DNA from: a virus
Taxonomy: Duplodnaviria > Caudoviricetes
Virus record (IMG/VR): IMGVR_UViG_3300037882_001548
Location: 1-63,403 of that record
Direction: 5' to 3' (one strand)
DNA: 63,403 nt
Shown: positions 1 to 63,403 of the stretch, one piece after another
Position numbering within the stretch: position 1 is the stretch's first letter
How the letters are laid out: each line of letters begins with the position of its first letter
The notes under the pieces: generated by a model
Database searches by the model: none
What the model was told of the DNA's origin: nothing
What the model saw: only the letters and a program-made list of their open reading frames with translations
Position numbers and translations under genes: made by a program

Positions 1-2
1 TG

Positions 3-149
3 ATAGGCACTCGATCGCCCACAGTGGAGCAAGCTTACCTTATTGAATTGCATACTCATGGTATGGTTAAGCCTTACGACTTTATTTCACTAGAAAAGAA
101 AAAGGAATTAAATGAAAGAGCTAAGGCACTATCAAGTTCAAGCAATTAA
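3..149 (+). CDS. C-terminal end of a Cro/YdaS-like HTH protein (partial, foreign segment)
   Basis: Frame 3 reads IGTRSPTVEQAYLIELHTHGMVKPYDF..., resembling the G-R-P...A..IE..T.G.V...D tail of Cro-like regulators. TAA at 147-149; overlaps the helicase start. Confidence 0.4.
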   Translation: MGTRSPTVEQAYLIELHTHGMVKPYDFISLEKKKELNERAKALSSSSN

Positions 150-510
150 GGACATAGATGAGCAGTTTAATAAAGGAAATAAAAGGGTTATTTTGCATCT
201 CCAAACTGGAGCAGGGAAAACTCTTATTTCTACTTATCTTTTAAGAAGATCTATTGAGGCTGGTTTAAGGTGTCTTTTTGTTGTTAGAAGAAGAGAGTTA
301 GTTCATCAAACTTCTAGAGTTTTCAATGAAGAGGGTTTAAGTCATGGAGTTATTATGGCAGGAGAGCCTAATAAACCTCACATGCTTCTTCAAATATGCT
401 CTATAGATACTTTGAGAAACAGACAGCTTCCAGAAGCTCAATTTATCGTTATAGATGAAGCTCATGACTCTAATTCCGCAGCCTACAGAAATTTAATGAG
501 TCATTATGAT
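112..510 (+). CDS. N-terminal half of an SF2 (DEAH) helicase, truncated at a junction
   Basis: Q motif LRHYQ, Walker A LQTGAGKT, motif Ia VRRRELVHQ and motif II IDEAH are present. Motif III and the second RecA domain are missing. AAGGA SD-like sequence upstream; Arg codons only AGA/AGG. The end coordinate is approximate. Confidence 0.75.
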
Positions 511-1002
511 ATCACTTCTAAAAAACAAATAGCTAAAACAAATACTTATGCCTATCGTATAAATAATTTAGATAGAAAATTATTAAAAGATAAAACAATA
601 GATTCTTCATATATTATAAATTCAAAAGAAAAAAGAAGAAGTTTTTTAGCTGGATTAATTGATTCAGATGGTTATTTAAGTATTAATAAAAATAAAACAT
701 CACAATATTATGAAATAACTTGTTATAAAAAATTAACAGACAAAATAATAGATATTTGTAAATCGTTAGGGTATCGTATAGGGTTTAAGTCTTATGCTAC
801 ATATGATAGAATTACAATCAAAGGTAATGACTTGCATTTAATACCAACAAAAATAATAAAAAAGAAAGCGTTGCTTATGGATTCAATTGAATATAATTTA
901 TCGCCTATATCTGAATGTAAAGAAATAGGCATATCTCAATATATTGGTATTCAATTAAGTACGCCTCTTTTTTTATTAGACGATTATTCAATTGTACATA
1001 AT
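511..1002 (+). mobile_element. C-terminal part of an intein with LAGLIDADG homing endonuclease, inserted in TerL
   Basis: LAGLIDSDG at 646-672. C-terminal splice motif ...FLLDDYSIVHN ends at 1002 and is followed by Cys (TGC 1003-1005) as the +1 nucleophile. The N-terminal splicing block is absent. Confidence 0.85.
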
Positions 1003-2568
1003 TGCGGGATGTTCTCCAACTTAATCGAATCAAAGAACGCTATGGACGAAAATACAAAGCATGGTTCTACTCAAAAGTTCGGAACAATTATAATGGTGGG
1101 CACAGGGGGAGATATGAGTAGTAATGGCGGTACATACGATTCTCATAGAATGTTTTATGATCCTGATACATATGAAATATTGGCATTTCAAGATGAGTGA
1201 GAAAAACGTGGACGCATAGCTTACTTTATGCCCGCTTATTACGGTTTAAATCATCATAGAGATAAAGAAGGTCGTATTAACATTGTTGCAGCTACGGAAG
1301 AATTAAACCGTGAGCGTGAAATAAAACGCAAGTCTAAGTCAGGTAGACAGGCATTAGATAACTTAATTCAATATCACCCACTTGTACCAAGTGAGATATT
1401 CTTATCTCGTGAAGGTAATATATTTCCTGTATTTGAATTAAAAGAACGACTTAATAAAGTAGAGCAGCTTAATGCACAAGCATTACTCGAAAAGAAAGTA
1501 ACCTTGTCATTTGATAGCAGTCAACCAAGTGGAATTAACTATAAAATTGATATATCCAATAAATTAACAGCTGTAAATGATTATCCTTGAAAATCATCCA
1601 GTGATAAAGAAGGTGCTGTCGTTATTTATGATTTCCCAGAAACAAATGAATTGGGTAAAACACCCGAAGGTTTATACATAGTATGTCATGACCCTTATAG
1701 AATTGATAGCGCAGAAGGTGAATCTTTATCGGCTACTATTGTTATAAAGACAAAGAAGTATTTCAGACAATATGGACATGATGAAATAGTTGCTGTGTAT
1801 TATGGTAGACCCAGTCAAGGTAGAGAAGTGGTGAATGAAAATTTAATGAAACTTGGTATGTTCTATAATGCTAAAGTTCATTTTGAAAACAACGTAGGTA
1901 ACGTAAAAGAATATTTTGAGAAAATGAAAAAGCTATCTATGTTGGCTAAATCACCTACGACAATATTAAGTAAAAAAGCATCTTTTGATCAAGGAGAACA
2001 AACCAATAGAGGTATATCTATTAGTAATCAGCATATTAAAGAAGAAGCGCTATCTTATGTAAGAGACTGATTACTCGAAGAACGCGGTATATATGAAGAG
2101 CGTTCTGTGATAGAATACAAAGACAAATTTAATAATACTAAACGTAAAGTTAAAGTTGTACAAAAAGATTTATCAGGTGAAGAGATAAATCAAGAAAGTG
2201 AAGATTTTCAAACACGTAAAGTATTGCGTAACTTAGACTTAATTGTCGATAAAAAATTATTAGGTGAACTCATAGCCTATAACATGAAAGGTAACTTTGA
2301 TGCTGTATCAGCACTTTGTATAGGTATTGCTGGTATGGAAGATACGTACAATAAACATACTTTATTATTAGGTGAAGAAACACAAACATCAAATGAATTA
2401 GATTTTTTAATCTATAATAAAGCACAATTTGGGCAAGATTTATATGTACTACGAAAAACAGAAGAGATAAACAATCGCATGCTCAATGAAATAAACCAAC
2501 AAAACGGTAATGGCAACTACATTGATACTGAATCATTAGAATACCAATTTTCAAAATTAAATATATAA
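1003..2568 (+). CDS. terL: terminase large subunit (C-extein; N-terminal part missing), code 4
   Basis: CGMF just after the Walker B position, GTGGDM coupling motif, nuclease motifs CHDPY, FENN, DWLLEER and GNFDAVSA. Three in-frame TGA (1198, 1588, 2068) join four ORF fragments; TAA at 2566-2568. Confidence 0.9.
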
Positions 2569-2569
2569 C

Positions 2570-5029
2570 ATGTTTCCAAAACAAAGATTATCTTACAAAG
2601 ATAAAATAAAAGACAATCAAAAATGAGCAGAAGACTGTATTAAATACATTTGTACATATTCTAATGCGTATTCAGGTACAAACGATGATGGTGATCATTA
2701 TCACAGCAGAGCATCTGAGGAATATCGCAATAAAGTTATCAATTACAAATTGTATAACAATCAGATTGACCAAAAAGAATTTGAGAGAGAATGTAATCCA
2801 TGAGGCTTAGAATTGGGTCAAACAAAAGATATTATTCAATCTTACAATAAAGCACCAACTAAGATACAAGCTATACTCGGTGAAGAACTTAAAAGACCTT
2901 TTGATTATATTTGCGCAGTAATAGACAACGAAGGTGTTAAGTTAAAGCAAGAGTCTTATAATCACGAATTAAAACACATTATTGAAAAAGATGTTCAAGA
3001 ATTTTCACAAAAATTACGTGATGCAATACAACATCAAAAAATAGACCCTAAGGATTTAGAGCAACATTTATCAGAAGAATTCAATGATTTAATTCCACAA
3101 ACCAAAATAAATAAATTCAAGTATTCATCTTATCAAGATAAGAATGAAATGATGAACGCTAAACTATTAAAGTTTATCACACGTTCTCAGAATATACAAG
3201 ATAAGAAGAATGATGCTTTTAAACATGCTATGTTATCAGGAGAAGAACTCTTGTGAGTAGGTATTCGTAACAATCGTTTTGTTATTGAGGTACTTAATCC
3301 ATTGAATACATTTTATCATAAGTCACCCGAATGTAAATTTATTGAAGATGGTTTATATGCAGGTTCACGCTATTATACAACTATATCGGATGCACTGGAT
3401 ACGTATCAAGATTATTTAACCACTGACCAAATAGATAGGTTAGAAAGTTACATGAACAATGGTAATGTTGTAGACCCACGAGATGCACCTGATGGAGAAG
3501 TCAGATTCTCTAATCGTAGTAATTTAAATGCTGGTCATTTTTTAGGTAGTGGTCATATGACTGCAACAGAAGGTTCATACGGACAAAATACTTATCATGA
3601 TGTATTAATTACGCATGTAGAATGAAAATCTCAACGCAAAGTAGGTTTTTTAACGTTTACAAACGAGTTTGGTGAATCAGAAGAAGTTATAGTCGATGAA
3701 GATTATGTCATCCCTAAAGACGCTAAAAAGAGTCGTGTACAAACAATTGGTATGAATACTGAATTAATTGATTGAGTTGATCCAATTACAGGTCAATCTT
3801 ATTCTATGCATTACAAATGAATACCCGAAGTATGAGAAGGTGTGCGTATAGGAGGTGATATTTATTGCTGTATTAGACCTAAACAATATAAAAGTGTAGA
3901 TTTAGATGATCCTTTTTCAATTGAGTTGGGTTATAGAGGTGTTATTTATAATAACATGAACGCTATCAATGTATCTATGATGGATAGAATGAAGCCTTAT
4001 ATTTACTTATATATGATTGTAGTACACAAGCTTAAAAAACTTATTGCGCACGATAAAGGTAAAGTATTTCATTTTGATACGTCTATGATACCAAAAGAAA
4101 TTGGATTAGATAAAGCGTTGCATTATTTAGATAATATGAATATTGACTTTTATAATCCATTAATGAATGCTGAACAAGCAGGTCAAGCACAGCGTGGTAA
4201 AGTAACTTCGGCTACGGATAGAAGTAATATGCAGCATATACTCAACTATGTACAATTAATGCAAGCGATTGACAATGAAATTTCAGATGTTGTTGGTATC
4301 ACAAGACAAAGAGAAGGTCAAACCAACGCAAGTCAATCCGTAACAAATGCACAGCAAGACTTAGTGCAATCTTACAATGTAACTGAGATATATTTTAATT
4401 TACATAATAAAGTGTGAGAGCGTGCTTTAGATTATACACTGGGTATAGCTGTACCATTTTATAAGCAAAATAATAAACTTATTCAGTATGTCTTGGATGA
4501 TTTGACTATGGAGACAATCAATATGTCAGAAATAGATGGCGATAGACGCGTTAAAGTATTTGTGACTAATTCTATCAATGAAAATAAAATATTCAATCAA
4601 TTACAAGCATGGGGTCAATCACTTATTCAAAATGACAAAGCTAATTTATCACATCTTATTACAATTCTCGAAGGGCGTTCAGTAGCTGAAATCAAAACAG
4701 AAATCAGAGCATTTGAAGCAGAATCAAATCAACGTGAGCAGCAAGCACAAGAAGCACAAATGAAAGCTGCACAAGAAGCTATGGCATACCAAAGAGAAAC
4801 AGATGTTATGTTGGAGCAAATGAAAACAGATAGAGAAATACAAAAAGCTGAAATATCCAGTTTTGCTTTTCAAAAAGACCAGGACATTGACGATAATGGT
4901 ATTCCTGACCAATTAGAGACAGATAAATTTATACATGACCAATACGTCGATGAACAGCAATTAAAGCTTAAAAAGCGAGAATTAGATATTAAACAGCAAA
5001 TAGCAAACAAACCTAAACCAGGTAAGTAA
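2570..5029 (+). CDS. portal protein (819 aa, code 4)
   Basis: ATG 2570 (MFPKQRLSYKDK). Eight in-frame TGA (2624, 2801, 3254, 3623, 3773, 3818, 3833, 4415) restore crAss-portal-type motifs VEWKSQRKVG and KWIPEVWEG. Also GITRQREGQ; directly follows TerL. Confidence 0.92.
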
Positions 5030-5067
5030 CAAAATACATTTTAAAAAGACACAGTTAAATAAATATG

Positions 5068-5124
5068 TTTACAATAAGGTGTTAATAAAAAATTAATAAA
5101 TTGATAATAATACCTTATTGTAAA
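5068..5124. repeat. 17-bp inverted repeat in the portal-scaffold intergenic region
   Basis: TTTACAATAAGGTGTTA (5068-5084) and TAATACCTTATTGTAAA (5108-5124); one G-T pair, 23-nt AT-rich spacer. Confidence 0.75.
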
Positions 5125-5163
5125 TAATATAATAAATAAAATTAAACTAAATACATATATATT

Positions 5164-6243
5164 ATGGATAACGAATACGAAGAATTAGATGAATTAAGTT
5201 TCTTTACAAAAGAAGAAAAGAAAGCACTATCACCTGATATACAAGAAATTGATACCACATTAAAAACTGATTCAGAAGAAATCGACACTGTAACTGATGA
5301 CGAAATTGTTATTGAGCAAGTTGAAGATAAAACTGAACAAATAGATGGTGATGAACCACTTGATACAAACAGTTCTATAAATAATTATTATGAATTTCTT
5401 GTAGAACAAGGCTTACTTGATGTAGAAGAAGGTTATGTTTTTGATGGTAAGGAAGAAAGTTTAGAAACATTAAAAGCACAAACTTTTAAAAATCAAAGAC
5501 AAGAATTATTCAATGAAATTTGAAATAATCTTAAACCAGACTTTCAAAAAGTATTACGATACGGTTTAGAAGGTGGTGAGAATCCTATGGAGGTATTAAA
5601 CGCATCAATCAATTGATTAGATGATGTCGATTTAACCAAAGAAGAGAATCAAATAAAAGTCATTGAAGCCAACTTAAAAGAAACAACATCTTTTTCAAAA
5701 GAAAAAATTGATAAGCTTATTAAAAGCTTCAAAGATAATGATGAATTATCAGGTGAAGCATACGATGCTCACATGGAGCTTCAAGAAATTGCTAAAACAA
5801 AAGAGGCTGATCTTATAACAAAAGCTAAGTTACAAAAGCAAGCCGAAGAACAACAAAATGTATTATTTGCAAAACAAGTCCAGCAAGCAGTTGTCAATAC
5901 CGATATTATTTCTAAGGAAAGAAAAGGAAAAGTAGCTGCGTTTATAGTTAATCCTGTAAATAAAAATGGCAGTGTTCAAACAGATATTACACGTGTTGTC
6001 AATAATATTTTAGCTAATCCAAATCATATAGTACAATTAGCTGATATACTATTTGATTACGATTTTGAAAAAGGTATTCAAACGGATAGATTTATCAAAC
6101 AAGGACAAATTAAGTCAATTCAATCACTGAAAGAAAAATTAGATAATAAGTTGGGTTCAGCTAAAGCTAACTCAACAAGCCGTAATAACGGATCTAATAA
6201 ATCAGGAGATTTAAATTGGGATGATTTTCTTAAAAACTGATAA
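5164..6243 (+). CDS. acidic putative capsid scaffolding protein (359 aa, code 4)
   Basis: Very acidic N-terminus and coiled-coil middle; sits between portal and MCP as in crAss-like phages. Fragments are joined by in-frame TGA; ends TGA-TAA (6238-6243). Confidence 0.65.
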
Positions 6244-6307
6244 ACATTAAAGAAAAAATAGAAAGTCTGAAATAAGACTAAATAAAAAAGAATAATAAAA
6301 AATAACT

Positions 6308-7789
6308 ATGTTAAAACGTTCACAATTAATTGTTAAAAAATACGAAGGTTTCGGTGGTAATTTCATTGATTCACAATATATGGGTCAATCATATGAAATG
6401 GGTAAGCCTCACATGATTCAAAGACCTTTACAAATGGTATTCACAGCAAAGAACGATATCTTTGAAAGAAAACCGTTAATGGCTATGATGGCTAAAATGG
6501 GTGGTACAAAAGAAATTGATACTGAAATTTATGGTTGGAATTTACAAGGTGCTGATACTAAATTTGCACGTATTGTAGAAGTATTAGACCCTACAAACTT
6601 AACACCAGGTTTAAATAATACAACATTTAGAATTAAATTAGACGTTGATTTTTACGCATCTCCTGAGGTTTTATTGGGTGCAACTCCTGATTATCCATTG
6701 ATGATTATTGATGGTCCAGTACAAGATGGTGTAGGTTATGTTTACACAGTACGTATTCAATCAGATAATCCAGCATTATCATATCCAGTACAATACTTAC
6801 AAGTAGGTGCTGAAATCTCTAAAGGTTGGACAACTGTATCATCAGAATATAACTTCGAGCGCGGTGGTTCTCAGTATCCAGGTGCATTTAAGTTACAATC
6901 TCAAATATCTGCATTTGGTCAAGAATATACTGTTACAGATAAAGCTATGCGTGAGCAAGGTCGCTTAGGTATTGATTTCCAATATGAAGACATTAATGGC
7001 AAGAAAACATCAATATCTCGTTTTATGCCGATGGTTGAAGCAAAATTGTACGATGAGTTATATAAATCAATTGAAGCTCAATTAACTTATGGTACTAAAT
7101 CAACTATTGCTGAAACAGCTAATAAATATGTTAAACGCACAGGTCCAGGTTTACGTCAACAATTATCTGACGGATGGATTGAGTATTATAGCGGTGCTTT
7201 AACAACTAAAAGATTCCAAGATTACTTAATGTCTATTCATCACACACGTACAAACGAAGGTGATAGAGATACAATAGGTATGACAGGTACATTAGGTGGA
7301 TTTTTATTTCATCAAATGTTACAAGGTGAAGCACGTTCATTCTTTACATTAGATACAAACTATGTTCAGAAAATTGCTAATTCATCAGGCTCATCTACAC
7401 AAGCGTTAAGCTTTGGTGCTGAATTTAAAGAGTATCATGGACCACAAGGTATCACAGTAAAATTAACTAAGAATTCTAATTATGATTCCCGTAATTTCTG
7501 TCGTATTGCGCATCCAACCAATCCTATGTTCCCAATAGATTCTATGCGTATTACATTCATGGACTTCGGTAAAACAGAAGGTGAATCAAATATTCAAATG
7601 CTTAAAATAAAAGATTTCTACAAAGACGCTATTGTTTTAGGTATGCATGGACCAAATGGTCCAATCAAAGGTGGTCAACCAGTTTCATTAGCTATTTCAG
7701 GTTATTCTAAGCATGTTGATGATAGCGCAGGTATTGTTGTTTATGACGCATCTCGTTGTGGTGAATTAATCTTCGATACTGAATATTAA
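6308..7789 (+). CDS. major capsid protein (493 aa)
   Basis: Size, position and high-expression codon bias; motifs RTGPGLRQQL and FGAEFKEY..P.G fit crAss-type MCP. All three Trp are TGG. Confidence 0.85.
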   Translation: MLKRSQLIVKKYEGFGGNFIDSQYMGQSYEMGKPHMIQRPLQMVFTAKNDIFERKPLMAMMAKMGGTKEIDTEIYGWNLQGADTKFARIVEVLDPTNLTPGLNNTTFRIKLDVDFYASPEVLLGATPDYPLMIIDGPVQDGVGYVYTVRIQSDNPALSYPVQYLQVGAEISKGWTTVSSEYNFERGGSQYPGAFKLQSQISAFGQEYTVTDKAMREQGRLGIDFQYEDINGKKTSISRFMPMVEAKLYDELYKSIEAQLTYGTKSTIAETANKYVKRTGPGLRQQLSDGWIEYYSGALTTKRFQDYLMSIHHTRTNEGDRDTIGMTGTLGGFLFHQMLQGEARSFFTLDTNYVQKIANSSGSSTQALSFGAEFKEYHGPQGITVKLTKNSNYDSRNFCRIAHPTNPMFPIDSMRITFMDFGKTEGESNIQMLKIKDFYKDAIVLGMHGPNGPIKGGQPVSLAISGYSKHVDDSAGIVVYDASRCGELIFDTEY

Positions 7790-7830
7790 TCAATAAAAAG
7801 AACAAACAAAATAATATAAAAAACCAAATA

Positions 7831-7877
7831 CCTCATAATTCGTGTACATCTAAAAAATGTACACGAATTCACTGAGG
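7831..7877 (+). promoter_or_regulatory. stable stem-loop downstream of MCP (mRNA stabiliser or partial terminator)
   Basis: CCTCA-T-AATTCGTGTACAT / loop CTAAAAA / ATGTACACGAATT-CAC-TGAGG; no clear U-tract follows. Confidence 0.65.
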
Positions 7878-7915
7878 GACTTTAAAAAATATGAAAAGTA
7901 AAAAAATATTTAACA

Positions 7916-8893
7916 ATGGACAAACTAAACAATAAAGTAATAGTGTATACCATACCGTCAAAACAAAGTGCCGTAGGTTTACATAATTTAGTATCTGACA
8001 ATGGTCGTCTTTTAAATAAGACTAAGTTTGGATTAGCGTGTGATGCTTTCAGTATATTATCTTCATCAAGTGTAGGTGGATTAAAAACAGGATTATATAA
8101 ACCGTGGTTTGAAAACGGAGAACCTGTTAAAGATGATAAAGGATATCAATTAACACTTCAAGACAAATACGAAAAACAATTTAATTTAGAAAAAGGTTAT
8201 TTAACAAATAAACCACAACAATCAGGTAATTTTGATGATAAAGCGACATTTATTCAAAACTTTAAAATGGTATTCAATGATGGCGCTACGGTGTTTGATT
8301 TAAACACATTAGATGGTGTTGTAGGATATCATGCAATGTTAGAAAGTAAATATATTGCTAATTCTGAAAAAGAATGGCGAGACCACAAATGACCACAAGC
8401 AAAGTATTATATTGCTCTTGAAAACGAAGAAGCTGAAATAAAATCTCAAAAGTATGCGATTAAATCAAAAGCTTTTGCTAATTTACATGACAGCGCCATG
8501 ACAGATAGTGCCAAACATAAACTGTGTGCTATCTTAGGTAAAGCACCTTCTAATACAGTTGTTAGTACAGATGTTATCAATAATACATTACATGAATTAA
8601 TAGATAAGTCATCTACTACACAAGATTCTGATATTAGTAAAATTACGGAACTATTTAATCTATTAAAAGACGCTAAGGGTAAATTTGAATTTGAAGCACG
8701 TTTTTTATTAAAGCAAGCACTTGATGCTCGCTGTGTATTTGAAAAACAAGGTAGTTATACATGGATAAGAAATACAGGACCAATTATTATTGGTGACACT
8801 TATACAGAAGCTGTGCAATTTTTCTTAGATCCTAAAAAAGATACATTAGTCAAAGATTTGACTAATGAAATAAAAGCAAAAACATATAATTAA
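7916..8893 (+). CDS. conserved crAss-like head-module protein downstream of MCP (325 aa, code 4)
   Basis: Two ORFs joined in frame by TGA at 8390 (HKWPQAKYYI). Syntenic with the gene that follows MCP in crAss-like phages. Confidence 0.7.
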
Positions 8894-8904
8894 AAATATA
8901 CAAT

Positions 8905-9648
8905 ATGTCAGTTAAAGAAATGCATTACGATTTTTTATTGAAATACGACAAGGTAGCTTCAAATCAAAGACGTAATTATACACCTGTTGAAATAGATTGG
9001 TTTCTGAATGAAGCGCAAAATGTATTTAAAAAACAACGCTTATTTGGTAATAATTCTAAGCAAACAGGATTCGAGGAAACTCAAAAACGCATTGATGATT
9101 TAGCTGTATTTCATGTTAAATATCCAGCACAACCTAAATCGACAGTTATCAAACACGATGATGTTGATGGAATTAAATTATATGAATTAAGATTAAATTC
9201 TTTAAAATATGAATATGAATACTTCATTAAAGGTTTTGTAACAGTACTTAAAAACAACTGTAAAATAAAAGCTAAAATGATACTTATTCAGAATGATGAT
9301 TTTGAAGAAAATATTAAATCTGCATTTGGATTAGATGAAGAAAATGTATTTATTAATTTTGGTAAATCTACTCAAGATAATGGATTAAATGATTTAAAAT
9401 CTATTTATATTTATTCTAAATATGATATAGATGAATCATCTGTTATGATAGAATATATTAAATCGCATGTACGCATTAATTATGAGCCATATGTTTATTT
9501 AGATAATTTATCGTATCCTGCAACAGATTCTCAATTTGCTAAAACAACACATACTGAAATAGTAGATATAGCAGTCATGCTGGCTACTGGAATAACAGAT
9601 AATCCACAATACAATGTGGCAAAAGAAAAATTGCTTGTCAACGAATAA
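8905..9648 (+). CDS. virion ring / head-tail adaptor protein
   Basis: EIDWFLNEAQ, GFEETQKRIDDL and HTEIVDIAV motifs resemble crAss-like ring proteins; synteny. Confidence 0.7.
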   Translation: MSVKEMHYDFLLKYDKVASNQRRNYTPVEIDWFLNEAQNVFKKQRLFGNNSKQTGFEETQKRIDDLAVFHVKYPAQPKSTVIKHDDVDGIKLYELRLNSLKYEYEYFIKGFVTVLKNNCKIKAKMILIQNDDFEENIKSAFGLDEENVFINFGKSTQDNGLNDLKSIYIYSKYDIDESSVMIEYIKSHVRINYEPYVYLDNLSYPATDSQFAKTTHTEIVDIAVMLATGITDNPQYNVAKEKLLVNE

Positions 9649-9685
9649 GTAATTTATATACATATATAATAAAACAATTTATAAA

Positions 9686-11044
9686 ATGTTTAAAAAATCA
9701 AATCGTAGAGCTTTCGCTAATTTCTTAGTTAATAAAAGAGGCGTGGCTATTTACAATACACCAAACACTACATTAACAGTACCTTCTACAAATGCAATAG
9801 TTGTTGCTGATGGTTCTATTGGCTTTTTTGACGCATCAGGTATGGGTTCAAAAGCAATCAATACATCATTAAATAACACGACTACATTAGCGCAGTCACC
9901 TGAATTTTTTATCTTACAAGGTAATGAAAACTCAGCTACACCGTGGGTTAATAATTCTACTGGTCCACTTTGGACACGTCCTTACGAGCGTTCTAACACA
10001 ATCGAAGGTCAAGGTATTATCAGTGTAACCAAGCAGTCTTACGCTAAACCTACACATTCTACGTGGGTAACAGGTGGTCCTGCTGGTGCTATTGTCGCTC
10101 AACCAAACAAAACATATCAATTGGGTGTTGCTTTTAGAGGTCATCAAATGGAAGAGTATTATTCTACAGAAGAAGCGTTGTATGTAAATGCATCATTTAC
10201 AACACCTGATTATGTAACTTTAGCTACACCACGTCCATTAGACCATATGATTCAAAACTTGTTGTATACATTTAATCGTAATTCATCTGAGTTAACAATC
10301 AACGCTGTAAATTTAAGAGGTAATTATCCAGTCATTGCATTTGCTGTTGATACAACAGGTGCTACGGGTACACTTATTTCTTCATTGACTGCTAATACGT
10401 TTTTACCAGTAGTTAATACACCAAACGGTGTAAAAGGTATTTATTTGACTTCTGATATGGTTGATTCATTAAAAGCAAGTATTACTGCATCAAATGCTAA
10501 TATTCCAGGAGCATCAATTATTACAATTGATTTAGCTACTGCGGGAGCACTTGCAGGTGGTAATGCCAACGCATTTATGACAATGGCTTTAGACAATCGT
10601 CCGGCATATTTTGATTATGGTACGAAATTTAAAAACCAAATCATTGTAGGTTTAACTTCTGGTTTTGACTCATCTGTTGTACGCAATAAAGAGTATTCAT
10701 TTGCATTTGAAGGACAAGGCACAGGTGTTCAATTAGATCGCATGTATCGCAATGACCACGGTCAGCGTAAATATGATTTAATTAATGTTGAGCATCCTAT
10801 TGTAGAATTCCCGTCACCTATTGACAAGACAGATACTTACAATATGTATGTTATCACACATCAAGCATCTCAAAGCAAAAGTATCAATCAAGGTTTTGAT
10901 TTCTTCCATAAAGAAATGATTTTAGTTCCTACATTGGTTAAAGGAGTTGTTGATGTTGCTGCAAATCCACAAGTAACTGCATTAGATTCATTCTTAAACA
11001 CTTATTTAGCTTCTGCTAATAAATCAGGTGTAACAGTAATATAA
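9686..11044 (+). CDS. abundant structural protein, probably auxiliary capsid protein (452 aa)
   Basis: T/N/A/G-rich, strong codon bias, no TGA, followed by a terminator; syntenic position after the ring gene. Confidence 0.6.
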   Translation: MFKKSNRRAFANFLVNKRGVAIYNTPNTTLTVPSTNAIVVADGSIGFFDASGMGSKAINTSLNNTTTLAQSPEFFILQGNENSATPWVNNSTGPLWTRPYERSNTIEGQGIISVTKQSYAKPTHSTWVTGGPAGAIVAQPNKTYQLGVAFRGHQMEEYYSTEEALYVNASFTTPDYVTLATPRPLDHMIQNLLYTFNRNSSELTINAVNLRGNYPVIAFAVDTTGATGTLISSLTANTFLPVVNTPNGVKGIYLTSDMVDSLKASITASNANIPGASIITIDLATAGALAGGNANAFMTMALDNRPAYFDYGTKFKNQIIVGLTSGFDSSVVRNKEYSFAFEGQGTGVQLDRMYRNDHGQRKYDLINVEHPIVEFPSPIDKTDTYNMYVITHQASQSKSINQGFDFFHKEMILVPTLVKGVVDVAANPQVTALDSFLNTYLASANKSGVTVI

Positions 11045-11071
11045 TCGCTTAAATTTAAAATATTAAGATAT

Positions 11072-11110
11072 AGGGAAGGTAATTAAAACTCACCTTCCCT
11101 TATTTTATTT
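11072..11110 (+). terminator. intrinsic terminator
   Basis: AGGGAAGGT (11072-11080) / ACCTTCCCT (11092-11100), followed by TATTTTATTT. Confidence 0.8.
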
Positions 11111-11141
11111 ATAGTATATAAATTATTAAAGACACAATATA

Positions 11142-12305
11142 ATGCAAAGAAAAATATATTTACCAGGTAACATCAATACCACACAGGCTACTACTACATT
11201 TAATGATGTAGTCGGTATACCCCCTAATGGCAATATTGATTTAGATCGCTGGATTCAATTTCAATTAGACAACGGTTATATTCTTGCTGGTGGATCAGGT
11301 TCTTTTACAACTGTTTCTATGACGATAGGTGCTACAACATATCCTATAGGGACGCCAGTGCAAACGATATTAACAGCTTTAAATACAGTATCTTCACCTA
11401 CTACAAGTACTGTATTAACAACAGCAGCTATTACAGTAGGTGCTACTGTATTTGCTATAGGAAGTACAACACAGTCTATATTAGCTGCATTGGCTAATAC
11501 AATGAATAAGACAACAACTGCTATGACTATAGGTAGTACAACTTACCCTATAGGTACAACAGTACAGACTATTTTAGACGCTCTCCAAGCAGACAAATGA
11601 AATAATACAGGTAATGCAGGAACTGTACAAGCGACTAATTTTATAGGTACTACTGATACGGTAGGGTTATCTATAAGAACCAATAATCTTATTAGACAAA
11701 CAATTTTAGCAAATGGTGATACTGGTTTTAATACTATAACACCTAATAATAAAGTTGAAATAGATAATGTTACACCCAATACATCAGGTTTAAGATTGAC
11801 ACGTTTAACATCGGCATCACCTACTTCAACAGGTGGAGCAATAGGTGTCGATGCTAACGGAGATGTTGTTAGAATTGCAGCAGCTACTTCTGGCGGACCA
11901 TTAAGATTGCAATCTGGTGTAGCTGACATTAAATATTTTGCTTTAACAGGAACACCTGTTGTTACTTTTAATAATACTGCAGGTGTAGGTACAATTGCTG
12001 TAACTGGTGGAACTATTGAATTAGATAGAGTACAACTAACTTTAACAAATACTGATTTAAATTCAAATGCTTATACGCTTGTAGCACCGACTACTCAATC
12101 AGGTACATTTGTTCAATACCCGCATGTAGAAAAATGGGATAGGCAATTAGATGGTTTACCAACAGGCGGTTTTGAACACATTAATGATAAAGATAGTAAT
12201 CCTCAAATACAAGTTGACGCAGCTACACCAGGAACAAGTATTACAGTGAAAGTAATCAATATTAATAATATGAATACAAACTGTGCTTTAGTGTATAAAT
12301 TTTAA
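11142..12305 (+). CDS. fibre-like virion protein (387 aa, code 4)
   Basis: TGA at 11598 read as W gives WNNTGNAGTVQATNFIGTTD, a motif typical of Bacteroidota fibre-like proteins. Also SGLRLTRL; Thr/Gly-rich. Confidence 0.7.
11319..11585 (+). repeat. three ~21-aa repeats within the fibre-like protein
   Basis: MTIGATTYPIGTPVQTILTAL / ITVGATVFAIGSTTQSILAAL / MTIGSTTYPIGTTVQTILDAL. Confidence 0.85.
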
Positions 12306-12335
12306 TTAAATAAAAATATAAAAATAATAAAAATC

Positions 12336-15300
12336 ATGTTAAAAAAATTAATTAATTTATTACAAATTACATTATTGCTGTTTGTAGCAAATTATACGCA
12401 GGCACAAAGTAATTTAACAGTTGCTTTAAAATATCAAGTATTTGGTACACCTACTATCAGCGGTAATAATTATACGATTAATGGTACAGTAAATGATGTC
12501 AATGGTGTTTGAAATGCAACCAATGTAGCTATAGGAGACTCTGTATTTTATTTGAATACAGGCATCATATATCCTATGGTTGTAACAGCTATTAATTCAG
12601 CTTCTGGTTCTGTATTAAACGTAACGGTTCAATCAGTACCACCTCTTGTATCTACATCAGGTACAGGTAATGTAGGCGGTCAATTGGCTATATCTCGACC
12701 TACTACGAATGATGGTTGTTCAGTTCCCAGTGATTTGAATGAACCACTGAAATGAGCTATGGAAAATAGAAATCGTCAATGGCGTACTAAAACAGGTCCT
12801 CCAGAAATCACAAGCGGTACAACAGAGCCTAATTTAACGATAACTACTGCCGCTAAAATTGGAGATAAATATATACAAACAAGCGATTCAATCACTTGGG
12901 TTAAAACAGGTGCTACTACTTGGGCAGTAGAAACAGGTATAATCAATAGAACAACAACACCTGTTTTTCAAGGTATTCTTGCTGTTCAAACAATTGGAGG
13001 TATTACATATATTCGTAAAAATTTAGGGCTTCGTTATCCAACAATGAATAATAATGTATTTTATTGGAATGATGCTGCCAATGCTTATGAATGTAATAAT
13101 TTTATTAGTGCTGTTGACCCATTGTTTTATAAGGTTAATGGTGCTGTAGGAGTTCAAGATACCTTGTTAGTAAGAAGTTATACAGTATCTAATACATTTC
13201 CTGTTGTAATAAAAGATTTTAATTTAAATACAGCAGTATGAGAAGAGCGTAGTACAAAAGCTGAAACAAGTATATCAGCTACGATTCCTACATCATCAGC
13301 AGGTATGAAAGACGGAGATTTCATCAGAACAAAAAATGCAACAGATAGTGTATTATGGCAAGTAGTTGGTACAAATAAATTTAAAGCTATTGGAGTTTTT
13401 TACAAATCCACAGAACCTGTTAATACAGCTACTAATGATTATACAAGTGCGATTTGGCAAAATCCAAGCATTTCAGTTGTTGCTGGAGAAACAGTTGATT
13501 TTACATACCAAAATAATAGGTGGGTAAATGATAACCTAAATCTTGAAAATTACGGAGCAAAAAAAGACGCTAATTCAAGAGCGGCATTACTGCAAAATAT
13601 TTCACTTTCAAAAGTAATAAATGTTAAATCGGGTAATTATCTGATTGAATCAGAGGTTTTAATTAATAAAGACAGCTTACATTTTAAAGGCGAACAAGGA
13701 GCAACGTTTAAATTTAATACTTCATCACAGCAACGAATGTTTCGCTTAGAGTCAAAAGGGGTAGTTTTTGAAAATATCATTTTTGACGGCAACGATAAAG
13801 AGGTGCTTTATAGCCTTGTATATGCTCATAATAATGCTACCGTAAAATTTGTAAATTGTAAATGGATCAATGTGAAAGGTGTTCACGCAAACGGATTCAA
13901 TAATACAACTAATGTTCAATATGGTTTCCAAATGTCAACAGAAGGGGCGGAGGTTGATATTGAGAACTCAGAATTTAAAAATATTACTAATACTAATTTA
14001 GTCAATATTGAAGGGGTTGGTTTTTGTGGGGGTATTGCTACAATATTTGATAACTTTATAGAACCTGCGGTTCAGTTAAAATCGGCGGTTTTGAATGTGT
14101 CTAACACCAAGTTTTCAAACATTCAAACAATTATGAACACGGGATTATCAGTAGCGGATAATATAAAATATGATGATGCAGACGGCATCAGATTTTATAG
14201 TGAAAAATTATTTACCGTAAATTCTTTTATCAGCGATTGCACGTTTGAAAATATTTCAAAGCGAGCTGTTAAAAATAGTGATGTTAAAGGAGTAACTATA
14301 TCTAATATAAAAATATCACATTATAATATGCCTTATCCAATGGTGAATCCTGTCAAAATTGCATCACGGATGACTATTAATAACTTAGATTTTAAGTCAG
14401 ACCAGCCTTGTGAAATATTAATACAAATACACACTTCCTCTGATATTGCGGTTACAAACGTTACAGCAAACAAAGTTAAATATGGAATTGTTTTTACGCC
14501 TTTGACGGCTAATGACACAATAAGAAATATTTATTTTGATAATATTAAGATGGATACTGTTTTGATAAACGGCACTATTAGTTCTACGGTACATGCAAGA
14601 GTTGACAATATAAAATTTAATGCTTTGTTTATAAATGGTATTGGGGCCACAACAATCGGATTTGCTCCTCCCGTTCAGTCTGATAATAAAGAATTTTATA
14701 CTTTAACAAATTCTTTCTTTAAAAATAGTGCTGTTAAAATTTCTGGAAATGGCAATGTTGATAATATAAATATATTAATCGACAATCCTTTATTCAAGCC
14801 TACTTTAAACGGTGTATTGGAAAGTAATACTGTTTCTGTAAGTGATGTAAAAATGAAAGTTGAAAGTATAGACTTGACTTTTAAAACCGCAAGTAATTTT
14901 CTAATGTATTTCTACGGAACTCAAACAACTGTCAAAGACATAACGCTTACGGTTGCTGATGCCGTTGCCGTTTCAAGCTATGAGGCAGCCTTAAACGGCA
15001 GTTACTCAAGCTATGAAAATATAACTTATAACGGTATAGGGAAAATGATGTTTGGCTGGTTTTCAAACGCGAATCCAATTAAGAAAACAATATTTACAAA
15101 TGTTGTAAGACGAACTATAAATCAACTCCCTACAATAAACTTTTTAGAGGCTTATCTGATAGACAGTTGTAGAATGAACAGTATTATTGATTATTCGCCT
15201 AAAAACAACGGGTATGTTATTTACTTGGAAAATAACGCTAATAATAATAGATTAAACAAAGTAGTCGGCTTAATGTCAAGCCCAATTAATAATGCTGGTA

Positions 15301-15590
15301 CTAATAATATTGATGAAGGTTCAATATTAATTTCAGCACTTCCAAAAGGGGTAGCTACAACTATTTTAGGTACAACTCAAACAGTTACTTTAGATATAGC
15401 TCCAGCAATAGGAACAGATGCGAGTAGATTTGAAGTGGTTTTAGAAGTGGCAGGTAATAGACAAGTACAGTTTCCTATTTCATTAGATGCTACAACAGGT
15501 TATACGCTTAGTTTTAGTGGTACAACAGTAACAGTTGTTTTTGTTAATTCAGTAGCAGCAAGTGGTAAAATATATGTAAATCAACATTAA
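12336..15590 (+). CDS. tailspike-like protein with right-handed beta-helix (pectate-lyase-like) domain and N-terminal signal peptide (1084 aa, code 4)
   Basis: ATG 12336, MLKKLINLLQITLLLFVANYTQA|Q. Three in-frame TGA join the fragments. From ~13530 LENYGAKKD, FENIIFDGN, DADGIRF and N/I/V ladders typical of beta-helices. Confidence 0.75.
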
Positions 15591-15603
15591 AAATAATTAA
15601 AAA

Positions 15604-15638
15604 TTATAAGGCGTGACTTAAAATCTCACGCCTTATAA
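15604..15638. promoter_or_regulatory. perfect 13-bp stem-loop between two fibre genes
   Basis: TTATAAGGCGTGA / CTTAAAATC / TCACGCCTTATAA. A U-rich tract lies on the - strand side rather than the + side. Confidence 0.7.
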
Positions 15639-15656
15639 ACTATAAAAAATACAACT

Positions 15657-17363
15657 ATGAAAAAAATATTAATATTGTGTTTTACCCTGTTTTCGTTGGG
15701 GTTGAATGCTCAGTTTATTGTTCAGTCTCCTACGGTTACAAGTCTAACTTCGGGACGTGTTATCGCATTGCTTGACCTTGCATCTGTTACACATATCAAT
15801 ACAGACCCTGGCACAAAGATACCATTTACGGGTACTATCTACACAAACGGAATGACTACCAATGCGGGAAGCATTACGCCAAGTCAAACAGCTAAATATA
15901 GGGCTGATTGGTTGTGTGTGTCTCCAAGTACGGAATTTCTCGCAGATGGTATTTTTCATGTTGTGCAAAACGGTGTTAGTGTCGGTCAAGTTTCATACAA
16001 TATGAACGAGGCAAGTGCGGTAAATCAATGTGCTGGTTTTATAGATGTTGATTTAATAGCAGGGCAAGAAGTTAGCTTACATTATCGTACACGACATACG
16101 ACAACAGACGGCATCGGTTGGGATAGAGGTAGTTATTTTCAATTGACGCAATTACCTACTGCTGTTGCACCTGTTATTGATGCGGTGGCGGAGTATGGGG
16201 AAAATAATGGTATAACTGATAATCAAACTGTTACAACAACATTAGCTGATGTTGCTGGTTCTTCTTTCACATTACCAAGTGCAGGTGTATGGGAAGTTAA
16301 GTATGTAGTTGAAACAAATGTTACAAGTACCAATATGACAGTTGGTTTATACACATTGAGTAACATTCTTTTAGCAAATTCACAATCGCTTAGTGGAGGA
16401 CAAAGTACCGTCAGGGGTATTGCTTCTCAAATTTCATTTATAACCACAACAGGCTCAGAGGTTTATAAACTTCGTGCTTCTGTAAATACAGGGACAGCGA
16501 CTATCATAAACGGTAATATAGCTGGGTTACAATCTAATTCAAAAATTACTTATCAGAAAATTGCAGGTGGTTTACCTTCAACTGGTCAAACAGTAGATAA
16601 ACTTCACGTAAGGCAGAACACAACACAAGGAGCACCTACTGTTAATACTATTATTAATCTTGAAGGTATTGTAAGTGGGAACATTCCTTTTGCAAACAAT
16701 ACAGTAACTTTAGAAGCTGGTAAAACTTATTTGTTGGAAGGAACTGGGGCTATAATGGCAGGGGGTTCTTCTGCTTATGGTACAAGATTTTTTAATGTTA
16801 CGACTGGACAATTTTTTGGAGAGAGTAGTTATGCTATTTCACCAAATAACGGTAACACAGCTACGTTTGTTAGTAGAACAGCTGTTGCTGAAATTACACC
16901 AACTGTAACAACACAAGTGCAATTAAGAGTTGACCTTTTAGCTGGTGCTGCTGGAACTATTGGCGGTTCTAATTTAGTAAATACTGGCAACGGTGCTGGG
17001 TCTAATCAAGACCCTAATGGTGCATCATGGGTTAGAGTTACACAACTCGGTTCAACCTCTAACACAGTAGGAACTCTACCAGCAGTAGACCAATCATCAG
17101 CAGGATACTTTGACATAGGAAATATGCGGATGCAATGGGGTTCAACAGGAAGTGTAGGTTCTGGTTCTTTTATTACACTTCCTGCACCATTTGCAAATTC
17201 TAATTACGCAATAACTTTAACACCTTTTGCAAGCGGTACAAGAATAGCAAGTGTTTTTTCTACAACGGCTACTACTTTTCAAGTAACTGGGTGGGAAGTA
17301 AATTCACCTGTTGGTGGTATTGCAGTAAATGCAAAATGGATTGCAATCGGTCAACGTCCATAA
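15657..17363 (+). CDS. fibre/receptor-binding-like protein with signal peptide, several C1q-like beta-sandwiches and a C-terminal tail-fibre tip-like domain
   Basis: MKKILILCFTLFSLGLNA|Q. Repeated units (ITPSQTAKY, FTLPSAGVW, VTLEAGKTY). C-terminal GYFDIGNMRMQWG...ITLPAPF...WIAIG typical of phage fibre tips. Confidence 0.7.
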   Translation: MKKILILCFTLFSLGLNAQFIVQSPTVTSLTSGRVIALLDLASVTHINTDPGTKIPFTGTIYTNGMTTNAGSITPSQTAKYRADWLCVSPSTEFLADGIFHVVQNGVSVGQVSYNMNEASAVNQCAGFIDVDLIAGQEVSLHYRTRHTTTDGIGWDRGSYFQLTQLPTAVAPVIDAVAEYGENNGITDNQTVTTTLADVAGSSFTLPSAGVWEVKYVVETNVTSTNMTVGLYTLSNILLANSQSLSGGQSTVRGIASQISFITTTGSEVYKLRASVNTGTATIINGNIAGLQSNSKITYQKIAGGLPSTGQTVDKLHVRQNTTQGAPTVNTIINLEGIVSGNIPFANNTVTLEAGKTYLLEGTGAIMAGGSSAYGTRFFNVTTGQFFGESSYAISPNNGNTATFVSRTAVAEITPTVTTQVQLRVDLLAGAAGTIGGSNLVNTGNGAGSNQDPNGASWVRVTQLGSTSNTVGTLPAVDQSSAGYFDIGNMRMQWGSTGSVGSGSFITLPAPFANSNYAITLTPFASGTRIASVFSTTATTFQVTGWEVNSPVGGIAVNAKWIAIGQRP

Positions 17364-17395
17364 TCAATGAAAAAGATAGTATTAAAAATAAAAAT

Positions 17396-18985
17396 ATGAA
17401 AAAAATAATTTTATTATTGACAATCTTAATACCGATATTAGGTTTTGGGCAATTTGTAAATAATAGTCCTCAATTAACACAAGCGCAAATAGATAGTTTT
17501 TCTCGATTGGATTCGAGTGGAAACTTAAAAGGTGGTGCTATTAATAATTGGGAATTACCTTCTATTATTAATCCCCTTAGTAATCAAAAAACATTGACTG
17601 TGGCTATAAGTAAAGGTTCGATGACAGAGGCGGCACTTACTGATTCTGTTGTACTTTTTGACCCTATCACAAAATCTTATAAGCGAATGTTGGGTTCAGA
17701 TTTAAGAGGAACTCAATCAACTGTAACAGGAAATGAAATAGTTTTTAACAATTGGGATAAAAATTCGGCGGATGATTTTAACGGAGTTTATGGAAATTTA
17801 ACAGGTATTCCTTTAAGTTTTACTCCCTCAGTACACAATCATACTATTGCAGATGTAACAAATTTACAAAATAGTATTGATGCTAAGTTGAATGTTACTG
17901 ATACAAGTTTATACAATTCAAAATCTTTAACACTTGCACAATTAGCAACCAAACAACCACTTGGAACATACGCAAGCGGTACGGGTTCAGCAACAGGTAT
18001 TAATACAGGTGACAATGCCGCTAATACGACTTATGCAAATGACTATCGAGCAGCAAACTTTATAGCGGGTACAAATTATCTTGCACCTAATGGCAATGGT
18101 AGTGCTTTGACAGGATTAAGTCAAAGTCAAATTGCTAACTTATCTACTGATTTAGCAAGTAAGCAAGCAACTTTAACAGGTTCTGAAACTATTTTCAATG
18201 GTTGGGATAAAGACGCATCTAATGATTTTAGCGGTGCGTTTAGTGCATTAACGGGAATTCCAACAACTTTTGCACCCGCTACACACACGCATACAATAAG
18301 CGATGTAACAGGATTACAAAGCGCAATAGATGCGAAACAACCTAATTTAGTTAGTGCAACTAATATAAAAACCATTAACGGTAATAGTATTTTAGGTGGT
18401 GGCGATTTGGCAATAAGCGGAATATCGCAAACCGTTTTAAACGATACATCAATAGCGATTAGAAATAATTTGAATTTAAAAATAAGTGCGTCAGATACAT
18501 CTACAAATTATAAGGTGATGACTCGTGCTAAAACAGATGCTCTATACGTGCCTACTCGTTCTTTTGTAGCTGGAGGAAGTGTAAATTCAACAACTACACA
18601 AGCAGCTATGTTACAATCTGATTTTGCAGTTATAGCGGGAGGGCGTTATCGTTTCAAATATCAAATTAGATATTCCTCAGCAGCAACAACAACAGGTGCA
18701 GCATTCGCTTTGTTCGGTAATGCGGATGTAATATCGGCTTCAATCATTCAAACAAATGCTAACAGCACCACATCTTTAACACAAAGTTTTTCTGGGACTA
18801 TTGCAGCAGCAACTCCTTTTTTAACATCAACATCTTCAAAGTTAACAAACAATGTTGCTATTATTGAAGGTGAAATTGTGGCAAATGCGAACGGGTTTTT
18901 TCAATTGTATTTTGCAAGCGAAGTGGCTGCATCGGCTATTACAATATTAGCTACATCAAGAAAAGAATTTTTAAGAATAGAATAA
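17396..18985 (+). CDS. tail-fibre-like protein with signal peptide and HxH fibre repeats (529 aa)
   Basis: True start is ATG 17396, MKKIILLLTILIPILGFG|Q (the ORF-track start at 17291 overlaps the previous gene). HNHTIADVTNLQ and HTHTISDVTGLQ repeats; NIKTINGNSILGGG fibre motif. Confidence 0.75.
   Translation: MKKIILLLTILIPILGFGQFVNNSPQLTQAQIDSFSRLDSSGNLKGGAINNWELPSIINPLSNQKTLTVAISKGSMTEAALTDSVVLFDPITKSYKRMLGSDLRGTQSTVTGNEIVFNNWDKNSADDFNGVYGNLTGIPLSFTPSVHNHTIADVTNLQNSIDAKLNVTDTSLYNSKSLTLAQLATKQPLGTYASGTGSATGINTGDNAANTTYANDYRAANFIAGTNYLAPNGNGSALTGLSQSQIANLSTDLASKQATLTGSETIFNGWDKDASNDFSGAFSALTGIPTTFAPATHTHTISDVTGLQSAIDAKQPNLVSATNIKTINGNSILGGGDLAISGISQTVLNDTSIAIRNNLNLKISASDTSTNYKVMTRAKTDALYVPTRSFVAGGSVNSTTTQAAMLQSDFAVIAGGRYRFKYQIRYSSAATTTGAAFALFGNADVISASIIQTNANSTTSLTQSFSGTIAAATPFLTSTSSKLTNNVAIIEGEIVANANGFFQLYFASEVAASAITILATSRKEFLRIE
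17711..18337 (+). repeat. two ~58-aa internal repeats in the fibre gene
   Basis: TVTGNEIVFNNWDKNSADDFNGVYGNLTGIP...HNHTIADVTNLQNSIDAK and TLTGSETIFNGWDKDASNDFSGAFSALTGIP...HTHTISDVTGLQSAIDAK. Confidence 0.85.
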
Positions 18986-19015
18986 CATTATATATAAATA
19001 TATTAAAAAAACAAA

Positions 19016-19324
19016 ATGAATGATTTAACTTTCAAAACACTATTCTTAGGCTTTCTGGGGGCACTTGGTACAATTGTAGCTGCTTATATAGGTAAGTTAT
19101 TATTAACGCCTAACGAACGAATAAAACAGCTTAATGAGATTATAATACAGCATACTGAACTGATTCATGATTTAACAAATCAAGTGAGAGAAGTCATTAC
19201 TGAAAATTCTATTTTAAAGAAAAGAATTTCTGAATTAGAAGATGAGTGTAGATTGCTGAGAGATGAAAACAATATATTAAAGCTTAAAATAAATTCTAAT
19301 TATGATAATAACAAAGACAAATAA
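19016..19324 (+). CDS. small membrane protein with coiled coil (holin-like candidate)
   Basis: One N-terminal hydrophobic helix (LFLGFLGALGTIVAAYIG) followed by a heptad coiled coil; lies between fibres and endolysin. Confidence 0.5.
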   Translation: MNDLTFKTLFLGFLGALGTIVAAYIGKLLLTPNERIKQLNEIIIQHTELIHDLTNQVREVITENSILKKRISELEDECRLLRDENNILKLKINSNYDNNKDK

Positions 19325-19718
19325 TTACACATACATTATAGATTTACCACCTGCTATAAAAGCCTTATATACATCAACATCTGTTCAGTTAAATAAGGTA
19401 GAGTTATCTCAGACTCTACCTTATACTGTAACTTTACCTACAGGCATAAGCGAAGTTAAAATTACATTAAAAAGTGCAAATGGTTCGTATGAAGAAAAAG
19501 CATGTTTTTTATATGATGATAATTTACAATGTAATTTAGCGACACACTTGGCAGCTCTGGATAAAGAAAAATTAACTAATACGCAACTACCTTATTTATA
19601 TTATATGTTAAAAGAAGGTACTACAGATATAAACGATTGTGGATGTTATTGTGATTACTTATTGAAAATATATGAAGACATAAATAAACAAATAAACAAT
19701 TCAGATTGTAACTGCTAA
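19302..19718 (+). CDS. Cys-rich hypothetical (probable virion) protein
   Basis: 138-aa ORF with DCGCYC and terminal DCNC. Confidence 0.55.
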   Translation: MIITKTNNYTYIIDLPPAIKALYTSTSVQLNKVELSQTLPYTVTLPTGISEVKITLKSANGSYEEKACFLYDDNLQCNLATHLAALDKEKLTNTQLPYLYYMLKEGTTDINDCGCYCDYLLKIYEDINKQINNSDCNC

Positions 19719-19719
19719 C

Positions 19720-20523
19720 ATGAAAATATCAACAGCTTTAGATAAATTAAAAACATATTACGAAAAACGTAAAATAGGTATTGATTGTAAAGAATCAAAA
19801 GATAATACTAAAGAGCTGGTATTACAAAATTGATTGAATACAATTGACTGCGAAATAGAAGAATGTATAGAATGTAAATTTAATAAAGTAATTGATGTAA
19901 ACTGTACACCTACAATTAAACCATGTTTATTTACATTACCCAATATAACAATATCTCATAATTCATTTACCAACAAAGTGCATGTTAAATTCAATATTAT
20001 TACAACACTATCAGAAATACCGAAAGATGATAAAATAGAATTATTATTTATAGTAAATGGTTCTATTGTAAGCACTGATATTGTCAATCTAAGCGTAGAT
20101 AAATATTATTCTATGTCAGCTACTGATTACATAAATAAAACTATCCAAATAGCTATTAAATCTAATAATTGTTATAGTATTTCTACTCCTACTAAATTAG
20201 GTATAAAAACAATTCAATTAGGTACTTTCAATAATTGTTTTTTATATACAAACGAAGCTTTAATAACAGCACCTTTAATATTAACAAATGTAAATTTAAA
20301 TCAAATATTTATAAGTAATATAAACTTATTTGTAGACGGTATTCAAAATACAAATTATACAGTAGTTATAAATTCTTTAGGTACGTTAGTTATTACTTAT
20401 CCAAGTTTATCAGCTAATCAAGTAATAACAGGTTTCATAGAGTTTCAGCAATACGGAGATACTGTACCATTTTCACATATAGATTTTACAACCAATCAAA
20501 CAGATAATTTATACTGTTCTTAA
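19720..20523 (+). CDS. hypothetical protein with Cys-rich linker and Ig-like C-terminus (267 aa, code 4)
   Basis: ATG 19720 directly after the previous TAA; TGA at 19831 is in frame with ORF 19834-20523. Confidence 0.6.
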
Positions 20524-20546
20524 CAATAAATCAAACACTTTTATAC

Positions 20547-21557
20547 ATGCTCACTTATTTCATATTAACATTGATAATTCTGGTAATATTGACATTACTT
20601 TTTTATTTCATTATATTGAACCCTGTTCCTACTATTGCAACTAAGCATCCAGAAAGCGACACAATAAACAAACAAAATAACAAATTCATTGATACGGTAA
20701 GTAATACAGAAGCTAATGTAATACGTCAAAATATGAAAACAGGTAAGCAAACTAAATACTGCTTAGCTTTCGGTTTGAATAAAATAAACCCTGATGTATA
20801 TAATGGAAGTAATGGATTATTATATGGTGCTGTAAATGATGCTAAACATATAACTGATTACTTAAAGAAAGAAAAAGAATTTGATGTCGTTAAGTTATTT
20901 ACAAATGAAGAAGCTTCAATACAGTCTTTTATAAATGCTTGAAAGTCAATTACAAATAACTTAAAAAAAGATGACGTGTTTGTATTATATATGTCCAGAC
21001 ATGGCATCATGCTTCCAAATAATACAATGGATGATGATAAAGAAAAATCAGGTAAAGATCAAGCAGCCGTAATGTATGATGGTTGTATATTAGATGATTG
21101 TATCGGTAGATTAATTCAATCTTTACCAGAAATTACATTTATATACATCAATGATTCTTGTCATTCTGAAACACAATATAAACTATTACCTGATTTAATT
21201 GATGGTAAATTAACAATCAGTAAATCATTAAGTAAAGATTATGTACCGAGTAAAAATAATATACTTGATATAGTTCAATTAGAATCTTTGTTTACAAAAC
21301 AAGATTATAAACAAAGATGTACTGTTATATCACTTGCATCATCTTTAGATACACAACCATCACTGGATGTTCAATTGAATGGTGTAGCACAAGGATTATT
21401 TACTGGCACATTACTTAAAATACTTAGAGACAATCCTACTATAAGAGTTAAAGATATTCAAGCTCAACTCAGAAAACAAATAGGTTATCAACAAACACCT
21501 GTTGTTCAAATAGAAGGCTTAAATACTAAAAAAGTAAGTTCTTTAAAGCTATTTTAA
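20547..21557 (+). CDS. membrane-anchored metacaspase/caspase-like protease (peptidase C14; 336 aa, code 4)
   Basis: N-terminal TM helix. C14 motifs LYGAVNDA, YMSRHG (His at 21000), NDSCHS (Cys at 21159), GLFT and QTP. The two ORFs are joined by TGA at 20940. Confidence 0.85.
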
Positions 21558-21610
21558 TATTAAATAAACAATAACTAAATAAACTAAATTAAAAATAATT
21601 ACATACACAC

Positions 21611-22081
21611 ATGGGAAAATTACTATTAAGTGTATTACCACTTAAAACAATATTAAACTTTATCTTTAATACAGAACAATTTCAAAATGCCATCATATAT
21701 TTATTTATGAAACCTTTTGAAAAAGTAAAAGATAAAAATCCAGCTTTATATAAAGCGTTAAATGATTATGTTATAGCATTCGCTAAAATACCATCTATTC
21801 AAACAGACGATAATCCAGACAACGTTTCACAATATATTGATTTATTTAAATTATCACAAGTAGAATCATTAAATAAAAATTTACAAGATTCTAACTCTAT
21901 GTTAACAAAAGCGATGAATGCGACGGTAGAAACTAAAAAAGGATTAATGTTAGACTTAGGTATGATTACACCAGCTAAACAAGAAACATCAACTGCTGTC
22001 AATATTGAAAGCTTAAAAAAATATAGTGCGCCAATTAAATCAGTTACACCATTAACAGGTGGTTCTAAACGTAAAAAATAA
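21611..22081 (+). CDS. hypothetical protein, translationally coupled to the endolysin
   Basis: 156-aa ORF with amphipathic N-terminus and basic C-terminus; TAATG overlap with the endolysin start. Confidence 0.6.
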   Translation: MGKLLLSVLPLKTILNFIFNTEQFQNAIIYLFMKPFEKVKDKNPALYKALNDYVIAFAKIPSIQTDDNPDNVSQYIDLFKLSQVESLNKNLQDSNSMLTKAMNATVETKKGLMLDLGMITPAKQETSTAVNIESLKKYSAPIKSVTPLTGGSKRKK

Positions 22082-22713
22082 TGGATATTAATTACACAAA
22101 AAAAGTAATATCATCAGCCAAAGCATTATGTCGATTAAAACCTAAATCATTAGACAAGCAATTTAAAGCTGACGAATTTCATACCAAAGGATTAGAGGAT
22201 ATTTTTGCAACAGCATTATCTTATGTAGGTCAACAAGAAATACCAGGTAATCAAGGATTTAAGAATCCTAAGTTTGAAGACGAAATGACAAATGTAGGTT
22301 GGTTAAAAGGAGAAGCATGGTGTGCTACATTTGCTAAGTTGGTATTTAAAAAAGCTTATGCTGATAAACCTACAACACAATTAGAACTTGAAAGATTGTT
22401 TTCTAAATCAGCTACTCAAACATATTCTAATTTTGATAAGTCAGATTGGAAAACACAAAATCCAGATGGCACACCTATTAAAAAACCAGTTAAAGGTGCG
22501 TTAGCTGTATGGCGACACGGAGATTCTTGGGCAGGTCATATCGGTATTGTTATTGAAGTTAATTTAAAACAAGGTTATTTTAAAACAATAGAGGGTAATA
22601 CAAATGCGTTTGGTTCAAGAGAAGGTATTCAAGTGGCTGTTAAAGAACGAAAGATGTCACAGCCTTATTCAGATAAAGGATTAAATTTAATTGGTTTTGT
22701 TTATCCTAAATAA
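22081..22713 (+). CDS. CHAP-domain endolysin
   Basis: AWCATF (catalytic Cys), GHIGIV (His) and TIEGNT. Confidence 0.88.
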   Translation: MDINYTKKVISSAKALCRLKPKSLDKQFKADEFHTKGLEDIFATALSYVGQQEIPGNQGFKNPKFEDEMTNVGWLKGEAWCATFAKLVFKKAYADKPTTQLELERLFSKSATQTYSNFDKSDWKTQNPDGTPIKKPVKGALAVWRHGDSWAGHIGIVIEVNLKQGYFKTIEGNTNAFGSREGIQVAVKERKMSQPYSDKGLNLIGFVYPK

Positions 22714-22745
22714 AATTTAGTTTAGTTTTAGTTCAATTAGTAGAT

Positions 22746-22790
22746 AGGGTTGTCGTGGTGTATATCTCACGCAACCCTTTTCTATTTTAT
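22746..22790 (+). terminator. intrinsic terminator after the endolysin
   Basis: AGGGTTG-T-CGTG ... CACG-CAACCCT followed by TTTCTATTTTAT. Confidence 0.75.
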
Positions 22791-22839
22791 TAAATGTGTA
22801 AATTAATAATAGAATATATTAAACAAAAAATTAATTAAA

Positions 22840-23526
22840 ATGACTAATCTTAGAAAACATACGGATGCACTTAAAATAATCATAGGTCGGTCCAGACCAT
22901 CAGATGATTTTCCTTATTCATCATCTTTTTTATCACATCTTATATACAGTATAGGTAGTAAAGTAATGAAAGATAAAATGGATAAAGAAGGTATGTTATC
23001 AGAATTTAATTATACTTCTTTTTGTATAGACTTAATTGATTCAACATTTGCACAGTGTGCGTGTGTAGAACAAAAAGGATGTACAGTTAAGCGTAGTTCT
23101 ATTAAATTACCCAATGTATTATCACCACAATCATCAAGTGTTAAAGTGTTAAATTTTAATGGCGAGACAATAGATTCCATTAATCCTGATTTATATAAAT
23201 ATTCTAAATACAGTGAAGATAAATATACAGGTTGATTAATACATGATGATTATTTATTTATCATTGGTGATACTGATATAGAACATGTTATATTTAAAGC
23301 TATCATAACTGACTTAACAGCTCTTGAATCACTCAATACATGTAATAATGAGGGTAATAATAAAGGTATCTGTATGATGCTTGAAAACGGCTTTAAAATA
23401 GACGATGATTTAATTGAAGAAGTATACAAAAGAGTTTTACGCTTATTGGGTTATAATTTCAATACTAATTTTGCGAAAGATACCAAATCAGATAATTATG
23501 ATAACACGACCCATTCCAATATATAA
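22840..23526 (+). CDS. tail ring protein (228 aa, code 4)
   Basis: SDD motif near the N-terminus and C-x-C...C...RS...LP pattern as in crAss-like ring proteins. TGA at 23233 read through to TAA at 23524-23526. Confidence 0.65.
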
Positions 23527-24118
23527 ACCAATTTATAAAAGTTTAAAACATCGTTTTTTTAAAACATTACCTTTTAGATTTGACTTTCATAATTCTAATA
23601 CATGAAGTATGATATGAAGTTACAGTGATATTTGAACATTATACGCATTGGATAAAATGTACACTAAGCAAGAAATTAAATTTGATAAAAAAGAATTTGA
23701 TGGATTTACATCATACTTTCACAATTATATATTAGCCAAATCAGTTGAAACAGGAAGAGTTTATCAAATGCCTTATGATGCAGGTTACATAGCTACACTA
23801 ACTTACGCATCAGTAGATACAAAGAACTTTAATTTCTTAGATTTAATGGATACTGAAAAAGCGACAGAGTATAAAAAATTACTAATGCTTTCTAATAGAG
23901 TACCTCGTATAAGTTATTTAAGAGTTAAAAATATAGCTAAAGAATACAATTTAGATAAATCAGATTATTTTAGTATGGATTATCTTAAAACAGAGAACAT
24001 GAAAACATTTAGAAGAACTGTAGACATAGATAATTTCAATGTATTTCAAACATACTTACAAAAAAAACATTTACCTAAACTGGTGTATGTACCTAAATCA
24101 ATTAAAACAAAAGCTTAA
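23498..24118 (+). CDS. hypothetical protein, possibly the IHF/HU-like protein of the crAss tail module (206 aa, code 4)
   Basis: Three TGA within 11 codons (23603, 23615, 23633), in frame with ORF 23648-24118. G..YQMPYDAGYI segment and position between ring and tube genes. Start uncertain (23498 or 23609). Confidence 0.45.
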
Positions 24119-24927
24119 TGAAAACAAATTATGTACCCATACAGTCAGTGCTTTTAGATTTATCTTTAATGGTTGATTCATCTCAATGAAATGAATATGC
24201 TGTAAAAAATTGAATACTTAAAGCACTACGTAAAACAAACACCAATGCTGTATTAGAACAAGTTCAGTGCATCATGAGTATAGAACAACATAAGGGAGAA
24301 CTACCAAAAGATTACAAATACATCAATCAATTATTCTATATAAACCCTTTTAAAATAGGTTTAACTAAAACAGTAGAAGAACAAATTAAACGTTGCTTAA
24401 ACAGTCAAAAAATACCGTCTACGCTGCTTGCTAATATTAAAAAGAAAAATGCATTAGAACCGATGCGATTAAGTATTAGTAATAGTTTCGGTTATGATAA
24501 TGTAAATTGCTGTGAATATGATTATAAGATAAATACAGATGGTGTATTAGATACAACACTTAAAGATGGTTACGTATTAATTTCTTATTTACGTTATCCT
24601 AAATCTAATGTAGGTGATGTATTAATTCCAGACAATGAAGATTTAAAAGAAGCACTGTATCATTACTGTATGTATAAACTATTGGAATCTAAAATAGGTT
24701 TAATTGGCAGCACAGATTATAATAAAATTAGATTTATGCGTGAAGAACGTAATTTTCATTTATCTCAATTTCAAGTATTGAAAACAAAAGCAGCCGGCGA
24801 TTTAAATATGCCTGATGAACAAGAATATGAAAACATTATGCAAAATCAAAATAGATTAATACCTATTCAAAATATGAGTAGTTCAGGTTTTTCAAGATAT
24901 GGTCGACATATTCAAAGTAACATATAA
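24118..24927 (+). CDS. tail tubular/ring protein (269 aa, code 4)
   Basis: TAATG overlap at 24116-24120 and two TGA (SQWNEY, KNWILKAL). Motifs GELPKD and LIPD...KEALYHY; directly upstream of the muzzle gene. Confidence 0.7.
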
Positions 24928-24943
24928 ATTCAACTAAATAAAT

Positions 24944-27900
24944 ATGAACAATTCAGAAAAAATATTAGGCAATAATGTATTTCAAAAAGGTATGAATACG
25001 GATAGCTCAATTGCGTTTAGTGATGATAGTGCTTATTATTATGCGCTTAACAGTGTACTTGAAACAAGTGAGGGTGATCAAGGTGCTATAAGCAACGAAA
25101 TAGGTAATTTGATATGCTGTGACTTAAAAAAAGATTATAAAATCATAGGTCATAAACTGATGACAGACGATACATTCTGTTTATTTTCTACAAATAATAT
25201 AAGTTCTGAAATAGGTATATTTGATAGTAAATTATGTAAGTATACTGTTGTTATAAATGATGTATGTTTAGACTTTAATAATTGTTTTCCTATATCCGCT
25301 TTATTTAGAATTAAAAATGGTTGTGATAGAATTATATATTTCACAGACAATAGAAACGTATATCGCTCAATTAATTTAGATGATATCAAATCTTATTATG
25401 ATGGATCTAATTTAATATGCTCTCGATTAAATTTTTCACCCGATGTTAAATGCGGTAATATTGAAGTATCTGAAATAAAAGAATCAGGTGGTGAATTATT
25501 ATTAGGCAGTTATCAATTTTTTATAAGATATTTAGATGCTGATTTAAACAGTACTAATTGATTATACAGCACACAACCTGTATCTATTATAAAAGATTCA
25601 TCAGACTTATTATACAGTGAAATAAGCGGAGGTAAAAATTTAATTGATAGTACAAACCAAATCGGTGTATATACGCCTACAAGTAAAGCAATTACTCTTA
25701 AAGTCAATAATTTAGATACATCTTTTGTATATTATCAATATGCTATCATAGAAAAAACACAAGGTATTAATACAATATCAAATGTAAAACTATCTAACTA
25801 TATTCCTATAACACAATCTACTTATACGTACACAGGTACAAATACAACAGGTAATATAAGCATAGATGATATAATTATAGACAGTTCAGTAATTGAAAAA
25901 GTTAAAACACATGTTCAATCAGACAATAGGCTTTTTTTAGGTAATCTAAGAGATTTAAAGACATATGATTGAATTAAAGTACAACAAGCAGCATTGGATA
26001 TTAAAGTGTCTTGAAAGTCAAATAAAGTAGCTAAAGAAGCTAAAACAAAAGGCGACCCTAAGATGAGTATTACTTATGATAACAAATCATACATGCGAGA
26101 TGAAATATACGCATTTGCTATACGAGGTCGTTTTGCAAATACAAAGACAACACCTTGTTTTCATATTCCAGGTAGACCTTCTATTCAATCATCAAACTCT
26201 AATTATAACAATTGAGTTAATTTAGGTAATTTAAATAACATATATAATTTAACTAATACTGTTACAGCAACTAATGCTTTAGATTATCAAGTAGCTGGAT
26301 TAAGAGAAGTTGTATTATCAGTGTCACAAAATGATTGAGATAAAGTTATCATAAATAGTACAACAAATAGAACTATACCAAATCAATTTAATTTATCTAC
26401 TTATATAGATAATATAAAAGCGTTATCAATAAATACAAGTGAACCAAGATGGAAAATATTTAATACGGGTATTGTTACGGATGTAGATAATACAAATGGT
26501 ATTTATAAAGGTCAGTTGGCTTATTATGAATCATCTGAATTATATCCAGATGTACAAGACTGTGATGGTCAAAAATTATATGGTGCGCTTACAGGAACGC
26601 CTATCAGACATCATAAAATAATTGATGGTAATAGTTTTCCGCATATGACAAGAGATTATGATAAAGGTCATATATTACCTATATCATTAGAATTTAATAT
26701 ACAGTCATTCATAACAAACCTAACAACCACATATCCTGATTTAGTATCTGATATTATATGTTGGGAAATAGTACAAGCAGAAAGAACTGAGGATAATAAA
26801 ACTATTTTAGATAAAGGCATAACTACATTTAGAGAAGCTTCTCAATATTATTATGGCTCTACTTTAGATAAAAGAAGTTTTATACAAAGTAGCAATGAAA
26901 CAATTCATGGTGCTAATAATTCAACACTACTTAATACAGATACTGTTAGATTTTATTCACCTAAAACACTTTTAAAAAAGAACCTTAATCCAAGTTATTA
27001 TAAAGTAGAAAACGCATCACTTTTTCAAAATTGAATGCCTATGGATTGGGATTTTGATTATGTTAATACACCATCTTTAACAGATAGAGTTGGTTTTTAT
27101 AAGTATGCACAATCGACTAAAGAACCTTATGATAATATATCGCATTTATGGTCAGATTATTTAGATGGCATACCCATAGCCAAAGACCCTAATGCAACAA
27201 ATAACCGTATTGTATTTCCTTCTAATATCAAAATAGATGCTACAACATATATAGACAGTGTAAGTAAATATGAACCATATGCTTTTACACAAGCCAGCTT
27301 AGGAGATTTAACAAGTGGTCAAGTACGTAATTATAATTATTCACCACACTGTTTTCAAATCAAAGGTAGGTTCAGAGATTTGTTTGGTATCAACGGTACA
27401 AATACACAAATAGACAAACCGATGATTACGTACGGTGCATTGAAGAAAAACATAGAACCGTATAATGAATTAACAAGTATTACATATTTTGATGTAGCGC
27501 AAACTAAAACAGGCAATACAATTGAAGTACGTGGAGGTGATACTTTTATTACACCAATGGTTGTTGAATTAGCTAATAGAGGTGCTGGATGAAAAGGTGC
27601 TCCTGGAGAATGAAATCAAAACTTTCCAGCTAATACTGATGAAAATTATAGAAATCATCATCAATTTATATTCACGTATGTAGAAAGTGATATTAATTTT
27701 GGATTAAGAAGTAATTCTAATAAGAATCCGTTGTTTGATGATGAAACGAAAGACTTTGATGACTATACTGATGGTAGATATTTTTCACATTTATGACCGT
27801 ATTTAAAAACAATCAATGATACGCATCCAGTAGGTAATGTAAATTATACTAATATTATAGTACCTGCTATGACTAAGTATTTTTTATTTCAAAAGAAGAT

Positions 27901-29461
27901 TAGTCTTATAGATAATCAACAGCAGTTAATCAATCAGTTTATAGATTATAATCAAGATTATTCTAATCATGGTTATAGTAAACCTTATTATAGCTTACCA
28001 TTTAATTTTGATTATTGTAAAGATTGTCAAAATACTTATCCTAATAGAATAGTATACTCAGAAAAGAGTTTTCAAGAACTGCGTAAAGATAGTTATAAAA
28101 ATATTAAACCTAATAATTACGCAGACTTAAATGCTGCATTAGGTGAATTAAATCATTTGTTTTTAGACAAAGATAAATTGTATGCCTTGACAGATAAATC
28201 ATTGGTATTTATACCTATTAAAGCACAAACAATTAAGACAAATGATGCGTTGGTATATTTAGGTACAGGCGATATCACATCTATACCACAACAAGCTATA
28301 ACAACAACAGAGTTTTCTTATAGCGGTACCAAAGATTATTTAACAGTTCAGAATACAGAGTTTGGTACAATATATTATAATAAAGATAATAGAACTTTAT
28401 TTATGTTGTCCGATGGACTTAAAGAATTAACGATGAAAGGTATGCGTAGATTCTTTAAAAAACATGGTGGATTAAATATCAATAAAGATATGATTGATAT
28501 TTACATGAGAGAATATCCTTTTAGCGATAAATATTATTACCAAGATGGTATAGGTTTTACATCGGGTTATGACCCGTTGAATAAAAGATATTTGTTAACT
28601 AAAATAGATTATAGATTAACTAATTTGGCTAAAACTAAAATAGCTGATGGTTTATTAGAATTTGATTTTGTTACTAAAAAATGAATGTATGTTGACGACA
28701 TTAATAATCCAATATCTATTTCAATTGAAATGCGTTACTGACCAGATTTATTTAAAAATATAAGCTGAACAGTAAGCTATGATTTAATCAGAGATTGTTT
28801 TGCGTCGTTTCATTCTTACATACCTGAATATTATTTAACCAACAATAATACTTTTTTTACTTCTAAGAGTATATCAGCAAACAAAGGTGATACAAGTATA
28901 TGGAGACATAATGTAGGCTTATATCAAACATATTATGGTAATAAATTTAAACACGTATTATGGTTTAATATGAATGAGTCTGGTTTTCAAGTTAAAGTAT
29001 TTGAAAGTATTCGATTATTTACTAAAACATGATTGCCTGTAAATAATACATTTAATAGAATAGAGAATAAAACGTTTAATTCTGTTATCGCATTTAATTC
29101 TAAGCAATCAACTGGTCTTCATTTAATTAATGTGGTTAAACCAAATAACGGATTTAATTTACCAACTACACTAAATACCAATATCCAATGTAGTTATATT
29201 GAAAATGCTTTTTATTTTTCTAACTTACGAGATTATGCGACCAAAGCAGGCAATGATGATAATCCAGTAAATCTATTATGAGATGATGATTATTTCTTTG
29301 GTGAAGAAAATTTATTGAATACCAACTTTAATAAATCACCATTTGAATTAGAACGTATGCGAGACCAATATTTATCGGTCAGATTAGAATCACTGCATTC
29401 AGAAAATTATAAACATTCAACAGATTTAATATCTACTAAAAATAACATATCTTTTAGATAA
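24944..29461 (+). CDS. tail stabilization / muzzle protein (1505 aa, code 4)
   Basis: All fragments share one frame with at least 10 TGA. crAss-type motifs FQKGMNTD, IYFTD, DNRLFLGN, YMRDEIYAF, IRHHK, GGDTFI, NRIVYS and SFHSYIP. TAA at 29459-29461. Confidence 0.85.
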
Positions 29462-29462
29462 C

Positions 29463-31469
29463 ATGAAAAAGAACACAAAAAAAACAATAAATAAAAATAT
29501 GTATGCTACTGGTGGACCATTAGATATGTTGAATAGCATAGCACCATTGACATCAGCTATTCCAGGTGTAGGTACAGCACTTAACGCATTTACATCAGGT
29601 ATTGGTGTAGTTAATTCAATTGCTGACTTGATTACACCACAAGCTAAGCAACCGACAAGTTATAAAAATACAGATGCGTTTGGATATGCTATGGGTGGAT
29701 TAATTGACCCACCCAATAAAGATAAAAATAAATCTTTACCATTTGCAGATGAGTTACTTAAACGAAGCTTAACAACAACTAATTTAACACGTAATGTAGC
29801 AGCAAAAGTAGGTGGTAAATTAATTACACCTGCCGTTACGGTAAATGAAGCTATTAAAGGTAATTATTTAAAATCTATGTTTAGTGCTGTTCCTTTTCTT
29901 ACAGACGGCTTAGACGCAGCTGTTCCTGGATGAGATTCTAAAGAAGCTAATGAACATATTGGTAAAAGTTTTAGTTCTTTTCCTGAACTAATGAAAACAG
30001 CATACAACGAAACTAAAAAAACTTTTGGATATGAAACAGGTGGTCAAATGAAGCAATTAAATTCTGGTGCTATGCAAGTTACAGGCGCACCAAATGAAAT
30101 AGATGGTAATCAAATTAACTATAAAGGGCAAGATATAAAATTAGATTATAATGAAGTCTTGGATACTGACAAAGATAGGGTTATATCGGATAAATACTTT
30201 AATCCGTACACAGGTAAAAAAATAAGTGAAGAAGTAAAAAGCGTAGAAAAAAAGATAGGCTTTTTAGAAAAAAATCGTACGAATGATGTCATTAGTAATC
30301 GTACTAAAGAGATGATGAATAAACAAGTAGATGGTCTATACAGCATACAAGAAATGGTAGCTAACGCAAGTGGTGACAGACAGCAATCACAACAACCCAT
30401 GCAACAACCAGAAGGCTATGCTTATGGTGGTGGCATACCTGATTTAAATATGATGGCTAATGCACTTAAAAAAGTACCTAAAGAAATAGGTGTACCGAAT
30501 GGTGACCCATATAATATGTTTAATATGGTGAATTCAAATGCTAAAATTTCACCTCAATTACCTTTAAGTTATTCTGCTCAAAACGTAAATAAAAGTAGAG
30601 CATACAGCTCTATTCCAAATACATATAATACCAACCCTGTTAATCCCAACGGTGAAACATTTGACTCTACTAATAATTTAGTTAATATGTTACCACAGCG
30701 TAATTTTAAAGTAGGTCAGGATACATTTAATATGAATACATCACCACAACAAGTTACAAGTCAAACACCTTCTCAATATACGGAAATTCCTAACTTAAAA
30801 GAAAATATACCATTTGTACCACCAAAAGTTAAAAAGCCAGGATTCTTATCAGATGGTGATAAAATATCAATGTATGGCGGCATAGCATCTATGATACCAA
30901 AAGCTATTGAAGCATTTGATAAAGTACAAGTAGAACCTTATCGCTTACAGAATACACCTATCACACAGCAACAACTTGACCCTACACAAGCATTATATAA
31001 TTCTAATAAGGAATATAGAGATATGCTTTATAATGTAAATGAAAACAGTGGTACAGTAGCTGGTGCTAACGCTATGCGACAAGCTGCGTTCTCATCTAAG
31101 TTAGGTGCTGACAATAATATTATCAGTGATTACAGTGAGAAAAATAAGGGTTTAATGACACAGTACGAAGAAAGACTTGCGCAGCGTCAAGGAGCTAATA
31201 ATCAAAGTATGAATCAAACAGATGATTTAAACTCACGCAATCGTGGTGTAGCACAGCAAATGCGTATGGGATTCTATAATGATATTGCAGGCATGGCTAA
31301 ATTCTTAGGTACAGCTAAAAATCAAAGACAGCGTGATGAAATGATGATTCGTTTACGTACTAAGTTATCACCAGAAATATGGGCTAATATGTTAAAGGAT
31401 GATCCTGAATTAGCCAGTCAATTAGGTGGATTAGGTGTAGTAGATAATAAAACTAAAACGACAAAATAA
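29463..31469 (+). CDS. internal virion (ejection/cargo) protein with YxxGG repeats (668 aa, code 4)
   Basis: TGA at 29931 joins two ORFs. Low-complexity Q/N/P-rich; first gene of the cargo block after the muzzle. Confidence 0.65.
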
Positions 31470-33394
31470 TGGGTATTAATAGATACATGAATTATGTTCC
31501 CACTGATTGGAACATAAAACCATATGACTTTCCTGTAGAAGCATTGTATAATACACTGGATAAACTACAAGCTAAGTCAGACCAAAATTATGGTGATTTG
31601 AATGTCATACCTGATATGATTAAAGCAAATGCTTTAGACCCAGATAAAGGTATTGTAACAGAAGTGCAGAAGTCATTTCAAGACCGTATAGATAAACTTA
31701 TTGCATCAGGTAATGGAGATTACTCACAAATGGGTAAAGACGTTGTAGGGCTTAAAAGAGACCTTAAAAACGAAATGACTAAAGGTAGACTTAAAGCAGT
31801 AGAAGGTGAATACAATAGATTCCAAGCCAATAAGGAATCTTTACAAAAACAATATGAAAAAGGTGATATCAGCGCAGATGATTTACAACGAGGATTATCT
31901 TACAGCTTAGGTAATTATAAAGGTATAGGTCAAATAGACCCTGTTACAGGTATATACAATACATATAAAGATTTATATATACCTAAATTTAATGCTGACA
32001 AAACATACGATGATGCTTTAGATAAAGTTAAGCCAGATTCATTAAAAACTGGTCAGTGGTCGCAATCACCAGATGGGAGATGGTTTATGAAGAACACAGT
32101 ATCCAATGAGGTGTTAAGTGAAGATAAATTATTTAATGGTACACTTGGTTATGTAGCGAATAATAAAGAATATAATGATTACGCTCGGTTTCAAGATATG
32201 ATAGGCAATAAAGATTTCAAACAACAAACACTTGGTGCTATTGGTGCTAAAGCTCGGTTAAGGTCTTATACAAAGCAAGAACTTGACCAAGATATGAAAT
32301 ACAATCAAGCATTAGCTGATGATTTAAGTGAAGCTGGACGTAATCGTAGACATGCTGAAAAACAAGCACAAGACCAAATGTTATTTGGACCACAAGTATC
32401 AGGAGTTATGCCAATAGATATAAATAATTTTAATGCCCCTGCTGACCCTATTGATTTTACTAAAGAAATATCAGCTAATAATTTTATGGAAAATAAAAGA
32501 TATCCTTTATTATTTGGTGAAAAAACATTGAGTAATTCACCACTTAGAGCAAGTGCCAATAAAGAAAATTTAATAAGAAATTCTAAAAATCAAACATTAG
32601 ATGAGAATCATCCAGCGTACAAAGACAATCATTTATATCAAGCAGCATTATCTAAAACTAAATCACAATTAGCCAATGATTATAAAAACGTTGTTCAGTC
32701 TAAGAATCCACAAGTTAAAAAAGATTATGATGCTAAATTAGCTAAGCAGTTAACTCATAATTATGAATTACTTAACCGTACACAAAATTTCAATAATAAA
32801 GGTTCTGCTATGAGTGCTGATAAATCAGAAGAAGTCGGTAATCAAGTATGGCAAAATAGACATCATTTAGTTGTTCAAGAAATTGATGAAAATGGTAAAC
32901 CATCAGGTCGTAAGCTGAAATTAAATGGATTAGCTAAGTTTGATGAAGATGGTGCTAAAATGGTTAGAGATGGTAAAATAGGTGGTATAACCAGTACACT
33001 TCCAATTACAACAGGTGTATTCGGTACAGTATTCCAAGTAGGTGGTAAACGTTATATATCAGAACAATTGATTCCTAAAGAATTACATCCTGTCATGGAA
33101 AGAGAAGCACAACTCGGTAGAGATTTATTGATAAATGGCAAAAAGAATTATGTTCAGTTACCATATCTTAATAATGGAACGCCAATGGAAATTACAACTG
33201 AAATACTTGATGATGGTCAAGTAGTTCTTAAATCAAAAGATGTGAATGGCAAATCTTATGCACCTATAACATTTGGTGATTTTACTAAGTTATCACAACA
33301 ATTTCATGAAGATGTCAATCCAATGTTTATGGATAACAGACGCAAAGAAAAAGATATGCAATTCCAAAGAGGTAATCAACCTTACTCAGAATAA
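31469..33394 (+). CDS. internal virion (ejection) protein (641 aa)
   Basis: TAATG-coupled to the previous gene; helical, K/D-rich; sits between the cargo gene and the vRNAP gene. Confidence 0.6.
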   Translation: MGINRYMNYVPTDWNIKPYDFPVEALYNTLDKLQAKSDQNYGDLNVIPDMIKANALDPDKGIVTEVQKSFQDRIDKLIASGNGDYSQMGKDVVGLKRDLKNEMTKGRLKAVEGEYNRFQANKESLQKQYEKGDISADDLQRGLSYSLGNYKGIGQIDPVTGIYNTYKDLYIPKFNADKTYDDALDKVKPDSLKTGQWSQSPDGRWFMKNTVSNEVLSEDKLFNGTLGYVANNKEYNDYARFQDMIGNKDFKQQTLGAIGAKARLRSYTKQELDQDMKYNQALADDLSEAGRNRRHAEKQAQDQMLFGPQVSGVMPIDINNFNAPADPIDFTKEISANNFMENKRYPLLFGEKTLSNSPLRASANKENLIRNSKNQTLDENHPAYKDNHLYQAALSKTKSQLANDYKNVVQSKNPQVKKDYDAKLAKQLTHNYELLNRTQNFNNKGSAMSADKSEEVGNQVWQNRHHLVVQEIDENGKPSGRKLKLNGLAKFDEDGAKMVRDGKIGGITSTLPITTGVFGTVFQVGGKRYISEQLIPKELHPVMEREAQLGRDLLINGKKNYVQLPYLNNGTPMEITTEILDDGQVVLKSKDVNGKSYAPITFGDFTKLSQQFHEDVNPMFMDNRRKEKDMQFQRGNQPYSE

Positions 33395-33453
33395 CTAAAC
33401 TAAATTTATAAATAATATTATATATTATAAACTAATAGATTCAAAAATTACAC

Positions 33454-36400
33454 ATGGAACCAAAGCTCGAATATACACCTATCAATGGTTTTGCTACACC
33501 ACCTACGGGGGGAGATAAACTAAGGTATACACCAATCACTCAACCATTGAGTGACTCTTATGATTCTCGATTAATAAAAGTTAAACACGATTCTAAATAT
33601 GACGCTGGCTATAACCCACTCACTATGGGTAGTCAGGAAGACTATCGGTCATATAAGCAAGGTAGTATGAATAAATGATTGGCTGCTGTACCTCGTACAT
33701 TAAGCTCTATCGCACTTAAAACAATGGGGGGTATTCATGACTTTGGTGCTGCCGCAGCAACGCTCGCATCTAATGTAGGTTCTGTATTCACAGGTGGAGA
33801 TGGATTAGAATTAGCCAACTTATTGGATAACCCTTTCCGCAATGGTTTAGACCAAATGGAAGAAAGCATGAAAGAAGCTATTCCCATTTATAAATCAGAT
33901 GCTTATACCAATGGTAATTTCTGAGGTCGTATGAAAACAGCTGATTTTTGAGCCAGTGATGCGATGGATGGTTTAGCTTTTATGGCTTCGTCTATTGTAG
34001 GTAGTAGAGGTGTGGGTAATTTAGTGCAAGCAAGTGGTCTTAGCTCTAAATTAGCTGCAAAGAGTGCTGCAAAAATAGCCGCAGGTGAAAGTGTGGGTAT
34101 GTACAATCAATTGAATTTATTGGCAGCTAATTCTGGATTAGAGCGTGGTTTAATGACAACATATTCTACACTATCAGAATCAGCAACAGAAGCTTACGGT
34201 GTACAAAAAGAGATTAAGGAAGAGCTTAATCAAAAGAGGGAGTTGGGTAGACAAGGTATAGCTGAATATAAAGCATTTGCTGATATGACAGACGAACAAA
34301 TTAAAAGTAAAGCAGCTAATGCAGCCGCTAATACTTTTGGTGCTAACATGATGATTTTACCTTTTTCTGGATGAATGGAATCAGGATGGGCGCTGCGCAA
34401 AACGGCTGATAAAGCAAACGACTTTAGACGAGGTATTCATGCCGCAGAGCGTGGTGTAGAAGGAGCTGCTGTAGACCAATTGGGTAAAAAAAGTATGCGT
34501 AATACAGCCAAAGCATTTTTAGAAGGTTTTGCTAAAGAAGGTGCTTGGGAAGAAAATATACAAGAATCAGTATCTAAATACTATAAGCAGTATGCAGAAG
34601 CAGAACTTGGTAAGGATGATAATATAGATAGCATAGGAGAAAACTACGCACGCGGATTAAAAGGTTTTGCACAAAATATGTTCGCTATGACAGGCTTAGT
34701 GGAAGGTACTAAAAAAGGTACAACAGAAGATGACGCATCAGCTGCTATTATGCTTGGTGGTGTTATCGGAGGACCAGCTAATATGATTTCATCTATAACT
34801 GAACGTGCACGTAAAGACACTGCTTACAACGCACAAAAACAAGGTTGGTGAAAGAATTTTGATCAAGCATCTAAATATGCTAACGCACGACTTATTGCTA
34901 ATCACACTAATCCTTTGATTAAACAGCAATATGAAGTAGACGAAGAATATCAAGATGGTGAAGAAACTAAGACACGTAAGGTAACAAAAGAAGCGTGGGT
35001 ACCAAGTCCCGATAGTGAAGCTAAGATGGATCCTCGTAAAGCTGACGTTATGCGTACTCGCTCTATGGGTTTAATGCTTGATGAATCACATGACCAAGTA
35101 GCATCACTTGAAAACAATCGCTATTTGAGTACACTCAATGATGACCACGCACTCTATCAATTTGCATATGATTTAGAAAATAGTAGTATGATGGCTCAGA
35201 TGGATGAGACAGACAGAGAACTCATCATAGAAGATATGATGAACAATCACAATGATAAGAATACGGATACAACATCACTTAATCAACTCAAAGGAGATGC
35301 TAAGCAGCGTATCGCTAAGTTCAGAGAAATGGTTAAACAAGCCAATATGGAAGTTAAGAATACAGAGACTGAAACTGACATGATGGATGCTGATGAGAAA
35401 AATCTATTTAATACTTATGCAGATACGTTAAAGAAAGTATTAGGTTTAGAAAAACTTAAACGTCATTCATTTAATCGGATGCGTCAGCGTACAGATATAT
35501 CAGATAAAGCACGTGAGCAGTTAGATAAAGCCATCGAAGACTCTCAATTGTTTGAAGACAGTTTTAAGATGATTAACAATCCGACTGATTCAGGCATGAC
35601 ACGATTTGAAGAGTGGAAAAACTTAACAGCCATTGCTGAACCAGGAGGTAATGCTTTTGAGACTCAAATGAATGATGAAGTGTTAAAGCAGTCTGATAAA
35701 TACCGATTAGTCAATGGTAGTCAACCAAGTATGCGTGAATCTATATTCTATGACTTAGTTGCAGCTAAGGATTTAGCCAATGAATTAGAAGATAAATTGG
35801 CGGATATAGATAAGGTTGACCCTGCGGATGTAACTGAATTAAGCAATCAATTAACGATGGTTAAAAATATGCTTAATGACAATACTGGTATTAAAATGCA
35901 CGCTTTGAATAAAGATGTATTAGATAAAGTCAATCGCTTACAAGATGTTGTCAATAAATCAAAAGCGACAGTACAAAAACAAATTAATGACAACAATGAA
36001 ACATTGGCTTTAATTGATGATTATGATGGATTAGTACAAAGTGATAATCCTGCAAGATTTGATATAACAGATGATTTTTTAGCGCAGTTAGAATCTATGG
36101 GTGTTGATACATCTACAGCTGTTGATGACAATTACGCTTTATCAGAAGAAGCGCTAAATACATTAAGAGAAGAATTACAACGTCAAAATGAATGATACCA
36201 GTCACAATATATTAATGAATTAGAAAGTTTTGACTTTGCAAATATAAGTGATTATGCTAAGCAGTCAGTTGCTTACAATGAGGCTATTCGTGAAGCTGCT
36301 AAAAAAGGCATCAAGGGATTAAATAACTTTGCATTTTTAGAATTTTTTAAGAATAGTACAAAAGATGTCCAAGATTTATTGCGTAAGTTTCTAAGCGAAG

Positions 36401-39400
36401 CCTATGATAACATAGGTGAATTAAAAGAGGATTATGAAGTTGATATTGACATTGAAGTATTAAAAAATTTAAAAGAACAAATTGAAATAATTCAAGCTTT
36501 TGTCGATAAAGAAAAAGCGACACCCAATGATAATCATTATAGTAAAGATACAATAGACGGTATTGAAAATGGTTTCAGAACATATGACGGTAAAACCAAC
36601 TATCGTAATTACGATGGTCGTCAAATGGGTACTGCTGAAATGTTACTACATATAAATCAATTAATTACACTATACAATGCGCAGTCAGAAAAAAGACTTA
36701 AAGATATTCGCGATTATCAATTAGCTCAGGAAAATAGTAGTGCTGACAGCATTATGGAATCTGATAAAATAGATAAAACTATTCGAGATATAGCTGTAGA
36801 TGGTTTAAATGATGATGTTGTAAATGCCTATGAAGAGCATATAATAATTAATACTGTTGATCCTGACTTATCTGAAACAACAATAGAATCTAAAAAGAAT
36901 ACATTTCCTTCGTTTATGGCGCTACTTAATAGATTAGGTGTACTGAAACCTAAGAATATATCAAGTGTGCTTAAAGAGAAGAAAAAGAATATCATTGGTA
37001 CACTATTAAGTAATGCTGATAAAAAGATAAAAGGTTATCTTAAAATATCTACGGACAAAAAAACAGCTGTAGATATGGTGTTGTCATATTTCACGCAGTC
37101 ATCTAATTATGGGCTTGTTGATTTTGGTGGTGACTTGTCTAATAAATTAGTGAATGGTACATTACAAAATGAATTTGAAAGACATAAGGATATTACAACA
37201 TTACTTAAAACAGCTAAGTCAAGTAAATCAGACAAAGACTTTATAAATAAAGAATCTAAACAAGAGTTCATTAAGTTCTTGACAGCTATGTTACAACTTG
37301 AAAACTTAGAGATGTTAGAACGTATTGCGACTAATCCACTTGTTATAAATAAAGTCATAGAACAGTTTCAGAAACAAGAACCAGGTAAGTATCCAACATA
37401 CCAACAAATGTTGGCTATATTAGATATGATATTGACGGTTAAAGAGATTAAAACTAAATCTTTGTATACACCCTTCATAAATATCGCAGGCGTAGCTGGA
37501 GCTGGAAAAACATCAATAGTTGTAAGAACTGTTATAAACTATTTAGAAGCGGAAGGTACGGTAGATAAGAAGACATTGTTTGTAACAGGTCATACAGTAA
37601 CATCAACCAAGAATGTTCAAAAAGTATTAACAGATACTGAAACAGTTACGCAGAATTTGAACGCTTTATTAGAAATGTCCGATGAAGAATTTGGTAAATT
37701 GTCAGCTGTTGTCATAGATGAATCATTTGCTATTCCCATTGAATATTTCAATGCGCTGGAAACAAAGATGAAAAAAGCGAAGATAGATAAACTACCTGTT
37801 TTACTATTAGGTGACCCCTCGCAAACAACAAATAATCCAGGTACAGCTTTTCAAAATAACATTGACCGCACTAAAAGCATTAAGGCACTCACACTTAATT
37901 ACAGAGCTATTATTCCAAGTATCCGAAGCTTTGCTAAGTTATTTGATAATTCTAACTCACAGGTCAAAGAAACGATGACTGTTGCTAATGTAGAAGAATC
38001 TGACTTGATATCAGATACATCTATTATACCTAAGGGTAGTATGGTCGGTAAAGATAGTATAGTGGCGATTGTAGCTGCACAAAAAGCAATTAGACCTGAT
38101 ACAACCAGAGCTATTATTGTAGCCTCAGAAGCAGCTAAATCACCTTATTTAGCATTAGCAGATAAGCATACATTAATTTTAACACATGTAGAAGCACAGG
38201 GTGAATCTTATGATGAGGTGTATTTTGACTTTAATGAGAAACAACGTACATCCGCATTGATGTTTGAAGGTGGTAAAATTGTTATTCGTGATGTTGCCAT
38301 CAGTGAATTGGCTTTTACGGTGCAAGGTAAAGCAAATCGCTATTATAATTCGATTGCCTATACAGCACTCACACGTGCACGTAAATTTTCGTATATGCAA
38401 GACAATACGTTGACGAATAATCATATGAAAGATGATAATGTGAATAGTTCTGTCAATAATTTAACGGATGAAATAGCGCACAATACAACAGTATTTAAAG
38501 AGTTTATGACAGACTTAAATACATCAGCTGAAATGTTAGATGTAAATTATAAGAAGTCATCTGTAAAGGTCAGTAATCAATCTACACAGGCAGCAGCTAC
38601 CGAAAAAGATGATGCTAAAACACCTACTAATCATGCGCCTGATATACCTATAACAGATGATGAAAATGTATCGGAAGATGAGTCACTTGAAAAAGATAAT
38701 GAAGATGCTGTAACTGAATCAGAAGCACCAACACTTGAATTAGCAGAAGACATAGCTAAGGAAGATGATGAAGAAAATATAACCAATAAAAAATCAGAAG
38801 CTAAAACAATAGATAAAAAAAAGAAAGCTAATAAAAAAGGAAAGACTCCGTTATTATCACAGCTTAAAGATAAAATAATAGAATTGTTTTATCCAGCAGA
38901 TATTCATTTTACAGGTGATTTAACAGCACAGGAAATACAGAACTTACTGGATAAAAATCCTAATTATATACCGACAACTGTTCAAGACGATGAAGGTAAT
39001 AATTACATGCCTGTAGGTCAAGGTATTCGTGCTATTTATGTCACAGGTGGTTCAAGCTTTATGATTAGACTTATGGCACCTGTTAAAGATATGTCAGGTC
39101 AATTAGTAACCAATAAATATATTGAAGTAGGTGTATTATCAGAAAAAGATATCTTTATGGAAGACGGTGTAACGCCTCGTCATAAAGATTTATTTGAAAT
39201 TTATATACAAGCTGATACTGAATTTAAAGGAAAGAAAACAGCTATATTCCCAGGTGGTTACGATAAGACAAAAGTACAGACCATTCAACCTAAGCATTTA
39301 ATTGGTCCTGCGTTTAATGTAAAAGAGAAGTCTTCTATGAAGTTTACTTATCTGAATCAAGATGGTAGAACCAAAGAAGAAGAAGCTATTAGCAATCCTA

Positions 39401-42400
39401 ATAATTATACGTTTGACAATGAGATGACAAGGTCTATTCATGCGTACGAACAAGGTATGATGAAGTTGCCTTATAATCAAAAACATAGTATTGAAGTACC
39501 TTTAACGCTTGTAGATGATAAAGGTAATGTATCCATTAATCCGAAAGCACTCAAAGAAGGGTTAATTACCATTTGGGTAGGTACGCAGCAATTAGCTGAC
39601 TACGGGGATATTCGTGCGGAGAAAGGTAAATATAACTTTTCTGCTCGTACAGCCAAAGTTATTCGTAAATGAAAAGGATTACCTTTACTTATCATAAAGT
39701 CTCCTAAAATTAAAAGAAAAGACGGTACAGTGTCATCTCACAATCAAGCACATGTCATACCACTTATTCCACCTAAGATGACAAATAAGTCCATTGAACA
39801 TCAGACGATCAGTGAACTTGTTGATTTATTAAAAGAAGCAGTTACAATGTCAAGTAATAATGGAGCACCTATATTATTTGATGCGAACGCTAATAATCCG
39901 CTGGGTATAGATTTCTCTAATCCTGTATTTGTACAAACACTTGAAACAATTGCCAGCTTATATACAATTAATAGCGAAGGCAATAAAGAATTTAATGCGT
40001 CTAATCAAGAAATACAGGCGTTACTTATTGCAGAACTCATGCAAAAGTTTGTTGCTGTGCGTCAAAATAAATTACAAGAATGGGCTACCAATCCGTGGTT
40101 GCAAGGTTTGTTATATGGTAAAAATGACAAAGGTGAAGAAAACAGTTCAAGTAACTGAGTACGCAAACAATATGTACCTGAAATAATTAAAGATGATAAT
40201 ATTGAAATATTTAAGAAATTAATTGACGTATTATATCATCCAGAAAATACAGATTATAAATTAGCATTAACATCATTTATATCAGAATTAAATAAAGATG
40301 ATAGTAAACGCAATCCCATATTTAATCCGATAGCAGATGGGGAAAAAACACATAATATATCTATTCGCAATACCAATCAACTGGTTATTCAAGTTAAGCG
40401 TGATGAGGTAGGTGGTTATGAGTGGCACTCTTATAAACTGACAGATAAGCAAATAGGTAAAGTAAGTAGTTTCTTAAAAGCTCAGAATGCAGGTAAAGAG
40501 AATTTAGACGTTACCTTAGAAGAATTAAATGCAATTATGGCTGATGAAAAACTCATGGGTGATTTATTAGGTAAAGGTGGTCAAATAATTAACAGTACCA
40601 GTAAAGGTAATGAAAAAGTTAAAACAAAGAAACTTTCGCACAGGTCTAATAAATATCAAACAGCGCTTAATTCAGTAGCACGTCAGAATAGACTGATTGC
40701 CAACAAACCATCTCGTATAAAAATTAGTTTATTTTCATCTAAAAAAGATGAGAAAGTCAAGAAGAAAAACAGAGCACGCTCATTATTTTCTTTTGATGCA
40801 CAGCGCAGTCAATTATGGGGCACACTTAAAAAAGAAGTTAAAGCATATAAAAACTGAGAACTCGATGATAAAAAATCATTGGATGGTTTCATGTACCAAC
40901 ACGGATACGATGACCAAGCACTTGACATGCTTATTGATACCATGATTAGTGAAGGTATTATCACACAAGATGAAGCAAATAAATTCTTAGCGCAGTATGC
41001 TGACCAAGCTACGTCACCGTGAAGTAATGAAAGATTAGAAGATGTATTAAATGACCCGACATTAAATGAACCTATATCACTGTCACCAACAAAAGATATG
41101 AGTGGTGATACGAAGATTAACAATGCGACTAAATTAGATAGAATTGCTAAGGGTGAAAAGATGTCTATGGCGGATATTGCCGATGCTATGCAAAACGCAG
41201 AAGGTAATGATATAAAGATGATTTTTGACGCTTTAAGCGATAAAGCACCAGCATTAGTAGAAAATGTCGAACCAACTAAGATGTCTATTTACAGAGCTGA
41301 TTTAGTGAATAAAGAAGAAGCTATTACAACCATTGAAGATGTATCTGCTGAAATACAAAATCTTACACCACAAACAGAAGCACCAAAAGAACGTAAGGCA
41401 AAACCTCGAATAAATGACATTGATTTATCTGTTACTAAAGATGATGTTGAATTTAGTAAAGATATTAATAATAAATCTATTATTTTAGGTAGAGAAATGA
41501 CAGAATCAGAAGCTGTATTATATCTTAAAAGATTAACACCGCAATTACCGTTTAAGAATAGATTAAATATATTTTTAAAACAATTAATTGGTAAATCTTT
41601 AACAGCTAATGATTTAAACAACGTTCAGTTTCTATCTCGTGCACAAGTAGTGCATAGAGACAATGGAACAAAGCAAGTATGGGGTTTTGTCAGTCAAGGT
41701 GCAAGAACTATTGTATATGACATAGATGCAAATGGTAATAAAGTATTTTATGCGAATACAATATCACATGAATCTTTTCACAACGTATACCGTCATTATT
41801 TGACAGCTAAGGAGAGATTACATGTAGAGTCACTTATTAAGTCACGTGCTATAAAAGACGGGGTAGAAGTAATATCACCTATTGAAATAGAAGAATATGG
41901 TGCTGATTTGTTTGAAAAATATGCGAAAGATAAATTCAGAACTAAAATAAGTTTATTCGATAAAATATTAAGTTTCTTAGGTTTTACAAAAGAATACAAT
42001 AAAGATTTAGACAGTGTATTTGAAGCTATTGATAAAGGTACTATAAAGAATAATTATTTTTATGACGCTACTGAATCAAATAGTTCTGCTATCGCTTTTA
42101 TGGAAAAAGATTTATCTGATTTCACAGATTTAGATAAAGTAATTAAATCAAAAGATATTGTATCGCAATATTTAACGCAGCTATTATATCAAGGTATACA
42201 AGAAGGTAATAATAGATTTTTAGTCACGAGTGCTGAAATATTACCGATGTTACAACAAAAAGCTATTTCTGAATACGGTGTTTTAAATGATTGACTTATA
42301 TGGGCCAATGAAGAAGGTGAATATCTAAACAATAAAATAGCAAACAACGAAGCGTTATCAAAAGAAGAAGCTGCTGATTTAAAAGAAATCACCAATGATT

Positions 42401-45400
42401 ATAAAAGTGTAAAAACTAAAAGACAGTTTTTACATAATTTAATTACAACTGTAAAAACCAATTCAAACAATGATATTGTAACAGAATCAAGTTTTAAGAA
42501 CTTAAATATCATAGCTTCATTGATTATAGGTAGTTTAGAAAGAAATGCTGATGATATATTTACTTTTGATAATGAAGAAATTGATTTAGATAAAATTGAT
42601 TTATCTGAATTAGGCGACATTAACTTAAAAAAAGAAATTCAGAGTTCTGAGGATATTTCGCAAGAAGCGACACTTCATGCAAATATGAAATTATTCTTTG
42701 CTACCATTCCTGATAAAGATAGAGCTAAATTACGTGACGAAAAAGACAATACTAAACTATCATCATTTAAGTTTATAGATGCGCGTTTCGCATATGCTAA
42801 ATCACTGGAAATATTTAAGTTGTTTGAGATGAATAATCGTACAAACAATGATTTATTGCAGCAATTGGACAACATTGCTAAAACCATGAAGATGAATTTC
42901 TCTGGTACTTTTCTTATGGCTGCTGTCAAAGATGCTATACGTAGAACAATACCTACTAAGAACAGTTCACCTTATGAAGTATTTGATGTATTTGATAGCA
43001 ATAAAGTAGTTATTATACCACTGGATAAAGTAATACATGAGCGTACAGATCCAAAAAATGATAAAAGTTCATTATTCTATACGTTTAAAATGAATCCTGA
43101 TGTAGACAACAACGCATTACCTAATTCGGGTGATGAAGCCTTAGCAGCATGAAATAAGCAAGATATGTTACTGCGTCAAAATAATATGACATTGTCTACG
43201 TTATTAACTATTTTAAAAACAGAAGGTCGTGATTCAGAAAAACTTAAAAAAGATGGTAAGTTTATATTTGATACATTTACTTTATTACAAGCATTTGATG
43301 AAACAGCAAATGTAGAAATTGAAGAAGCTGTAACAAATGATGATGGTACTATTATACCCGCTAAATATACACTTAAAAAAGAGTATAAAGTAACAGGTTC
43401 TCGTATAGGTACATTCTATAATTTAATCAACCAATTTGATGAGTACAATGAGCAAACAGGTACAGGTTTGTCAGTAGATGAGTTAAACAATATGTACCGT
43501 ATGACTGAGCTATCACAAGTCGTAAAAGGTTTTCAGAATGTTATGGGTTCTATGACACGTTTAAATTTCCAAATTGCGACAACAGAAAAGAAGTTTGGTC
43601 GTCAAATAGAAACACGTCTTATGGCTAATAAAGATGATACAGGCAGGGAGAAAACAGAATCTACATTTGTCAATGTATTAATCAGAAGATTCAGTAATTA
43701 TTCAAGTTGGGCAGATTTAGAAAAAGCAGCCAGTAATGCCAAAGAAGACTCTTTTGCTAAAGGTATGTTACAAATATACAATTATGTAACGCAGCCTGGT
43801 GATAAAACAGTAGTATCAAAAAATACAATTACAATTAAGAATTTCTTAGAATTGGCTGGATTGACTTCGGATGATTATCAAATTGCTGATAATATGACAG
43901 CCATAGGTATATCTGATATTACGTTTATACTTTCTACAATCGCCGAACAGTTGGGTAAAGAAGAAGTTAATATGGCTAATTTTGAAGGTGAAGTAGCAAG
44001 TAATATTATTACAATTCATGAAATACTTCTGAATACACTTAATACTAAAATACCGACATTTATAGACAAAATATTCAGAGAAACGAACTATGCTCGTGAA
44101 AAGATGATGGTTGCCGCAGATGGTAAAAAAGTAGTACGTGATATACTTGCTACGCATTTAGATAAAGTTATGAAACAATTGATGAATTTTCATAAAGAAT
44201 CTTACTATGATGTAGAGTCTTATCTGAAAACACCCATGATGCTTTTAAATGGTTTCGTTAATAAATCAGCTACATACAGTAATACAATTCAACGTATATT
44301 CACATATGATGCACATCGTAATGAAAATACGGGACTTGTAAAAGTACGTAAAAATGAGAATAAAGCAGAGTATTATAGACGTGAATTCATCGGATATTTT
44401 ATAGATGCTATATCCACAGCTGCATCCAGTGCACCTACTTACATGCAGTCTTTTTATGACTTAGAAGAACGTGAGAAAATGAAAGCTGCTCAAGTTAAAG
44501 TCTTATCAAAAGAAGCGACTAAAGACGGATTAAGAGCTATTATCAGACAGTTAAAAGCACACAATAAAGGTTTATCTCAATGAGGTGCTGACCCTAAGCA
44601 GCGTTTTAATAACTTTCAATTTAAAGACAAAGATGGTAATGATATTATGACAAACCAATTTGTCGATTCAGCCAGTGTAGATGAAATACTACGTGTCACT
44701 GAAAATAAGTTAAATGATGAGATAAATCTTTTAATGCGAGAGTTATTAGAAGAACAAACATTATTTGACCATGAATTATTTTCTAAAATAGCATCACTGA
44801 ATTCAACAAATAAATCTTGGAATTTAGGTGAAAAATACTTTGAAGCACTGCGTGAAAAAACAGGTCAAGGTAAAGATAGAAAAGAAGGTTTTATTGTACA
44901 AGATAAAAAGCGTTATGTGTTAACTACAGAAGACGCTAATAAGTTCATTAGACCTATTATAGAAGCGTATGTATATAACAATTATGTCAACGGTTATTTC
45001 TTAAATCAGGTTGTTACTGGACCATTTGCTTTATATAAAAATGGTAAAGTGATTGTTAAACGTTTAGCTGGTGCTACAGGTGCTGGTCATATGCAGTTAA
45101 TCAGTCATTATGATGAGCGTACTAAAAAATTCAGTATTGGATCTAAGGAAAAGTTCAGTGTATTGATTGTCAAAGATGTTGTTGGTGCTAAAAATGAAAA
45201 AGATGATGATGTAGAAGCATATAAGAAAAACAGCAGTATACAAAGATTCTTACGCAATATGTTTATTGGTAACAAACAATTATCTGAATCAGAACTCATA
45301 GACGTAAATAACGAAATTGACGCTATACTTAAATATTATTCTGATAAAGGATATGATATCACGGATGCTCAGGCATTTATGACAGTAGCACGTGAGGCAG

Positions 45401-48400
45401 ACATTAGAGCTGGTTTAAATGATAAGATGAATTTTTCAGGCATCGCTAAAAATATGTATTTTGGTATTGAGACAATTGATGTACAAAGACCAGAAGTATA
45501 TGACACAGAACAAAAAGCAAAAGATGCTTTAAAGAAAATAGTTGATTTAACAAGTGAAAATAATAAAGATGCGCCGCATAGTAAAATAGACACAATAGTA
45601 TCTACTGATGAAAATGGTATTGAAAAGACAACATATCAAATTACAACGGCAGAGCCTATTACATTTTATTTAAAGAACTCTCACATTGTTTTAACAGATG
45701 ATTTGGTTAATAAATTTCCTCGTCTTAAAGCCATTAAAAACTTTCTTGAATATCAAGATGATGTTCATCAACCTATTGGTGAGTTGGTATTTGAAACGGG
45801 TATTAAAGTAGGTAAGCCTAAAAATAATCCGACATTTGCTGAATTAACTGAAACAACAGACAACGAATCTATTGGTGCAAAACGTACAGAGTTAATGAAT
45901 AGAGGTACTAAGATATTATCTTTATCTAATGTCAATAACAGAATACAATTTAACCCTCAATCTGATTTAGTTCTGACTAAGAATAAAATAGCATTATTCT
46001 CTCAAATCATGTATTTCATTAATACGGGACAGAACAAGTCATGGAGAGCTGATGAAGCGTATCAAGCACAAGGTTATTTGTTAGAAAAAGGTTTACTTGA
46101 ATTTGAGAAAAATGTAGGTTCATCACCTGTCGAATTTGATTCATTTATTAAGAAAGAATTAGCTAAATCACCAGAAGCTGCTCATTTATATGAATTGATG
46201 GTTAACGGTTTATCGGCTAATTCATTATTGATGGATAAGAAAATTATAACACTTTTAACATCTAATTTATCTAAAACACAGTTCGGTAAATTACTAAAAT
46301 TTAAAGGTGGTAAATTTACATTGATGACGGCAGAAGGCAGTGATGTAACAGAATCAAGTATACGCTTTGATGGTAGAACAACTGAATTAGAATATCGTAT
46401 TCAAAAAACATTTACGTATGCGCGTGATGCAGATGGTAAAATCATATTTAATGACGAAGGTGAAGCAACGTTAAAAGAAACGCAAGGTATGGTTTCTGAT
46501 GCGTATTTACCTAAAGCGTTCTTTTATAACTTTAATAAAAAACACAACAAATGAGAAGTTAAATTAGAGTACGCTCATATTATTGAAGCCATTGAATCAG
46601 GTAAATCACTTGTAGACAGTTCTTTATTTTTAGGATTCCGTCTACCAAGTACAGAAATTAACTCAGGTATATTAATTAATGTTGCGGGATATCACACAGA
46701 AAACGATTCATCTATTATTGTACCTAAAGAAGTAGTACCTTTACATGGTTCTGACTTTGACGTAGACTCACTGTTTGTTATAACAAGAGAATCTATCGGT
46801 AAAGATGAAGCCAATGCTAACTGAGGTGAGATAAAAGCTGTACCTGATGTACCTGTTATAAATAACAGTGACCCTAATAAAATATCTATCCGATACAATA
46901 TGGTTAAAACAGATGAACTAAACTTCTCAGCAGGTTCTATTGTAGGTATGTATAAAACACCGACACCTGACGGTAAATCAGTTGAATTATTTGATAAAGA
47001 TAGATATTTGAAAGCGTTATATGCAAATAAAGAAGCAGCGCAGCAAATATTAAACGACATTCAAGTATTTATAAACGATAAGGATTTATATGTTACCAAT
47101 GCTGACAATAAAAAAGTTACGGATAAAGCAATTGGTGAACTTAAATCTTACATTGGTGTACTATCTAAATTAGAGAATAAAGTATTGCGTAATGTTATGG
47201 TAGAAAATACCATACAAGTATTATTTGATTCTAATAATTTAGTACGTATGACAACACCTATTTCTACGGAGTTTATAGATGGTAGCCCTGAATCAAATCC
47301 TAATTCTATAAAAGGTATATTTAGTGCTTTGGGTATTGCAGATGCTCGATTTGACTTTGAACCTAATTTATCACTCCGTTCAGATTCACAAAAGATGTTT
47401 AAAAATATATTTGATGGTGCAAGTCTTACGGGTATATTTGCCAACAGTGTAAAAGTATTATCTTATATCACACGTTCTGGATGAAGAAACGAAGAACCGA
47501 TGCTGAAAAATAAGTTTCATGTACGCATTGATGGTATATCACATGACCAAATGTCACAAGTAGAAAGACGTACAAAAGAAGAAATAGCAGCAGGTATTCC
47601 GCCTAAGCCTATTTGGGCTATCATGCAGATACTTGTTAACATTGCCATAGATAATGCTAAAGATATGTTATTGTACGCCATAAACGCAAATTATACGACT
47701 GCAAACGCATTGACTGCTGCTGTGACAATTGGTATTCCTTTTGAAAAAGCAGTGTTGTTAATCAATCAACCTGCTGTAAGATTATTTGATTTATTTGAAT
47801 ATCGAGGTAATCTGTCTAAAACAAGTGGTCAAGTAGTAACAGATGTTAAAAATATACTACGTTTACTTAAAACAGATTTAGATGTCAAGGGTGATGAACT
47901 ATTAACAAAATTAAACAATCAGAGTATTGAGGAATTAGATGATACAAATGATAATGAGAATGATGAAGAAAATACATCAATGTCTTTTGATACACTAAAT
48001 GAAATAGGAGATGAAACAGATGAATCTTACATAGATAAATCTAAATTAACAATAGGTACTTCAAGTAGTTTTGAATTGACAACAAAGCAAATGAAAGATT
48101 CTTTGGACAGTAAGACAAATAATAATAAAAGTGCTGTCATTATGAATTTAATTAAGATGCAAAATCAAGCGAAACAAGGTAAGATATCAAAAGAATTATT
48201 TTTAAATGAATTAAAAAAAGTTCAAAGTGATCCCAATATATTAACTATCTTATATCAAACAAAAGTACAATTAGAAGTAGCACGCACATTTAGAAAATTA
48301 GCAGCCATTGGTGAAGGATTAAAACAAACATCTACTATATTGACACCACTACGAGATTATACGACTCGATTAGATGAGCAATTGGATTTGAGAGAAACAG

Positions 48401-50214
48401 TTACTAAAATATTTCCTAAGTATAGAGCATCCAGTTACGATGGTAAAAACTTCTTTACATTCAGGGATAAAATGATGACTAAACGAGAAAGTACAAATTC
48501 AAATGACCAAGACCAAACAGCCGATGATTATCCTTTTGACATACCTAACTTTTTCAGTATTAATCCACACGTTAAATCATCGCTATTATCACTGTTTAAA
48601 GTCAATGATATTATCGAAGATAAATTAACACTACATAGTCCCGCACTGGATTATAATCTTAAAAAAATATTCAAGATGTATTTAGATGGTGTTAAATTTC
48701 AATCACTTGGATTCAGTGGACCTAATACAACGTATATTGAATTTAAAAGACGTTTAGCGGCAAGTTTATATACTAAAGTATTATATACATCATTATTGGC
48801 AAAAGGTATTATAAAAGAAGCTAAGGATTTTAAAACAATAGATGAAAATTACAATGTTAAGTTTCTTTCTGGTCACGAAGCATTTAGGCAATCGCTGGTT
48901 CTTAAATTAGAAGCGGTGATATTGGCTGAAAAAGAAAGAGTTGGTGCAGCCATAGATAAACAGTACAGCGATAAAATTGATGAACAGCAACGCGCTGCAT
49001 ACATCAAAGAATCCATGAATCCTTTTATTCGTAAATTATACATTAAAACCAATGGTGATATAACAATCAGCAATGCAGCTAATTTAGATACCTACGAATT
49101 AATACAGATGCGCAAATCATTCTTATCATTGAATGATTTTATGATAAGTGAGATAAAAGACAGTGAGGGTTTTATATCTTATAAAGCAGATTATATGCCA
49201 GGTATAACAAATTCACTTAAATCAGAAATGTATTTGTATGAAGCTATGTTTAATGGTTTAAATTATAGTAAATCTAATAGTTTAATGTTTATAGATTTAG
49301 ATACGATTAAAGAAGCAGACGATGCGTATGCGCAAGAACTTAAAAGATTTGAGATACCGTTTATGTTATCCGAAGGACCTATTCAAGATAAAGAAGTAGA
49401 TGAGATTATGAATCATGTGGATAATATCATGCGTAAAAATGCGTATAATTTAAGAGAGTTATATGCACAAAAGAAAGATTCGCCTGGTACAAAAGGTTAT
49501 TTAAAAGAAAACGTACGTAAAATTAAGTTACGTGTATCTAATAATGTATATACCATTAGAACAGGACTACGTCAATTAAAACTTCCTTTTGCTCATAAAA
49601 TAAATGATACAACGACATTAGTATATCATCCAGATATGATTTATATACCTGATATAAATACAATAACTAAAGAACTTTATGTGCCAGCACATTATGTCAG
49701 AGATTCACAAGGCAATGCTTACGTTAAAGTAAAATATATACAAGATAGAGGCGTGTACTTATATAAAAGTTTAGGTAAATCATCAGCTTATGTTCCTGTG
49801 AGTAGGAAGTATAATCGTAGTGAAACCATATTAGATATAGCCAAAGCAAGTATTCAGTATGAGCGTATAGTAGATGTTAAATATATGCCAGGAACAGATA
49901 ATATAGTCAGTGGTGCAATAGTAACACAATTAAAAGTGTCTGAAACTATAAAATCAGGTGAATACGTTAAATTATATAATAATTCTGATTTGGCAATGCA
50001 AGGTAGTGATTTTAAATGAGTTGTTATAACATGAACTGATTTGAATAAAAATTATGAAAATCCTGATGCTCAAAATGATGCGGGTAAGGGACTTTATAAA
50101 TATAATTTTACAGTTGTACCGAAAGACCAAGCAAAAATGTTGGACGTTATGTCTACAAATCACATTATTGATGAAACCAATATAGAAATATTTGAATCTA
50201 AATGTAAGTCATAA
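33454..50214 (+). CDS. giant virion polyprotein containing the crAss-type virion RNA polymerase, an SF1 helicase domain and a zincin domain (5586 aa, code 4)
   Basis: Fourteen ORF-track fragments are all in one frame, separated only by TGA (~18). RNAP motifs TDAQ (~45361), GFRLPS and GSDFDVD (DFDVD at 46753-46767, in a gap of the ORF track). Helicase motifs GVAGAGKT (37489), VIDES, GDPSQ, AQGESYD and YTALTRAR. HESFH at 41767. TAA at 50212-50214. Confidence 0.88.
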
Positions 50215-50234
50215 TCTAAACTAAATATACACAT

Positions 50235-53200
50235 ATGTTTTGTAATATAAATAATAACAAACAAGGGGAGATTGAATCAGTCAATCTCCCCAATAATGAA
50301 CTATCCAAAGTATACCCTATTATGGCTAAGTTAAGTGGTCGTGTAAAAGGATACATGAATTATCAAAAAGTTCATAAACCACTGGCTGATAAAAATGACA
50401 GCACTGAAAAGACTGTCACAATGACTACACCATATCAATATGCGGTAGATGGTATAACTTTTCAAGTAGAGAATTCTGAATTAATTAATTTCGCAGAAGA
50501 CACTACATTAAATTCAGACAATCTGATAATTAGTACAAAAGAAGCTATTGATAGCGTTAATAATTTAGATATTTCTGATGAAACCAAACGAGTAAATCAA
50601 TTGCGTTTACTGCGTGATAATTTACCTATGAGTCAATTATTAAAAACATTAAGTAGTTTTTTCGATGATAAAAAAATAGACAACGAAACCAAAGATTTGT
50701 TGTCTATTTTGAGTCAATTAAAAACAGCTTTTGATAGAATAGGTCAAGATATGCCCGTTAACTTATATCAGTCTGTACAGGGAAGATTAATAAAAGACAA
50801 TCAAAGTAATTTATTAACTATAAAAGGACGTGTATTAAGTAGACCTCAACGCATTGTTAATGGTAAAAAAGAAATAGTCTATAATAGTTTAGAAGTAGCT
50901 GGTATGGAATTATATATGAATCCTTTTTCATCTGATGCAGCTATATCTAAGGAAGCACTTAAAACATTAGTTCATGAATTAACACACGTTCTAACACTAC
51001 AAGCATTAGAATCTGATAATGTATTCAAGCAAGATATTGAAAAATTATATGTGCAAGCGTTATCTAAATATAATAGATTAAAAGAATCTAATTCTATTCC
51101 TTATATGTATGGTATGACTAATATAAAAGAATTCATATCCGAATCTTTAAGCAATGCCCAATTTCAAAAGTTTTTAAATAATATCACAGATATTAATGCA
51201 AACGATAAAAATAATACTTCATTATTAAATCGTTTGAGTGAAGCTATTTTAAACGCCATAGACAGATTTTTATTAAAACTTAATATAAGTATCAACAAAG
51301 ATAGTGTTCTTGATTCAGTGTTTAAAAAAACGTTACTTAAAGTACATTCTCAAAATAAAATCAGTGAATCAAATGAAGCTATGACTAAACGTATGAAACA
51401 AATGGTTGAGTCAGGTGAATTCAGTGAAACAGATTTAGCATTGCAATCTGGTAAAAATAAGACAGATAATTTACAAAGTAATTCAGTTGTAGAAGATGAA
51501 TTAAATCAGATTAGAGAGAACGAAAAGAAAAAAGCAGATAAACGTAAAGATAGTTTTTCATCGTGAGAAAAGATTAAAGTTAAATTATCTAAAAACGCAG
51601 AAGATTTAACTGTTGATGACGCAGGTAGTATTTATCAATCTATCGAATCAGCCATTAAAGGCTTTGTATCTAATTTTGATCCTGATATAGAATCTATAAG
51701 AAGTCGATTTAAAAAGAGTGGTTTTACATCAGAATACGAATCCATCAATCATGATTGGGGAGAGCGTATATGGAAAGACACAGATCCTCTGATTAAAAAA
51801 GATATACGTGGTTTTGGTAAAGTCAATAAAGAAGAAGCTGTAGCCGCTAAGAATGCAGCCAACGCATCAGGTAAAGAAAAAGGTACAATTATAGGTAATA
51901 TGATTCAATTGGCTTTTACAACTGACCCTATTACTAAATCTACATTACAAGCCGCTATATTAGCTATTTACAGCGATAAAACATCTAAATGGTACGGTAA
52001 GTCTAATAATTTTCAATGGGTCACAGAATTAACCGCTACATTAGCTGATAGATGAAATTTAGGTAAAGATGATAAAGTAATGTTTGAAAAAGAATGAGCG
52101 TCACCCATTCTTAAACTCAATGGTCGCATAGATGGTCTGATACAAAGAGCTAATGGTATGCTTAGACTATTAGAATTTAAAACATCCAATGGTTCTTTTT
52201 TACATGATGGTTTTACTATGTTTAAATACGGTACAGTAGGTGCTAAGCAAATAAGTATGGATTCTCTAAATAGAGCTAAATTACAAGCTATAGCACCAGC
52301 ATTTGCGCTGATGGTTGAAAATCATGATTTTAGATTTGAGGGTATTGAAGTCAATTGATTTCCTAACGAGTCTATTGCATTTGATGTTAATACATCTAAA
52401 ATTGAAATGAGTCGTGAAGAAATTCAATCATACTTAGACATGATGCGCGCTTATTATAAAGCAGAGCAACCTGATGTATACGCTAAAATTAAAGATGTTA
52501 TCCCCATATGAAATGCTTCTAACTATACAAATGCTGTCGATAGCATAGACATTCAAGACAAATCAGGTAATCAAAAATTCAGTTCATCCGAAGAAGAATT
52601 TAAAAAGACTCTGGCTAATTTAAAAAAGAATGTGTTATTTGAATCTAATTTGACAAAGTATAAAAGTACGGCGGCAAGGCTTAATAGTCCTGATGTAGTC
52701 AAACGCAATTATGATATGTTAGAAAAAGATGTATCTCGTTTAATTCAAATTATGTCTGATGGCGGTGTCAATTTAGCTGACCAAGATTATGTTAAAGATT
52801 TCTCAGATATTCGTTTTTATACGTCCACTATGGCTAATACAGGTAACGCTGTGGTCGATTTATTTCATCAACTGTTTGAACAGCGCAGCTTGCTTGTTAA
52901 AGACGCTGTAATGAAAGATAAAGTAGCTTTTAACAAAGTATTCATGCCATATATAAACCAACAACGCGCTTTAAAAGGATTAGGTCCATTGAAACATGAA
53001 AATGATTTAAAAAAGTATTTATCTAAAACAAATACAGCTGAAATATATGGTAAACTGTATAAAGAATATGAAGATGATGAAGGCAATAAACGTAAAGGAT
53101 TATTTCGCAGTGACGAAGACTTAAATGACCCAATAAATGATTTAACAGATATAGATAAATCACTACTTAATTTTTTAAATAATCATTATGATACTTTCTT

Positions 53201-55466
53201 TGTAGGCGATAACGCACTACTAAATAAACCGTATACATATAAATTAGACTTCTTGAAACAAGAACAGACATTATCCGCTATTGATGTATACAACGGCAAT
53301 ACATATAATAGTTCTATGAATGAACGTGGTAGTTGGAATTATACACAACAAACACAAACCAATAAATCTAATGGTAAGCGTGATGTAGGATGGTTTCCTA
53401 AGTTTGCGCCGACAATGGATGAAATGTTAATGATGAATAGTTTGATTACTTATAAAACAGATGCTAATGGCAATCAAGTCATAGATAAATCATTCGCAGA
53501 TTATAAATTAGCAGAGCTGCGTCAAGTTAAAGGTATGGATAGATATTTATCTAAAGAATATTGAAAATTATGAGCTTTGTCTAATTTCACAACATTCTGA
53601 GAAAATGAATACAATGAAACAGGTAGAGATGACCAACATGCCGTTCCTGTAGTAGGTCTGGGTGGTAAAATCATCAATAACAATATGAATTATACGCTGG
53701 ATATAGAAATGCAGTTTAATAACTTTACGACACAAATGCGGCGTAAAGAACATATGGATGATGTATTTGTATTGGGTAAAGGTATGGTTCATTATCTGAA
53801 TGAGTTTAACAGTGGTGATTTAAAGTCTGGTCAAACAGGTAGTTTATTATCACGTTTTATTGATGCGCACGTAAAAGATAAAGTACAAGGACTGAGTGAT
53901 GAAGATAAAGACTTTTCATTCCTTTCACGACCTATTCAAATCAGAGCTTTTAAAAAAGACCCCAGTAGAATAGATGGACGTTACAGTCGTTATAATTTCT
54001 CTACACGTAAGTTTATTCAGTATATTAAACGGAGTGCTTCATCAGCCATTATGTTTGTATCTCCTATAAGTGGATTTGTCAATGCGATGCAGGCATATAC
54101 GGCATCTGTTAGAATGGGTGCCGCATACAGTGTCGCTAAGAATTTAGATGATAAATTTAGTTTATTTGGTACGGATGGTATAAAAGACATTCATGATTTT
54201 GGTGCTGGTGATTATCATAAAGGTTTAAAATTTGGTATGGATATACTGACTAAACCTTTACGGGGAGAAAATTTGAATGAAGATAAGTTATGATTAATCA
54301 GTGAAGCATTGAATTTTTTACCTGATAGCGCAGATTACAAGTTATCGTCATCTAATTTAATGGTTGGTTCATATCAGTGAAAAAAAGCATCTCACATGTA
54401 TTTATTCCATAGTGCTTTTGAAGAAGTGAATACACTTGCTGTACTGTATGCGCAGTTACAATCTCAAAAAGTAGTCAGTACAAATCCTAAGTGAAATGGT
54501 AAGTCTATGTTGGATATGTATACAGTTGTCGAGGGACAACTTAAATTTGCTTATGACGAGACAACAGGTGAAGAAGATTTATCTTTCAATAGAGGTTACG
54601 AACGTAGCTTAAATGGGGAGAATGTGGCCATTAGAGGCGTTACATCCAAAGAAGCGACTAAATTAAAACGGGTGTATGAAAGACTACAAGGTGGTTATAG
54701 GACGGAAGAAAAAACTATTATGGAAATGACGCTACTCGGTGAATTATTTTTACAGTTCAGAAAGTATTTACCGTCACTGCTTAAAAATATGTTTGGTTCT
54801 AAAAAAGATGATTATTCACTGGGTCGATATGTCACCAAAGAAGTGATAGATGGTAACATGAATCCCATAGAATTAAAAGAATGAAAAAGTAGACGCATAG
54901 AAGGTCGTTTTAATGTATTAGCGCATGGTTTAACACAAGTTATTAGAACACATCCTGTTGTACCTAAATCAGTACAGTCTTTTATGAATGGTAGTGCCAG
55001 TATGCAAAATTCTTATAAATGAGAAGATTTATCACCAGAACAGCGACTGGTATTCATAGATTTAGGTGTAACAATGGCTATGGTATTAGCACCTGCTGCA
55101 ATATTATTTACACGTTCTGGTGTAGATGACGATGATTCGTATTTAAAGATGTTACAACGTATTGCTGGTAATATATGGCAGCCATACAATCCATTTGAAG
55201 CATTGAGTTTCTTGACAAGCGTACCCGTACCAATGAAAGTATTTGCTAAGAAGCTGGGTGCTTATTCAGAACTCAGTAAATCACTACTACTTTATGCGAT
55301 AGGTAATGAGCAAGATGCGATGACACAAAAAGGTTATTTGAAAGGATTTAAAGAATCAGCACGTTATGCGGGTGGTGTTGTATCAGCAGGTTATAAACTG
55401 TGAGACTTCCAGATGCATCAGAAAAATGATTTGAATGATTTTATATTTGGTACTAAATTAAGATAG
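50235..55466 (+). CDS. large virion/ejection protein with zincin and PD-(D/E)xK nuclease-like domains (1743 aa, code 4)
   Basis: Six fragments in one frame joined by TGA. HELTH (50973) with downstream EFISE; FE...GRIDGL...LLEFKT (52122-52184); hydrophobic segments near the C-terminus. Ends TAG-TAA. Confidence 0.8.
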
Positions 55467-55491
55467 TAAATAATTAAATCATTACGATGAT

Positions 55492-55530
55492 AAAAAAAAG
55501 CCCGTACAGACGTTATGTCTGACGGGCTTT
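55492..55530. terminator. bidirectional intrinsic terminator at the convergence of the two gene blocks
   Basis: AAAAAAAAGCCCGT-A-CAGAC / GTTAT / GTCTG-ACGGGCTTT. Confidence 0.85.
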
Positions 55531-55557
55531 AATCGTATTATCACAATAAAAAATAAA

Positions 55558-56205
55558 TTATTTATTCAATGTATCAGCGACAGATTGTCTTAATTTAATA
55601 CCAATGTGTACATAAGGAGTTTCTTTAATAAATTGATTAAAGAAGAATTTACTATTACCGTCAATTACGTCAACATGAGTAGAAGTAACAATTAACCATA
55701 ATGTATCTTCCGTACTATAATGATTTCCTTTAGCCTCAGATACATTAATATCAAACACATCACCAAATTCCTTTTGCAATGTAAGACCTATTTCAAGGTC
55801 AGTAACGCCTTCAAATTTATTTATCGGTGTATCACCTACAATTTGGTGATAGTACGCTTCAAAGATACGAAGATAGCTTCGCATAATGTCATTACCTCTA
55901 TTAGCGTCATCACTGAAACCAAAGCATTGATGATATGTATTGTCTGTCTTAGAAAACAGACAATACATACGATACATCTTAACAATGGCTAAGACATGAA
56001 TAAAGCAACAATTAGGTAGCATGAAAGTATTTAATGCAGAACCAGCACTTGTTTTAGCTTTGCTAATAATTTCAAAAAATTCAGCCAATGATTTGGATGT
56101 TAATAGATTATCAGTAACAAATCCATTTTGTTTTAGATTTGCTTGATTTTCATTTTGTGAAACACTATTAGTTTGCATTGATGTCCATTGCATAAACTTA
56201 GCCAT
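55558..56205 (-). CDS. hypothetical protein (215 aa)
   Basis: Clean ORF with ATG, A-rich leader and TAA; no recognisable motif. Confidence 0.7.
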   Translation of the reverse strand: MAKFMQWTSMQTNSVSQNENQANLKQNGFVTDNLLTSKSLAEFFEIISKAKTSAGSALNTFMLPNCCFIHVLAIVKMYRMYCLFSKTDNTYHQCFGFSDDANRGNDIMRSYLRIFEAYYHQIVGDTPINKFEGVTDLEIGLTLQKEFGDVFDINVSEAKGNHYSTEDTLWLIVTSTHVDVIDGNSKFFFNQFIKETPYVHIGIKLRQSVADTLNK

Positions 56206-56237
56206 ATTTTTGATTTATTTTAAATTGTTAAATAATA

Positions 56238-56906
56238 TTATTTTTGTTTATTAATTATATATTCAGTTAACCACTGATTCATTTCTTTCAGTTTATCACT
56301 TACTCGAACATCATCAGGTGTTGGGATGTACATGTAATCATATGTATAAGCATCTTTAGGATACTTACTCATTAATTCATTGTCATCCAGCGATGTATTA
56401 AGTGACGCTTCTAATGTTTTACGAAGCTCTTCGCCTTTAATCAATATCTGATGCTTCTTATTGATTATCTTTTCTCCATTGGATAGTAATAGTCAGTAAG
56501 CTTGTGAAGCATAGTCCAATAAATCAATATTTATTTCTGAATATCGACCATCATACATAGGCTCAACAACATCCTTTTTGATTTTTTCAGGAATATCTAA
56601 TTTAATCAATGTCAAATGTTCTTTACTATCTACATCAAAACTTTCATAAAAATTATGATTGCTTATAATATCGAATAAGAATTCATCAGACAATTGTTTA
56701 GAATTAAATGCTATAATAAATGTATTGTCTTTAATGAAGGTATTAACAAAACCATTCTTTGTGAATTGCTCAAAAGGAATAGTTTTTGTTATTCACGGTA
56801 ATACAAAGTGTGCACTGGGGTTAAGTGTACGCTTGTAATCTTTCTTTAAGTTCTTGTCTAAAAAAGTTTCGTAAGGTGTGTTCAGTAAATTTAGTTCTTG
56901 GTTCAT
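56238..56906 (-). CDS. hypothetical protein (222 aa, code 4)
   Basis: ATG at 56906 (MNQELNL...). Two in-frame TGA join ORFs 56493-56693 and 56238-56444. Confidence 0.7.
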
Positions 56907-56963
56907 TATTTTATTAATTTTTTAATTGTTAAAAATATTTTAAAATTAGTGTTTTGAAAATAA

Positions 56964-57179
56964 TTATTGTGCTCGTAGTATTTCTCTATTGAGCTTTGCC
57001 GTAGCTACTTTATTAGCGTGGCGTACTTTGTTTCGAGCATCTTTGATTTTCTTTTGCTCGGCATACGCTGCTTTATATGCTTTCTTGTGCTCATTAACAG
57101 GTGGAATAACATCCAACTTGAACATACCTGGTGCGGTATCGGGGTAATTACTTTTTTCTAACGACATAAAACCTTTCAT
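56964..57179 (-). CDS. small basic hypothetical protein (71 aa)
   Basis: ATG at 57179, two nt after the exonuclease TAA; K/A-rich helical C-terminus. Confidence 0.6.
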   Translation of the reverse strand: MKGFMSLEKSNYPDTAPGMFKLDVIPPVNEHKKAYKAAYAEQKKIKDARNKVRHANKVATAKLNREILRAQ

Positions 57180-57181
57180 AA

Positions 57182-58309
57182 TTAAATTCAAATTTGAAAT
57201 TGTTGTTTTGCCAATACGGCGGGAGCATTTCAGTAATTATTACTGATATGCCAATGTAAATCTTGTATTAATTCATTGAGCCCAGGATAATACGTATCTT
57301 TTTGTGTACAGCCAGTAAATCCTTGTTGAAGTGTGTCAGGAGTTACTTTATAAGCCATTACAGCTGAGAATTTACTATCTTTGGGTGTTACAATGAACAT
57401 GAATGGAAGTAGCTTGTAATCCTTAAAAATGCTTACTTCCAATATATTACTTATAGCTTGCTGATAAAACGCAGCTTGTCTAAAATAACCGTATTCATAA
57501 AAAGACTTCTTAAAATTATAGATATCAAATCCTTTCGTTTTTAAATCTATAATTTGAATCGTTTTATCTTCATGATTGACTTGAATCATATCTATCAAAC
57601 CTTTACACTTATGCGCTTTATCATCTACGATAAAGTCGAAGTATATGGGCTGCTGATAAATATTTTCAATGTGCTCAGGTACAACACGCTTATCGAAGTA
57701 TGATGCGAATCGAGATTCTTTGATGTTCTCCACCGCATTACATACACCCACGTAATCATCTGCATAAAGCGGCTTGCGTTTATCTGTACTTGCCGCTTTA
57801 TCTAAATGCAGTGACCAATAATAATCATAATAATCATCTTTAGATCAAAATGATTCTATGACTTTCTCTATGGATAGTTTATAACCCGCTTTGTTGTATG
57901 CCTTAGCATAATCTTCAAGTGACGATTCTTTTGTTATATTCTCAGGCAATGCTTCTATAAAAGCCAACATTAATCCTGTGGGCTTTATACCAGCAAGTAT
58001 TTTAAACTTTTCATGAAACTCTTTTTGAGAACCTGTAAGTAAGGTATCTACGGCGCTACCCATGATAAAGTAATTCTTATCTTCTTTATCTATATCTTCT
58101 TTATGAATCATTTTTCTAACAAGTAGCGGATGTGTCCGTACCAATCCCAATAGGGAGTTATTGATATAAAAGTCAGATAGTCGATAATTAAAATAAAAAT
58201 CTTCATCGATAATAGATTCTTCATGTTCTGTAAAAGGGTCTCATGGCTTAGACACTTTGAGATAATCTTTATTTCAAAGTGCTAATTCTTTTTTGAATGA
58301 AAATTGCAT
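57182..58309 (-). CDS. PD-(D/E)xK exonuclease (RecE/ExoVIII-like; 375 aa, code 4)
   Basis: GSAVD, CKGLIDMI, IIDLKT and YFRQAAFY. ATG at 58309 overlaps the upstream TAA; five in-frame TGA; TAA at 57184-57182. Confidence 0.85.
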
Positions 58310-58845
58310 TATTCTGGTTTTTTATCTATTAATTTAGGTAGGTAATGGTTATTTTCACACCATTCTTCCACAGCCAACCAATCTACGAATGGTCGAGGAT
58401 GAATGTGTGTATCATAAATCAACGGGCATCCTAATGCAGCATCATCTATGTAAATATGAGCATATACTTTAGGTGATGTTGACCAACTATTCTGCATTTT
58501 GTTTATGTTAACATCATACAAATTAATACCGTGCGATTTAACAAAATCTACAGCATCAGTCAAATAAGTTATGTTAGACTGCATTGGTATAGAATGGTTG
58601 TGATGATTACCTGTAGCCAAAGACGCTTGATAATATGCTTTTGCAGCAGGCTCAGGTATTTCTTTATCCGCTCGCATTGTATGTAAGATAAGTCGATTGT
58701 ATTGTTGTAATCGCTTTAAAACACGTACTGCTTCGGGTACTGCTTTTGTAATGTGCGGAAAATCATAAAAACTGAAAGTACCATCAAAATCAAATAGTAC
58801 GGTGCGTTTTTGTATTATTTCGTCGTTAATTATTGAAGAATTCAT
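58309..58845 (-). CDS. HAD-superfamily hydrolase
   Basis: LFDFDGT motif I, LHTMR motif II and KVYAHIYIDD motifs III/IV. Likely start MNSSI at 58845. Confidence 0.85.
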   Translation of the reverse strand: MNSSIINDEIIQKRTVLFDFDGTFSFYDFPHITKAVPEAVRVLKRLQQYNRLILHTMRADKEIPEPAAKAYYQASLATGNHHNHSIPMQSNITYLTDAVDFVKSHGINLYDVNINKMQNSWSTSPKVYAHIYIDDAALGCPLIYDTHIHPRPFVDWLAVEEWCENNHYLPKLIDKKPE

Positions 58846-59314
58846 ATCCTGATTTTTTCTTTTTAAATTTATTTGCTTCAAATTCATGATATTCTTCAAA
58901 GAATTTGAAATGATTTGAATATGACCAAAGTAATACGTATATTCCTTTGGTCATATCTTCATCAGATAATTGTTCATGTACACCAAACATATTTTTATTA
59001 CGAATAACCGATAATATTGTTTTATCCATTAAACCGCTTTTAAAATATTTATATACAGGTTGACCATCTAAATTGGCATCAGATATTTTAGATGCTTCGT
59101 TGTCTATATACCCTAATTGTTTGTACATAAAACACATGCGCTCATATACAAACTTATATAATTGTAAATAAATTACTTTACTTGAATATTTCTCAAGAAT
59201 GTTTCCTGATAAATAATACATAACCATACTACTTAATGCAGGTTCATGAAAACTTACTTCACGAATACTATTGAGAATACTTTTATTAAATTCTATTACG
59301 GATTGTCTATACAT
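58826..59314 (-). CDS. hypothetical protein (162 aa)
   Basis: ATG at 59314 overlaps the end of the GGCT gene; ORF runs to TAA. Confidence 0.6.
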   Translation of the reverse strand: MYRQSVIEFNKSILNSIREVSFHEPALSSMVMYYLSGNILEKYSSKVIYLQLYKFVYERMCFMYKQLGYIDNEASKISDANLDGQPVYKYFKSGLMDKTILSVIRNKNMFGVHEQLSDEDMTKGIYVLLWSYSNHFKFFEEYHEFEANKFKKKKSGYEFFNN

Positions 59315-59756
59315 GATGCGGAGTCCAATTTGATTTATAATAACGTTTCCAGAATCTTGATAATGTACCACCTAATGGTGGAATTACTTTTGATTTTTCT
59401 TTAATAAAACAATGAAGGGTTATTGTTTCAAAAAATTTATCTTCAAGCAAAGGATCGTAGTTACGACTAATATGTTTATAACCTAAATTTATAAACTTAT
59501 AACCTTGTTCTAAGCGCATAACTTTAGACATTGTCCAAATATCTTTTATACACCATACTTCACCTTGTATGGGTCGTTTCAGTGATTTATTAGGATACAT
59601 GATAGGATAATATCCATTACTGTATAAACCATATCCGTTTATTTCTTCATGGCAAATAAATTCAGCATTGTTTAAAAAATGATTGTTAGACATACCTGAT
59701 TTAAGTGTACCATATACGAATAAATATAATGGGTATTTGATATCTTCTAATTTCAT
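59307..59756 (-). CDS. gamma-glutamylcyclotransferase (AIG2-like) family protein
   Basis: LFVYGTLK, YP, IQGEVW and LE.GY motifs. Confidence 0.85.
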   Translation of the reverse strand: MKLEDIKYPLYLFVYGTLKSGMSNNHFLNNAEFICHEEINGYGLYSNGYYPIMYPNKSLKRPIQGEVWCIKDIWTMSKVMRLEQGYKFINLGYKHISRNYDPLLEDKFFETITLHCFIKEKSKVIPPLGGTLSRFWKRYYKSNWTPHHV

Positions 59757-60115
59757 TATCAGATAAATTTAATGATGATTAAAACAATCAGTGATACAAT
59801 TAAACCTGTATAAAATCCTCTGAAATAGGATTTGGCTATGATGTTATCAAAACTACTTATTTCAGAGGACTTCACCATAAGAAATTCACGATATACTTTA
59901 ATTTGTTCGTACAGTCGTTTGGTAACAGCTTCGTTGACTACACCAGGATTGGTTGTTGCTGATGTAATAGCTCTACTTTTTATGAGCTTTTGGTGTTCTT
60001 CTTTCAATGTCTTAGTTAATATATTGCCCGCAGCCAATTGTGATTCTAAGTCATAAAGATAATCTGTCAATAATTTATTTACAGATTTGGGTAAAAAATA
60101 CTTAAATAATCTCAT
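59756..60115 (-). CDS. coiled-coil protein with C-terminal transmembrane helix (119 aa, code 4)
   Basis: C-terminal GLIVSLIVLIIIKF. Ends TGA-TAA, with the TAA overlapping the next ATG. Confidence 0.65.
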
Positions 60116-60118
60116 TAT

Positions 60119-60337
60119 TTATACAGTAATTTGTAAACCGAATCTTGAATCTAAAGTATCATCAAAACCCTCAATAAAGTCACCAATATCTGTATAAATA
60201 ATTGAAGAATCATCTGATATACTTTTACTTATAACCGAACCAATATTATACATAAATGAAGATTCATCTAAGTCGTTTTCTATTGCTTTCTGCAAATCTA
60301 TAATAATTTTTTTTACCAATTCTTTTTTATTCGCCAT
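60119..60337 (-). CDS. small acidic hypothetical protein (72 aa)
   Basis: TAATG-coupled start; ORF runs to TAA. Confidence 0.6.
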   Translation of the reverse strand: MANKKELVKKIIIDLQKAIENDLDESSFMYNIGSVISKSISDDSSIIYTDIGDFIEGFDDTLDSRFGLQITV

Positions 60338-60801
60338 TATTTTATTAATTTTAATTGTTCTATAATATTAATAATTGTATCATCAACTTCTTTTTGATTA
60401 GAAGGAAGATATAGGTGATATACATAATCTGATTGATTGGTTATTCACTGTTTAAACAGTTTTCATCGAATATCAAAATCAGGCGTACGCATACCCTTAG
60501 TTTCTATGACAAACACATGATTTCTTTTTTTAATAAGAAAATCAGGCTTGTAAGACACTTTATTTACTTTGAATACATCTTGTCACTTCTTACGTCATTT
60601 CTCCTTAGAATCAAAATTAAATGCTTCTACAAGAACAAACGATTGTGATTCGTATTCAAATGCTACCATGCACTCTGTGAGTTTCATGGCACAATATAAT
60701 TCTAAACCAGAACGATAAGGACCTCATCGCTTGGTTTTATTATTAGAATTATACTTGTTGGTTAATGATTTAACTTTTTTAATCATTTGAGTTTCTACCA
60801 T
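60337..60801 (-). CDS. PD-(D/E)xK endonuclease, T7 endonuclease I / Holliday-junction resolvase-like (code 4; absent from the ORF track)
   Basis: Manual translation gives YRSGLELYC, FEYES, YKPDF, VIETKG and RWKLFK with five TGA and no TGG. TAA overlaps the next ATG at 60337; alternative start at 60786. Confidence 0.85.
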
Positions 60802-61339
60802 TTCTTTTACTCATAGACATTCCATCATATACGTTTGATGAACCATCCATAATGCGATATGTTCGTACTACGGCAAAATTAGTTATCTTAAAATATTCAA
60901 ATGTAATACCAAAATGTTCTTTTTCTAATTTATTAAGCACTTTTTGCTCTATTATTTGCGGTGTAATATCCACTAAACTATTAGTATATACACACTCCGC
61001 TATCTCTGACATAACCATGTTAACCAGGGTAGATTCAGGTTGATGCAGTGTATTATACAATTGCTTAATATCTGATACAGAATAACCAATAGCTCCACTC
61101 AAAGTGATATTTTTATCATCTTTGGTAGTCAATGTCTGTATAGGGAAACTGGTAATGCGTTTGCGAATAGATTGTACATAAACAGAATCTAAATAAGGTA
61201 TAATAAAATGCATACCACCATTAAGCGTTTTTACATTTTTACCTGCTCGCACACGTAGTCCAGATTCCCACGGTTGAATGATAATCCAGAACTTAAAGAA
61301 ACTAACTATTTGATTTATAAAATTTGAAATGTTATTCAT
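60779..61339 (-). CDS. SPFH/band-7 domain membrane protein
   Basis: IIQPWESGLRVRAGK, GMHFIIPYLD and QTLTTKD motifs. Confidence 0.85.
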   Translation of the reverse strand: MNNISNFINQIVSFFKFWIIIQPWESGLRVRAGKNVKTLNGGMHFIIPYLDSVYVQSIRKRITSFPIQTLTTKDDKNITLSGAIGYSVSDIKQLYNTLHQPESTLVNMVMSEIAECVYTNSLVDITPQIIEQKVLNKLEKEHFGITFEYFKITNFAVVRTYRIMDGSSNVYDGMSMSKRNGRNSND

Positions 61340-61341
61340 TG

Positions 61342-61710
61342 TTAAATTAATTTTGCTTTTAATTCTTCAATTTGAGCATTGATTAATGCGTTATTTTTTA
61401 TTTTAAATTTTTCTTTTTTGTCAAATTCAGCTTTACGTAATTTAGCATCTTTTATTAGTTGTATACGTGCATTATATGCTTCATCTGATTCTAATTCATA
61501 ATAACATAAATACATACTTAACTCATTACAATAATTTCAGTCTTCGGAAATATCGTATTCTAAAAACATATTTTCTTTATTATAAAATTTTTGTAATTCT
61601 TGAAGTTTTGATATTGTATTTTCTAAATTTTGTGTAAAAATATGGTTATTGTTAATACTTATATGTTTTTTTATTTTAATTCGTTCTGTGTTATTTATTT
61701 CACTATTCAT
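61342..61710 (-). CDS. hypothetical protein (122 aa, code 4; absent from the ORF track)
   Basis: ATG at 61710 overlaps the primase end; one TGA; ELESDEAYNARI then a coiled coil; TAA at 61344-61342. Confidence 0.65.
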
Positions 61711-62647
61711 TATTGATTAAGTTTTTTTTTAAATACTGTTTTACAGCATCTTTACCCAATATTTTATACATGCCTGAAATATCTTTCCCCTGCGGTACAT
61801 AAATACTGGGTATGTTATATAATTTTAAATATTTGTCTGCTATTTTTCTTCCTGCATTGTCATCATCCATAATACATATAATTGACTTAAATCGTTTCTT
61901 TAAATCTGTTATAATATCTTGATTAATCAACGTGCCTTCATTAACAGCACTGATAGCAGGTATATTAAGCGCATCCAGTGTCATTACATCTTTCAGTGAT
62001 TTAGTTATCACTAAACGCTTACCTGTTTGATTGAGTGTATCGTAGCCATGTACATAGTCTGTCTTTATACAGTTACGTCATTTATCTTTTTTTTGACTTA
62101 GCGGACGATACATCTTATAACCTACATTGGTTTCATAAACAAATAAAGGTTCGTTTATATCGGAAAGAAATACGCTATTTTGCGATGTAGCGAAAAAAGA
62201 ACAACTGCGTACATTAAATTTACGAAGTTGTTTAGCTGTTATGCCAAATTGATGCCAATAAGCTACTTCTGACTTGTTTCACCGTTTTAGCTGATATTCC
62301 ATCTCAATCGGTGTAGATACAATCAAAGGGTCTTCGTATGAGTCATATATGATATCGGATTCTAATAACCCAAAATCAGATATAACCATATCTATGACAC
62401 CGTGATAGCCTTTATCAGGGTACAGTGACATCAATGCACTTAATCAATCATATCCCTTACGATTGGCAAAATCATGGAATATAGGATAACCTTCGGTCGA
62501 TTGAAAAAAATAACAATCAGCCGACTTATCTATACGAAAAGGTGAAGTAAATCCTTTTCGATACGAGAAAAAACCCAAGTAACGTTTAAATATGTTACTT
62601 GGGTTAATTCTTTGTTCAACTCATTTTTTTCTTGTTATTTGATTCAT
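61703..62647 (-). CDS. dnaG: DnaG-type DNA primase (314 aa, code 4)
   Basis: SPFRID, FHDFA, YWHQFGI, YRPL...KW, ITKSLKDVM, Toprim MDDDNAG and KDIS. Four in-frame TGA. Confidence 0.85.
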
Positions 62648-62656
62648 TGTTATATT

Positions 62657-62917
62657 TTAATCTTCTTCGTTGATTTCTAAAAAATCGTTTCGTATAAGAC
62701 TATCTAATTGGTCATACACTTCATCGAATTCTTTTTGTATTTCTTCTGATTTATATACATAAACCTCAGAAGTATCTTCATCAGATAAACAAGTTAAATC
62801 GGATATTTTACAATTACATTTTGCCGCAACAATGAAATCAGCTAATTGGCATACGAAATACATGTAATCAGAATATGCTGTACCGTCTTGTTTTTGTATT
62901 TGTTCTATAATTGTCAT
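62657..62917 (-). CDS. small acidic hypothetical protein (86 aa)
   Basis: Likely start MTIIEQ at 62917, just after the upstream stop. Confidence 0.55.
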   Translation of the reverse strand: MTIIEQIQKQDGTAYSDYMYFVCQLADFIVAAKCNCKISDLTCLSDEDTSEVYVYKSEEIQKEFDEVYDQLDSLIRNDFLEINEED

Positions 62918-62921
62918 CTTT

Positions 62922-63403
62922 TTAATTATATTTTTTACCAGATATTGCTTGCATAAAACTATTTTCATCAAATCCGTGTCGATTGCGTATTTGATTGTTT
63001 ATTTTATTTTCTTTTTGTTCTTTTTCACGACGCAATTGTTTCTCTTTTTCTTTTCTTAAATTAAAATCAACCATAGCAGCATTGATTAAATTATTAGCTT
63101 CTTCTCTTTTATTAGCTTCTAATTCTTTTTGTGCTTTTGCATCAGCTTTATTTTTTTCATAATTGATTTTCTTAACATATTTGTACATCGCTTTTTTATT
63201 ATCAAAAGCGATACATTTAGATAAATCAATTATTTCTCCCTTATACGTAATATAATCATATTTATCAGGATTAAGAAAATAATCAGCTTCTAATTTAGTT
63301 AAAAAAGAACGATGATTTATTTGATGATTTAATATATGTATTTTAATAAAATCATCAAATGAAAGCATTCGTTTATCAAAAAAATTTTTAGATGTTTTTT
63401 CAA
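62922..63403 (-). CDS. basic coiled-coil hypothetical protein (possibly 5'-truncated by the window edge)
   Basis: ORF 62922-63368; the frame stays open upstream of the ATG to the end of the window. Confidence 0.55.
   Translation of the reverse strand, partial: EKTSKNFFDKRMLSFDDFIKIHILNHQINHRSFLTKLEADYFLNPDKYDYITYKGEIIDLSKCIAFDNKKAMYKYVKKINYEKNKADAKAQKELEANKREEANNLINAAMVDFNLRKEKEKQLRREKEQKENKINNQIRNRHGFDENSFMQAISGKKYN

Follow-up and report, generated by a model that had tools for sequence, protein, structure and literature searches.

Predicted Sec signal peptides on three consecutive spike and fibre genes of a TGA-recoded Crassvirales-like phage

Several phages export proteins to the envelope of the cell they infect, among them T5 (Llp), phi80 and T1 (Cor) and T4 (Sp); these products, which mask receptors or prevent superinfection, are small, in most cases lipoproteins, and have no relation to fibres. 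A different export signature is described for Bacteroidetes, where signal peptidase I (SPI) substrates follow a group-specific Q-rule: Sec/SPI precursors expose a glutamine at position +1 that is cyclised to pyroglutamate (Bochtler 2018, PMC5837995; PMC10653852), the glutaminyl cyclase facing the periplasm (Bochtler 2018, PMC5837995). Five genes with Q-rule signal peptides have been reported in Porphyromonas gingivalis prophages, where they are described as being of unknown function and read as host-surface modifiers (Matrishin 2023, PMC10367356). A tailspike fold is also described in a cellular protein, WceF of Pantoea stewartii, a Tat-exported trimeric beta-helix glycanase acting on the polysaccharide of its own cell (PMC7949094).

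Fibres of cultured Crassvirales provided the reference for the locus described here. Proteins of three such phages were scanned with a crude leader rule of our own, which asked for a net positive charge in the n-region, for 10 consecutive uncharged residues averaging at least 1.9 in Kyte-Doolittle hydropathy, and for a small residue at both -1 and -3. Within the parts scanned, the rule flagged none of 31 proteins in FpV4, only gp27 among 25 in crAss001 and only g076 among 24 in phi14:2, the latter two being small membrane proteins. For phi14:2, the record notes list the 'pectate lyase' g086 together with g085 and g081 as virion proteins identified by MS/MS. The expectation of the first-pass annotation that phage fibres normally lack leaders was thus upheld in the three cultured Crassvirales, whose fibres in the slot considered below are all leaderless.

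The window, i.e. the whole 63,403-nucleotide stretch analysed, represents a 64%-complete, TGA-recoded Crassvirales-like phage. It encodes a crAss-type portal, major capsid protein and tail ring protein, as well as giant virion proteins (ORFs of 5586 and 1743 aa), and crAss-type markers were detected with phrog_6547 (E = 2.6e-109), phrog_11589 (E = 4e-70), phrog_15100 (E = 1.9e-104) and PF25702 (E = 4.3e-17). Identity of the portal to named Crassvirales members was only about 27-28%. Relatives of the portal and capsid infect Bacteroides, Flavobacterium and Cellulophaga, and the host is probably a member of the Bacteroidota. No integrase or lysogeny gene was noticed in the window, in passing rather than by a dedicated search. 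Reading TGA as tryptophan is supported by the lengthening of ORFs upon readthrough (stop-to-stop ORFs of at least 100 aa sum to 28,601 aa instead of 19,731 aa, and the longest measures 5591 aa instead of 1158 aa), by the balanced TGA:TGG usage (71:72 in 24 genes of the window), and by the alignment of W59 and W140 of the first gene of interest, both encoded by TGA, with Trp of its homologues.

Three consecutive genes on the + strand, like all features below, were examined under translation table 4. Gene 1 (12336..15590) encodes a spike protein of 1084 aa and contains in-frame TGA codons at 12510-12512, 12753-12755 and 13239-13241, while the two fibre genes, gene 2 (15657..17363, 568 aa) and gene 3 (17396..18985, 529 aa from its ATG), are TGA-free, with 7 and 3 TGG codons respectively. 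As previously noted, the ORF track overlooks two of the three starts: the table-11 list splits gene 1 into 12552..12755, 12759..13241 and 13305..15590, and places the start of gene 3 at GTG 17291. All three ATGs lie 30-66 nt past the preceding stop. Going upstream from each ATG, one meets a stop or the previous gene's end; the sequence before it is A-rich and has no Shine-Dalgarno motif, as in the other genes of the window. Since the next in-frame Met (residues 81, 66 and 76, respectively) falls within folded parts of the proteins, no leaderless ATG isoform is apparent.

The table 4 translations gave exactly the Bacteroidota-type N-termini that had been quoted for the three genes. The leader of gene 1 spans 23 codons (12336..12404; MLKK n-region, hydrophobic core, TQA followed by Gln), and those of gene 2 (15657-15710; MKK n-region, LNA followed by Gln) and gene 3 (17396-17449; MKK n-region, GFG followed by Gln) span 18 codons each. 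They possess two to three basic residues, an uncharged Leu/Ile/Phe core of 12-14 residues, within the usual range of about 7-15, small residues at -3 and -1 compatible with the Q-rule as TQA|Q, LNA|Q and GFG|Q, and Gln at +1. In the gene 1 model, a helix (residues 2-20) is followed by a low-confidence, disordered junction (22-25) and a folded domain from residue 30. Judged from sequence and model, the anatomy is that of a putative cleavable signal peptide, not of a membrane anchor. Lipoprotein signals (SPII) were ruled out, as +1 is Gln in all three and no Cys occurs near the junction. Signal-anchor-release domains, which are weakly hydrophobic N-terminal spans rich in Gly, Ala and Ser, were likewise ruled out by the Leu/Ile/Phe-rich cores (best-10 mean hydropathy 2.6-3.1). 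No type A or type B sorting domain, the C-terminal mark of type IX secretion cargo, was detected in the three proteins, either with Pfam (E up to 0.1) or with NCBIfam (E up to 1). Across the window, the leader rule flagged 14 of 120 code-4 ORFs (at least 50 aa), namely these three genes and 11 short antisense or overlapping ORFs; Gln at the candidate +1 occurred only in the three genes and in one 54-aa antisense ORF. By this rule, they are the sole real genes of the window combining a leader with a Gln N-terminus.

The bodies bore out the earlier description as receptor-binding-type proteins. In gene 1, an N-terminal module (residues 24-152; 12405..12791), comprising a beta domain and a helix (136-152), was modelled with a pLDDT of about 95 and had 23 homologues; it is followed by a beta-rich body (residues 425-965; 13608..15230; pLDDT >90) with strands throughout, which is pectate-lyase-like by its relatives (PF12708 was above cut-off in two of the eight body relatives scanned and below it in three more). 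The N-module had no significant match among solved structures; the only matches, weak ones (E = 1e-4 to 4e-4, TM 0.57-0.58), were to two uncharacterised phage proteins. In this family, the leader and N-module are constant, whereas the C-terminal parts range from 146 to 1577 aa; among them are a pectate-lyase-like body, a part weakly matching GDSL esterases and the tip domain of the leaderless fibre encoded upstream of the three genes. A constant N-end with swapped C-ends is predicted by attachment to a constant partner, and the architecture of gene 1 is, from its sequence, that of a putative receptor-binding protein. Gene 2 carries a Gp53-like C-terminal fibre-tip domain (residues 492-565; 17130..17351; PF21882, E = 3.1e-6, 28.1 bits, cut-off 24.9). 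Its mature N-end aligns with residues 81-421 of full-length relatives, which have extra N-terminal domains, so that it consists of a leader and a distal fibre module, the N-terminal attachment domain being missing. Gene 3 matched the phage tail repeat PF12789 (32.7 bits, cut-off 27), five tail PHROGs and the tail collar fibre gp4 (PDB 9d93, E = 3.8e-6), and possesses HxH (HNH, HTH) and KTING motifs.

The genes occupy the position expected of a fibre block, and their order is collinear with phi14:2 and with crAss001 gp22-26. Directly upstream lies a leaderless fibre-like gene (11142..12305; 387 aa, one TGA read as Trp) whose C-terminal domain is conserved in syntenic relatives and also ends a leader-bearing protein (P0216). 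Lysis genes adjoin the block: the gene at 19016..19324, encoding a short product with a membrane helix at its N-terminus and a coiled coil, has homologues after the leader gene in two syntenic relatives (L092, L094), is probably a lysis gene and shares the build of its product with crAss001 gp27 and phi14:2 g078, both located after fibres, and a CHAP-domain endolysin (22081..22713; PF05257, E = 1.5e-9; endolysin PHROGs) is found further on. The crAss-type tail ring protein 2 carrying PF25702 (22840..23526) marks the continuation of the tail module past the fibre and lysis genes.

Close orthologues, whose lack of leaders would have spoken against export, retained them. Leader and Gln were present in 20 of the 23 homologues of the gene 1 N-module (18 by the leader rule and two by eye), the other three being truncated at the 5' end, and Gln24 was invariant across the 21 aligned proteins with this module. 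Leaders were found in 38 of 119 gene 3 relatives, 34 of them with Gln by the leader rule, and among 27 leader-bearing relatives at least 90% kept Gln19; when residues 19-135 of gene 3 served as a jackhmmer query, only four close relatives were retrieved. Only five of 31 gene 2 relatives had a leader, most of the nearest having none. All four syntenic relatives possessed leader-bearing genes in the same slot, one each in L092, L093 and L094, where the product is the sole large spike-like protein of the block, and four in L102. The arrangement recurred at the end of the tail module in unrelated contigs: a myovirus (L020; sheath, tape measure, baseplate hub) has three leader genes in a row there, two contigs (L023, L124) have a leader-bearing giant gene after tape-measure-type genes, and another (L005) has two leader-bearing genes, which lie close behind the portal. 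Given this conservation in homologues and recurrence in syntenic and unrelated contigs, the leaders are, at the sequence level, not due to chance. Gln-less leaders on fibre-like genes of higher-GC contigs (L112, L116, L117, L133, L157) hint that such a route may exist outside Bacteroidota too. Against 50,697 phage records, the three genes gave no sequence match except a weak one for gene 2, and no cultured phage matching their clade was found.

In the reading that we favour, the three proteins would be the receptor-binding proteins of the phage, a glycanase-like spike and a pair of fibres, and would all be synthesised as precursors bearing a cleavable Sec signal peptide. Host Sec would carry the precursors across the inner membrane, SPI would cut right before the invariant Gln, and the periplasmic glutaminyl cyclase of the host would be expected to convert this residue to pyroglutamate. 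The mature proteins would fold and build up in the periplasm, apart from cytoplasmic head and tail assembly, until, at lysis, lesions made by holin connect periplasm and cytoplasm and allow the spike to dock on the tail via its conserved N-terminal module; at least some of the fibres would dock at that point too. Export and cleavage are very likely and strongly indicated by the leaders and their conservation. The full chain, with periplasmic stockpiling and attachment to virions at lysis, is proposed tentatively, at somewhat short of an even chance, its virion step being read from gene order and domain architecture. This step is supported by the location of the genes in the slot of the MS-verified virion fibres of phi14:2. 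Against it, export would part the fibres from the cytoplasmic tails, the fibres of the three cultured Crassvirales examined are all leaderless, and an attachment domain would not fit into gene 2, which also has few leader-bearing relatives. We know of no precedent for fibre attachment after lysis. The conserved leaderless product of 11142-12305 could be the real fibre of the particle, and attachment at lysis, decoys for receptor masking or superinfection exclusion, and capsule degradation from inside are not separated by the present evidence.

The most serious competitor, possible though rather doubtful, is that, after export and cleavage, the proteins do not become part of the particle at any point but stay free in the periplasm or are released at lysis. 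The spike would then cut or modify nascent capsule or O-antigen in the periplasm and the fibres bind receptor glycans or envelope components, which would block superinfection, keep progeny off debris or strip neighbouring cells, with 11142-12305 encoding the true virion fibre. Periplasmic or extracellular action needs no new assembly route, and would suit both the makeup of gene 2, reduced to leader and distal module, and the adjoining leaderless fibre-like gene and lysis genes. The number of leader genes varies from one to four among relatives, as for accessory genes, and some of the closest relatives of the gene 1 body carry Tat-like leaders (P0159 with a sub-threshold TAT_signal match, P0163 and P0165 by eye). 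WceF likewise provides a known cellular Tat-exported enzyme with a tailspike fold (PMC7949094), and the P. gingivalis prophage Q-rule genes were read as modifiers of the host surface (PMC10367356). However, a free enzyme has no obvious need for a constant N-module with swapped C-domains, and surface receptors would be out of reach for periplasmic fibres that have no enzymatic activity. The slot held by virion fibres in phi14:2, the status of the leader protein as the only large spike-like product in three syntenic relatives, and the giant leader genes ending the tail modules of L023 and L124 also argue for a place on the virion.

It is unlikely that the hydrophobic N-termini are not used for export at all, with assembly taking place in the cytoplasm as usual and the helix residing in the particle or contacting the membrane at entry, or with true starts elsewhere. 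Such a scheme would preserve the canonical assembly route; the signal-peptide call comes from our own heuristic alone, and podoviruses keep essential tail parts close behind the portal, where the leader genes of L005 lie. Nevertheless, an invariant Gln after a small residue is explained by SPI and glutaminyl cyclase and not by a structural helix, cores of 12-14 residues are short for a membrane span, and the upstream stops or gene ends, together with internal Met codons lying inside folded parts, speak against other starts. Even less probable is that these are captured cellular surface-protein genes, passengers benefiting the host or lysogen with no role in the phage cycle, as could be suggested by the gene 3 repeat motif in giant leader-bearing proteins of bacterial genomes (Flavobacterium xinjiangense, 1901 and 1776 aa; a Lentimicrobiaceae MAG, Paceibacteria and Elusimicrobia) and by the TGG-only genes 2 and 3 in a genome using both codons, which would fit recent acquisition, since the gene 1 N-module was found in one of 401 sampled Bacteroidota genomes against all five members of the phage clade, no lysogeny gene was noticed, and position and domain types are fibre-like.

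By extension, and with more reserve than for this phage, some Bacteroidota phages (the crAss-like clade, at least one myovirus and some tape-measure phages) may, from their sequences, route receptor-binding proteins through Sec, with periplasmic maturation, a pyroglutamate N-terminus and fitting at holin lysis. The leaders suggest that host-recognition proteins leave the cytoplasm, the usual site of phage-particle building; if true, this would amount to a two-compartment assembly line for a tailed phage.

Compared with known systems, the three proteins resemble Q-rule substrates in leader shape, Gln at +1 and conservation of this Gln among homologues, but the substrates known so far are proteins of cells, located in the periplasm or outer membrane or secreted, whereas these are of phage fibre type, with predicted cleavage and cyclisation. 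Llp, Cor and Sp are the model for freely exported phage proteins, from which they differ as fibre homologues of 529-1084 aa without lipobox Cys. WceF is, as predicted for the gene 1 product, exported, and has a tailspike-type beta-helix, and some relatives of the gene 1 body have Tat-like leaders, but WceF is chromosomal, uses Tat rather than Sec, and lies outside any phage structural module (PMC7949094). The P. gingivalis prophage genes are likewise phage-encoded and obey the host Q-rule, but in that study, as far as consulted, they are neither identified as fibres nor placed in a fibre slot (PMC10367356). The earlier suggestion of an undescribed system holds with reservations: phage genes with Q-rule leaders as such were already reported in that work, though not linked there to fibres (Matrishin 2023, PMC10367356), and the nearest relatives of gene 2 are largely leaderless (5 of 31 with a leader). 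Close counterparts are also the fibres of crAss001 (gp22-gp26), phi14:2 (g081, g085, g086) and FpV4, which occupy the same slot of a collinear structural block, are likewise followed by membrane proteins and an endolysin, and include a pectate-lyase-type spike among their bodies; they are leaderless, whereas all three proteins of the present locus bear leaders.

Read with TGA as tryptophan (table 4), three consecutive spike/fibre genes at 12336-15590 (gene 1, 1084 aa), 15657-17363 (gene 2, 568 aa) and 17396-18985 (gene 3, 529 aa) begin with predicted Sec signal peptides, and the N-termini proposed for them in the first-pass annotation were confirmed under this code. Each leader carries two or three lysines and a Leu/Ile/Phe core 12-14 residues long, and is followed by glutamine at the putative cleavage junction (TQA↓Q in gene 1, LNA↓Q in gene 2 and GFG↓Q in gene 3). 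The table-11 ORF list splits gene 1 at TGA codons and begins gene 3 at an upstream GTG overlapping gene 2, so that two of the three starts are missed there, as had been noted. The three ATGs lie 30-66 nt after the preceding stop, in an A-rich context without a Shine-Dalgarno sequence, as at the window's other genes. A simple rule of our own, applied to the 120 window ORFs of at least 50 aa, flagged 14 leaders, belonging to 11 short antisense or overlapping ORFs and to the trio; these three were the only real genes with Gln at the candidate +1 position.

The window is recorded in IMG/VR as linear, with 63,403 bases and an estimated completeness of 64%. Its PHROG matches included the large terminase (8.4e-66), the portal (2.6e-109), the major head protein (4e-70) and a 1505-aa virion protein (1.9e-104), and Pfam searches added the crAss tail ring protein 2 (4.3e-17) and a CHAP endolysin. 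The portal had 138 matches among phage records, none reaching 60% identity and the highest at about 28%, in crAss-like phages of Bacteroides, Flavobacterium, Cellulophaga and Azobacteroides; the capsid protein search agreed, its nearest match being FpV4 (31%). By these matches the window is a distant Crassvirales-like phage, and its host is very probably a member of the Bacteroidota.

When TGA was read through, the summed length of stop-to-stop ORFs (≥100 aa) rose from 19,731 to 28,601 aa, and the longest grew from 1158 to 5591 aa. Tryptophan codons in 24 genes of the window were divided 71:72 between TGA and TGG, and two of the three in-frame TGA codons of gene 1 aligned with Trp in homologues. 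Judged from these counts, TGA is an amino acid codon in this phage; no tRNA genes were found in the window. Stop-codon recoding has already been published for crAss-like phages (PMC7886860; bioRxiv 10.1101/2021.08.26.457843). Trp codons in the trio comprised 3 TGA versus 19 TGG, with no TGA in genes 2 and 3, compared to 68 TGA versus 53 TGG in the 21 other genes counted. This avoidance in the fibre genes could mean that they came recently from sources using the standard code, or that their translation must not depend on the suppressor. The capsid gene, the gene encoding a 452-aa protein and the endolysin also use TGG only, like genes 2 and 3.

Two giant ORFs under table 4, at 33454-50214 (5586 aa, 18 TGA codons) and 50235-55466 (1743 aa, 14 TGA codons, a single weak PHROG match), lie where crAss-type phages have their virion RNA polymerase and cargo genes. 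The terminase ORF (112-2568; 818 aa, 3 TGA codons) is composite by its PHROG matches, with residues 2-132 matching DNA-helicase PHROGs, residues 145-224 another terminase family together with a LAGLIDADG-like motif, and residues 298-664 the large terminase; this looks like an intein or homing-endonuclease insertion within the ATPase domain.

Absence of the leaders from close orthologues had been named beforehand as an outcome that would refute the proposal; instead, leaders were found in relatives of genes 1 and 3. Among the 23 relatives that match the first 150-200 residues of gene 1 from their own residue 1, a leader directly preceded Gln in 20 (18 by rule and two by eye, with Met at -3), while the remaining three start within the leader or within the domain. 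Gln24 of gene 1 was invariant in an alignment of 21 of these proteins. For gene 3, leaders were present in 38 of the 119 listed relatives, 34 of them with Gln by rule, and Gln19 was at least 90% conserved across 27 aligned leader-bearing sequences. Gene 2 did not share this conservation, with leaders in just 5 of 31 relatives. The relatives closest to it, at 54-60% identity, are conventional fibres that lack a leader and extend 80-420 residues further at the N-terminus, and the mature end of gene 2 aligns exactly at the start of their distal module.

The proteins carrying the conserved N-terminal domain of gene 1 (the N-module, residues 24-152) range from 146 to 1577 aa and differ in their C-terminal parts. 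For example, gene 1 itself carries there a pectate-lyase-like body, P0204 has a weak GDSL-esterase match as well as an SO2946-like domain, P0164 has fibre repeats, and P0216 has the tip domain seen in the leaderless fibre upstream of the trio (11142-12305). A full HMMER scan returned 93 relatives of gene 1, and a word-indexed search none. In the structure model built with these 93 sequences as alignment, residues 2-20 form a helix and residues 30-152 a compact domain (pLDDT about 95), with a break between them at 22-25; residues 153-424 are unmodelled, and residues 425-965 make up a strand-rich body (pLDDT >90). The pectate-lyase-like family PF12708 passed the cut-off in two of the eight body relatives scanned and matched three more below it; the label of beta-helix for this body draws on the family of these relatives and on the strand pattern of the model. 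The fold of the N-module, taken from the natural homologue P0196 (model pLDDT 87.7), had no PDB match at E ≤0.001 and two weak BFVD matches, both to uncharacterised phage proteins. Gene 2 has a Gp53-like fibre tip at its C-terminus (PF21882, above cut-off), and gene 3 contains phage tail repeats (PF12789, above cut-off), matches five tail PHROGs and matches the solved tail collar fibre 9d93 (E = 3.8e-6).

Three IMG/VR contigs found via the N-module (L092, L093 and L094) are syntenic with the window, in the order terminase, portal, capsid, small structural genes, a relative of the 11142-12305 gene and one leader gene (940, 1577 or 1543 aa), followed by a small membrane and coiled-coil protein like that at 19016-19324. 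In L092 and L094 the ring, muzzle and other tail proteins can be translated with table 11. A fifth clade member, L102, was found via the leaderless neighbour and has four consecutive leader-bearing ORFs in the same slot. The scan with the upstream fibre returned these four contigs and the single-protein scan none, the clade being thinly sampled. In L102 (2441-6078) the capsid match spans the first 222 residues only, with two 274-aa ORFs with DNA-binding-looking N-termini behind it; the capsid gene may be split by a mobile insertion.

Leader genes were also found in unrelated contigs. They comprise three in a row after the sheath, tape measure and baseplate hub in L020, one of 1720 aa after the tape measure and a virion protein in L023, two of 2350 and 109 aa in L124, and two closely after the portal in L005, with tailspike and tail-fibre PHROG matches. 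Across 136 viral loci, 780 ORFs reached 250 aa and the rule flagged 33 of these; Gln was present in 13, of which 12 come from contigs with 30-40% G+C and the thirteenth from a contig at 59% G+C. Among fibre-motif ORFs, leaders were counted in 5 of 70 and in 9 of 61, three of those nine being doubtful. Five IMG/VR contigs of 48-57% G+C (L112, L116, L117, L133 and L157) encode fibre-motif ORFs of 582-705 aa whose leaders terminate in Ala-x-Ala, with Ala or Val rather than Gln as the next residue. Fibre-like genes with leaders may thus occur in phages outside the Bacteroidota as well. The repeat motif of gene 3 is also present in giant leader-bearing proteins of bacterial genomes. Of 401 genomes sampled from the phylum to which Flavobacterium xinjiangense belongs, only one was found to contain the N-module. 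In that species, a partly masked region (G001 contig 29, 31000-50999) contains a 1145-aa fibre-like ORF without a leader and, immediately after it, a 1776-aa ORF with leader and Gln, the start of which matches the N-module (E = 8.8e-7).

Between the fibre genes and the endolysin, a 336-aa caspase-domain protein with an N-terminal membrane helix (20547-21557; Peptidase_C14, E = 3.2e-15) is an unusual item in a lysis block. Two Cys-rich proteins without family match (19302-20523; 138 aa with 7 Cys and 267 aa with 9 Cys) lie between the membrane/coiled-coil gene and the caspase-like gene, the 138-aa one being conserved in L092 and L094.

Export is the firmest step of the interpretation, and the most telling observation is the invariant Gln that follows a small residue. 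As a structural helix internal to the particle would not need a conserved Gln, export and cleavage of the three proteins are very likely. Pyroglutamate is reported to stabilise extracytoplasmic proteins (PMC10653852). Neither a lipobox nor a type IX sorting domain was found in the trio, so the mature proteins should stay periplasmic until lysis, and type IX secretion was discarded. O-glycosylation as a reason for export was likewise set aside, since the Bacteroidota motif D-[ST]-[AILVMT] was not consistently enriched (observed versus expected 7/3.6, 0/1.6 and 1/2.6 in the three proteins).

The exported fibres would then join the phage particle at lysis, a reading we favour tentatively, at somewhat short of even chances. 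It is suggested by the slot that the trio shares with fibres verified by mass spectrometry, by the constant N-module with swapped C-terminal ends, and by the recurrence of leader genes at the end of the tail module in several phage types. Against a place in the virion stand the separate compartments of export and particle assembly, the conserved leaderless fibre adjoining the trio, the varying copy number of leader genes and the lack of any attachment domain in gene 2. Phages are also known to export small exclusion proteins. A real, though lesser, chance is that the trio are free periplasmic or released proteins. That the leaders are not used for export at all is improbable in view of the conserved Gln, and that the three are mere passenger genes is the least probable reading.

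The upstream leaderless protein was considered as a dock for the N-module and rejected; because its C-domain also forms the C-terminal end of the leader-bearing P0216, this domain looks like a tip rather than a platform. An N-terminal attachment motif common to gene 3 and leaderless fibres, an impression by eye, was also dropped, as jackhmmer with residues 19-135 against all stored N-termini returned only four close relatives.

Tail fibres decide which bacteria a phage infects, and the assembly of tailed phages is described in textbooks as entirely cytoplasmic. If fibres are exported, either the last assembly step crosses compartments at lysis, or phages produce free envelope proteins, derived from fibres, that remodel the surface of the infected cell. 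Either outcome would alter the annotation of fibre genes in gut and marine Bacteroidota phages (table-11 callers miss two of the three starts here), fibre expression for host-range engineering, where the leader is kept or removed, and the targets of virion proteomics, namely pyroglutamate N-termini. The leader-plus-Gln signature is also an inexpensive marker by which uncultured phages can be linked to hosts in the Bacteroidota.

The literature searched, most subscription journals lying outside its scope, yielded no account of a tail fibre with a signal peptide, and none pairing Crassvirales with a signal peptide. The nearest precedent is in P. gingivalis prophages, for which five Q-rule genes, their function unknown, have been reported (PMC10367356). 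A tblastn search of 50,697 phage records, with the trio, P0067 and the 452-aa upstream protein as queries, yielded nothing beyond one weak match for gene 2. Among cultured relatives, the rule flagged none of 31 proteins in the first 34 kb of FpV4, one of 25 in crAss001 (gp27, a small membrane protein of the lysis type, with the fibres gp22-gp26 leaderless) and one of 24 in Cellulophaga phage phi14:2 (g076, a small membrane protein). The window is collinear with phi14:2 and crAss001 through the portal, capsid, small structural genes, fibres, membrane proteins and endolysin, ring protein and giant tail protein. In the phi14:2 record, g086 ('pectate lyase'), g085 and g081 are virion proteins by MS/MS, and all are leaderless. 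Gene 1 occupies the position of g086.

Follow-up and report, generated by a model that had tools for sequence, protein, structure and literature searches.

A gene pair carried by a crAss-like phage, encoding a metacaspase-like protease with a predicted membrane tether and a small helical partner protein, may constitute a mobile two-gene module of phage lysis cassettes that acts late on lysis, a reading that I judge evenly poised between right and wrong. The window, the 63,403-nucleotide stretch of DNA analysed here, is the entire phage contig, and its genes read TGA as Trp throughout (91 TGA versus 87 TGG). The original prediction had described positions 19016–22713 as a lysis region in which a membrane-anchored protease is embedded, and every feature that it listed was recovered in place (Table 1).

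Table 1. Features of the protease-containing block and of the hairpin that closes it.
Feature	Position	Strand	Size	Basis
TM-coiled-coil protein	19016–19324	+	102 aa	TM 4–22 (Kyte-Doolittle 1.71), then C-terminal coiled coil
Protein with 7 Cys clustered C-terminally (5.1% Cys)	19302–19718	+	138 aa	composition; no family match
Protein with 9 Cys (3.4% Cys)	19720–20523	+	267 aa	no family match (Pfam, PHROG, NCBIfam)
C14 peptidase with predicted N-terminal membrane anchor, metacaspase/orthocaspase-like	20547–21557	+	336 aa	Pfam, fold, motifs
Helical orphan, conserved partner 3′ of the TM-anchored C14 subfamily	21611–22081	+	156 aa	locus comparison, AF2
CHAP-domain peptidoglycan hydrolase	22081–22713	+	210 aa	PF05257, E = 1.5e-9, 38.6 bits (cut-off 26)
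Intrinsic-terminator-like GC-rich hairpin with U-run	~22746–22789	+		dG −21.8 kcal/mol, z = −4.35

Judged by profile and predicted structure, the protease genuinely belongs to family C14 (caspase/metacaspase fold), with its dyad intact and a predicted membrane anchor, as had been proposed, and both the HMM search and the AlphaFold model bear this out. The Pfam profile Peptidase_C14 (PF00656) matches it with an E-value of 3.2e-15 and 56.9 bits (cut-off 21.4) over profile positions 7–227 of 233, and the same family scores 57.5 bits in a six-frame search of the contig. The gene is open only if the TGA at 20940–20942 (codon 132, Trp132), its sole Trp codon, is read through. This TGA lies upstream of the codons for His152 (in SRHG, 21000–21002) and Cys205 (in DSCHS, 21159–21161), and therefore precedes both catalytic residues, a point that the original prediction had right. 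Residues H152, G153, D183, D203 and C205 are invariant among 65 aligned sequences. In the AF2 model (pLDDT 86.9, pTM 0.79), H152-G153 follows the strand 144–150 and C205 follows the strand 197–202, the strand-end placement of C14 peptidases.

The closest structural match to this model identified by Foldseek is 3bij, GSU0716 from Geobacter sulfurreducens (E 4.8e-17, TM 0.77 on the target), followed by AtMC9, AtMC4, Yca1, TbMCA2 and MALT1; the entries 3bij, 9n3d, 6w8r, 4f6o, 4afr and MALT1 are each matched with probability 1.00, which places the protein in the caspase-haemoglobinase fold. GSU0716, which like the phage protease is a single domain with a His/Cys dyad, is also the best match in a sequence search of the PDB (E 2e-12), where metacaspases are found too. 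A subfamily signature can be recognised, consisting of MSRHG where others have SGHG, and of an extended conserved stretch, GDQAAVMYDG-x-IVDDC. The protease has no match by tblastn among 50,697 GenBank phage records, and no cultured phage was found to carry a relative; nor did a scan of IMG/VR or a pattern scan of GTDB at one genome per species (26 pattern matches, 0 confirmed) reveal a close one.

The S1 pocket of TbMCA2, as described in the available part of the source, is formed by Ser156, Asp211 and Asp95, plus Cys92, and its Ca2+ site by four aspartates, Asp173, Asp189, Asp190 and Asp220 (PMC4357240). Mapped through the AtMC4 alignment and motifs, not by direct structural superposition, S150, D203 and D98 of the protease stand at the positions of Ser156, Asp211 and Asp95, and all three are conserved; where TbMCA2 has Cys92, the window protease has Ala, and relatives and metacaspases have Cys. 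Residues D171, D183 and D184 correspond to three of the four Ca2+-site aspartates. The site is incomplete, as the position 7 residues past the catalytic Cys is Lys212, and is not Asp in the relatives either. Ca2+ control is thus possible, though the full site is absent. The protease has its fold in common with AtMC4, AtMC9, Yca1 and TbMCA2 and, by this mapping, the acidic S1 positions and three of the Ca2+-site aspartates as well; its identity to them is just 16–20%. It differs from eukaryotic metacaspases in having neither the type I N-terminal prodomain, nor the long type II linker, nor the fourth Ca2+ aspartate, and in its predicted membrane anchor. The loop after Cys205 is disordered in the AF2 model (residues 214–223, pLDDT below 50) and K/R-rich in relatives; such a basic, disordered linker past the catalytic Cys is also a feature of self-processing type II metacaspases.

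The predicted anchor is a strongly hydrophobic N-terminal TM helix (residues 2–24, score 3.19), separated from the catalytic domain by a disordered linker (residues 33–49), and it does not possess the positively charged n-region typical of export signals. Among ten full-length members with a strong TM, six carry K/R solely on the C-terminal side of the TM, three are free of K/R on both flanks, with an acidic stretch past the TM, and one is multi-TM. A TM helix preceding the domain is common in bacterial orthocaspases, with 46 of 398 single-domain sequences reported in the accessible portion of PMC3501461. In contrast to these, the window protease is phage-encoded, has MSRHG instead of SGHG, is accompanied by a small partner gene, and belongs to a subfamily found in lysis cassettes.

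The partner gene follows the protease gene directly in all seven metagenomic loci that extend downstream; tblastn finds the homologue in 5 of 8 loci, two more (L025 and L031) were added by alignment, and the last (L030) stops inside the protease. Across loci the partner proteins are helical and 109–156 aa long, and share the motifs R-[VL]-K-G-L-K..P-x-x-Y and P-x-I-x-T-D-[DE]-[DN], as well as a basic alternating C-terminal stretch. Neither a signal peptide nor a TM is predicted, and searches of Pfam, PHROG, NCBIfam, PADLOC and the Atlas returned no family, defence-model or usable Atlas match. The AF2 model shows a helical hairpin at residues 11–60, but its pLDDT of 56.7 makes it too poor for a fold search. 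A scan of IMG/VR for the partner family revealed no close relative (203 pattern matches, 0 confirmed). Other members of the family include one encoded by a contig of 90 kb, and one that occurs on 15 contigs. Being the conserved downstream partner of the protease, the 21611 protein can reasonably be considered a candidate substrate or regulator of it. The proteins occupying the analogous slot in phage FpV4, the gp20 'peptidase' and gp21, are unrelated to the C14 protease and the partner (hhalign probability 0.1% or less).

The partner gene is in turn coupled to the CHAP gene, with the last A of its TAA stop shared with the ATG of the hydrolase (TAATG, a 1-nt overlap), as had been foreseen. The CHAP protein matches PHROG endolysin families, is 32% identical to annotated Streptomyces-phage endolysins, and possesses the Cys and His residues of the CHAP domain (Cys81, His146/His153); its match to TIGR02594, at 37.7 bits, is below the cut-off of 70.55. 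It is likely a phage endolysin. It may not be the main one, since the annotated endolysin of FpV4 (GH108) is encoded upstream of TerL, in a region missing from the contig. The terminator anticipated after this gene is recognised as the hairpin of Table 1, which a simple terminator pattern scan did not list.

The descriptions of the remaining genes of the block need qualification. For the 19016 protein, called holin-like in the original prediction, an architecture of one weak TM plus a coiled coil was confirmed, but no holin family match was found in Pfam, PHROG or NCBIfam, where only sub-threshold matches to coiled-coil Pfam families were obtained; likewise, a TM scan revealed no recognisable multi-TM holin in the window. 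The gene is separated from the CHAP gene by 2.7 kb and four genes, and has just one homologue, 85% identical. Its architecture is that of the TM-coiled-coil gene following the endolysin in the cassettes of relatives (see below), and hhalign aligns it in register with those proteins at the TM end with a probability of 12.6% and an E-value of 0.0023, values at which homology is not established. The two genes predicted to be Cys-rich do encode 7 and 9 Cys, although the enrichment is modest. The N-terminal ~110 residues of the 19302 protein may form a beta-sandwich, a lead provided by structure matches in the Atlas (TM 0.5–0.55 to CBM48/PKD-like parts), and the 19720 gene is open only with the TGA at its codon 38 (19831–19833) read through.

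Gene order in relatives points to the same surroundings. In each of the three relative lineages with upstream sequence (L027, L030/L029 and L025), the C14-partner pair ends a cassette composed, in order, of a Peptidase_M15_3 endolysin, a TM-coiled-coil protein, a small protein, a two-TM holin-like protein, the C14 protease and the partner. The M15 protein matches annotated phage endolysins, and a lipoprotein gene follows the pair in L026/L027. The three M15 cassettes are mutually homologous and therefore represent one evolutionary arrangement, not three. A TIGR02594 hydrolase gene (80.6 bits, cut-off 70.55) is overlapped at its end by the gene of a remote C14 (29% identity) in L002, and a TIGR02594-like gene is found ~4 kb upstream of C14 in L009, L010 and L012. 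C14 genes therefore adjoin endolysins of three kinds, CHAP in the window, M15_3 in the close relatives and TIGR02594 in the remote one. In FpV4, a Phage_holin_4_1 gene occupies the corresponding slot, flanked by the fibres and Ring protein 2. The phage of L026/L027 has no other gene in common with the window, and its phage T5 A1-like protein is closest to those of Flavobacterium and Maribacter phages, which speaks for mobility of the module. This context is similar to that of canonical lysis cassettes (holin, endolysin, spanins), in that an endolysin, a small single-TM coiled-coil protein, two-TM proteins and a lipoprotein (L026/L027) are present.

The survey of neighbourhoods thus agrees with the placement of the protease among lysis genes in the original prediction, for the window, for the relatives with M15 cassettes and for one remote relative with TIGR02594, and the linkage of this protease to lysis is supported, by association of genes only. 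It does not extend to phage C14 genes at large: of the 23 remote loci with C14 in IMG/VR, most have neither TM nor partner, and several (L003, L007, L008 and L013) are in replication or packaging neighbourhoods. Used as queries against the GenBank phage records, two remote phage C14 proteins each matched only one uncultured 485-kb record. A literature search found no caspase-family protease among the described components of lysis cassettes, and no description of such a protease-partner lysis module.

The contig belongs to the Crassvirales, as shown by the Crass capsid (PF23898, 236 bits) and by matches to PF25702 (62.9 bits), PF24228 (85.7 bits) and PF25731 (138.8 bits). The genes for capsid, Ring 1, Ring 2 and muzzle stand in the conserved order, and the gene order is syntenic with that of FpV4, the nearest cultured crAss-like phage; CheckV estimates completeness at 64%. 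No close relative of the Ring protein 2 of the window was found in a scan of IMG/VR. The GC3 of the block (0.12–0.22) is the same as elsewhere in the contig, and base composition therefore gives no mark of a recent import.

Among 37 counted ORFs, none terminates with TGA (34 TAA and 3 TAG stops), and sense TGA is found in 24, on both strands. The plus-strand block has 71 TGA and 72 TGG, and the minus-strand block (genes at 55.5–63.4 kb) 20 TGA and 15 TGG. Aligned with FpV4 homologues, TGA falls at W, Y or F in 16 of 24 positions, and at Gly in one. This rules out reading TGA as Gly (code 25), as does the TGA column of the protease, which is Trp in 6 of 9 close relatives and in all four metagenomic loci that cover it. 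The Trp/Tyr/Phe pattern agrees with what the accessible part of a study of recoded crAss-like phages describes (TGA=Trp or TAG=Gln; bioRxiv 10.1101/2021.08.26.457843). In contrast, the simple pattern of standard early and recoded late genes is absent from the window: since the minus-strand, replication-side genes also use TGA, there is no clean early/late split.

Starting from the family, fold, catalytic residues, anchor, conserved pairing and endolysin adjacency described above, I infer the following topology, specificity, substrate and role in lysis. The N-terminal helix and flexible linker would tether the protease to the host inner membrane, with the catalytic domain facing the cytoplasm, and the enzyme would have Arg/Lys specificity at P1. 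Control may come from self-cleavage in the basic linker past the catalytic Cys, and perhaps from Ca2+. The protease would act late, at the membrane, on the partner and/or the basic tails of holin-type proteins, with the outcome that lysis is timed or reinforced. The carriers would be phages of probably Bacteroidota hosts, with the module placed by an endolysin.

A bolder version, which I consider improbable, casts the pair as a protease-triggered lysis device, the phage counterpart of caspase-gasdermin logic. Caspase-like proteases activate bacterial gasdermins, a C14-type protease being genetically coupled to a neighbour, and the result is membrane failure and cell death. In the phage, the enzyme would wait at the inner face of the membrane, would be activated late by self-cleavage in its basic linker, and perhaps by ion influx through the leaking membrane, and would cut the small amphipathic partner or holin-type basic tails at Lys/Arg-rich motifs. 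The fragment set free would be membrane-active and would commit the cell to lysis. The concept of a protease coupled to its neighbour is common to both; here the module is carried by a phage, and the partner has no detectable similarity to anything, matching no gasdermin family, defence model or Atlas entry. The gasdermin-type link raised in the original prediction found no backing beyond a weak, generic match of the protease to the PADLOC 'caspase' model (E 2.4e-5, 21.7 bits).

That same weak match can be read in favour of counter-defence or host takeover, a rather unlikely alternative in which the tethered protease cleaves host proteins such as abortive-infection or pore-forming effectors, or membrane sensors. 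Caspase-like proteases function in bacterial defence. The protease would then simply have its place in the late accessory region, near lysis genes through shared late expression and not function, and the partner would serve as inhibitor or adaptor. The segment separating the fibres from the Ring proteins differs between the window and FpV4, variability of the sort that accessory genes show; the module passes between unrelated phages, and remote phage C14 genes occur in non-lysis contexts. However, linkage to three endolysin families recurs in unrelated genomes, as the TAATG of the window, the L002 overlap and the operon of L025/L027/L030, and no gene of the block matches a known anti-defence family. 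An improbable reading is that the catalytic domain is periplasmic and trims exported phage or host proteins, candidate targets being signal-bearing fibre-like proteins, spanin-like tethers between outer membrane and wall, or the phage receptor (superinfection exclusion). Three large fibre-like proteins encoded upstream (12336, 15657 and 17396) do begin with Sec-type signal-like peptides, as does the 341-aa product of a gene located upstream of M15 in L027; C14 comes after fibre-like genes and a lipoprotein gene in L009 and L010, a fibre-like repeat protein follows the pair in L031, and the acidic, K/R-free flank of three of the ten anchors would suit export. Against this stand the lack of a positive n-region, the positive-inside flanks that in six members predict a cytoplasmic domain, and a partner with neither signal peptide nor TM. 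The signal-like N-termini of the fibres end in AQ or GQ, not at K/R, and on this ground their cleavage by the protease was set aside.

It is very unlikely that the gene is merely gated by translation, with the TGA at codon 132 delaying the protease until the code switch, or, in the extreme case, a decaying passenger. The position of this TGA ahead of both catalytic residues fits gating, as does the adjoining CHAP gene, which, as originally noted, is free of in-frame TGA, its five Trp codons all being TGG (a chance of 0.028 if TGA has its genome-wide share of 0.51, with no correction for the 37 genes). Recoding of lysis genes has been proposed as a timing device, in the part of bioRxiv 10.1101/2021.08.26.457843 that is available. 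Yet the code-switch argument of the original prediction is weak, because it depends on the one Trp codon of the protease, and because the wide spread of sense TGA reaches the replication-side genes. Moreover, the catalytic and pocket residues are all conserved, and the relatives, which read the standard code, have TGG at the codon-132 column; the gene is therefore under selection, and in most carriers its function is independent of recoding.

Knowledge of phage lysis comes largely from a small number of model systems, with holins, endolysins and spanins and no caspase-family protease in the picture, and for Bacteroidota phages, among them the abundant crAss-like group, the lysis machinery is mostly uncharted. 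A conserved tethered protease and its partner in the lysis cassettes of unrelated phages are a candidate for a new step in the control or execution of lysis and, as far as the searches show, this is the first functional setting proposed for a phage-encoded caspase-family enzyme. Should the enzyme instead serve counter-defence, phages would still have in it a protease weapon of a new kind; if the trigger device is real, lysis regulators or effectors would gain a new class, so far known only from phages of probable Bacteroidota hosts. The presence of the pair among the lysis genes of related phages suggests that some phages employ an undescribed protease step in bursting their hosts.

The C14 protease of the window, its membrane anchor, its catalytic dyad and its neighbours are confirmed, and every element of the original prediction was recovered in place, including the single TGA codon that precedes both catalytic residues. 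Public gene callers that apply the standard code break the frame in two, giving pieces of 108 and 188 amino acids (P0003 and P0001). The Pfam Peptidase_C14 model matches the protease with 56.9 bits (cut-off 21.4), and a phmmer search of PDB sequences returned GSU0716 (3bij, E 2e-12) and metacaspases 4 and 1, in alignments that pair SRHG with SGHG and DSCHS with DSCHS. An AF2 model of the protease alone, built on 65 sequences (pLDDT 86.9, pTM 0.79), consists of an N-terminal helix (residues 2–24), a disordered linker (residues 33–49) and an alpha/beta domain. Foldseek placed it closest to 3bij (E 4.8e-17), followed by Arabidopsis MC9 and MC4, yeast Yca1, TbMCA2 and MALT1. Residues H152, G153, D183, D203 and C205 are unchanged across the 65 sequences, and no segment of the window is more hydrophobic than the anchor (Kyte-Doolittle 3.19). 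Downstream, the TAA of the partner gene and the ATG of the CHAP gene overlap by one base, and the CHAP gene is followed by a hairpin and U-run (−21.8 kcal/mol, z −4.35), which a simple pattern scan had missed.

Coordinates of the features discussed, in the window and in related sequences
Feature	Sequence	Coordinates (strand)	Details
First ORF	window	112-2568 (+)	
Crassvirus major capsid protein	window	6308-7789	Pfam, 236 bits
Fibre-like protein	window	12336-15590 (+)	Sec-type signal-like N-terminus
Fibre-like protein	window	15657-17363 (+)	Sec-type signal-like N-terminus
Fibre-like protein	window	17396-18985 (+)	Sec-type signal-like N-terminus
C14 protease	window	20547-21557 (+)	336 aa
In-frame TGA of protease	window	20940-20942	codon 132
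His152 of protease	window	21000-21002	
Cys205 of protease	window	21159-21161	
Partner	window	21611-22081 (+)	156 aa
CHAP gene	window	22081-22713 (+)	
Hairpin and U-run	window	~22746-22789	
Tail ring protein 2	window	22840-23526	Pfam
Ring protein 1	window	24118-24927	Pfam
Muzzle protein	window	24944-29461	Pfam
Giant ORF	window	33454-50214 (+)	5586 aa, 18 in-frame TGA
Giant ORF	window	50235-55466 (+)	1743 aa, 14 in-frame TGA
Coiled-coil protein	window	59756-60115 (-)	119 aa, replication-side block
Two-TM holin-like protein	L025	519-898	
Two-TM holin-like protein	L027	9241-9782	
Two-TM holin-like protein	L030	8594-9279	
Protein upstream of M15 endolysin	L027	7359-8384	Sec-type signal-like start
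T5 A1-like DNA-transfer protein	L026	9609-11093 (-)	
Slot between fibres and Ring 2	FpV4	18147-20766	

The window comprises an entire IMG/VR virus contig, which is linear and 64% complete according to CheckV. Its capsid, ring and muzzle genes identify it as a crAss-like phage. The closest relative in culture is Flavobacterium phage FpV4, with a capsid protein 31% identical to that of the window and a matching gene order. The first ORF appears chimeric: residues 1–143 correspond to the N-domain of an SF2 DNA helicase (ResIII, E 3.3e-21; 38–40% identity to annotated phage helicases), residues 166–230 match a LAGLIDADG homing-endonuclease model in a segment that terminates in HNC, and residues 282–756 align with the large terminase of FpV4. 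It is either an intein-bearing gene or the product of an assembly that jumped, where the contig ends, from one intein-containing gene to another; such a jump would also account for the contig break there. Two giant ORFs occupy the place of large virion proteins in crAss-like phages, and the shorter one has no match in Pfam. On the minus strand, a small protein combines a coiled-coil body with a strongly hydrophobic C-terminal segment (residues 100–118, score 2.36) and is predicted to be a tail-anchored membrane protein. The three large, consecutive fibre-like proteins start with MKK, followed by a hydrophobic stretch that closes with AQ or GQ, and in the metagenomic locus L027 the protein encoded ahead of the M15 endolysin has a similar start; such signal-like peptides are odd on virion proteins expected to assemble in the cytoplasm.

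The long frames of the window are open solely with TGA read-through. Among the in-frame Trp candidates of 37 ORFs, 91 are TGA and 87 TGG, and the same ORFs terminate with TAA (34) or TAG (3), never with TGA. A glycine assignment was discarded: the FpV4 residues aligned to window TGA codons are mostly aromatic (W 6, Y 5, F 5, K 2, L 2, I 1, M 1, G 1, gap 1), and TGA is therefore read as Trp. At the TGA column of the protease, the nine close relatives that cover it possess Trp in six cases, Phe or Tyr in two and Ile in one, and all four metagenomic loci covering it have a TGG-encoded Trp. Since no tRNA gene was found across the 63,403-base window, a suppressor, if phage-encoded, would belong to the third of the genome that the contig lacks.

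It had been proposed that the active protease depends on the code switch while the endolysin does not. This is literally correct, as read-through of TGA is required for the protease and not for the CHAP gene, but gating of the protease by a code switch is a weak proposition, with a single Trp codon involved. The TGA share of the CHAP gene (0/5 Trp codons) has a chance probability of 0.028 before correction for 37 genes, and genes of both strands contain TGA, among them those of the minus-strand block with the PD-(D/E)XK nuclease gene. The choice between TGA and TGG is strongly uneven between genes (permutation p ~5e-5): the capsid, both fibre genes, CHAP, 9686, 31469 and 59307(-) use TGG only, and TGA is used almost exclusively by TerL (3 TGA, 0 TGG), the portal (8, 1) and the small gene 60337(-) (6, 0). 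This pattern is real and does not single out the protease. Recoding as a timer of lysis genes is a general proposal in 10.1101/2021.08.26.457843.

An exhaustive HMMER search of 1.84 billion representatives yielded 2161 matches at E<=1e-3 and nine at E<=1e-30, two of the latter being the window's own protease fragments. The close group (P0002, P0004–P0012) shows 30–42% identity in alignment A2 and has in common the motifs MSRHG, GDQAAVMYDG-x-IVDDC and INDSCHS-x-TQYK, with an N-terminal hydrophobic helix in most members. A pattern scan for close relatives in one genome per GTDB species gave 26 pattern matches, none of which was confirmed. The window protease had no tblastn match among 50,697 GenBank phage records, and two remote phage C14 queries each matched one uncultured 485-kb record only. 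The subfamily is rare and phage-borne. In a collection of full-text papers, judged by title or by the opening of the abstract, no paper was found on a C14 enzyme encoded by a phage or on a caspase in a phage lysis cassette, and none brings together metacaspases and crAss-like phages; a metacaspase is mentioned in the abstract of a 2026 sponge-virome preprint.

A metagenome scan identified eight loci with close protease relatives (33–39% identity, standard code, GC 43–52%). When all 25 window proteins were compared with these loci by tblastn, the protease (8/8) and the partner (5/8, always directly downstream) alone matched. The partners of L025 and L031 were added by ORF reading and alignment, and L030 stops inside the protease; the partner is present in all seven loci having downstream sequence. 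The loci are partly redundant: L026, L027 and L032 derive from one phage or from near-identical ones, and L029 overlaps L030, so that about four lineages are represented besides the window.

The partner family is very small, comprising 11 clusters, counting the window's own, among 5.8 billion. Its members are 109–156 amino acids long. Their N-terminus is amphipathic, their C-terminal stretch is basic and alternating, and they carry the motifs R-[VL]-K-G-L-K..P-x-x-Y and P-A-I-L-T-D-D-D. The AF2 model (pLDDT 56.7 overall) is confident for a helical hairpin at residues 11–60 only, and nothing was found in family profiles, defence models or Atlas neighbours. In L025, L027 and L030, the two-TM holin-like proteins have C-terminal tails (KLKIKP, KLKPKL) that look like the basic, KLKLKL-type stretch of the partners. 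This likeness could represent a common recognition motif for a Lys/Arg-specific protease, or chance.

Examination of the neighbourhoods bore out the association with lysis genes among close relatives, as the three lineages with upstream sequence all carry the pair in an M15-endolysin cassette. The order is Peptidase_M15_3, a TM and coiled-coil protein (71–99 aa), a small protein (75–127 aa), a two-TM holin-like protein (∼100 aa), the TM-anchored C14 protease and the partner, followed in L026/L027 by a lipoprotein. The M15 protein was identified by Pfam in L027 and L030, and in L025 from a C-terminal fragment with 76% identity over 50 amino acids to that of L030; it matches annotated Pelagibacter and Caulobacter phage endolysins, as well as many Bacteroides phage records. 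The L026/L027 phage, which carries the standard-code cassette closest to that of the window, has no gene besides the pair in common with the window and is not crAss-like. Flavobacterium 'elemo' phages and Maribacter phage Panino encode proteins 38–40% identical to its T5 A1-like protein, so the host class is probably Flavobacteriia. As this phage is not of the crAss-like type, the pair has moved between phage types, with hosts that are probably Bacteroidota.

Remote C14 genes (22–29% identity) occur in 23 IMG/VR loci, which have no other gene in common with the window, and the TM anchor is absent in the 11 whose ORFs were inspected. In the best of the 23, L002, a wall-hydrolase gene of the TIGR02594 type (80.6 bits, cut-off 70.55) is overlapped at its end by the C14 gene, with a lipoprotein before; the window CHAP protein matches the TIGR02594 model more weakly (37.7 bits). 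In L009, L010 and L012 a TIGR02594-like gene is found ∼4 kb upstream, and the interval contains fibre-like genes and a lipoprotein. The predicted linkage to lysis genes is supported for the window, its close relatives and L002. In L003, L007, L008 and L013, C14 lies beside replication or packaging genes; neighbours were compared with few lysis proteins and limited family scans, and the remaining loci are not to be counted as negative. In FpV4, the corresponding slot carries a Phage_holin_4_1 gene, a 'peptidase' (gp20, no Pfam match and unrelated to C14) and a DUF7103 protein. Its GH108 endolysin is far off, upstream of TerL, in a region that the window contig lacks; the FpV4 lysis genes are therefore divided over two sites.

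Specificity and control of the protease are predicted by homology only. TbMCA2 has an S1 pocket formed by Cys92, Asp95, Ser156 and Asp211, and a Ca2+ site formed by Asp173, Asp189, Asp190 and Asp220 (PMC4357240). I mapped these residues by motif position and AtMC4 alignment. Compared with the sites so described, the window protease retains D98, S150 and D203 in the pocket, but has Ala95 where relatives carry Cys, and retains D171, D183 and D184 at the Ca2+ site, but has Lys at the fourth position. The loop after Cys205 (residues 214–223) is disordered in the model and K/R-rich in relatives, and would suit self-processing by an Arg/Lys-specific enzyme.

The anchor begins at residue 1–8, and a positive n-region is absent. 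In six of the ten full-length members with a strong helix, K/R residues are found solely after it, a positive-inside pattern expected of an outward N-terminus and a cytoplasmic domain. In three others K/R is absent from both sides and the helix is followed by an acidic stretch, and one is multi-TM. A cytoplasmic location of the catalytic domain seems more likely.

What is new is a conserved protease-partner pair within lysis cassettes of different endolysin types, in unrelated phages. Counter-defence and the processing of envelope proteins are both live rival explanations for this pair. The most likely reading, to which I give about an even chance, is that the pair provides a membrane-proximal proteolytic step that may time or reinforce lysis.

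Follow-up and report, generated by a model that had tools for sequence, protein, structure and literature searches.

At this locus, 16.8 kb of phage DNA raised the question of whether a single giant protein is encoded there and, if so, what an SF1 helicase would do in the same chain as a crAss-type virion RNA polymerase (vRNAP), the enzyme that acts first when phages of this group, which is among the most abundant, infect a cell. The window (the whole stretch of 63,403 nt that was analyzed) comes from an IMG/VR record that is a fragment, ~64% complete. When the region was read with genetic code table 11, 10 ORFs of at least 150 aa were obtained, and with table 4 a single one was found (Table 1). 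Its 5587 codons comprised 18 TGA, no TAG and one TAA, the terminal codon. The single reading frame claimed in an earlier note on this DNA was thus upheld under TGA = Trp, with no internal TAA or TAG. As TAA and TAG together amounted to 7.9% of the codons in the two off-frames, the chance of finding an open frame of this length was estimated at about 1e-200.

Table 1. Features of the locus; aa positions refer to the 5586-aa ORF unless stated otherwise.
Feature	Residues (aa)	Position (nt)	Strand	Basis
Single 5586-aa ORF, ~631 kDa		33454..50214	+	table 4 reading; terminal TAA
N-terminal Gly/Ala-rich domain	1-470	33454..34863	+	homologue of phi14:2 gp67 N-terminus
Acidic spacer, ~820 aa	471-1289	34864..37320	+	composition
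SF1 helicase core, two RecA-like domains	1290-1670	37321..38463	+	Pfam, profile, AF2 fold
Helicase motif Q, PTYQQ			+	
Helicase motif I, GAGKT	1349	37498	+	
Helicase motif II, DE (DESF)	1422	37717	+	
Helicase motif III, GDPSQ	1453	37810	+	
Helicase motif IV, YR (NYR)			+	
Helicase motif V, QGESYDE	1582	38197	+	
Helicase motif VI, TRAR (TRARK)	1640	38371	+	
Conserved post-helicase region	1667-2040	38452..39573	+	similarity to P0003
Acidic linker 3' of helicase	~1700-1790	38551..38823	+	sequence, composition
Inferred junction, gp67-like/helicase module vs zincin-RNAP module	~2620-2660	41311..41433	+	gene boundaries of relatives; window position inferred
Zincin-like module (HESFH, nt 41767-41781)	~2679-2950	41488..42303	+	BLASTP to P0022-P0026
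gp66-type virion RNA polymerase	~3338-5242	43465..49179	+	profile match to 6vr4_A
Catalytic DFDVD	4434	46753-46767	+	motif alignment
Downstream 1743-aa ORF, 14 in-frame TGA, phi14:2 gp65 homologue		50235..55466	+	BLASTP E 2e-7
HELTH zincin motif of gp65 homologue	247 (downstream ORF)	50973-50987	+	

The nature of the TGA codons was examined by comparison with relatives. No true stop splitting the frame was found: TGA alone occurred inside it, and the aligned relatives carried Trp at these sites in 7/37 non-gap residues, the rest being mostly L, F, Y, V or I. The same comparison at TGG sites gave Trp in 10/38 aligned residues. An alternative explanation is that there is no single chain, some of the TGA codons terminating or being partially suppressed to give shorter products, so that the fusion would be a read-through artefact. 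The number of in-frame TGA codons speaks for it, as does the result of ARAGORN, which detected zero tRNAs, and hence no UGA suppressor tRNA, in the 63-kb fragment of a record only ~64% complete; inefficient read-through of 18 TGA codons would make the full-length product rare. This explanation is opposed by the presence of TGA inside conserved domains of the frame, with Trp in relatives (4/4 aligned relatives at the TGA-coded W166), and by the recoding of the contig as a whole, since in-frame TGA was also found in the genes for the portal, TerL and primase, among others, and every ORF examined on the contig ended in TAA.

The C-terminal part of the chain was assigned by profile comparison. The RNAP profile A2 matched phi14:2 gp66 in the PDB (6vr4_A) with an E-value of 6.4e-50 over gp66 residues 843-1795, confirming the gp66-type polymerase that had been suspected; the match needed the profile, as a single-sequence phmmer search did not retrieve gp66. 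In the pairwise alignment, GSDFDVD (aa 4432-4438) was placed on GSDFDID of gp66, and the motif DFDxD was invariant within alignment A2. Significant BLASTP matches to the RNAP were also obtained with the related proteins P0019 (E 1.8e-63) and P0022 (E 1.6e-64). Two double-psi beta-barrel domains are implied in this module by its alignment to 6vr4. As the earlier note had pointed out, the active site is hidden under code 11: DFDVD has an in-frame TGA on either side (nt 46552 and nt 46822), and no code-11 ORF of at least 100 aa covers it. All the motifs that the note placed along the chain, from the helicase set through DFDVD, were located where it had put them.

The order of phi14:2 genes g067 (virion protein), g066 (RNAP) and g065 was reproduced by the ORF N-terminus, the ORF C-terminus and the downstream ORF, respectively, with homology of all three parts, including the HExxH of gp65, and with the RNAP module placed between the gp67-like and gp65-like parts within the structural block. 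In the annotation of the phi14:2 record, gp67 is a virion structural protein by MS/MS, and a preprint describes gp65-67 orthologues as virion components that some phages encode as a fusion and that are "likely cleaved" (bioRxiv 10.1101/2020.03.07.982082). For the gp66-type polymerase, presence in the virion and transcription of early genes are known from phi14:2 only. The 5586-aa protein is probably a virion component that enters the host by ejection. It speaks against this that a protein of ~631 kDa would have to unfold or be cut for passage through a tail channel. Identity to phi14:2 was very low (25-31% over short stretches), and several differences were apparent: the catalytic motif is DFDVD here and DFDID in gp66, gp67 has no Walker A and gp66 no HExxH, and the polymerase module of the present chain opens with a zincin-like domain, a further one being present in the gp65 homologue.

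The N-terminus (aa ~3-460) was similar to phi14:2 gp67, with E-values of 3e-25 by BLASTP and 1e-11 by tblastn, and to the relatives P0010 (BLASTP E 2e-33) and P0019 (E 2e-38). This region had been described as Gly/Ala-rich and hydrophobic. The first property was correct, since Gly/Ala accounted for 20-26% of the N-terminal 400 aa and for ~10% elsewhere in the chain, and the second was not, the mean Kyte-Doolittle hydropathy of these 400 aa being negative (-0.35 to -0.80). The "membrane segment" proposed in the earlier note was likewise not supported, this part being instead the homologue of the gp67 N-terminus: no transmembrane-grade stretch was found in aa 1-470 with 19-residue Kyte-Doolittle windows, the best of which was weak (1.42, aa 430-448). 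No Pfam or PHROG family matched the spacer that follows. Beyond the helicase, the predicted acidic linker was borne out by a D+E fraction of 0.19 in aa 1601-1800, and the conserved post-helicase region was 49% identical to P0003 by phmmer (E 2.2e-63) and 42% by BLASTP (E 1e-78), with no usable match in the Atlas.

The assignment of the SF1 helicase, also made in the earlier note, was supported concordantly by Pfam, profile and fold, with a full set of motifs and intact catalytic residues. Pfam gave 32.2 bits for AAA_30 (cut-off 27) and 28.4 for AAA_19 (cut-off 25.1), and Viral_helicase1 scored 18.2, under its cut-off of 21. The best PDB match of the helicase profile was the Dda-type helicase 9kwf (E 2.2e-6). 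AlphaFold (AF2) modelled the region with a pLDDT of 82.3 and a pTM of 0.79, and VIA-align of this model gave Z-scores of 23.2 for UvrD (292 residues, 3.1 Å), 22.4 for Dda, 22.0 for RecD2 and 20.9 for Pif1, with aligned lengths of 258-292 residues across solved SF1 helicases; SF1A and SF1B rows fell within 1 Z unit, so that polarity is not separated by fold. On the model and the motifs, the region is a predicted SF1 helicase or translocase, and its top sequence matches are of the RecD/Dda/Pif1 kind. All seven motifs and the two-RecA-domain fold are in common with SF1B (RecD/Dda/Pif1) and SF1A (UvrD) enzymes. It differs from SF1 helicases in being a compact core of ~380 aa without large accessory domains, in sitting inside a 5586-aa virion-type protein and in its motif Ia, GHT, which is not the usual SF1 form. 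A search of 1.84 billion cluster representatives returned only 15 with E <= 1e-3, among them a fragment of the window itself and one hit that did not fall within the helicase domain.

The zincin signature HESFH...EE proposed for the middle of the chain was found to be conserved in relatives. HESFH (aa 2772, nt 41767) is the sole HExxH in the 5586 aa, and the module that contains it matched P0022-P0026 by BLASTP with E-values from 1e-4 to 8e-13. In the alignment, HESFH coincided with the HExxH of 17/17 relatives aligned, with the pattern HExFHxxxxxYLTxxER, and the EE lay in a second motif ~45 aa downstream, EE..LA..F, which was kept in most of them and whose glutamate may be the third metal ligand, as in gluzincins. 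No Pfam match to the module was obtained at E <= 0.1, and Atlas structure rows remained below the bar (TM 0.24-0.37), with weak leads to LPD23 and MPTase-PolyVal. The zincin of the 5586-aa chain showed no significant similarity to zincins of the gp65 type (P0019, P0018 and P0010; best E 0.17), and the corresponding copy of P0019 did (E 5e-8).

These data also bear on the possibility that the helicase and the zincin are non-catalytic structural relics, serving packaging or as spacer mass in the capsid. The absence of a Pfam match for the zincin module would fit such an origin, as would the replacement of the motif V Gln in six of the 22 helicases compared (the window and 21 loci; Gln in 16/22) and the report that ~1,600 residues of gp66 are without identified homologues (bioRxiv 10.1101/2020.03.07.982082), much of the crAss cargo having no known function. 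Nevertheless, at an overall identity of ~25%, the Walker A GK[TS] with its Lys, the Walker B DE and the Arg of motifs IV and VI were each invariant in 22/22 of these sequences, and GDxxQ was present in 21/22. Similarly, HExxH was found in 21/21 helicase-bearing loci, and the second acidic motif has been kept as described. Decay to relics is, in our view, quite improbable.

To establish how often an SF1 helicase is fused to a crAss vRNAP, 80 RNAP loci were fetched from IMG/VR, 68 of which had enough upstream DNA to be assessed. The helicase was present upstream of the RNAP in 21/68 and absent in 47/68. Helicase and RNAP shared a frame without TAA or TAG between them in 16 of the 21: 14 were in frame and open under code 11, two had only TGA between the modules, and the remaining five were split. 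The helicase, the HExxH region and the polymerase occurred in the same order as in the window in the five proteins P0022-P0026 (4807-4924 aa), and P0019 (4111 aa) was matched by BLASTP in three parts, namely the N-terminal domain, the helicase and the polymerase, its HExxH being found as a motif only. In the tree of the RNAP core, one branch with a support of 100 parted 29 rows from 52. The former side comprised 22 helicase-bearing rows (the window included), six not assessable and one without helicase, and the latter 46 without helicase and six not assessable. As far as the sequences tell, the helicase-zincin-RNAP architecture is common to one clade of environmental relatives; it was established directly, as were the reading frame with its code, the homologies of the four parts, the helicase fold and the motif conservation. 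Fused crAss RNAP polyproteins have been published before (bioRxiv 10.1101/2020.03.07.982082), so the fusion as such is known, and the helicase module is the part for which we found no previous description. Helicase profile A1 found nothing in the phi14:2 genome, where a positive control worked. This phage and most of the crAss-like loci (47/68) are without the helicase and evidently manage without it.

The survey also adds to both sides of the explanation by terminating TGA codons. The modules are encoded separately in 5/21 helicase-bearing relatives, and RNAP protein boundaries are reported to differ between close relatives (Yutin et al., 2021, PMC7886860), which would suit shorter products. 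Against this, a single chain is the norm in the clade, because 14 relatives are fused without any stop under the standard code, and no TGA lies at the inferred junction, the nearest being at aa 2523 and 2947. Products cut short at TGA are therefore regarded as very improbable, and the frame is, as judged from its codons and relatives, a genuine gene; the phage is crAss-like and deep-branching, with TGA encoding Trp. In the split loci, the RNAP gene started 110-151 aa upstream of HExxH in 5/5 cases, a coincidence that counts indirectly in favour of the suggestion that the zincin could process its own chain.

The preferred reading, to which we assign a probability of about 0.6, is that this genuine TGA = Trp gene encodes an ejected chain of two modules, which are separate genes in some relatives: a gp67-like head with spacer and SF1 helicase, and a zincin with gp66-type RNAP. 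The chain, whole or in pieces after zincin cleavage between the modules, would pass into the host together with the first DNA to enter; powered by ATP, the helicase would open the duplex as the genome comes in; and the opened duplex would offer the single-stranded template on which the RNAP could transcribe the early genes. What we infer here is that the protein is packaged, that its enzymes are active, that it is cleaved and that helicase and polymerase are coupled. The proposal meets a known property of the enzyme, as crAss vRNAP (gp66) is reported to transcribe only single-stranded or denatured DNA in vitro (bioRxiv 10.1101/2020.03.07.982082). A catalytically intact SF1 helicase joined to a vRNAP is a concrete candidate for the missing duplex-opening activity. 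A helicase adjoining a polymerase is no demonstration of joint action.

Alternatively, the helicase could be a motor pulling DNA into the cell, or an anti-defence device that strips the DNA ends of host proteins or nucleases, with the RNAP acting independently. Its location within the gp67-like ejection module, outside the RNAP module, agrees with this, as do the five of 21 loci in which helicase and polymerase are separate genes and the injected polyvalent proteins with SF2, rarely UvrD-like SF1, modules that have been proposed to act against restriction (PMC5512222). A frame shared by both modules and uninterrupted by TAA or TAG in 16/21, and a helicase presence that follows one RNAP clade, argue instead for a link with the polymerase, whose preference for ssDNA templates offers an obvious transcription role; no specific defence target was indicated by the present analysis. 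We consider an independent motor or stripper unlikely, and DNA opening for the ssDNA-preferring polymerase the most likely function of the helicase. The stronger proposal is that the crAss-type vRNAP has in this helicase the factor for opening DNA that it otherwise lacks; the clade would inject SF1 helicase and two-barrel RNAP as an initiation machine that is complete in itself and runs on ATP, freed from one chain by the junction protease, and the helicase would peel the end of the incoming genome into single-stranded template. This is possible, though tentative and held with less confidence than its negation. If true, it would explain how infection can begin with an RNAP that is inactive on duplex DNA in vitro, and phi14:2 and the gut crAssphages, which are without the module, would need an equivalent host or phage factor.

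Other systems offer partial parallels. Polyvalent proteins are likewise multidomain chains encoded among virion genes, with enzymes acting on DNA right upon entry and a zincin-like peptidase proposed to process the chain (PMC5512222), and an N4-type virion RNAP fused to a zincin-like MPTase is described in the same paper (Iyer et al., 2017, PMC5512222). The N4 enzyme is a single-subunit, T7-like RNAP, whereas the crAss type has two barrels. According to that paper, the helicases of polyvalent proteins are mostly SWI2/SNF2 (SF2), accompanied by methylases, with UvrD-like SF1 in a few plasmid giants (PMC5512222), and none of the Pfam polyvalent-protein families matched in the 5586-aa chain. QDE-1 of Neurospora RNA silencing is a two-barrel RNAP related to gp66 that prefers ssDNA and depends on RPA and the helicase QDE-3 (bioRxiv 10.1101/2020.03.07.982082). 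The proposed coupling, if true, would mirror the way in which QDE-3 and QDE-1 are paired in the RNA silencing of eukaryotes, except that QDE-3 is encoded apart from its polymerase; the likeness is one of function and not of homology between the helicases. QDE-3 is a RecQ-type (SF2) helicase.

With a conserved protease motif at the module junction, the helicase module, the zincin-polymerase module and the full chain are natural constructs for biochemistry. Additionally, the locus illustrates that very large phage genes vanish from the standard-code annotation of TGA-recoded genomes.

The giant ORF (window 33454-50214, + strand) comprises 16,761 nt, or 5587 codons, with 18 in-frame TGA codons and no TAG; TAA occurs once, as the terminal codon. 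Read with translation table 4, it is a single ORF of 5586 aa with an ATG start and a calculated mass of 631 kDa, and read with table 11, the same stretch yields 10 ORFs of at least 150 aa. The uninterrupted frame claimed in the earlier note was thus confirmed, since no stop splits it within 33454-50214 apart from TGA, read as Trp. A chance open frame was rejected: TAA and TAG account for 7.9% of the codons in the two off-frames of this stretch, and the probability of such a frame staying open by chance is therefore about 1e-200.

Judging from the sequence, TGA codes for Trp in this phage, because TGA sites align with Trp in relatives and TGA is found across the genes of the contig. In BLASTP alignments with relatives, Trp accounted for 7 of the 37 non-gap residues at the TGA sites of the giant ORF, the others being mostly L, F, Y, V or I; for comparison, its 16 TGG codons were aligned with Trp at 10 of 38 residues. 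Gp67, a virion protein of Cellulophaga phage phi14:2, has Trp opposite W157 and W166. On the + strand, TGA breaks most of the long genes, including those of the portal, TerL, a 1505-aa virion protein and the gp65 homologue. The replication genes of the minus strand (55558-63401) are also broken by TGA, as listed in the table, so the recoding extends beyond the late structural genes. The alternative, in which TGA codons terminate and shorter products result, was rejected in the form of separate small genes, as the TGA sites fall inside conserved domains and align with Trp. No tRNA genes were found in the 63-kb window, an absence of little weight because the record, a linear virus fragment in IMG/VR, is estimated to be 64% complete. 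The reading of TGA as Trp also bears on the polymerase active site: the DFDVD motif at nt 46753 is flanked by TGA codons at 46552 and 46822, none of the code-11 ORFs of at least 100 aa spans it, and it is therefore invisible to standard-code gene calling, as had been noticed earlier.

Modules of the giant ORF and genes of the same contig (positions in window nucleotides, or in residues where indicated)
Feature	Position	Strand	Remark
SF1 helicase	giant ORF residues ~1290-1670	+	Pfam AAA_30 and AAA_19 above cut-offs
gp66-type RNA polymerase	giant ORF residues ~3338-5242	+	profile A2 against 6vr4_A
gp65 homologue	50235-55466	+	E 2e-7 to gp65; own HExxH is HELTH at aa 247
Exonuclease-like gene	57182-58309	-	5 in-frame TGA
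Endonuclease-like gene	60337-60846	-	6 in-frame TGA
Primase	61703-62647	-	4 in-frame TGA

The domain composition proposed in the earlier note was right, the membrane segment excepted, and the motifs that it named were found where it had placed them; roughly 2,500 residues of the chain received no assignment. Residues 46-460 resemble phi14:2 gp67 in its N-terminal part, at E 1e-11 by tblastn and 3e-25 by BLASTP; gp67 is annotated in GenBank as a virion structural protein detected by MS/MS. This gene (g067) was the sole match when the N-terminal 2800 aa were compared by tblastn with 50,697 GenBank phage records. The N-terminal part had no Pfam family and no PDB relative, the N-terminal/whole-chain profile A3 retrieved nothing from the PDB at E <= 0.01, and PHROGs gave no real match to any part of the giant ORF. 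The N-terminus is indeed rich in Gly/Ala (20-26% vs about 10% in the rest), but it is not hydrophobic, and with a best 19-residue hydropathy window (aa 430-448) scoring only 1.42, the membrane segment is unsupported.

At the other end of the chain, pairwise BLASTP placed GSDFDVD opposite the GSDFDID of gp66, the phi14:2 virion RNA polymerase, at an E of only 0.002, and the RNA polymerase half had no tblastn match among the same 50,697 phage records. Since single-sequence searches of the PDB sequences with the helicase part or the RNA polymerase part gave nothing significant, profiles A1 (helicase region) and A2 (RNA polymerase) were needed. Profile A2, built from the window and five relatives, matched 6vr4_A (phi14:2 DNA-dependent RNA polymerase) at E 6.4e-50 over gp66 residues 843-1795, which identified the module as a gp66-type RNA polymerase carrying DFDVD.

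The SF1 helicase was likewise recovered by several routes. In addition to the Pfam families, the best match of profile A1 among the PDB sequences was 9kwf, a Dda-type helicase (E 2.2e-6). AlphaFold gave no usable model from the single sequence (pLDDT 41.6), and with alignment A1 the region did model as an SF1 helicase (pLDDT 82.3, pTM 0.79). This model was closest to UvrD (Z 23.2, 292 residues aligned, 3.1 A), followed by T4 Dda (22.4), RecD2 (22.0), DSH9 (21.8) and Pif1 (20.9), and Foldseek returned SF1 and SF2 helicases; SF1A and SF1B structures lay within 1 Z unit of each other, so the fold is compatible with either polarity. The helicase is followed by the acidic linker that had been described and by a conserved post-helicase region (aa 1667-2040), which is related to the database protein P0003 (49% identity by phmmer, 42% by BLASTP) and for which an Atlas search returned no usable match.

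The only HExxH of the chain is HESFH at aa 2772. This region gave nothing in Pfam, was undetected by an HMM of gp65-type zincin segments that came from other proteins, and in the Atlas gave weak leads to Peptidase_Mx1, MPTase-PolyVal and LPD23, all below the bar. Nevertheless, its similarity to five giant relatives (P0022-P0026) was significant (E 1e-4 to 8e-13). In the multiple alignment HESFH coincides with the HExxH of 17/17 relatives included, within a shared HExFHxxxxxYLTxxER context, and a second conserved motif, EE..LA..F, follows about 45 residues downstream. The HESFH...EE pair reported earlier was thereby borne out, and in form it resembles a gluzincin signature.

When all 1.84 billion cluster representatives were scanned by HMMER with aa 977-2072, only 15 proteins reached E <= 1e-3. 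One was the window's own fragment, one was related to the post-helicase region, and 13 were relatives in the helicase domain, which are related to one another; alignment A1 was made with these relatives. Single-protein scans of viral contigs found no relatives. A word-index search of the helicase region against proteins of 3072-9776 aa also found none, which reflects a limit of the method because P0019 and P0022-P0026 exist. P0019, a protein of 4111 aa encoded on a 105.6-kb contig, has precomputed Pfam assignments to Viral_helicase1 and AAA_30. It is colinear with the giant ORF in three parts, the N-terminal domain (E 2e-38), the helicase (1.7e-19) and the polymerase (1.8e-63), and HExxH and DFDVD were detected in it as motifs at aa 2340 and aa 4024, respectively. 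The A1 search of longer proteins, which covered only lengths of 4525-5000 aa and is not a census, returned the five giants of 4807-4924 aa (E 2e-62 to 5e-121), all with helicase, HExxH region and polymerase in the order of the window. A further relative, P0010 (2585 aa), combines a gp67-like head, helicase and HExxH.

The frequency of the helicase-polymerase fusion was surveyed in IMG/VR. The pattern GSDFDVD retrieved 585 stretches, 271 of them confirmed relatives, and six-frame translations of the best 80 loci were searched with the A1 HMM; 12 with less than 2900 aa of upstream sequence were set aside. Among the 68 loci judged, 21 carried the helicase upstream on the same strand (L007/L008 and L022/L023 being near-duplicates among the loci), and 16 of these 21 had it in frame with the polymerase without TAA or TAG. 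In 14 there was no standard-code stop between the two, and many of these ORFs, with 4,600 to 6,500 codons, continue beyond the 5' limit of the locus; in the other two (L011 and L026) only TGA intervened, as in the recoded window. The environmental contigs behind L004, L010 and L016 are examples of clade members that use the standard code. One TAA parts two same-frame genes in two loci, and in three the helicase and polymerase genes lie in different frames. The remaining 47/68 loci, which we take to include typical gut crAss-like contigs, had no such helicase in their 10-kb flanks on either strand, and the whole phi14:2 genome, searched alongside a positive control, gave no A1 match either.

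A FastTree tree of the polymerase core (81 rows, local support values only) contained one branch, with a support of 100, parting 29 rows from 52. On the 29-row side there were 22 helicase-bearing sequences including the window, six that were not assessable and one without the helicase (L029); on the 52-row side, 46 lacked it and six were not assessable. Two changes of state are enough to account for helicase presence, and the window's exact place inside the clade is unsure because of its long branch (1.54). L029 (IMGVR_UViG_3300025030_000064) is the sole assessable locus of the helicase clade without a detectable helicase, over ~3,700 codons upstream; its ORF extends past the locus end (at least 4,824 codons), and it may have lost the helicase or carry it farther upstream. 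Outside the clade, standard-code RNA polymerase ORFs of 4,000-5,000 codons were observed in L033-L036, L048, L053, L054, L059, L061, L077, L082 and others; they represent further types of fusion that lack this helicase.

The split loci also located the module boundary. In all five, the start of the polymerase gene precedes DFDVD by 1524-1677 aa and HExxH by 110-151 aa, and the upstream gene has the helicase and no HExxH. Therefore, the chain consists of two modules, a gp67-like head with helicase and a zincin-like part with polymerase, and the protease motif sits directly after their junction, which in the window would lie at about aa 2620-2660 (nt 41311-41433). HExxH was present in 21/21 helicase-bearing loci, 1317-1687 aa upstream of DFDVD (1662 aa in the window). 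Across the window and these 21 loci, at about 25% overall identity, Walker A GK[TS], Walker B DE and the Arg residues of motifs IV and VI were conserved in 22/22, GDxxQ in 21/22 and the motif V Gln in 16/22. This conservation of motifs speaks against the alternative of catalytically dead helicase and zincin relics.

According to the available text of the gp66 study (bioRxiv 10.1101/2020.03.07.982082), this enzyme is packaged in the virion and transcribes the early genes. In vitro it was efficient on single-stranded M13 DNA and denatured phi14:2 DNA, while double-stranded M13 DNA was not transcribed and native phi14:2 DNA supported only weak transcription. The enzyme crystallised in a self-inhibited form, and refolding or cleavage may be needed; the related enzyme QDE-1 depends on RPA and the helicase QDE-3. 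The same text describes gp65, gp66 and gp67 orthologues as virion proteins, in some phages as one fused polyprotein that is "likely cleaved", with a zincin-like protease domain in gp65 orthologues. In crAss001, cargo proteins as large as 277 kDa are considered to traverse the tail partly unfolded, and no helicase is mentioned in the available text of that study (PMC10172136).

A putative functional coupling of helicase and polymerase is plausible. The giant chain would be packed in the capsid and ejected with the DNA or ahead of it, the zincin would cleave the junction inside the capsid or following entry, and the helicase would unwind the entering duplex and pass single-stranded template to the polymerase. 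Alternatively, by analogy with the "polyvalent proteins" of Iyer et al. 2017 (PMC5512222), the helicase might be a DNA-import motor or an anti-restriction device. Giant fused crAss-like transcription proteins, the zincin of gp65 orthologues and stop-codon recoding that hides giant proteins are already in print. In the literature texts searched, wherever an SF1 helicase of crAss-like phages appeared, it was a separate gene in the replication module, and full-text searches found no helicase domain described within virion RNA polymerase proteins, though an earlier mention may exist in figures or supplements. What appears to be new here is a clade-wide SF1 helicase and a putative junction protease added to the known gp67-gp66 fusion, an architecture that offers a direct experimental handle on the source of single-stranded template of the crAss-type virion polymerase.

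The phage itself belongs to a deep-branching crAss-like lineage. The portal (PHROG 6547, E 2.6e-109) is crAss-type, as are the major head protein (PHROG 11589, E 4e-70) and TerL, and the portal is just 27-28% identical to those of known Crassvirales. The giant ORF is preceded by a virion structural protein (PHROG 15100) and then two ORFs of 668 and 641 aa, and followed by the gp65 homologue, a gene order that matches phi14:2 g071 to g065. This phage has two zincin-like HExxH modules, one in the giant ORF and one in the gp65 homologue. In the relatives P0019, P0018 and P0010 the internal zincin module is significantly similar to that of gp65 (P0019 vs gp65, E 5e-8), which suggests an old duplication or transfer of the domain.

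Additionally, two other genes of the contig were noted. The first ORF (112-2568, + strand) is an odd composite. Residues 2-132 represent an SF2 helicase of the ResIII/DEAD type in its N-terminal half (Pfam ResIII, E 3.3e-21), including GAGKT and DEAH, and aa 166-230 a LAGLIDADG-type homing-endonuclease segment (Hom_end); next comes a match to the C-terminal part of a large terminase of crAss type (E 8.4e-66, positions 297-679 of the PHROG 6681 profile). The ATPase N-terminus usual for TerL was unmatched in this ORF, which could reflect an intein/intron-type insertion, a TerL ATPase of an unusual kind or a join made during assembly close to the end of the contig. In the structural block, the gene at 20547-21557 (+ strand) encodes a 336-aa protein that begins with a hydrophobic stretch in its N-terminal part and contains a domain of the caspase-like kind (Pfam Peptidase_C14, E 3.2e-15).

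Follow-up and report, generated by a model that had tools for sequence, protein, structure and literature searches.

Reassignment of TGA to tryptophan is known from the Crassvirales. In its portions on the genetic code, the account of Yutin et al. 2021 (PMC7886860) describes a zeta crAss PolB with multiple TGA codons and a reassignment that is "in most cases" limited to late genes, together with suppressor tRNAs in many members, code switches over short phylogenetic distances, and inteins in conserved genes. The phage studied here resembles those phages in its homologous portal, capsid, and terL genes and in the meaning of TGA as tryptophan. In the portions of Borges et al. (bioRxiv 10.1101/2021.08.26.457843) on the same subject, the Lak phages bear recoded stops in replication genes too; the alternatively coded gut phages, Lak among them, carry a suppressor tRNA and have hosts inferred to use the standard code, as is probably so here. 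In the model given there, structural and lysis genes are enriched in recoded stops, which act as a lysis timer, and the Jade phages of that work carry a "code change operon" with RF1 and TrpRS. As to timing, the passages on transcription place the replication genes early in phi14:2 (10.1101/2020.03.07.982082) and in the middle period in crAss001 (PMC8375218); as described there, both phages are like ours in module order, in a giant virion protein with a DFDxD motif, and in a replication module on the opposite strand. In phages whose hosts themselves use code 4 or code 25 (Mycoplasma, Absconditabacteria), in-frame TGA occurs genome-wide and there is no need of a suppressor.

We analyzed a stretch of 63,403 nucleotides, here called the window, which is an entire 63.4-kb virus record without a terminal repeat. 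Judged by its genes, it is a distant crAss-like phage. Homologues of the Crassvirales portal (phrog_6547), capsid (phrog_11589), and terL (phrog_6681) are present, and the capsid gene carries PF23898. A tblastn search with the portal returned 138 records, the best of which are crAss-like at 27 to 28% identity. In comparison with the named Crassvirales, the window phage shows only about 27% portal identity, and it comes from fresh water, not from the gut. The genes outside the replication module that matter most here are the following.

2570 to 5029, plus strand: portal, with 8 TGA and 1 TGG codons (phrog_6547, E 2.6e-109).
6308 to 18985, plus strand: major capsid protein to tail fibres, TGA-poor, with 5 TGA and 33 TGG codons.
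22081 to 22713, plus strand: endolysin-like gene, with 0 TGA and 5 TGG codons (phrog_9589, E 6.3e-8).
33454 to 50214, plus strand: giant ORF of 5586 amino acids, with 18 TGA and 16 TGG codons and DFDVD at amino acid 4434.

The DFDVD of the giant ORF corresponds to the virion RNA polymerase motif DFDxD, a likeness at the level of the motif, and an AAA_30 domain occupies amino acids 1343 to 1503. Homologues in relatives are 5366 to 6177 amino acids long. The giant protein of the window is a single ORF, unlike in phi14:2 and crAss001. Both of those phages use the standard code. The relatives found by the portal have Bacteroides, Flavobacterium, and Cellulophaga as hosts, and of 40 genes one is preceded by a Shine-Dalgarno core (background, 3.8%). 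The host is probably a member of the Bacteroidota with the standard code; we know of no Bacteroidota that use code 4.

The genes that raised the question of recoding lie at the right end of the window, with families assigned by PHROGs and Pfam.

55558 to 63368, minus strand: the part of the replication module present in the window, 15 ORFs, with 20 TGA and 16 TGG codons in total.
57182 to 58309, minus strand: PD-(D/E)XK exonuclease (exonuclease VIII-like), 375 amino acids, with 5 TGA and 2 TGG codons (phrog_412, E 5.9e-16; PF12684).
59307 to 59756, minus strand: GGACT gene in the same module, TGA-free, with 0 TGA and 4 TGG codons.
59756 to 60115, minus strand: ORF in the same module that terminates in TGA TAA.
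60337 to 60846, minus strand: DUF1064/Holliday-junction-resolvase-like endonuclease, 169 amino acids (PF06356, E 3e-6; phrog_190; phrog_945).
60779 to 61339, minus strand: SPFH gene in the same module, TGA-free, with 0 TGA and 2 TGG codons.
61703 to 62647, minus strand: DNA primase (Toprim), 314 amino acids, with 4 TGA and 1 TGG codons (phrog_12622, E 5.6e-27; Pfam Toprim_2).

With code 4 this block resolves into tight ORFs, and with code 11 it is broken up. The TGA/TGG counts of the earlier, sequence-only reading held for the primase (4/1) and the exonuclease (5/2); its 5/0 for the endonuclease corresponds to a later start, the longest ORF giving 6/0 with the first TGA at codon 12. One of the exonuclease TGA codons is the penultimate codon ahead of TAA. 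Aligned relatives have tryptophan opposite TGA190 of the primase in 4 of 6 cases and opposite TGA155 of the exonuclease in 7 of 8; at TGA128 of the endonuclease, 6 of 8 have tryptophan and the other 2 have TGA.

The alignments of the whole window show that TGA is a tryptophan codon in it, and neither chance nor decay. Among 1192 residues of relatives aligned to window TGA codons, 598 are W, 121 Y, and 75 L; the TGG control gave W at 545 of 899 aligned residues. Within homology-supported alignments there are 62 TGA, 1 TAA, and 0 TAG stops. ORFs cover 0.95 of the window with code 4, and 0.78 with either code 11 or code 15; they end in TAA (37) or TAG (3), and none requires TGA as a stop. The portal TGA codons occupy near-invariant tryptophan columns (codon 352, W in 61 of 63; codon 616, W in 69 of 70).

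TGA is found in all gene modules of the window and is unevenly used among genes, to a degree matched by 0 of 20000 shuffles. The TGA/TGG counts are 20/16 in the replication module, 47/34 in the middle module, and 27/41 in the late capsid module, which has the lowest TGA share (67/50 elsewhere, p 0.023). This differs from the late-gene pattern set out in the code portions of PMC7886860. The capsid-to-fibre block, at 5/33, stands out from the remainder of the window, at 89/58 (Fisher test, p 1.2e-7). In contrast to the lysis-timer model as Borges et al. present it, the major capsid protein (0/3; family phrog_11589) and the endolysin (0/5) are free of TGA, and the late structural and lysis genes are not where recoded codons cluster. 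TGA falls within the last two codons ahead of TAA in 3 of 40 genes, where 0.36 would be expected (P 0.006). The base following TGA, which could betray competition with RF2, did not differ significantly (p 0.06 versus TGG; 0.26 versus all codons).

Relatives were gathered by capsid alignment; searches of viral contigs with the primase and portal as single proteins gave no close relatives. TGA occurs in the replication genes of recoded relatives as well: in the exonuclease (3) and endonuclease (5) of G004; in the exonuclease (3), primase (1), DnaB-like helicase (2), and SF2 helicase (3) of G007; in the primase (4) of G003; and in the exonuclease of G001, where the TGA is aligned with W in 8 of 8 cases. 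The sequence-only reading had taken recoded replication genes to be unusual. This was overstated, as four recoded relatives and the published phages are alike in it; related recoded phages commonly carry TGA in replication genes, the very finding that the reading had itself set against its claim. Other relatives use the standard code. In G006, 29 of 96 ORFs end in TGA, and among sister phages the proportion is 7 to 30%. In-alignment TGA codons in G006, G002, and G010 (8, 13, and 8) were considered as recoding and set aside as single weak antisense matches. Of the 37 rows in the capsid tree, 5 are recoded; they require 5 changes and are scattered at the tips, and the sister of recoded G004 is G006, a standard-code phage (support 98/98). 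The window is more recoded than any relative: its TGA share is 0.51, and the highest among the relatives, that of G003 (71/241), has an upper bound of 0.23.

That no suppressor is visible in the window was borne out in three ways: ARAGORN found 0 tRNA genes, Rfam at E<=1 found no tRNA, and the best score of a covariance model built from suppressor tRNAs of the relatives, with its filters disabled, was 10.9 bits (E 2.5). The sole Rfam match, to the sRNA PinT (25 bits, E 0.7), is a chance one. In recoded relatives, a tRNA(UCA) lies upstream of terL, at 2.2 kb in G003, 2.4 kb in G007, and 5.8 kb in G004. In G001 the distance is about 2.6 kb; this tRNA was found by the covariance model only (63.6 bits) and missed by ARAGORN, so that an undetected tRNA is not the same as an absent one. 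ARAGORN called a tRNA-Cys(ACA) in G001; the UCA tRNA found by the model lies elsewhere in that genome. Recoded G005 has only an aberrant match upstream of terL (39.7 bits), with a first loop that is not UCA. Thus all 5 whole-record recoded relatives in which this region is covered have a tRNA-like match there, clearly UCA in 4 of the 5. Among capsid-centred loci, 6 of 80 have a tRNA(UCA) 8 to 10 kb upstream of the capsid gene, and L013 and L048 have additional covariance-model matches with a UCA loop. A tRNA(UCA) was found in none of the four standard-code relatives G006, G008, G002, and G010.

This region upstream of terL bears directly on the left end of the window.

1 to 111, no strand: left end of the record, beyond which falls the relatives' place for tRNA(UCA), 8 to 12 kb upstream of the capsid gene.
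112 to 2568, plus strand: first ORF, joining an SF2 helicase N terminus, a LAGLIDADG/intein C-terminal part, and a terL C-terminal part.

In the first ORF, amino acids 2 to 132 are SF2 helicase, the C-terminal part of the LAGLIDADG homing endonuclease/intein ends in IVHN|C, and amino acids from about 298 to 818 are terL. The ATPase part of terL (about 300 amino acids) is absent, and terL of relatives aligns to amino acids 301 to 818 only. The left end is apparently chimeric: run X3 departs from the window sequence after nucleotide 595. Runs X1 and X2 have no coverage of nucleotides 1 to 800, a gap that proves nothing for or against a chimera. Exact 50-nucleotide patterns from the left end had 0 matches in metagenome contigs, and those from the right end had 0 in metagenome or viral contigs. 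Complete relatives with terminal repeats measure 106.6 kb (G006) and 103.2 kb (G007), and by this measure of 103 to 107 kb the window is about 60% of a genome, with some 40 kb (about 40%) missing. Its gene order is colinear with that of the relatives, although the relatives that bear this synteny argument have only 44 to 58% capsid identity and the local order at the anomalous left end may not match theirs. The tRNA that reads TGA is most likely encoded on the part of the genome that is missing. Of the first alternative in the sequence-only reading, a tRNA(UCA) and an RF2 antagonist outside the window, the tRNA is favored, since its conserved place in relatives falls off the left end. The RF2 antagonist is not: a search for an RF-1 domain in 5 recoded relatives came up empty, and nothing in them points to a release factor of the phage, a difference from the Jade phages.

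The phage itself has probably reassigned TGA to tryptophan, with a phage tRNA(UCA) doing the decoding, a host that keeps the standard code, and recoding that is genome-wide. A phage-encoded tRNA with the anticodon UCA would decode TGA; its gene would lie, as it does in the recoded relatives, among small TGA-poor genes a few kilobases upstream of terL, just past the left end of the window. Made from the start of infection, it would let TGA be used as freely in early or middle replication genes as in late ones. The recoding would not be a late-gene or lysis switch, and TGA is avoided only in the virion genes of strongest expression, from capsid to fibres, and in the endolysin. We infer the presence of the tRNA in the window phage, the timing of its expression, and the code of the host; that no suppressor is in view probably comes from the incompleteness of the contig.

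Three other explanations were weighed. A host that itself uses code 4 (UGA as tryptophan, without RF2), which the phage would follow with no need of its own suppressor, would account for TGA in every module, including the genes expected to be expressed first, for ORFs that never need a TGA stop, and for a window without a tRNA. It is nevertheless very unlikely. Such a host should give even TGA use matching base composition, and this is not what the window has: the TGA share of 0.51 compares with 0.80 to 0.92 for the A-ending codons of purine pairs (AAA, GAA, CAA, TTA, and AGA), and use drops to 5/33 from capsid to fibres. The window also departs from the phages of code-4 and code-25 hosts in that its TGA is Trp, not Gly, is under-used for the AT bias, and is avoided by some genes, and in that relatives use the standard code. 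Sister lineages stop at TGA, with recoding scattered at the tips; recoded relatives have their own tRNA(UCA); crAss-like phages infect Bacteroidota; and Shine-Dalgarno sites are lacking. The code-4 host that the sequence-only reading had offered as its second alternative thus loses ground to the under-used and uneven TGA and to sister phages that stop at it.

A host factor, either a host-encoded suppressor or a near-cognate tRNA-Trp(CCA), could read UGA in a phage without any suppressor. Yutin et al., in the portions cited (PMC7886860), raise host-encoded suppressors as possible, and Borges et al., in theirs, have a TGA suppressor detectable in only 35% of code-4 phage genomes. The G001 tRNA, however, escaped ARAGORN, and with tRNA-like matches in all five relatives that cover the region, four of them clearly UCA, we consider this explanation unlikely. 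That the TGA-bearing replication genes are decaying pseudogenes of a defective genome, with functional copies elsewhere, is exceedingly improbable. The chimeric first ORF without the ATPase half of terL would suit it, as the record may not be a viable genome; yet stops in alignments are TGA almost throughout and fall at conserved tryptophan columns, the window contains no paralogue (E<0.09) of primase, exonuclease, or endonuclease, and the same genes bear TGA in four relatives.

A tRNA-Trp(UCA) with a second, anticodon-like arm bearing CCA occurs in 6 relatives and in 48 distinct IMG/VR sequences, and this class is real and widespread (a control motif gave 0 of 16). The acceptor stem, D arm, and T arm are normal, the discriminator position is G73, and the UCA arm is in the decoding position. 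The second arm, in the place of a "variable" arm, has a 5-bp stem and a C/G-UCCAAA loop; RNAalifold, given the alignment of 68 rows, left it out, and tested with a stated structure it covaries. It was compared with the neighboring tRNA-Trp(CCA) at 4 loci. ARAGORN calls these tRNAs tRNA-Sec or misses them. We found no description of a two-armed tRNA-Trp in the literature; the supplements of Borges et al. and Yutin et al. may list tRNA structures and per-gene recoding. It is possible, if doubtful, that the missing suppressor of the window phage is a two-armed tRNA-Trp like that of G004, its nearest long relative, that the CCA arm lets host TrpRS charge it, and that recoding is constitutive. The working UCA anticodon alone would be poorly recognized by TrpRS, an anticodon reader; the retained CCA arm would be the original tryptophan anticodon arm, through which host TrpRS would charge the tRNA. 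Present from the first minutes, the tRNA would allow even the earliest replication genes to be in code 4.

A TGA-recoded phage with its suppressor off the contig is of an already known type. With reassignment by the phage itself as the preferred explanation, the known TGA-recoding phages gain a crAss-like lineage that is deep-branching and comes from fresh water. The TGA distribution of the window, rich in replication and packaging genes and avoided in capsid, fibre, and endolysin, goes against the popular late-gene or lysis-timer model. It is consistent with a suppressor available during the whole of infection and with a less efficient codon being selected against where expression is highest. 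If the second arm does let host TrpRS charge the tRNA, this would explain how a standard-code cell can be switched to code 4 without a synthetase of the phage's own, and why only about one code-4 phage in three has had a suppressor detected in surveys.

The record is a single contig of 63,403 bp with a GC content of 31.3%, and no direct or inverted terminal repeat is present in the window. Under code 4, in which TGA is read as tryptophan, it carries 40 tightly packed open reading frames (ORFs) ending in TAA (37) or TAG (3), and under the standard code 11 these are fragmented. ORFs of at least 150 amino acids (aa) cover 0.78 of the window under code 11, 0.95 under code 4, and 0.78 under code 15. 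The gene content is as follows.

112-2568, plus strand: first ORF, with a helicase N-terminus, a homing-endonuclease/intein part, and a terL C-terminal part
Within 112-55466, plus strand: terL-containing ORF, portal, major capsid protein, tail fibres, endolysin-like gene, 1505-aa virion protein, 5586-aa ORF, 1743-aa ORF
33454-50214, plus strand: giant ORF of 5586 aa, with an AAA_30 P-loop at aa 1343-1503, HExxH-like stretches, and DFDVD at aa 4434
Within 55558-63368, minus strand: PD-(D/E)XK exonuclease, HAD-like protein, GGACT protein, DUF1064 endonuclease, SPFH protein, primase, small ORFs

A search with the portal returned 138 phage records, every one below 60% identity. The best matches, at 27 to 28%, were to crAss-like phages with the hosts Bacteroides, Flavobacterium, and Cellulophaga. 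The window comes from a deep-branching crAss-like phage. A Shine-Dalgarno core stands upstream of only 1 of the 40 genes, a scarcity that we take to fit Bacteroidota. Contigs at least 99% identical to the window from nt 801 on occur in two freshwater metagenome runs, either of which may represent the sample of origin. DFDVD in the giant ORF is a virion RNA polymerase motif, and the homologues in relatives have 5366 to 6177 aa; the first half of this ORF gave no PHROGs match and the second half no Pfam match. The ORF at 20547-21557, with an N-terminal membrane helix, adjoins the endolysin-like gene in a putative lysis region and received no family assignment.

The window has 94 TGA and 91 TGG codons. 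The sequence-only reading had counted in-frame TGA in three replication genes, and its TGA/TGG values were confirmed for the primase (4/1) and the exonuclease (5/2); its 5/0 for the endonuclease stands from a later start and becomes 6/0 in the longest ORF, where the first TGA is codon 12. Window proteins were aligned to relatives with TGA masked as X. Opposite TGA, the 1192 residues of the relatives included 598 W, 121 Y, 75 L, and 50 F, and opposite TGG, as a control, the 899 residues included 545 W, 51 Y, 43 L, and 41 F. TGA therefore encodes Trp rather than Gly. Exonuclease TGA155 is W in seven of eight relatives, endonuclease TGA128 is W in six of eight and TGA in the other two, and primase TGA190 is W in four of six. 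That these genes might be pseudogenes was not borne out: stops within homology-supported alignments comprise 62 TGA, one TAA, and no TAG, a pattern that rules out gene decay, and the window holds no second copy of the primase, exonuclease, or endonuclease.

The absence of a visible suppressor from the window holds by three methods. ARAGORN reported no tRNA, Rfam none at E ≤ 1, and a covariance model of suppressors from relatives, with its filters disabled, gave a best score of 10.9 bits (E 2.5). Comparison with relatives indicates that the window is a fragment and that the missing part is where they keep the suppressor. Capsid homologues of 44 to 58% identity lie on contigs as long as 112 kb, and 80 capsid-centred loci formed the comparison set. 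Among the whole-record relatives, two are rated complete, each with terminal repeats: G006 (106.6 kb) and G007 (103.2 kb). Gene order is colinear, and the window matches a stretch that runs from the terL C-terminal part across the virion genes and the giant ORF as far as the primase, about 63 kb in G007. The ~40 kb outside this stretch carries the remainder of the replication module (DnaB-like helicase, SF2 helicase, and family-A polymerase), clustered small genes poor in TGA, a GroEL gene, and the terL 5' half. In the recoded relatives G003, G007, and G004, a tRNA(UCA) lies 2.2, 2.4, and 5.8 kb upstream of terL, respectively, and in 6 of the 80 loci it lies 8 to 10 kb upstream of the capsid gene. 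The covariance model placed another (63.6 bits), missed by ARAGORN, ~2.6 kb upstream of terL in recoded G001, added locus L013 and a partial match in L048, and gave only an aberrant match (39.7 bits) in recoded G005; none of the four standard-code whole-record relatives has one. Since the capsid gene starts at 6308 in the window, the relatives' suppressor place would fall 2 to 4 kb beyond base 1. The incomplete record and this place upstream of terL support the suggestion of a tRNA(UCA) outside the window, and the accompanying idea of an RF2 antagonist was not supported, with an RF-1 domain protein in none of the five recoded relatives. In G007, a GroEL-type chaperonin gene (42366-43979, or L111:2366-3979; phrog_5725, E 7e-135) with zero Trp codons lies directly upstream of terL, between it and the suppressor tRNA, and G001 has a 539-aa ORF in that position. 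ARAGORN also reports in G001 a tRNA with the unusual anticodon ACA ("Cys"; L089:8416-8490).

The left end of the window is odd. In the first ORF, aa 2 to 132 match a ResIII/DEAD (SF2) helicase and aa 166 to 230 a LAGLIDADG homing endonuclease, in a stretch that ends in IVHN followed by C, presumably an intein C-junction. The terL match spans only aa ~298 to 818, the terL of relatives aligns to aa 301 to 818 only, and the ATPase half is absent; the helicase part weakly matches the minus-strand replication helicase of G003. In X3, a metagenome run holding a 92 to 95% relative, depth is 19 to 24 at nt 1-200 and 401-595 versus 2 to 6 elsewhere, a four- to tenfold excess over the first ~595 nt, and the X3 contig differs from the window past nt 595. 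These features hint at a chimeric assembly or at a defective molecule that has undergone rearrangement, with the junction at about nt 500-600.

Alternatively, the host itself might use code 4. Codon usage argues against this: the A-ending share is 0.80 to 0.92 in the AAR, GAR, CAR, TTR, and AGR pairs, versus 0.51 for TGA among TGR, and TGA use is uneven across genes to a degree reached by none of 20,000 shuffles. The capsid-to-fibre block (6308-18985, plus strand) has 5/33 versus 89/58 elsewhere (P = 1.2e-7), the endolysin-like gene has 0/5, and no TGA occurs in the capsid gene of any of the five recoded records examined, which have 3, 7, 6, 5, and 5 TGG there. The scattered recoding among relatives also speaks against a code-4 host. 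On the capsid tree, where recoding was labelled by ORF cover around the TGA-poor block and mild recoding may be missed, 5 of 37 rows are recoded and need five changes, at least four of them forced by well-supported branches, and recoded G004 and standard-code G006 are sisters. TGA is the stop of 7 to 30% of ORFs in standard-code relatives, again contrary to a code-4 host. Within the window, TGA occupies one of the two codon positions preceding TAA in 3 of 40 genes versus 0.36 expected (P = 0.006), at 5164-6243 (TGA TAA), 57182-58309 (TGA ATT TAA), and 59756-60115 (TGA TAA), and these resemble earlier TGA stops for which TAA was the back-up. The sequence-only reading set the TGA codons of the replication genes against the usual model of recoded stops concentrated in late structural and lysis genes. 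By module, TGA/TGG stands at 20/16 in replication genes, 47/34 in the middle block (24944-55466), and 27/41 in the capsid module; late genes are not enriched in TGA and are, if anything, depleted (P = 0.023). TGA codons in replication genes are shared by relatives: G004 has three in the exonuclease and five in the endonuclease, G007 three in the exonuclease, one in the primase, two in the DnaB-like helicase, and three in the SF2 helicase, and G003 four in the primase, and those of the G001 exonuclease align to W in 8 of 8. They are already on record for other phages, excerpts from Yutin et al. (PMC7886860) describing a zeta-group PolB with multiple TGA. An excerpt from Borges et al. (bioRxiv 10.1101/2021.08.26.457843) gives a detectable suppressor in only 35% of code-4 genomes. 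According to portions of two further reports (10.1101/2020.03.07.982082, PMC8375218), the whole replicative module is early in phi14:2 and middle in crAss001, which implies that a suppressor must act from early on; by analogy, that of the window phage would be needed from early infection.

Two kinds of suppressor occur in the relatives, Trp-like tRNAs of 75 to 77 nt (G007, G003) and tRNAs of 94 to 100 nt (G004, G001, and four further loci) that ARAGORN labels tRNA-Sec or misses. The long "variable arm" of the second kind is a hairpin with the loop (G/C/U)UCCAAA, that of a Trp-type CCA anticodon. These two-armed tRNAs, by locus, are as follows.

L126:10731-10824, G004
L010:1480-1579
L050:1826-1919
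L055:140-235
L063:237-334
L094:1328-1427, minus strand, G001
L138-L217, further IMG/VR loci

An IMG/VR pattern of UCA loop, TCCAAA, and T-loop matched 82 stretches; among the matches listed, ARAGORN found a 93- to 100-nt tRNA(UCA) at 61 of 80 loci, with at least 48 distinct sequences. A control pattern with TACCAA matched 16 IMG/VR stretches, none with a tRNA. All 48 distinct sequences have a discriminator G (G73) and a 5-bp T stem, 46 a 7-bp acceptor stem, and 37 A1-U72. In the second arm, the loop reads GUCCAAA in 18 and CUCCAAA in 15, and the 48 sequences have 41 different stems. The second arm covaries, with both sides changing in all four tested pairs and pairing in 91% of cells (55 distinct rows), in rows aligned to a model to which the alignment was itself fitted for three of the four pairs. 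In MAFFT alignments at all four loci checked, the second arm aligns with the anticodon arm (CUCCAAA) of the same-locus tRNA-Trp(CCA), adjacent in three of the four, and the UCA arm is left as an insertion of 23 nt preceding it. Fourteen two-armed-tRNA loci also encode tRNA-Trp(CCA), and 35 of the 49 that are at least 6 kb long gain at least 0.08 in ORF cover under code 4. TGA-recoded L013 has a tRNA-Leu(UAA) at 1466-1552, where other recoded relatives have the suppressor, and 600 nt further (2139-2276) a tRNA-like element of 138 nt that has a UCA loop and, replacing the second arm, an insert of 55 nt.

ARAGORN reports a tmRNA in 11 of the 61 two-armed-tRNA loci, and a tmRNA (RF00023, gathering score 47) adjoins the tRNA(UCA) in G003 (L081:879-1161, 54.6 bits) and G004 (L126:11897-12222, 45.7 bits). 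It is possible that phage tmRNA rescues ribosomes running through TGA stops of host messages. The literature searched, main texts without supplements and partly in excerpt, yielded no description of a CCA-bearing second arm, nor do the portions available of PMC12636597, PMC7609411, PMC5389517, PMC13092985, PMC10879173, and PMC13715818 contain such an arm. We conjecture that the retained CCA arm is an identity decoy for TrpRS; alternatively, the tRNA could present either arm.

The recoding of the window is probably that of an ordinary recoded phage whose contig is incomplete. Of further interest are the scarcity of TGA in its capsid and endolysin genes and the two-armed suppressor of its relatives.
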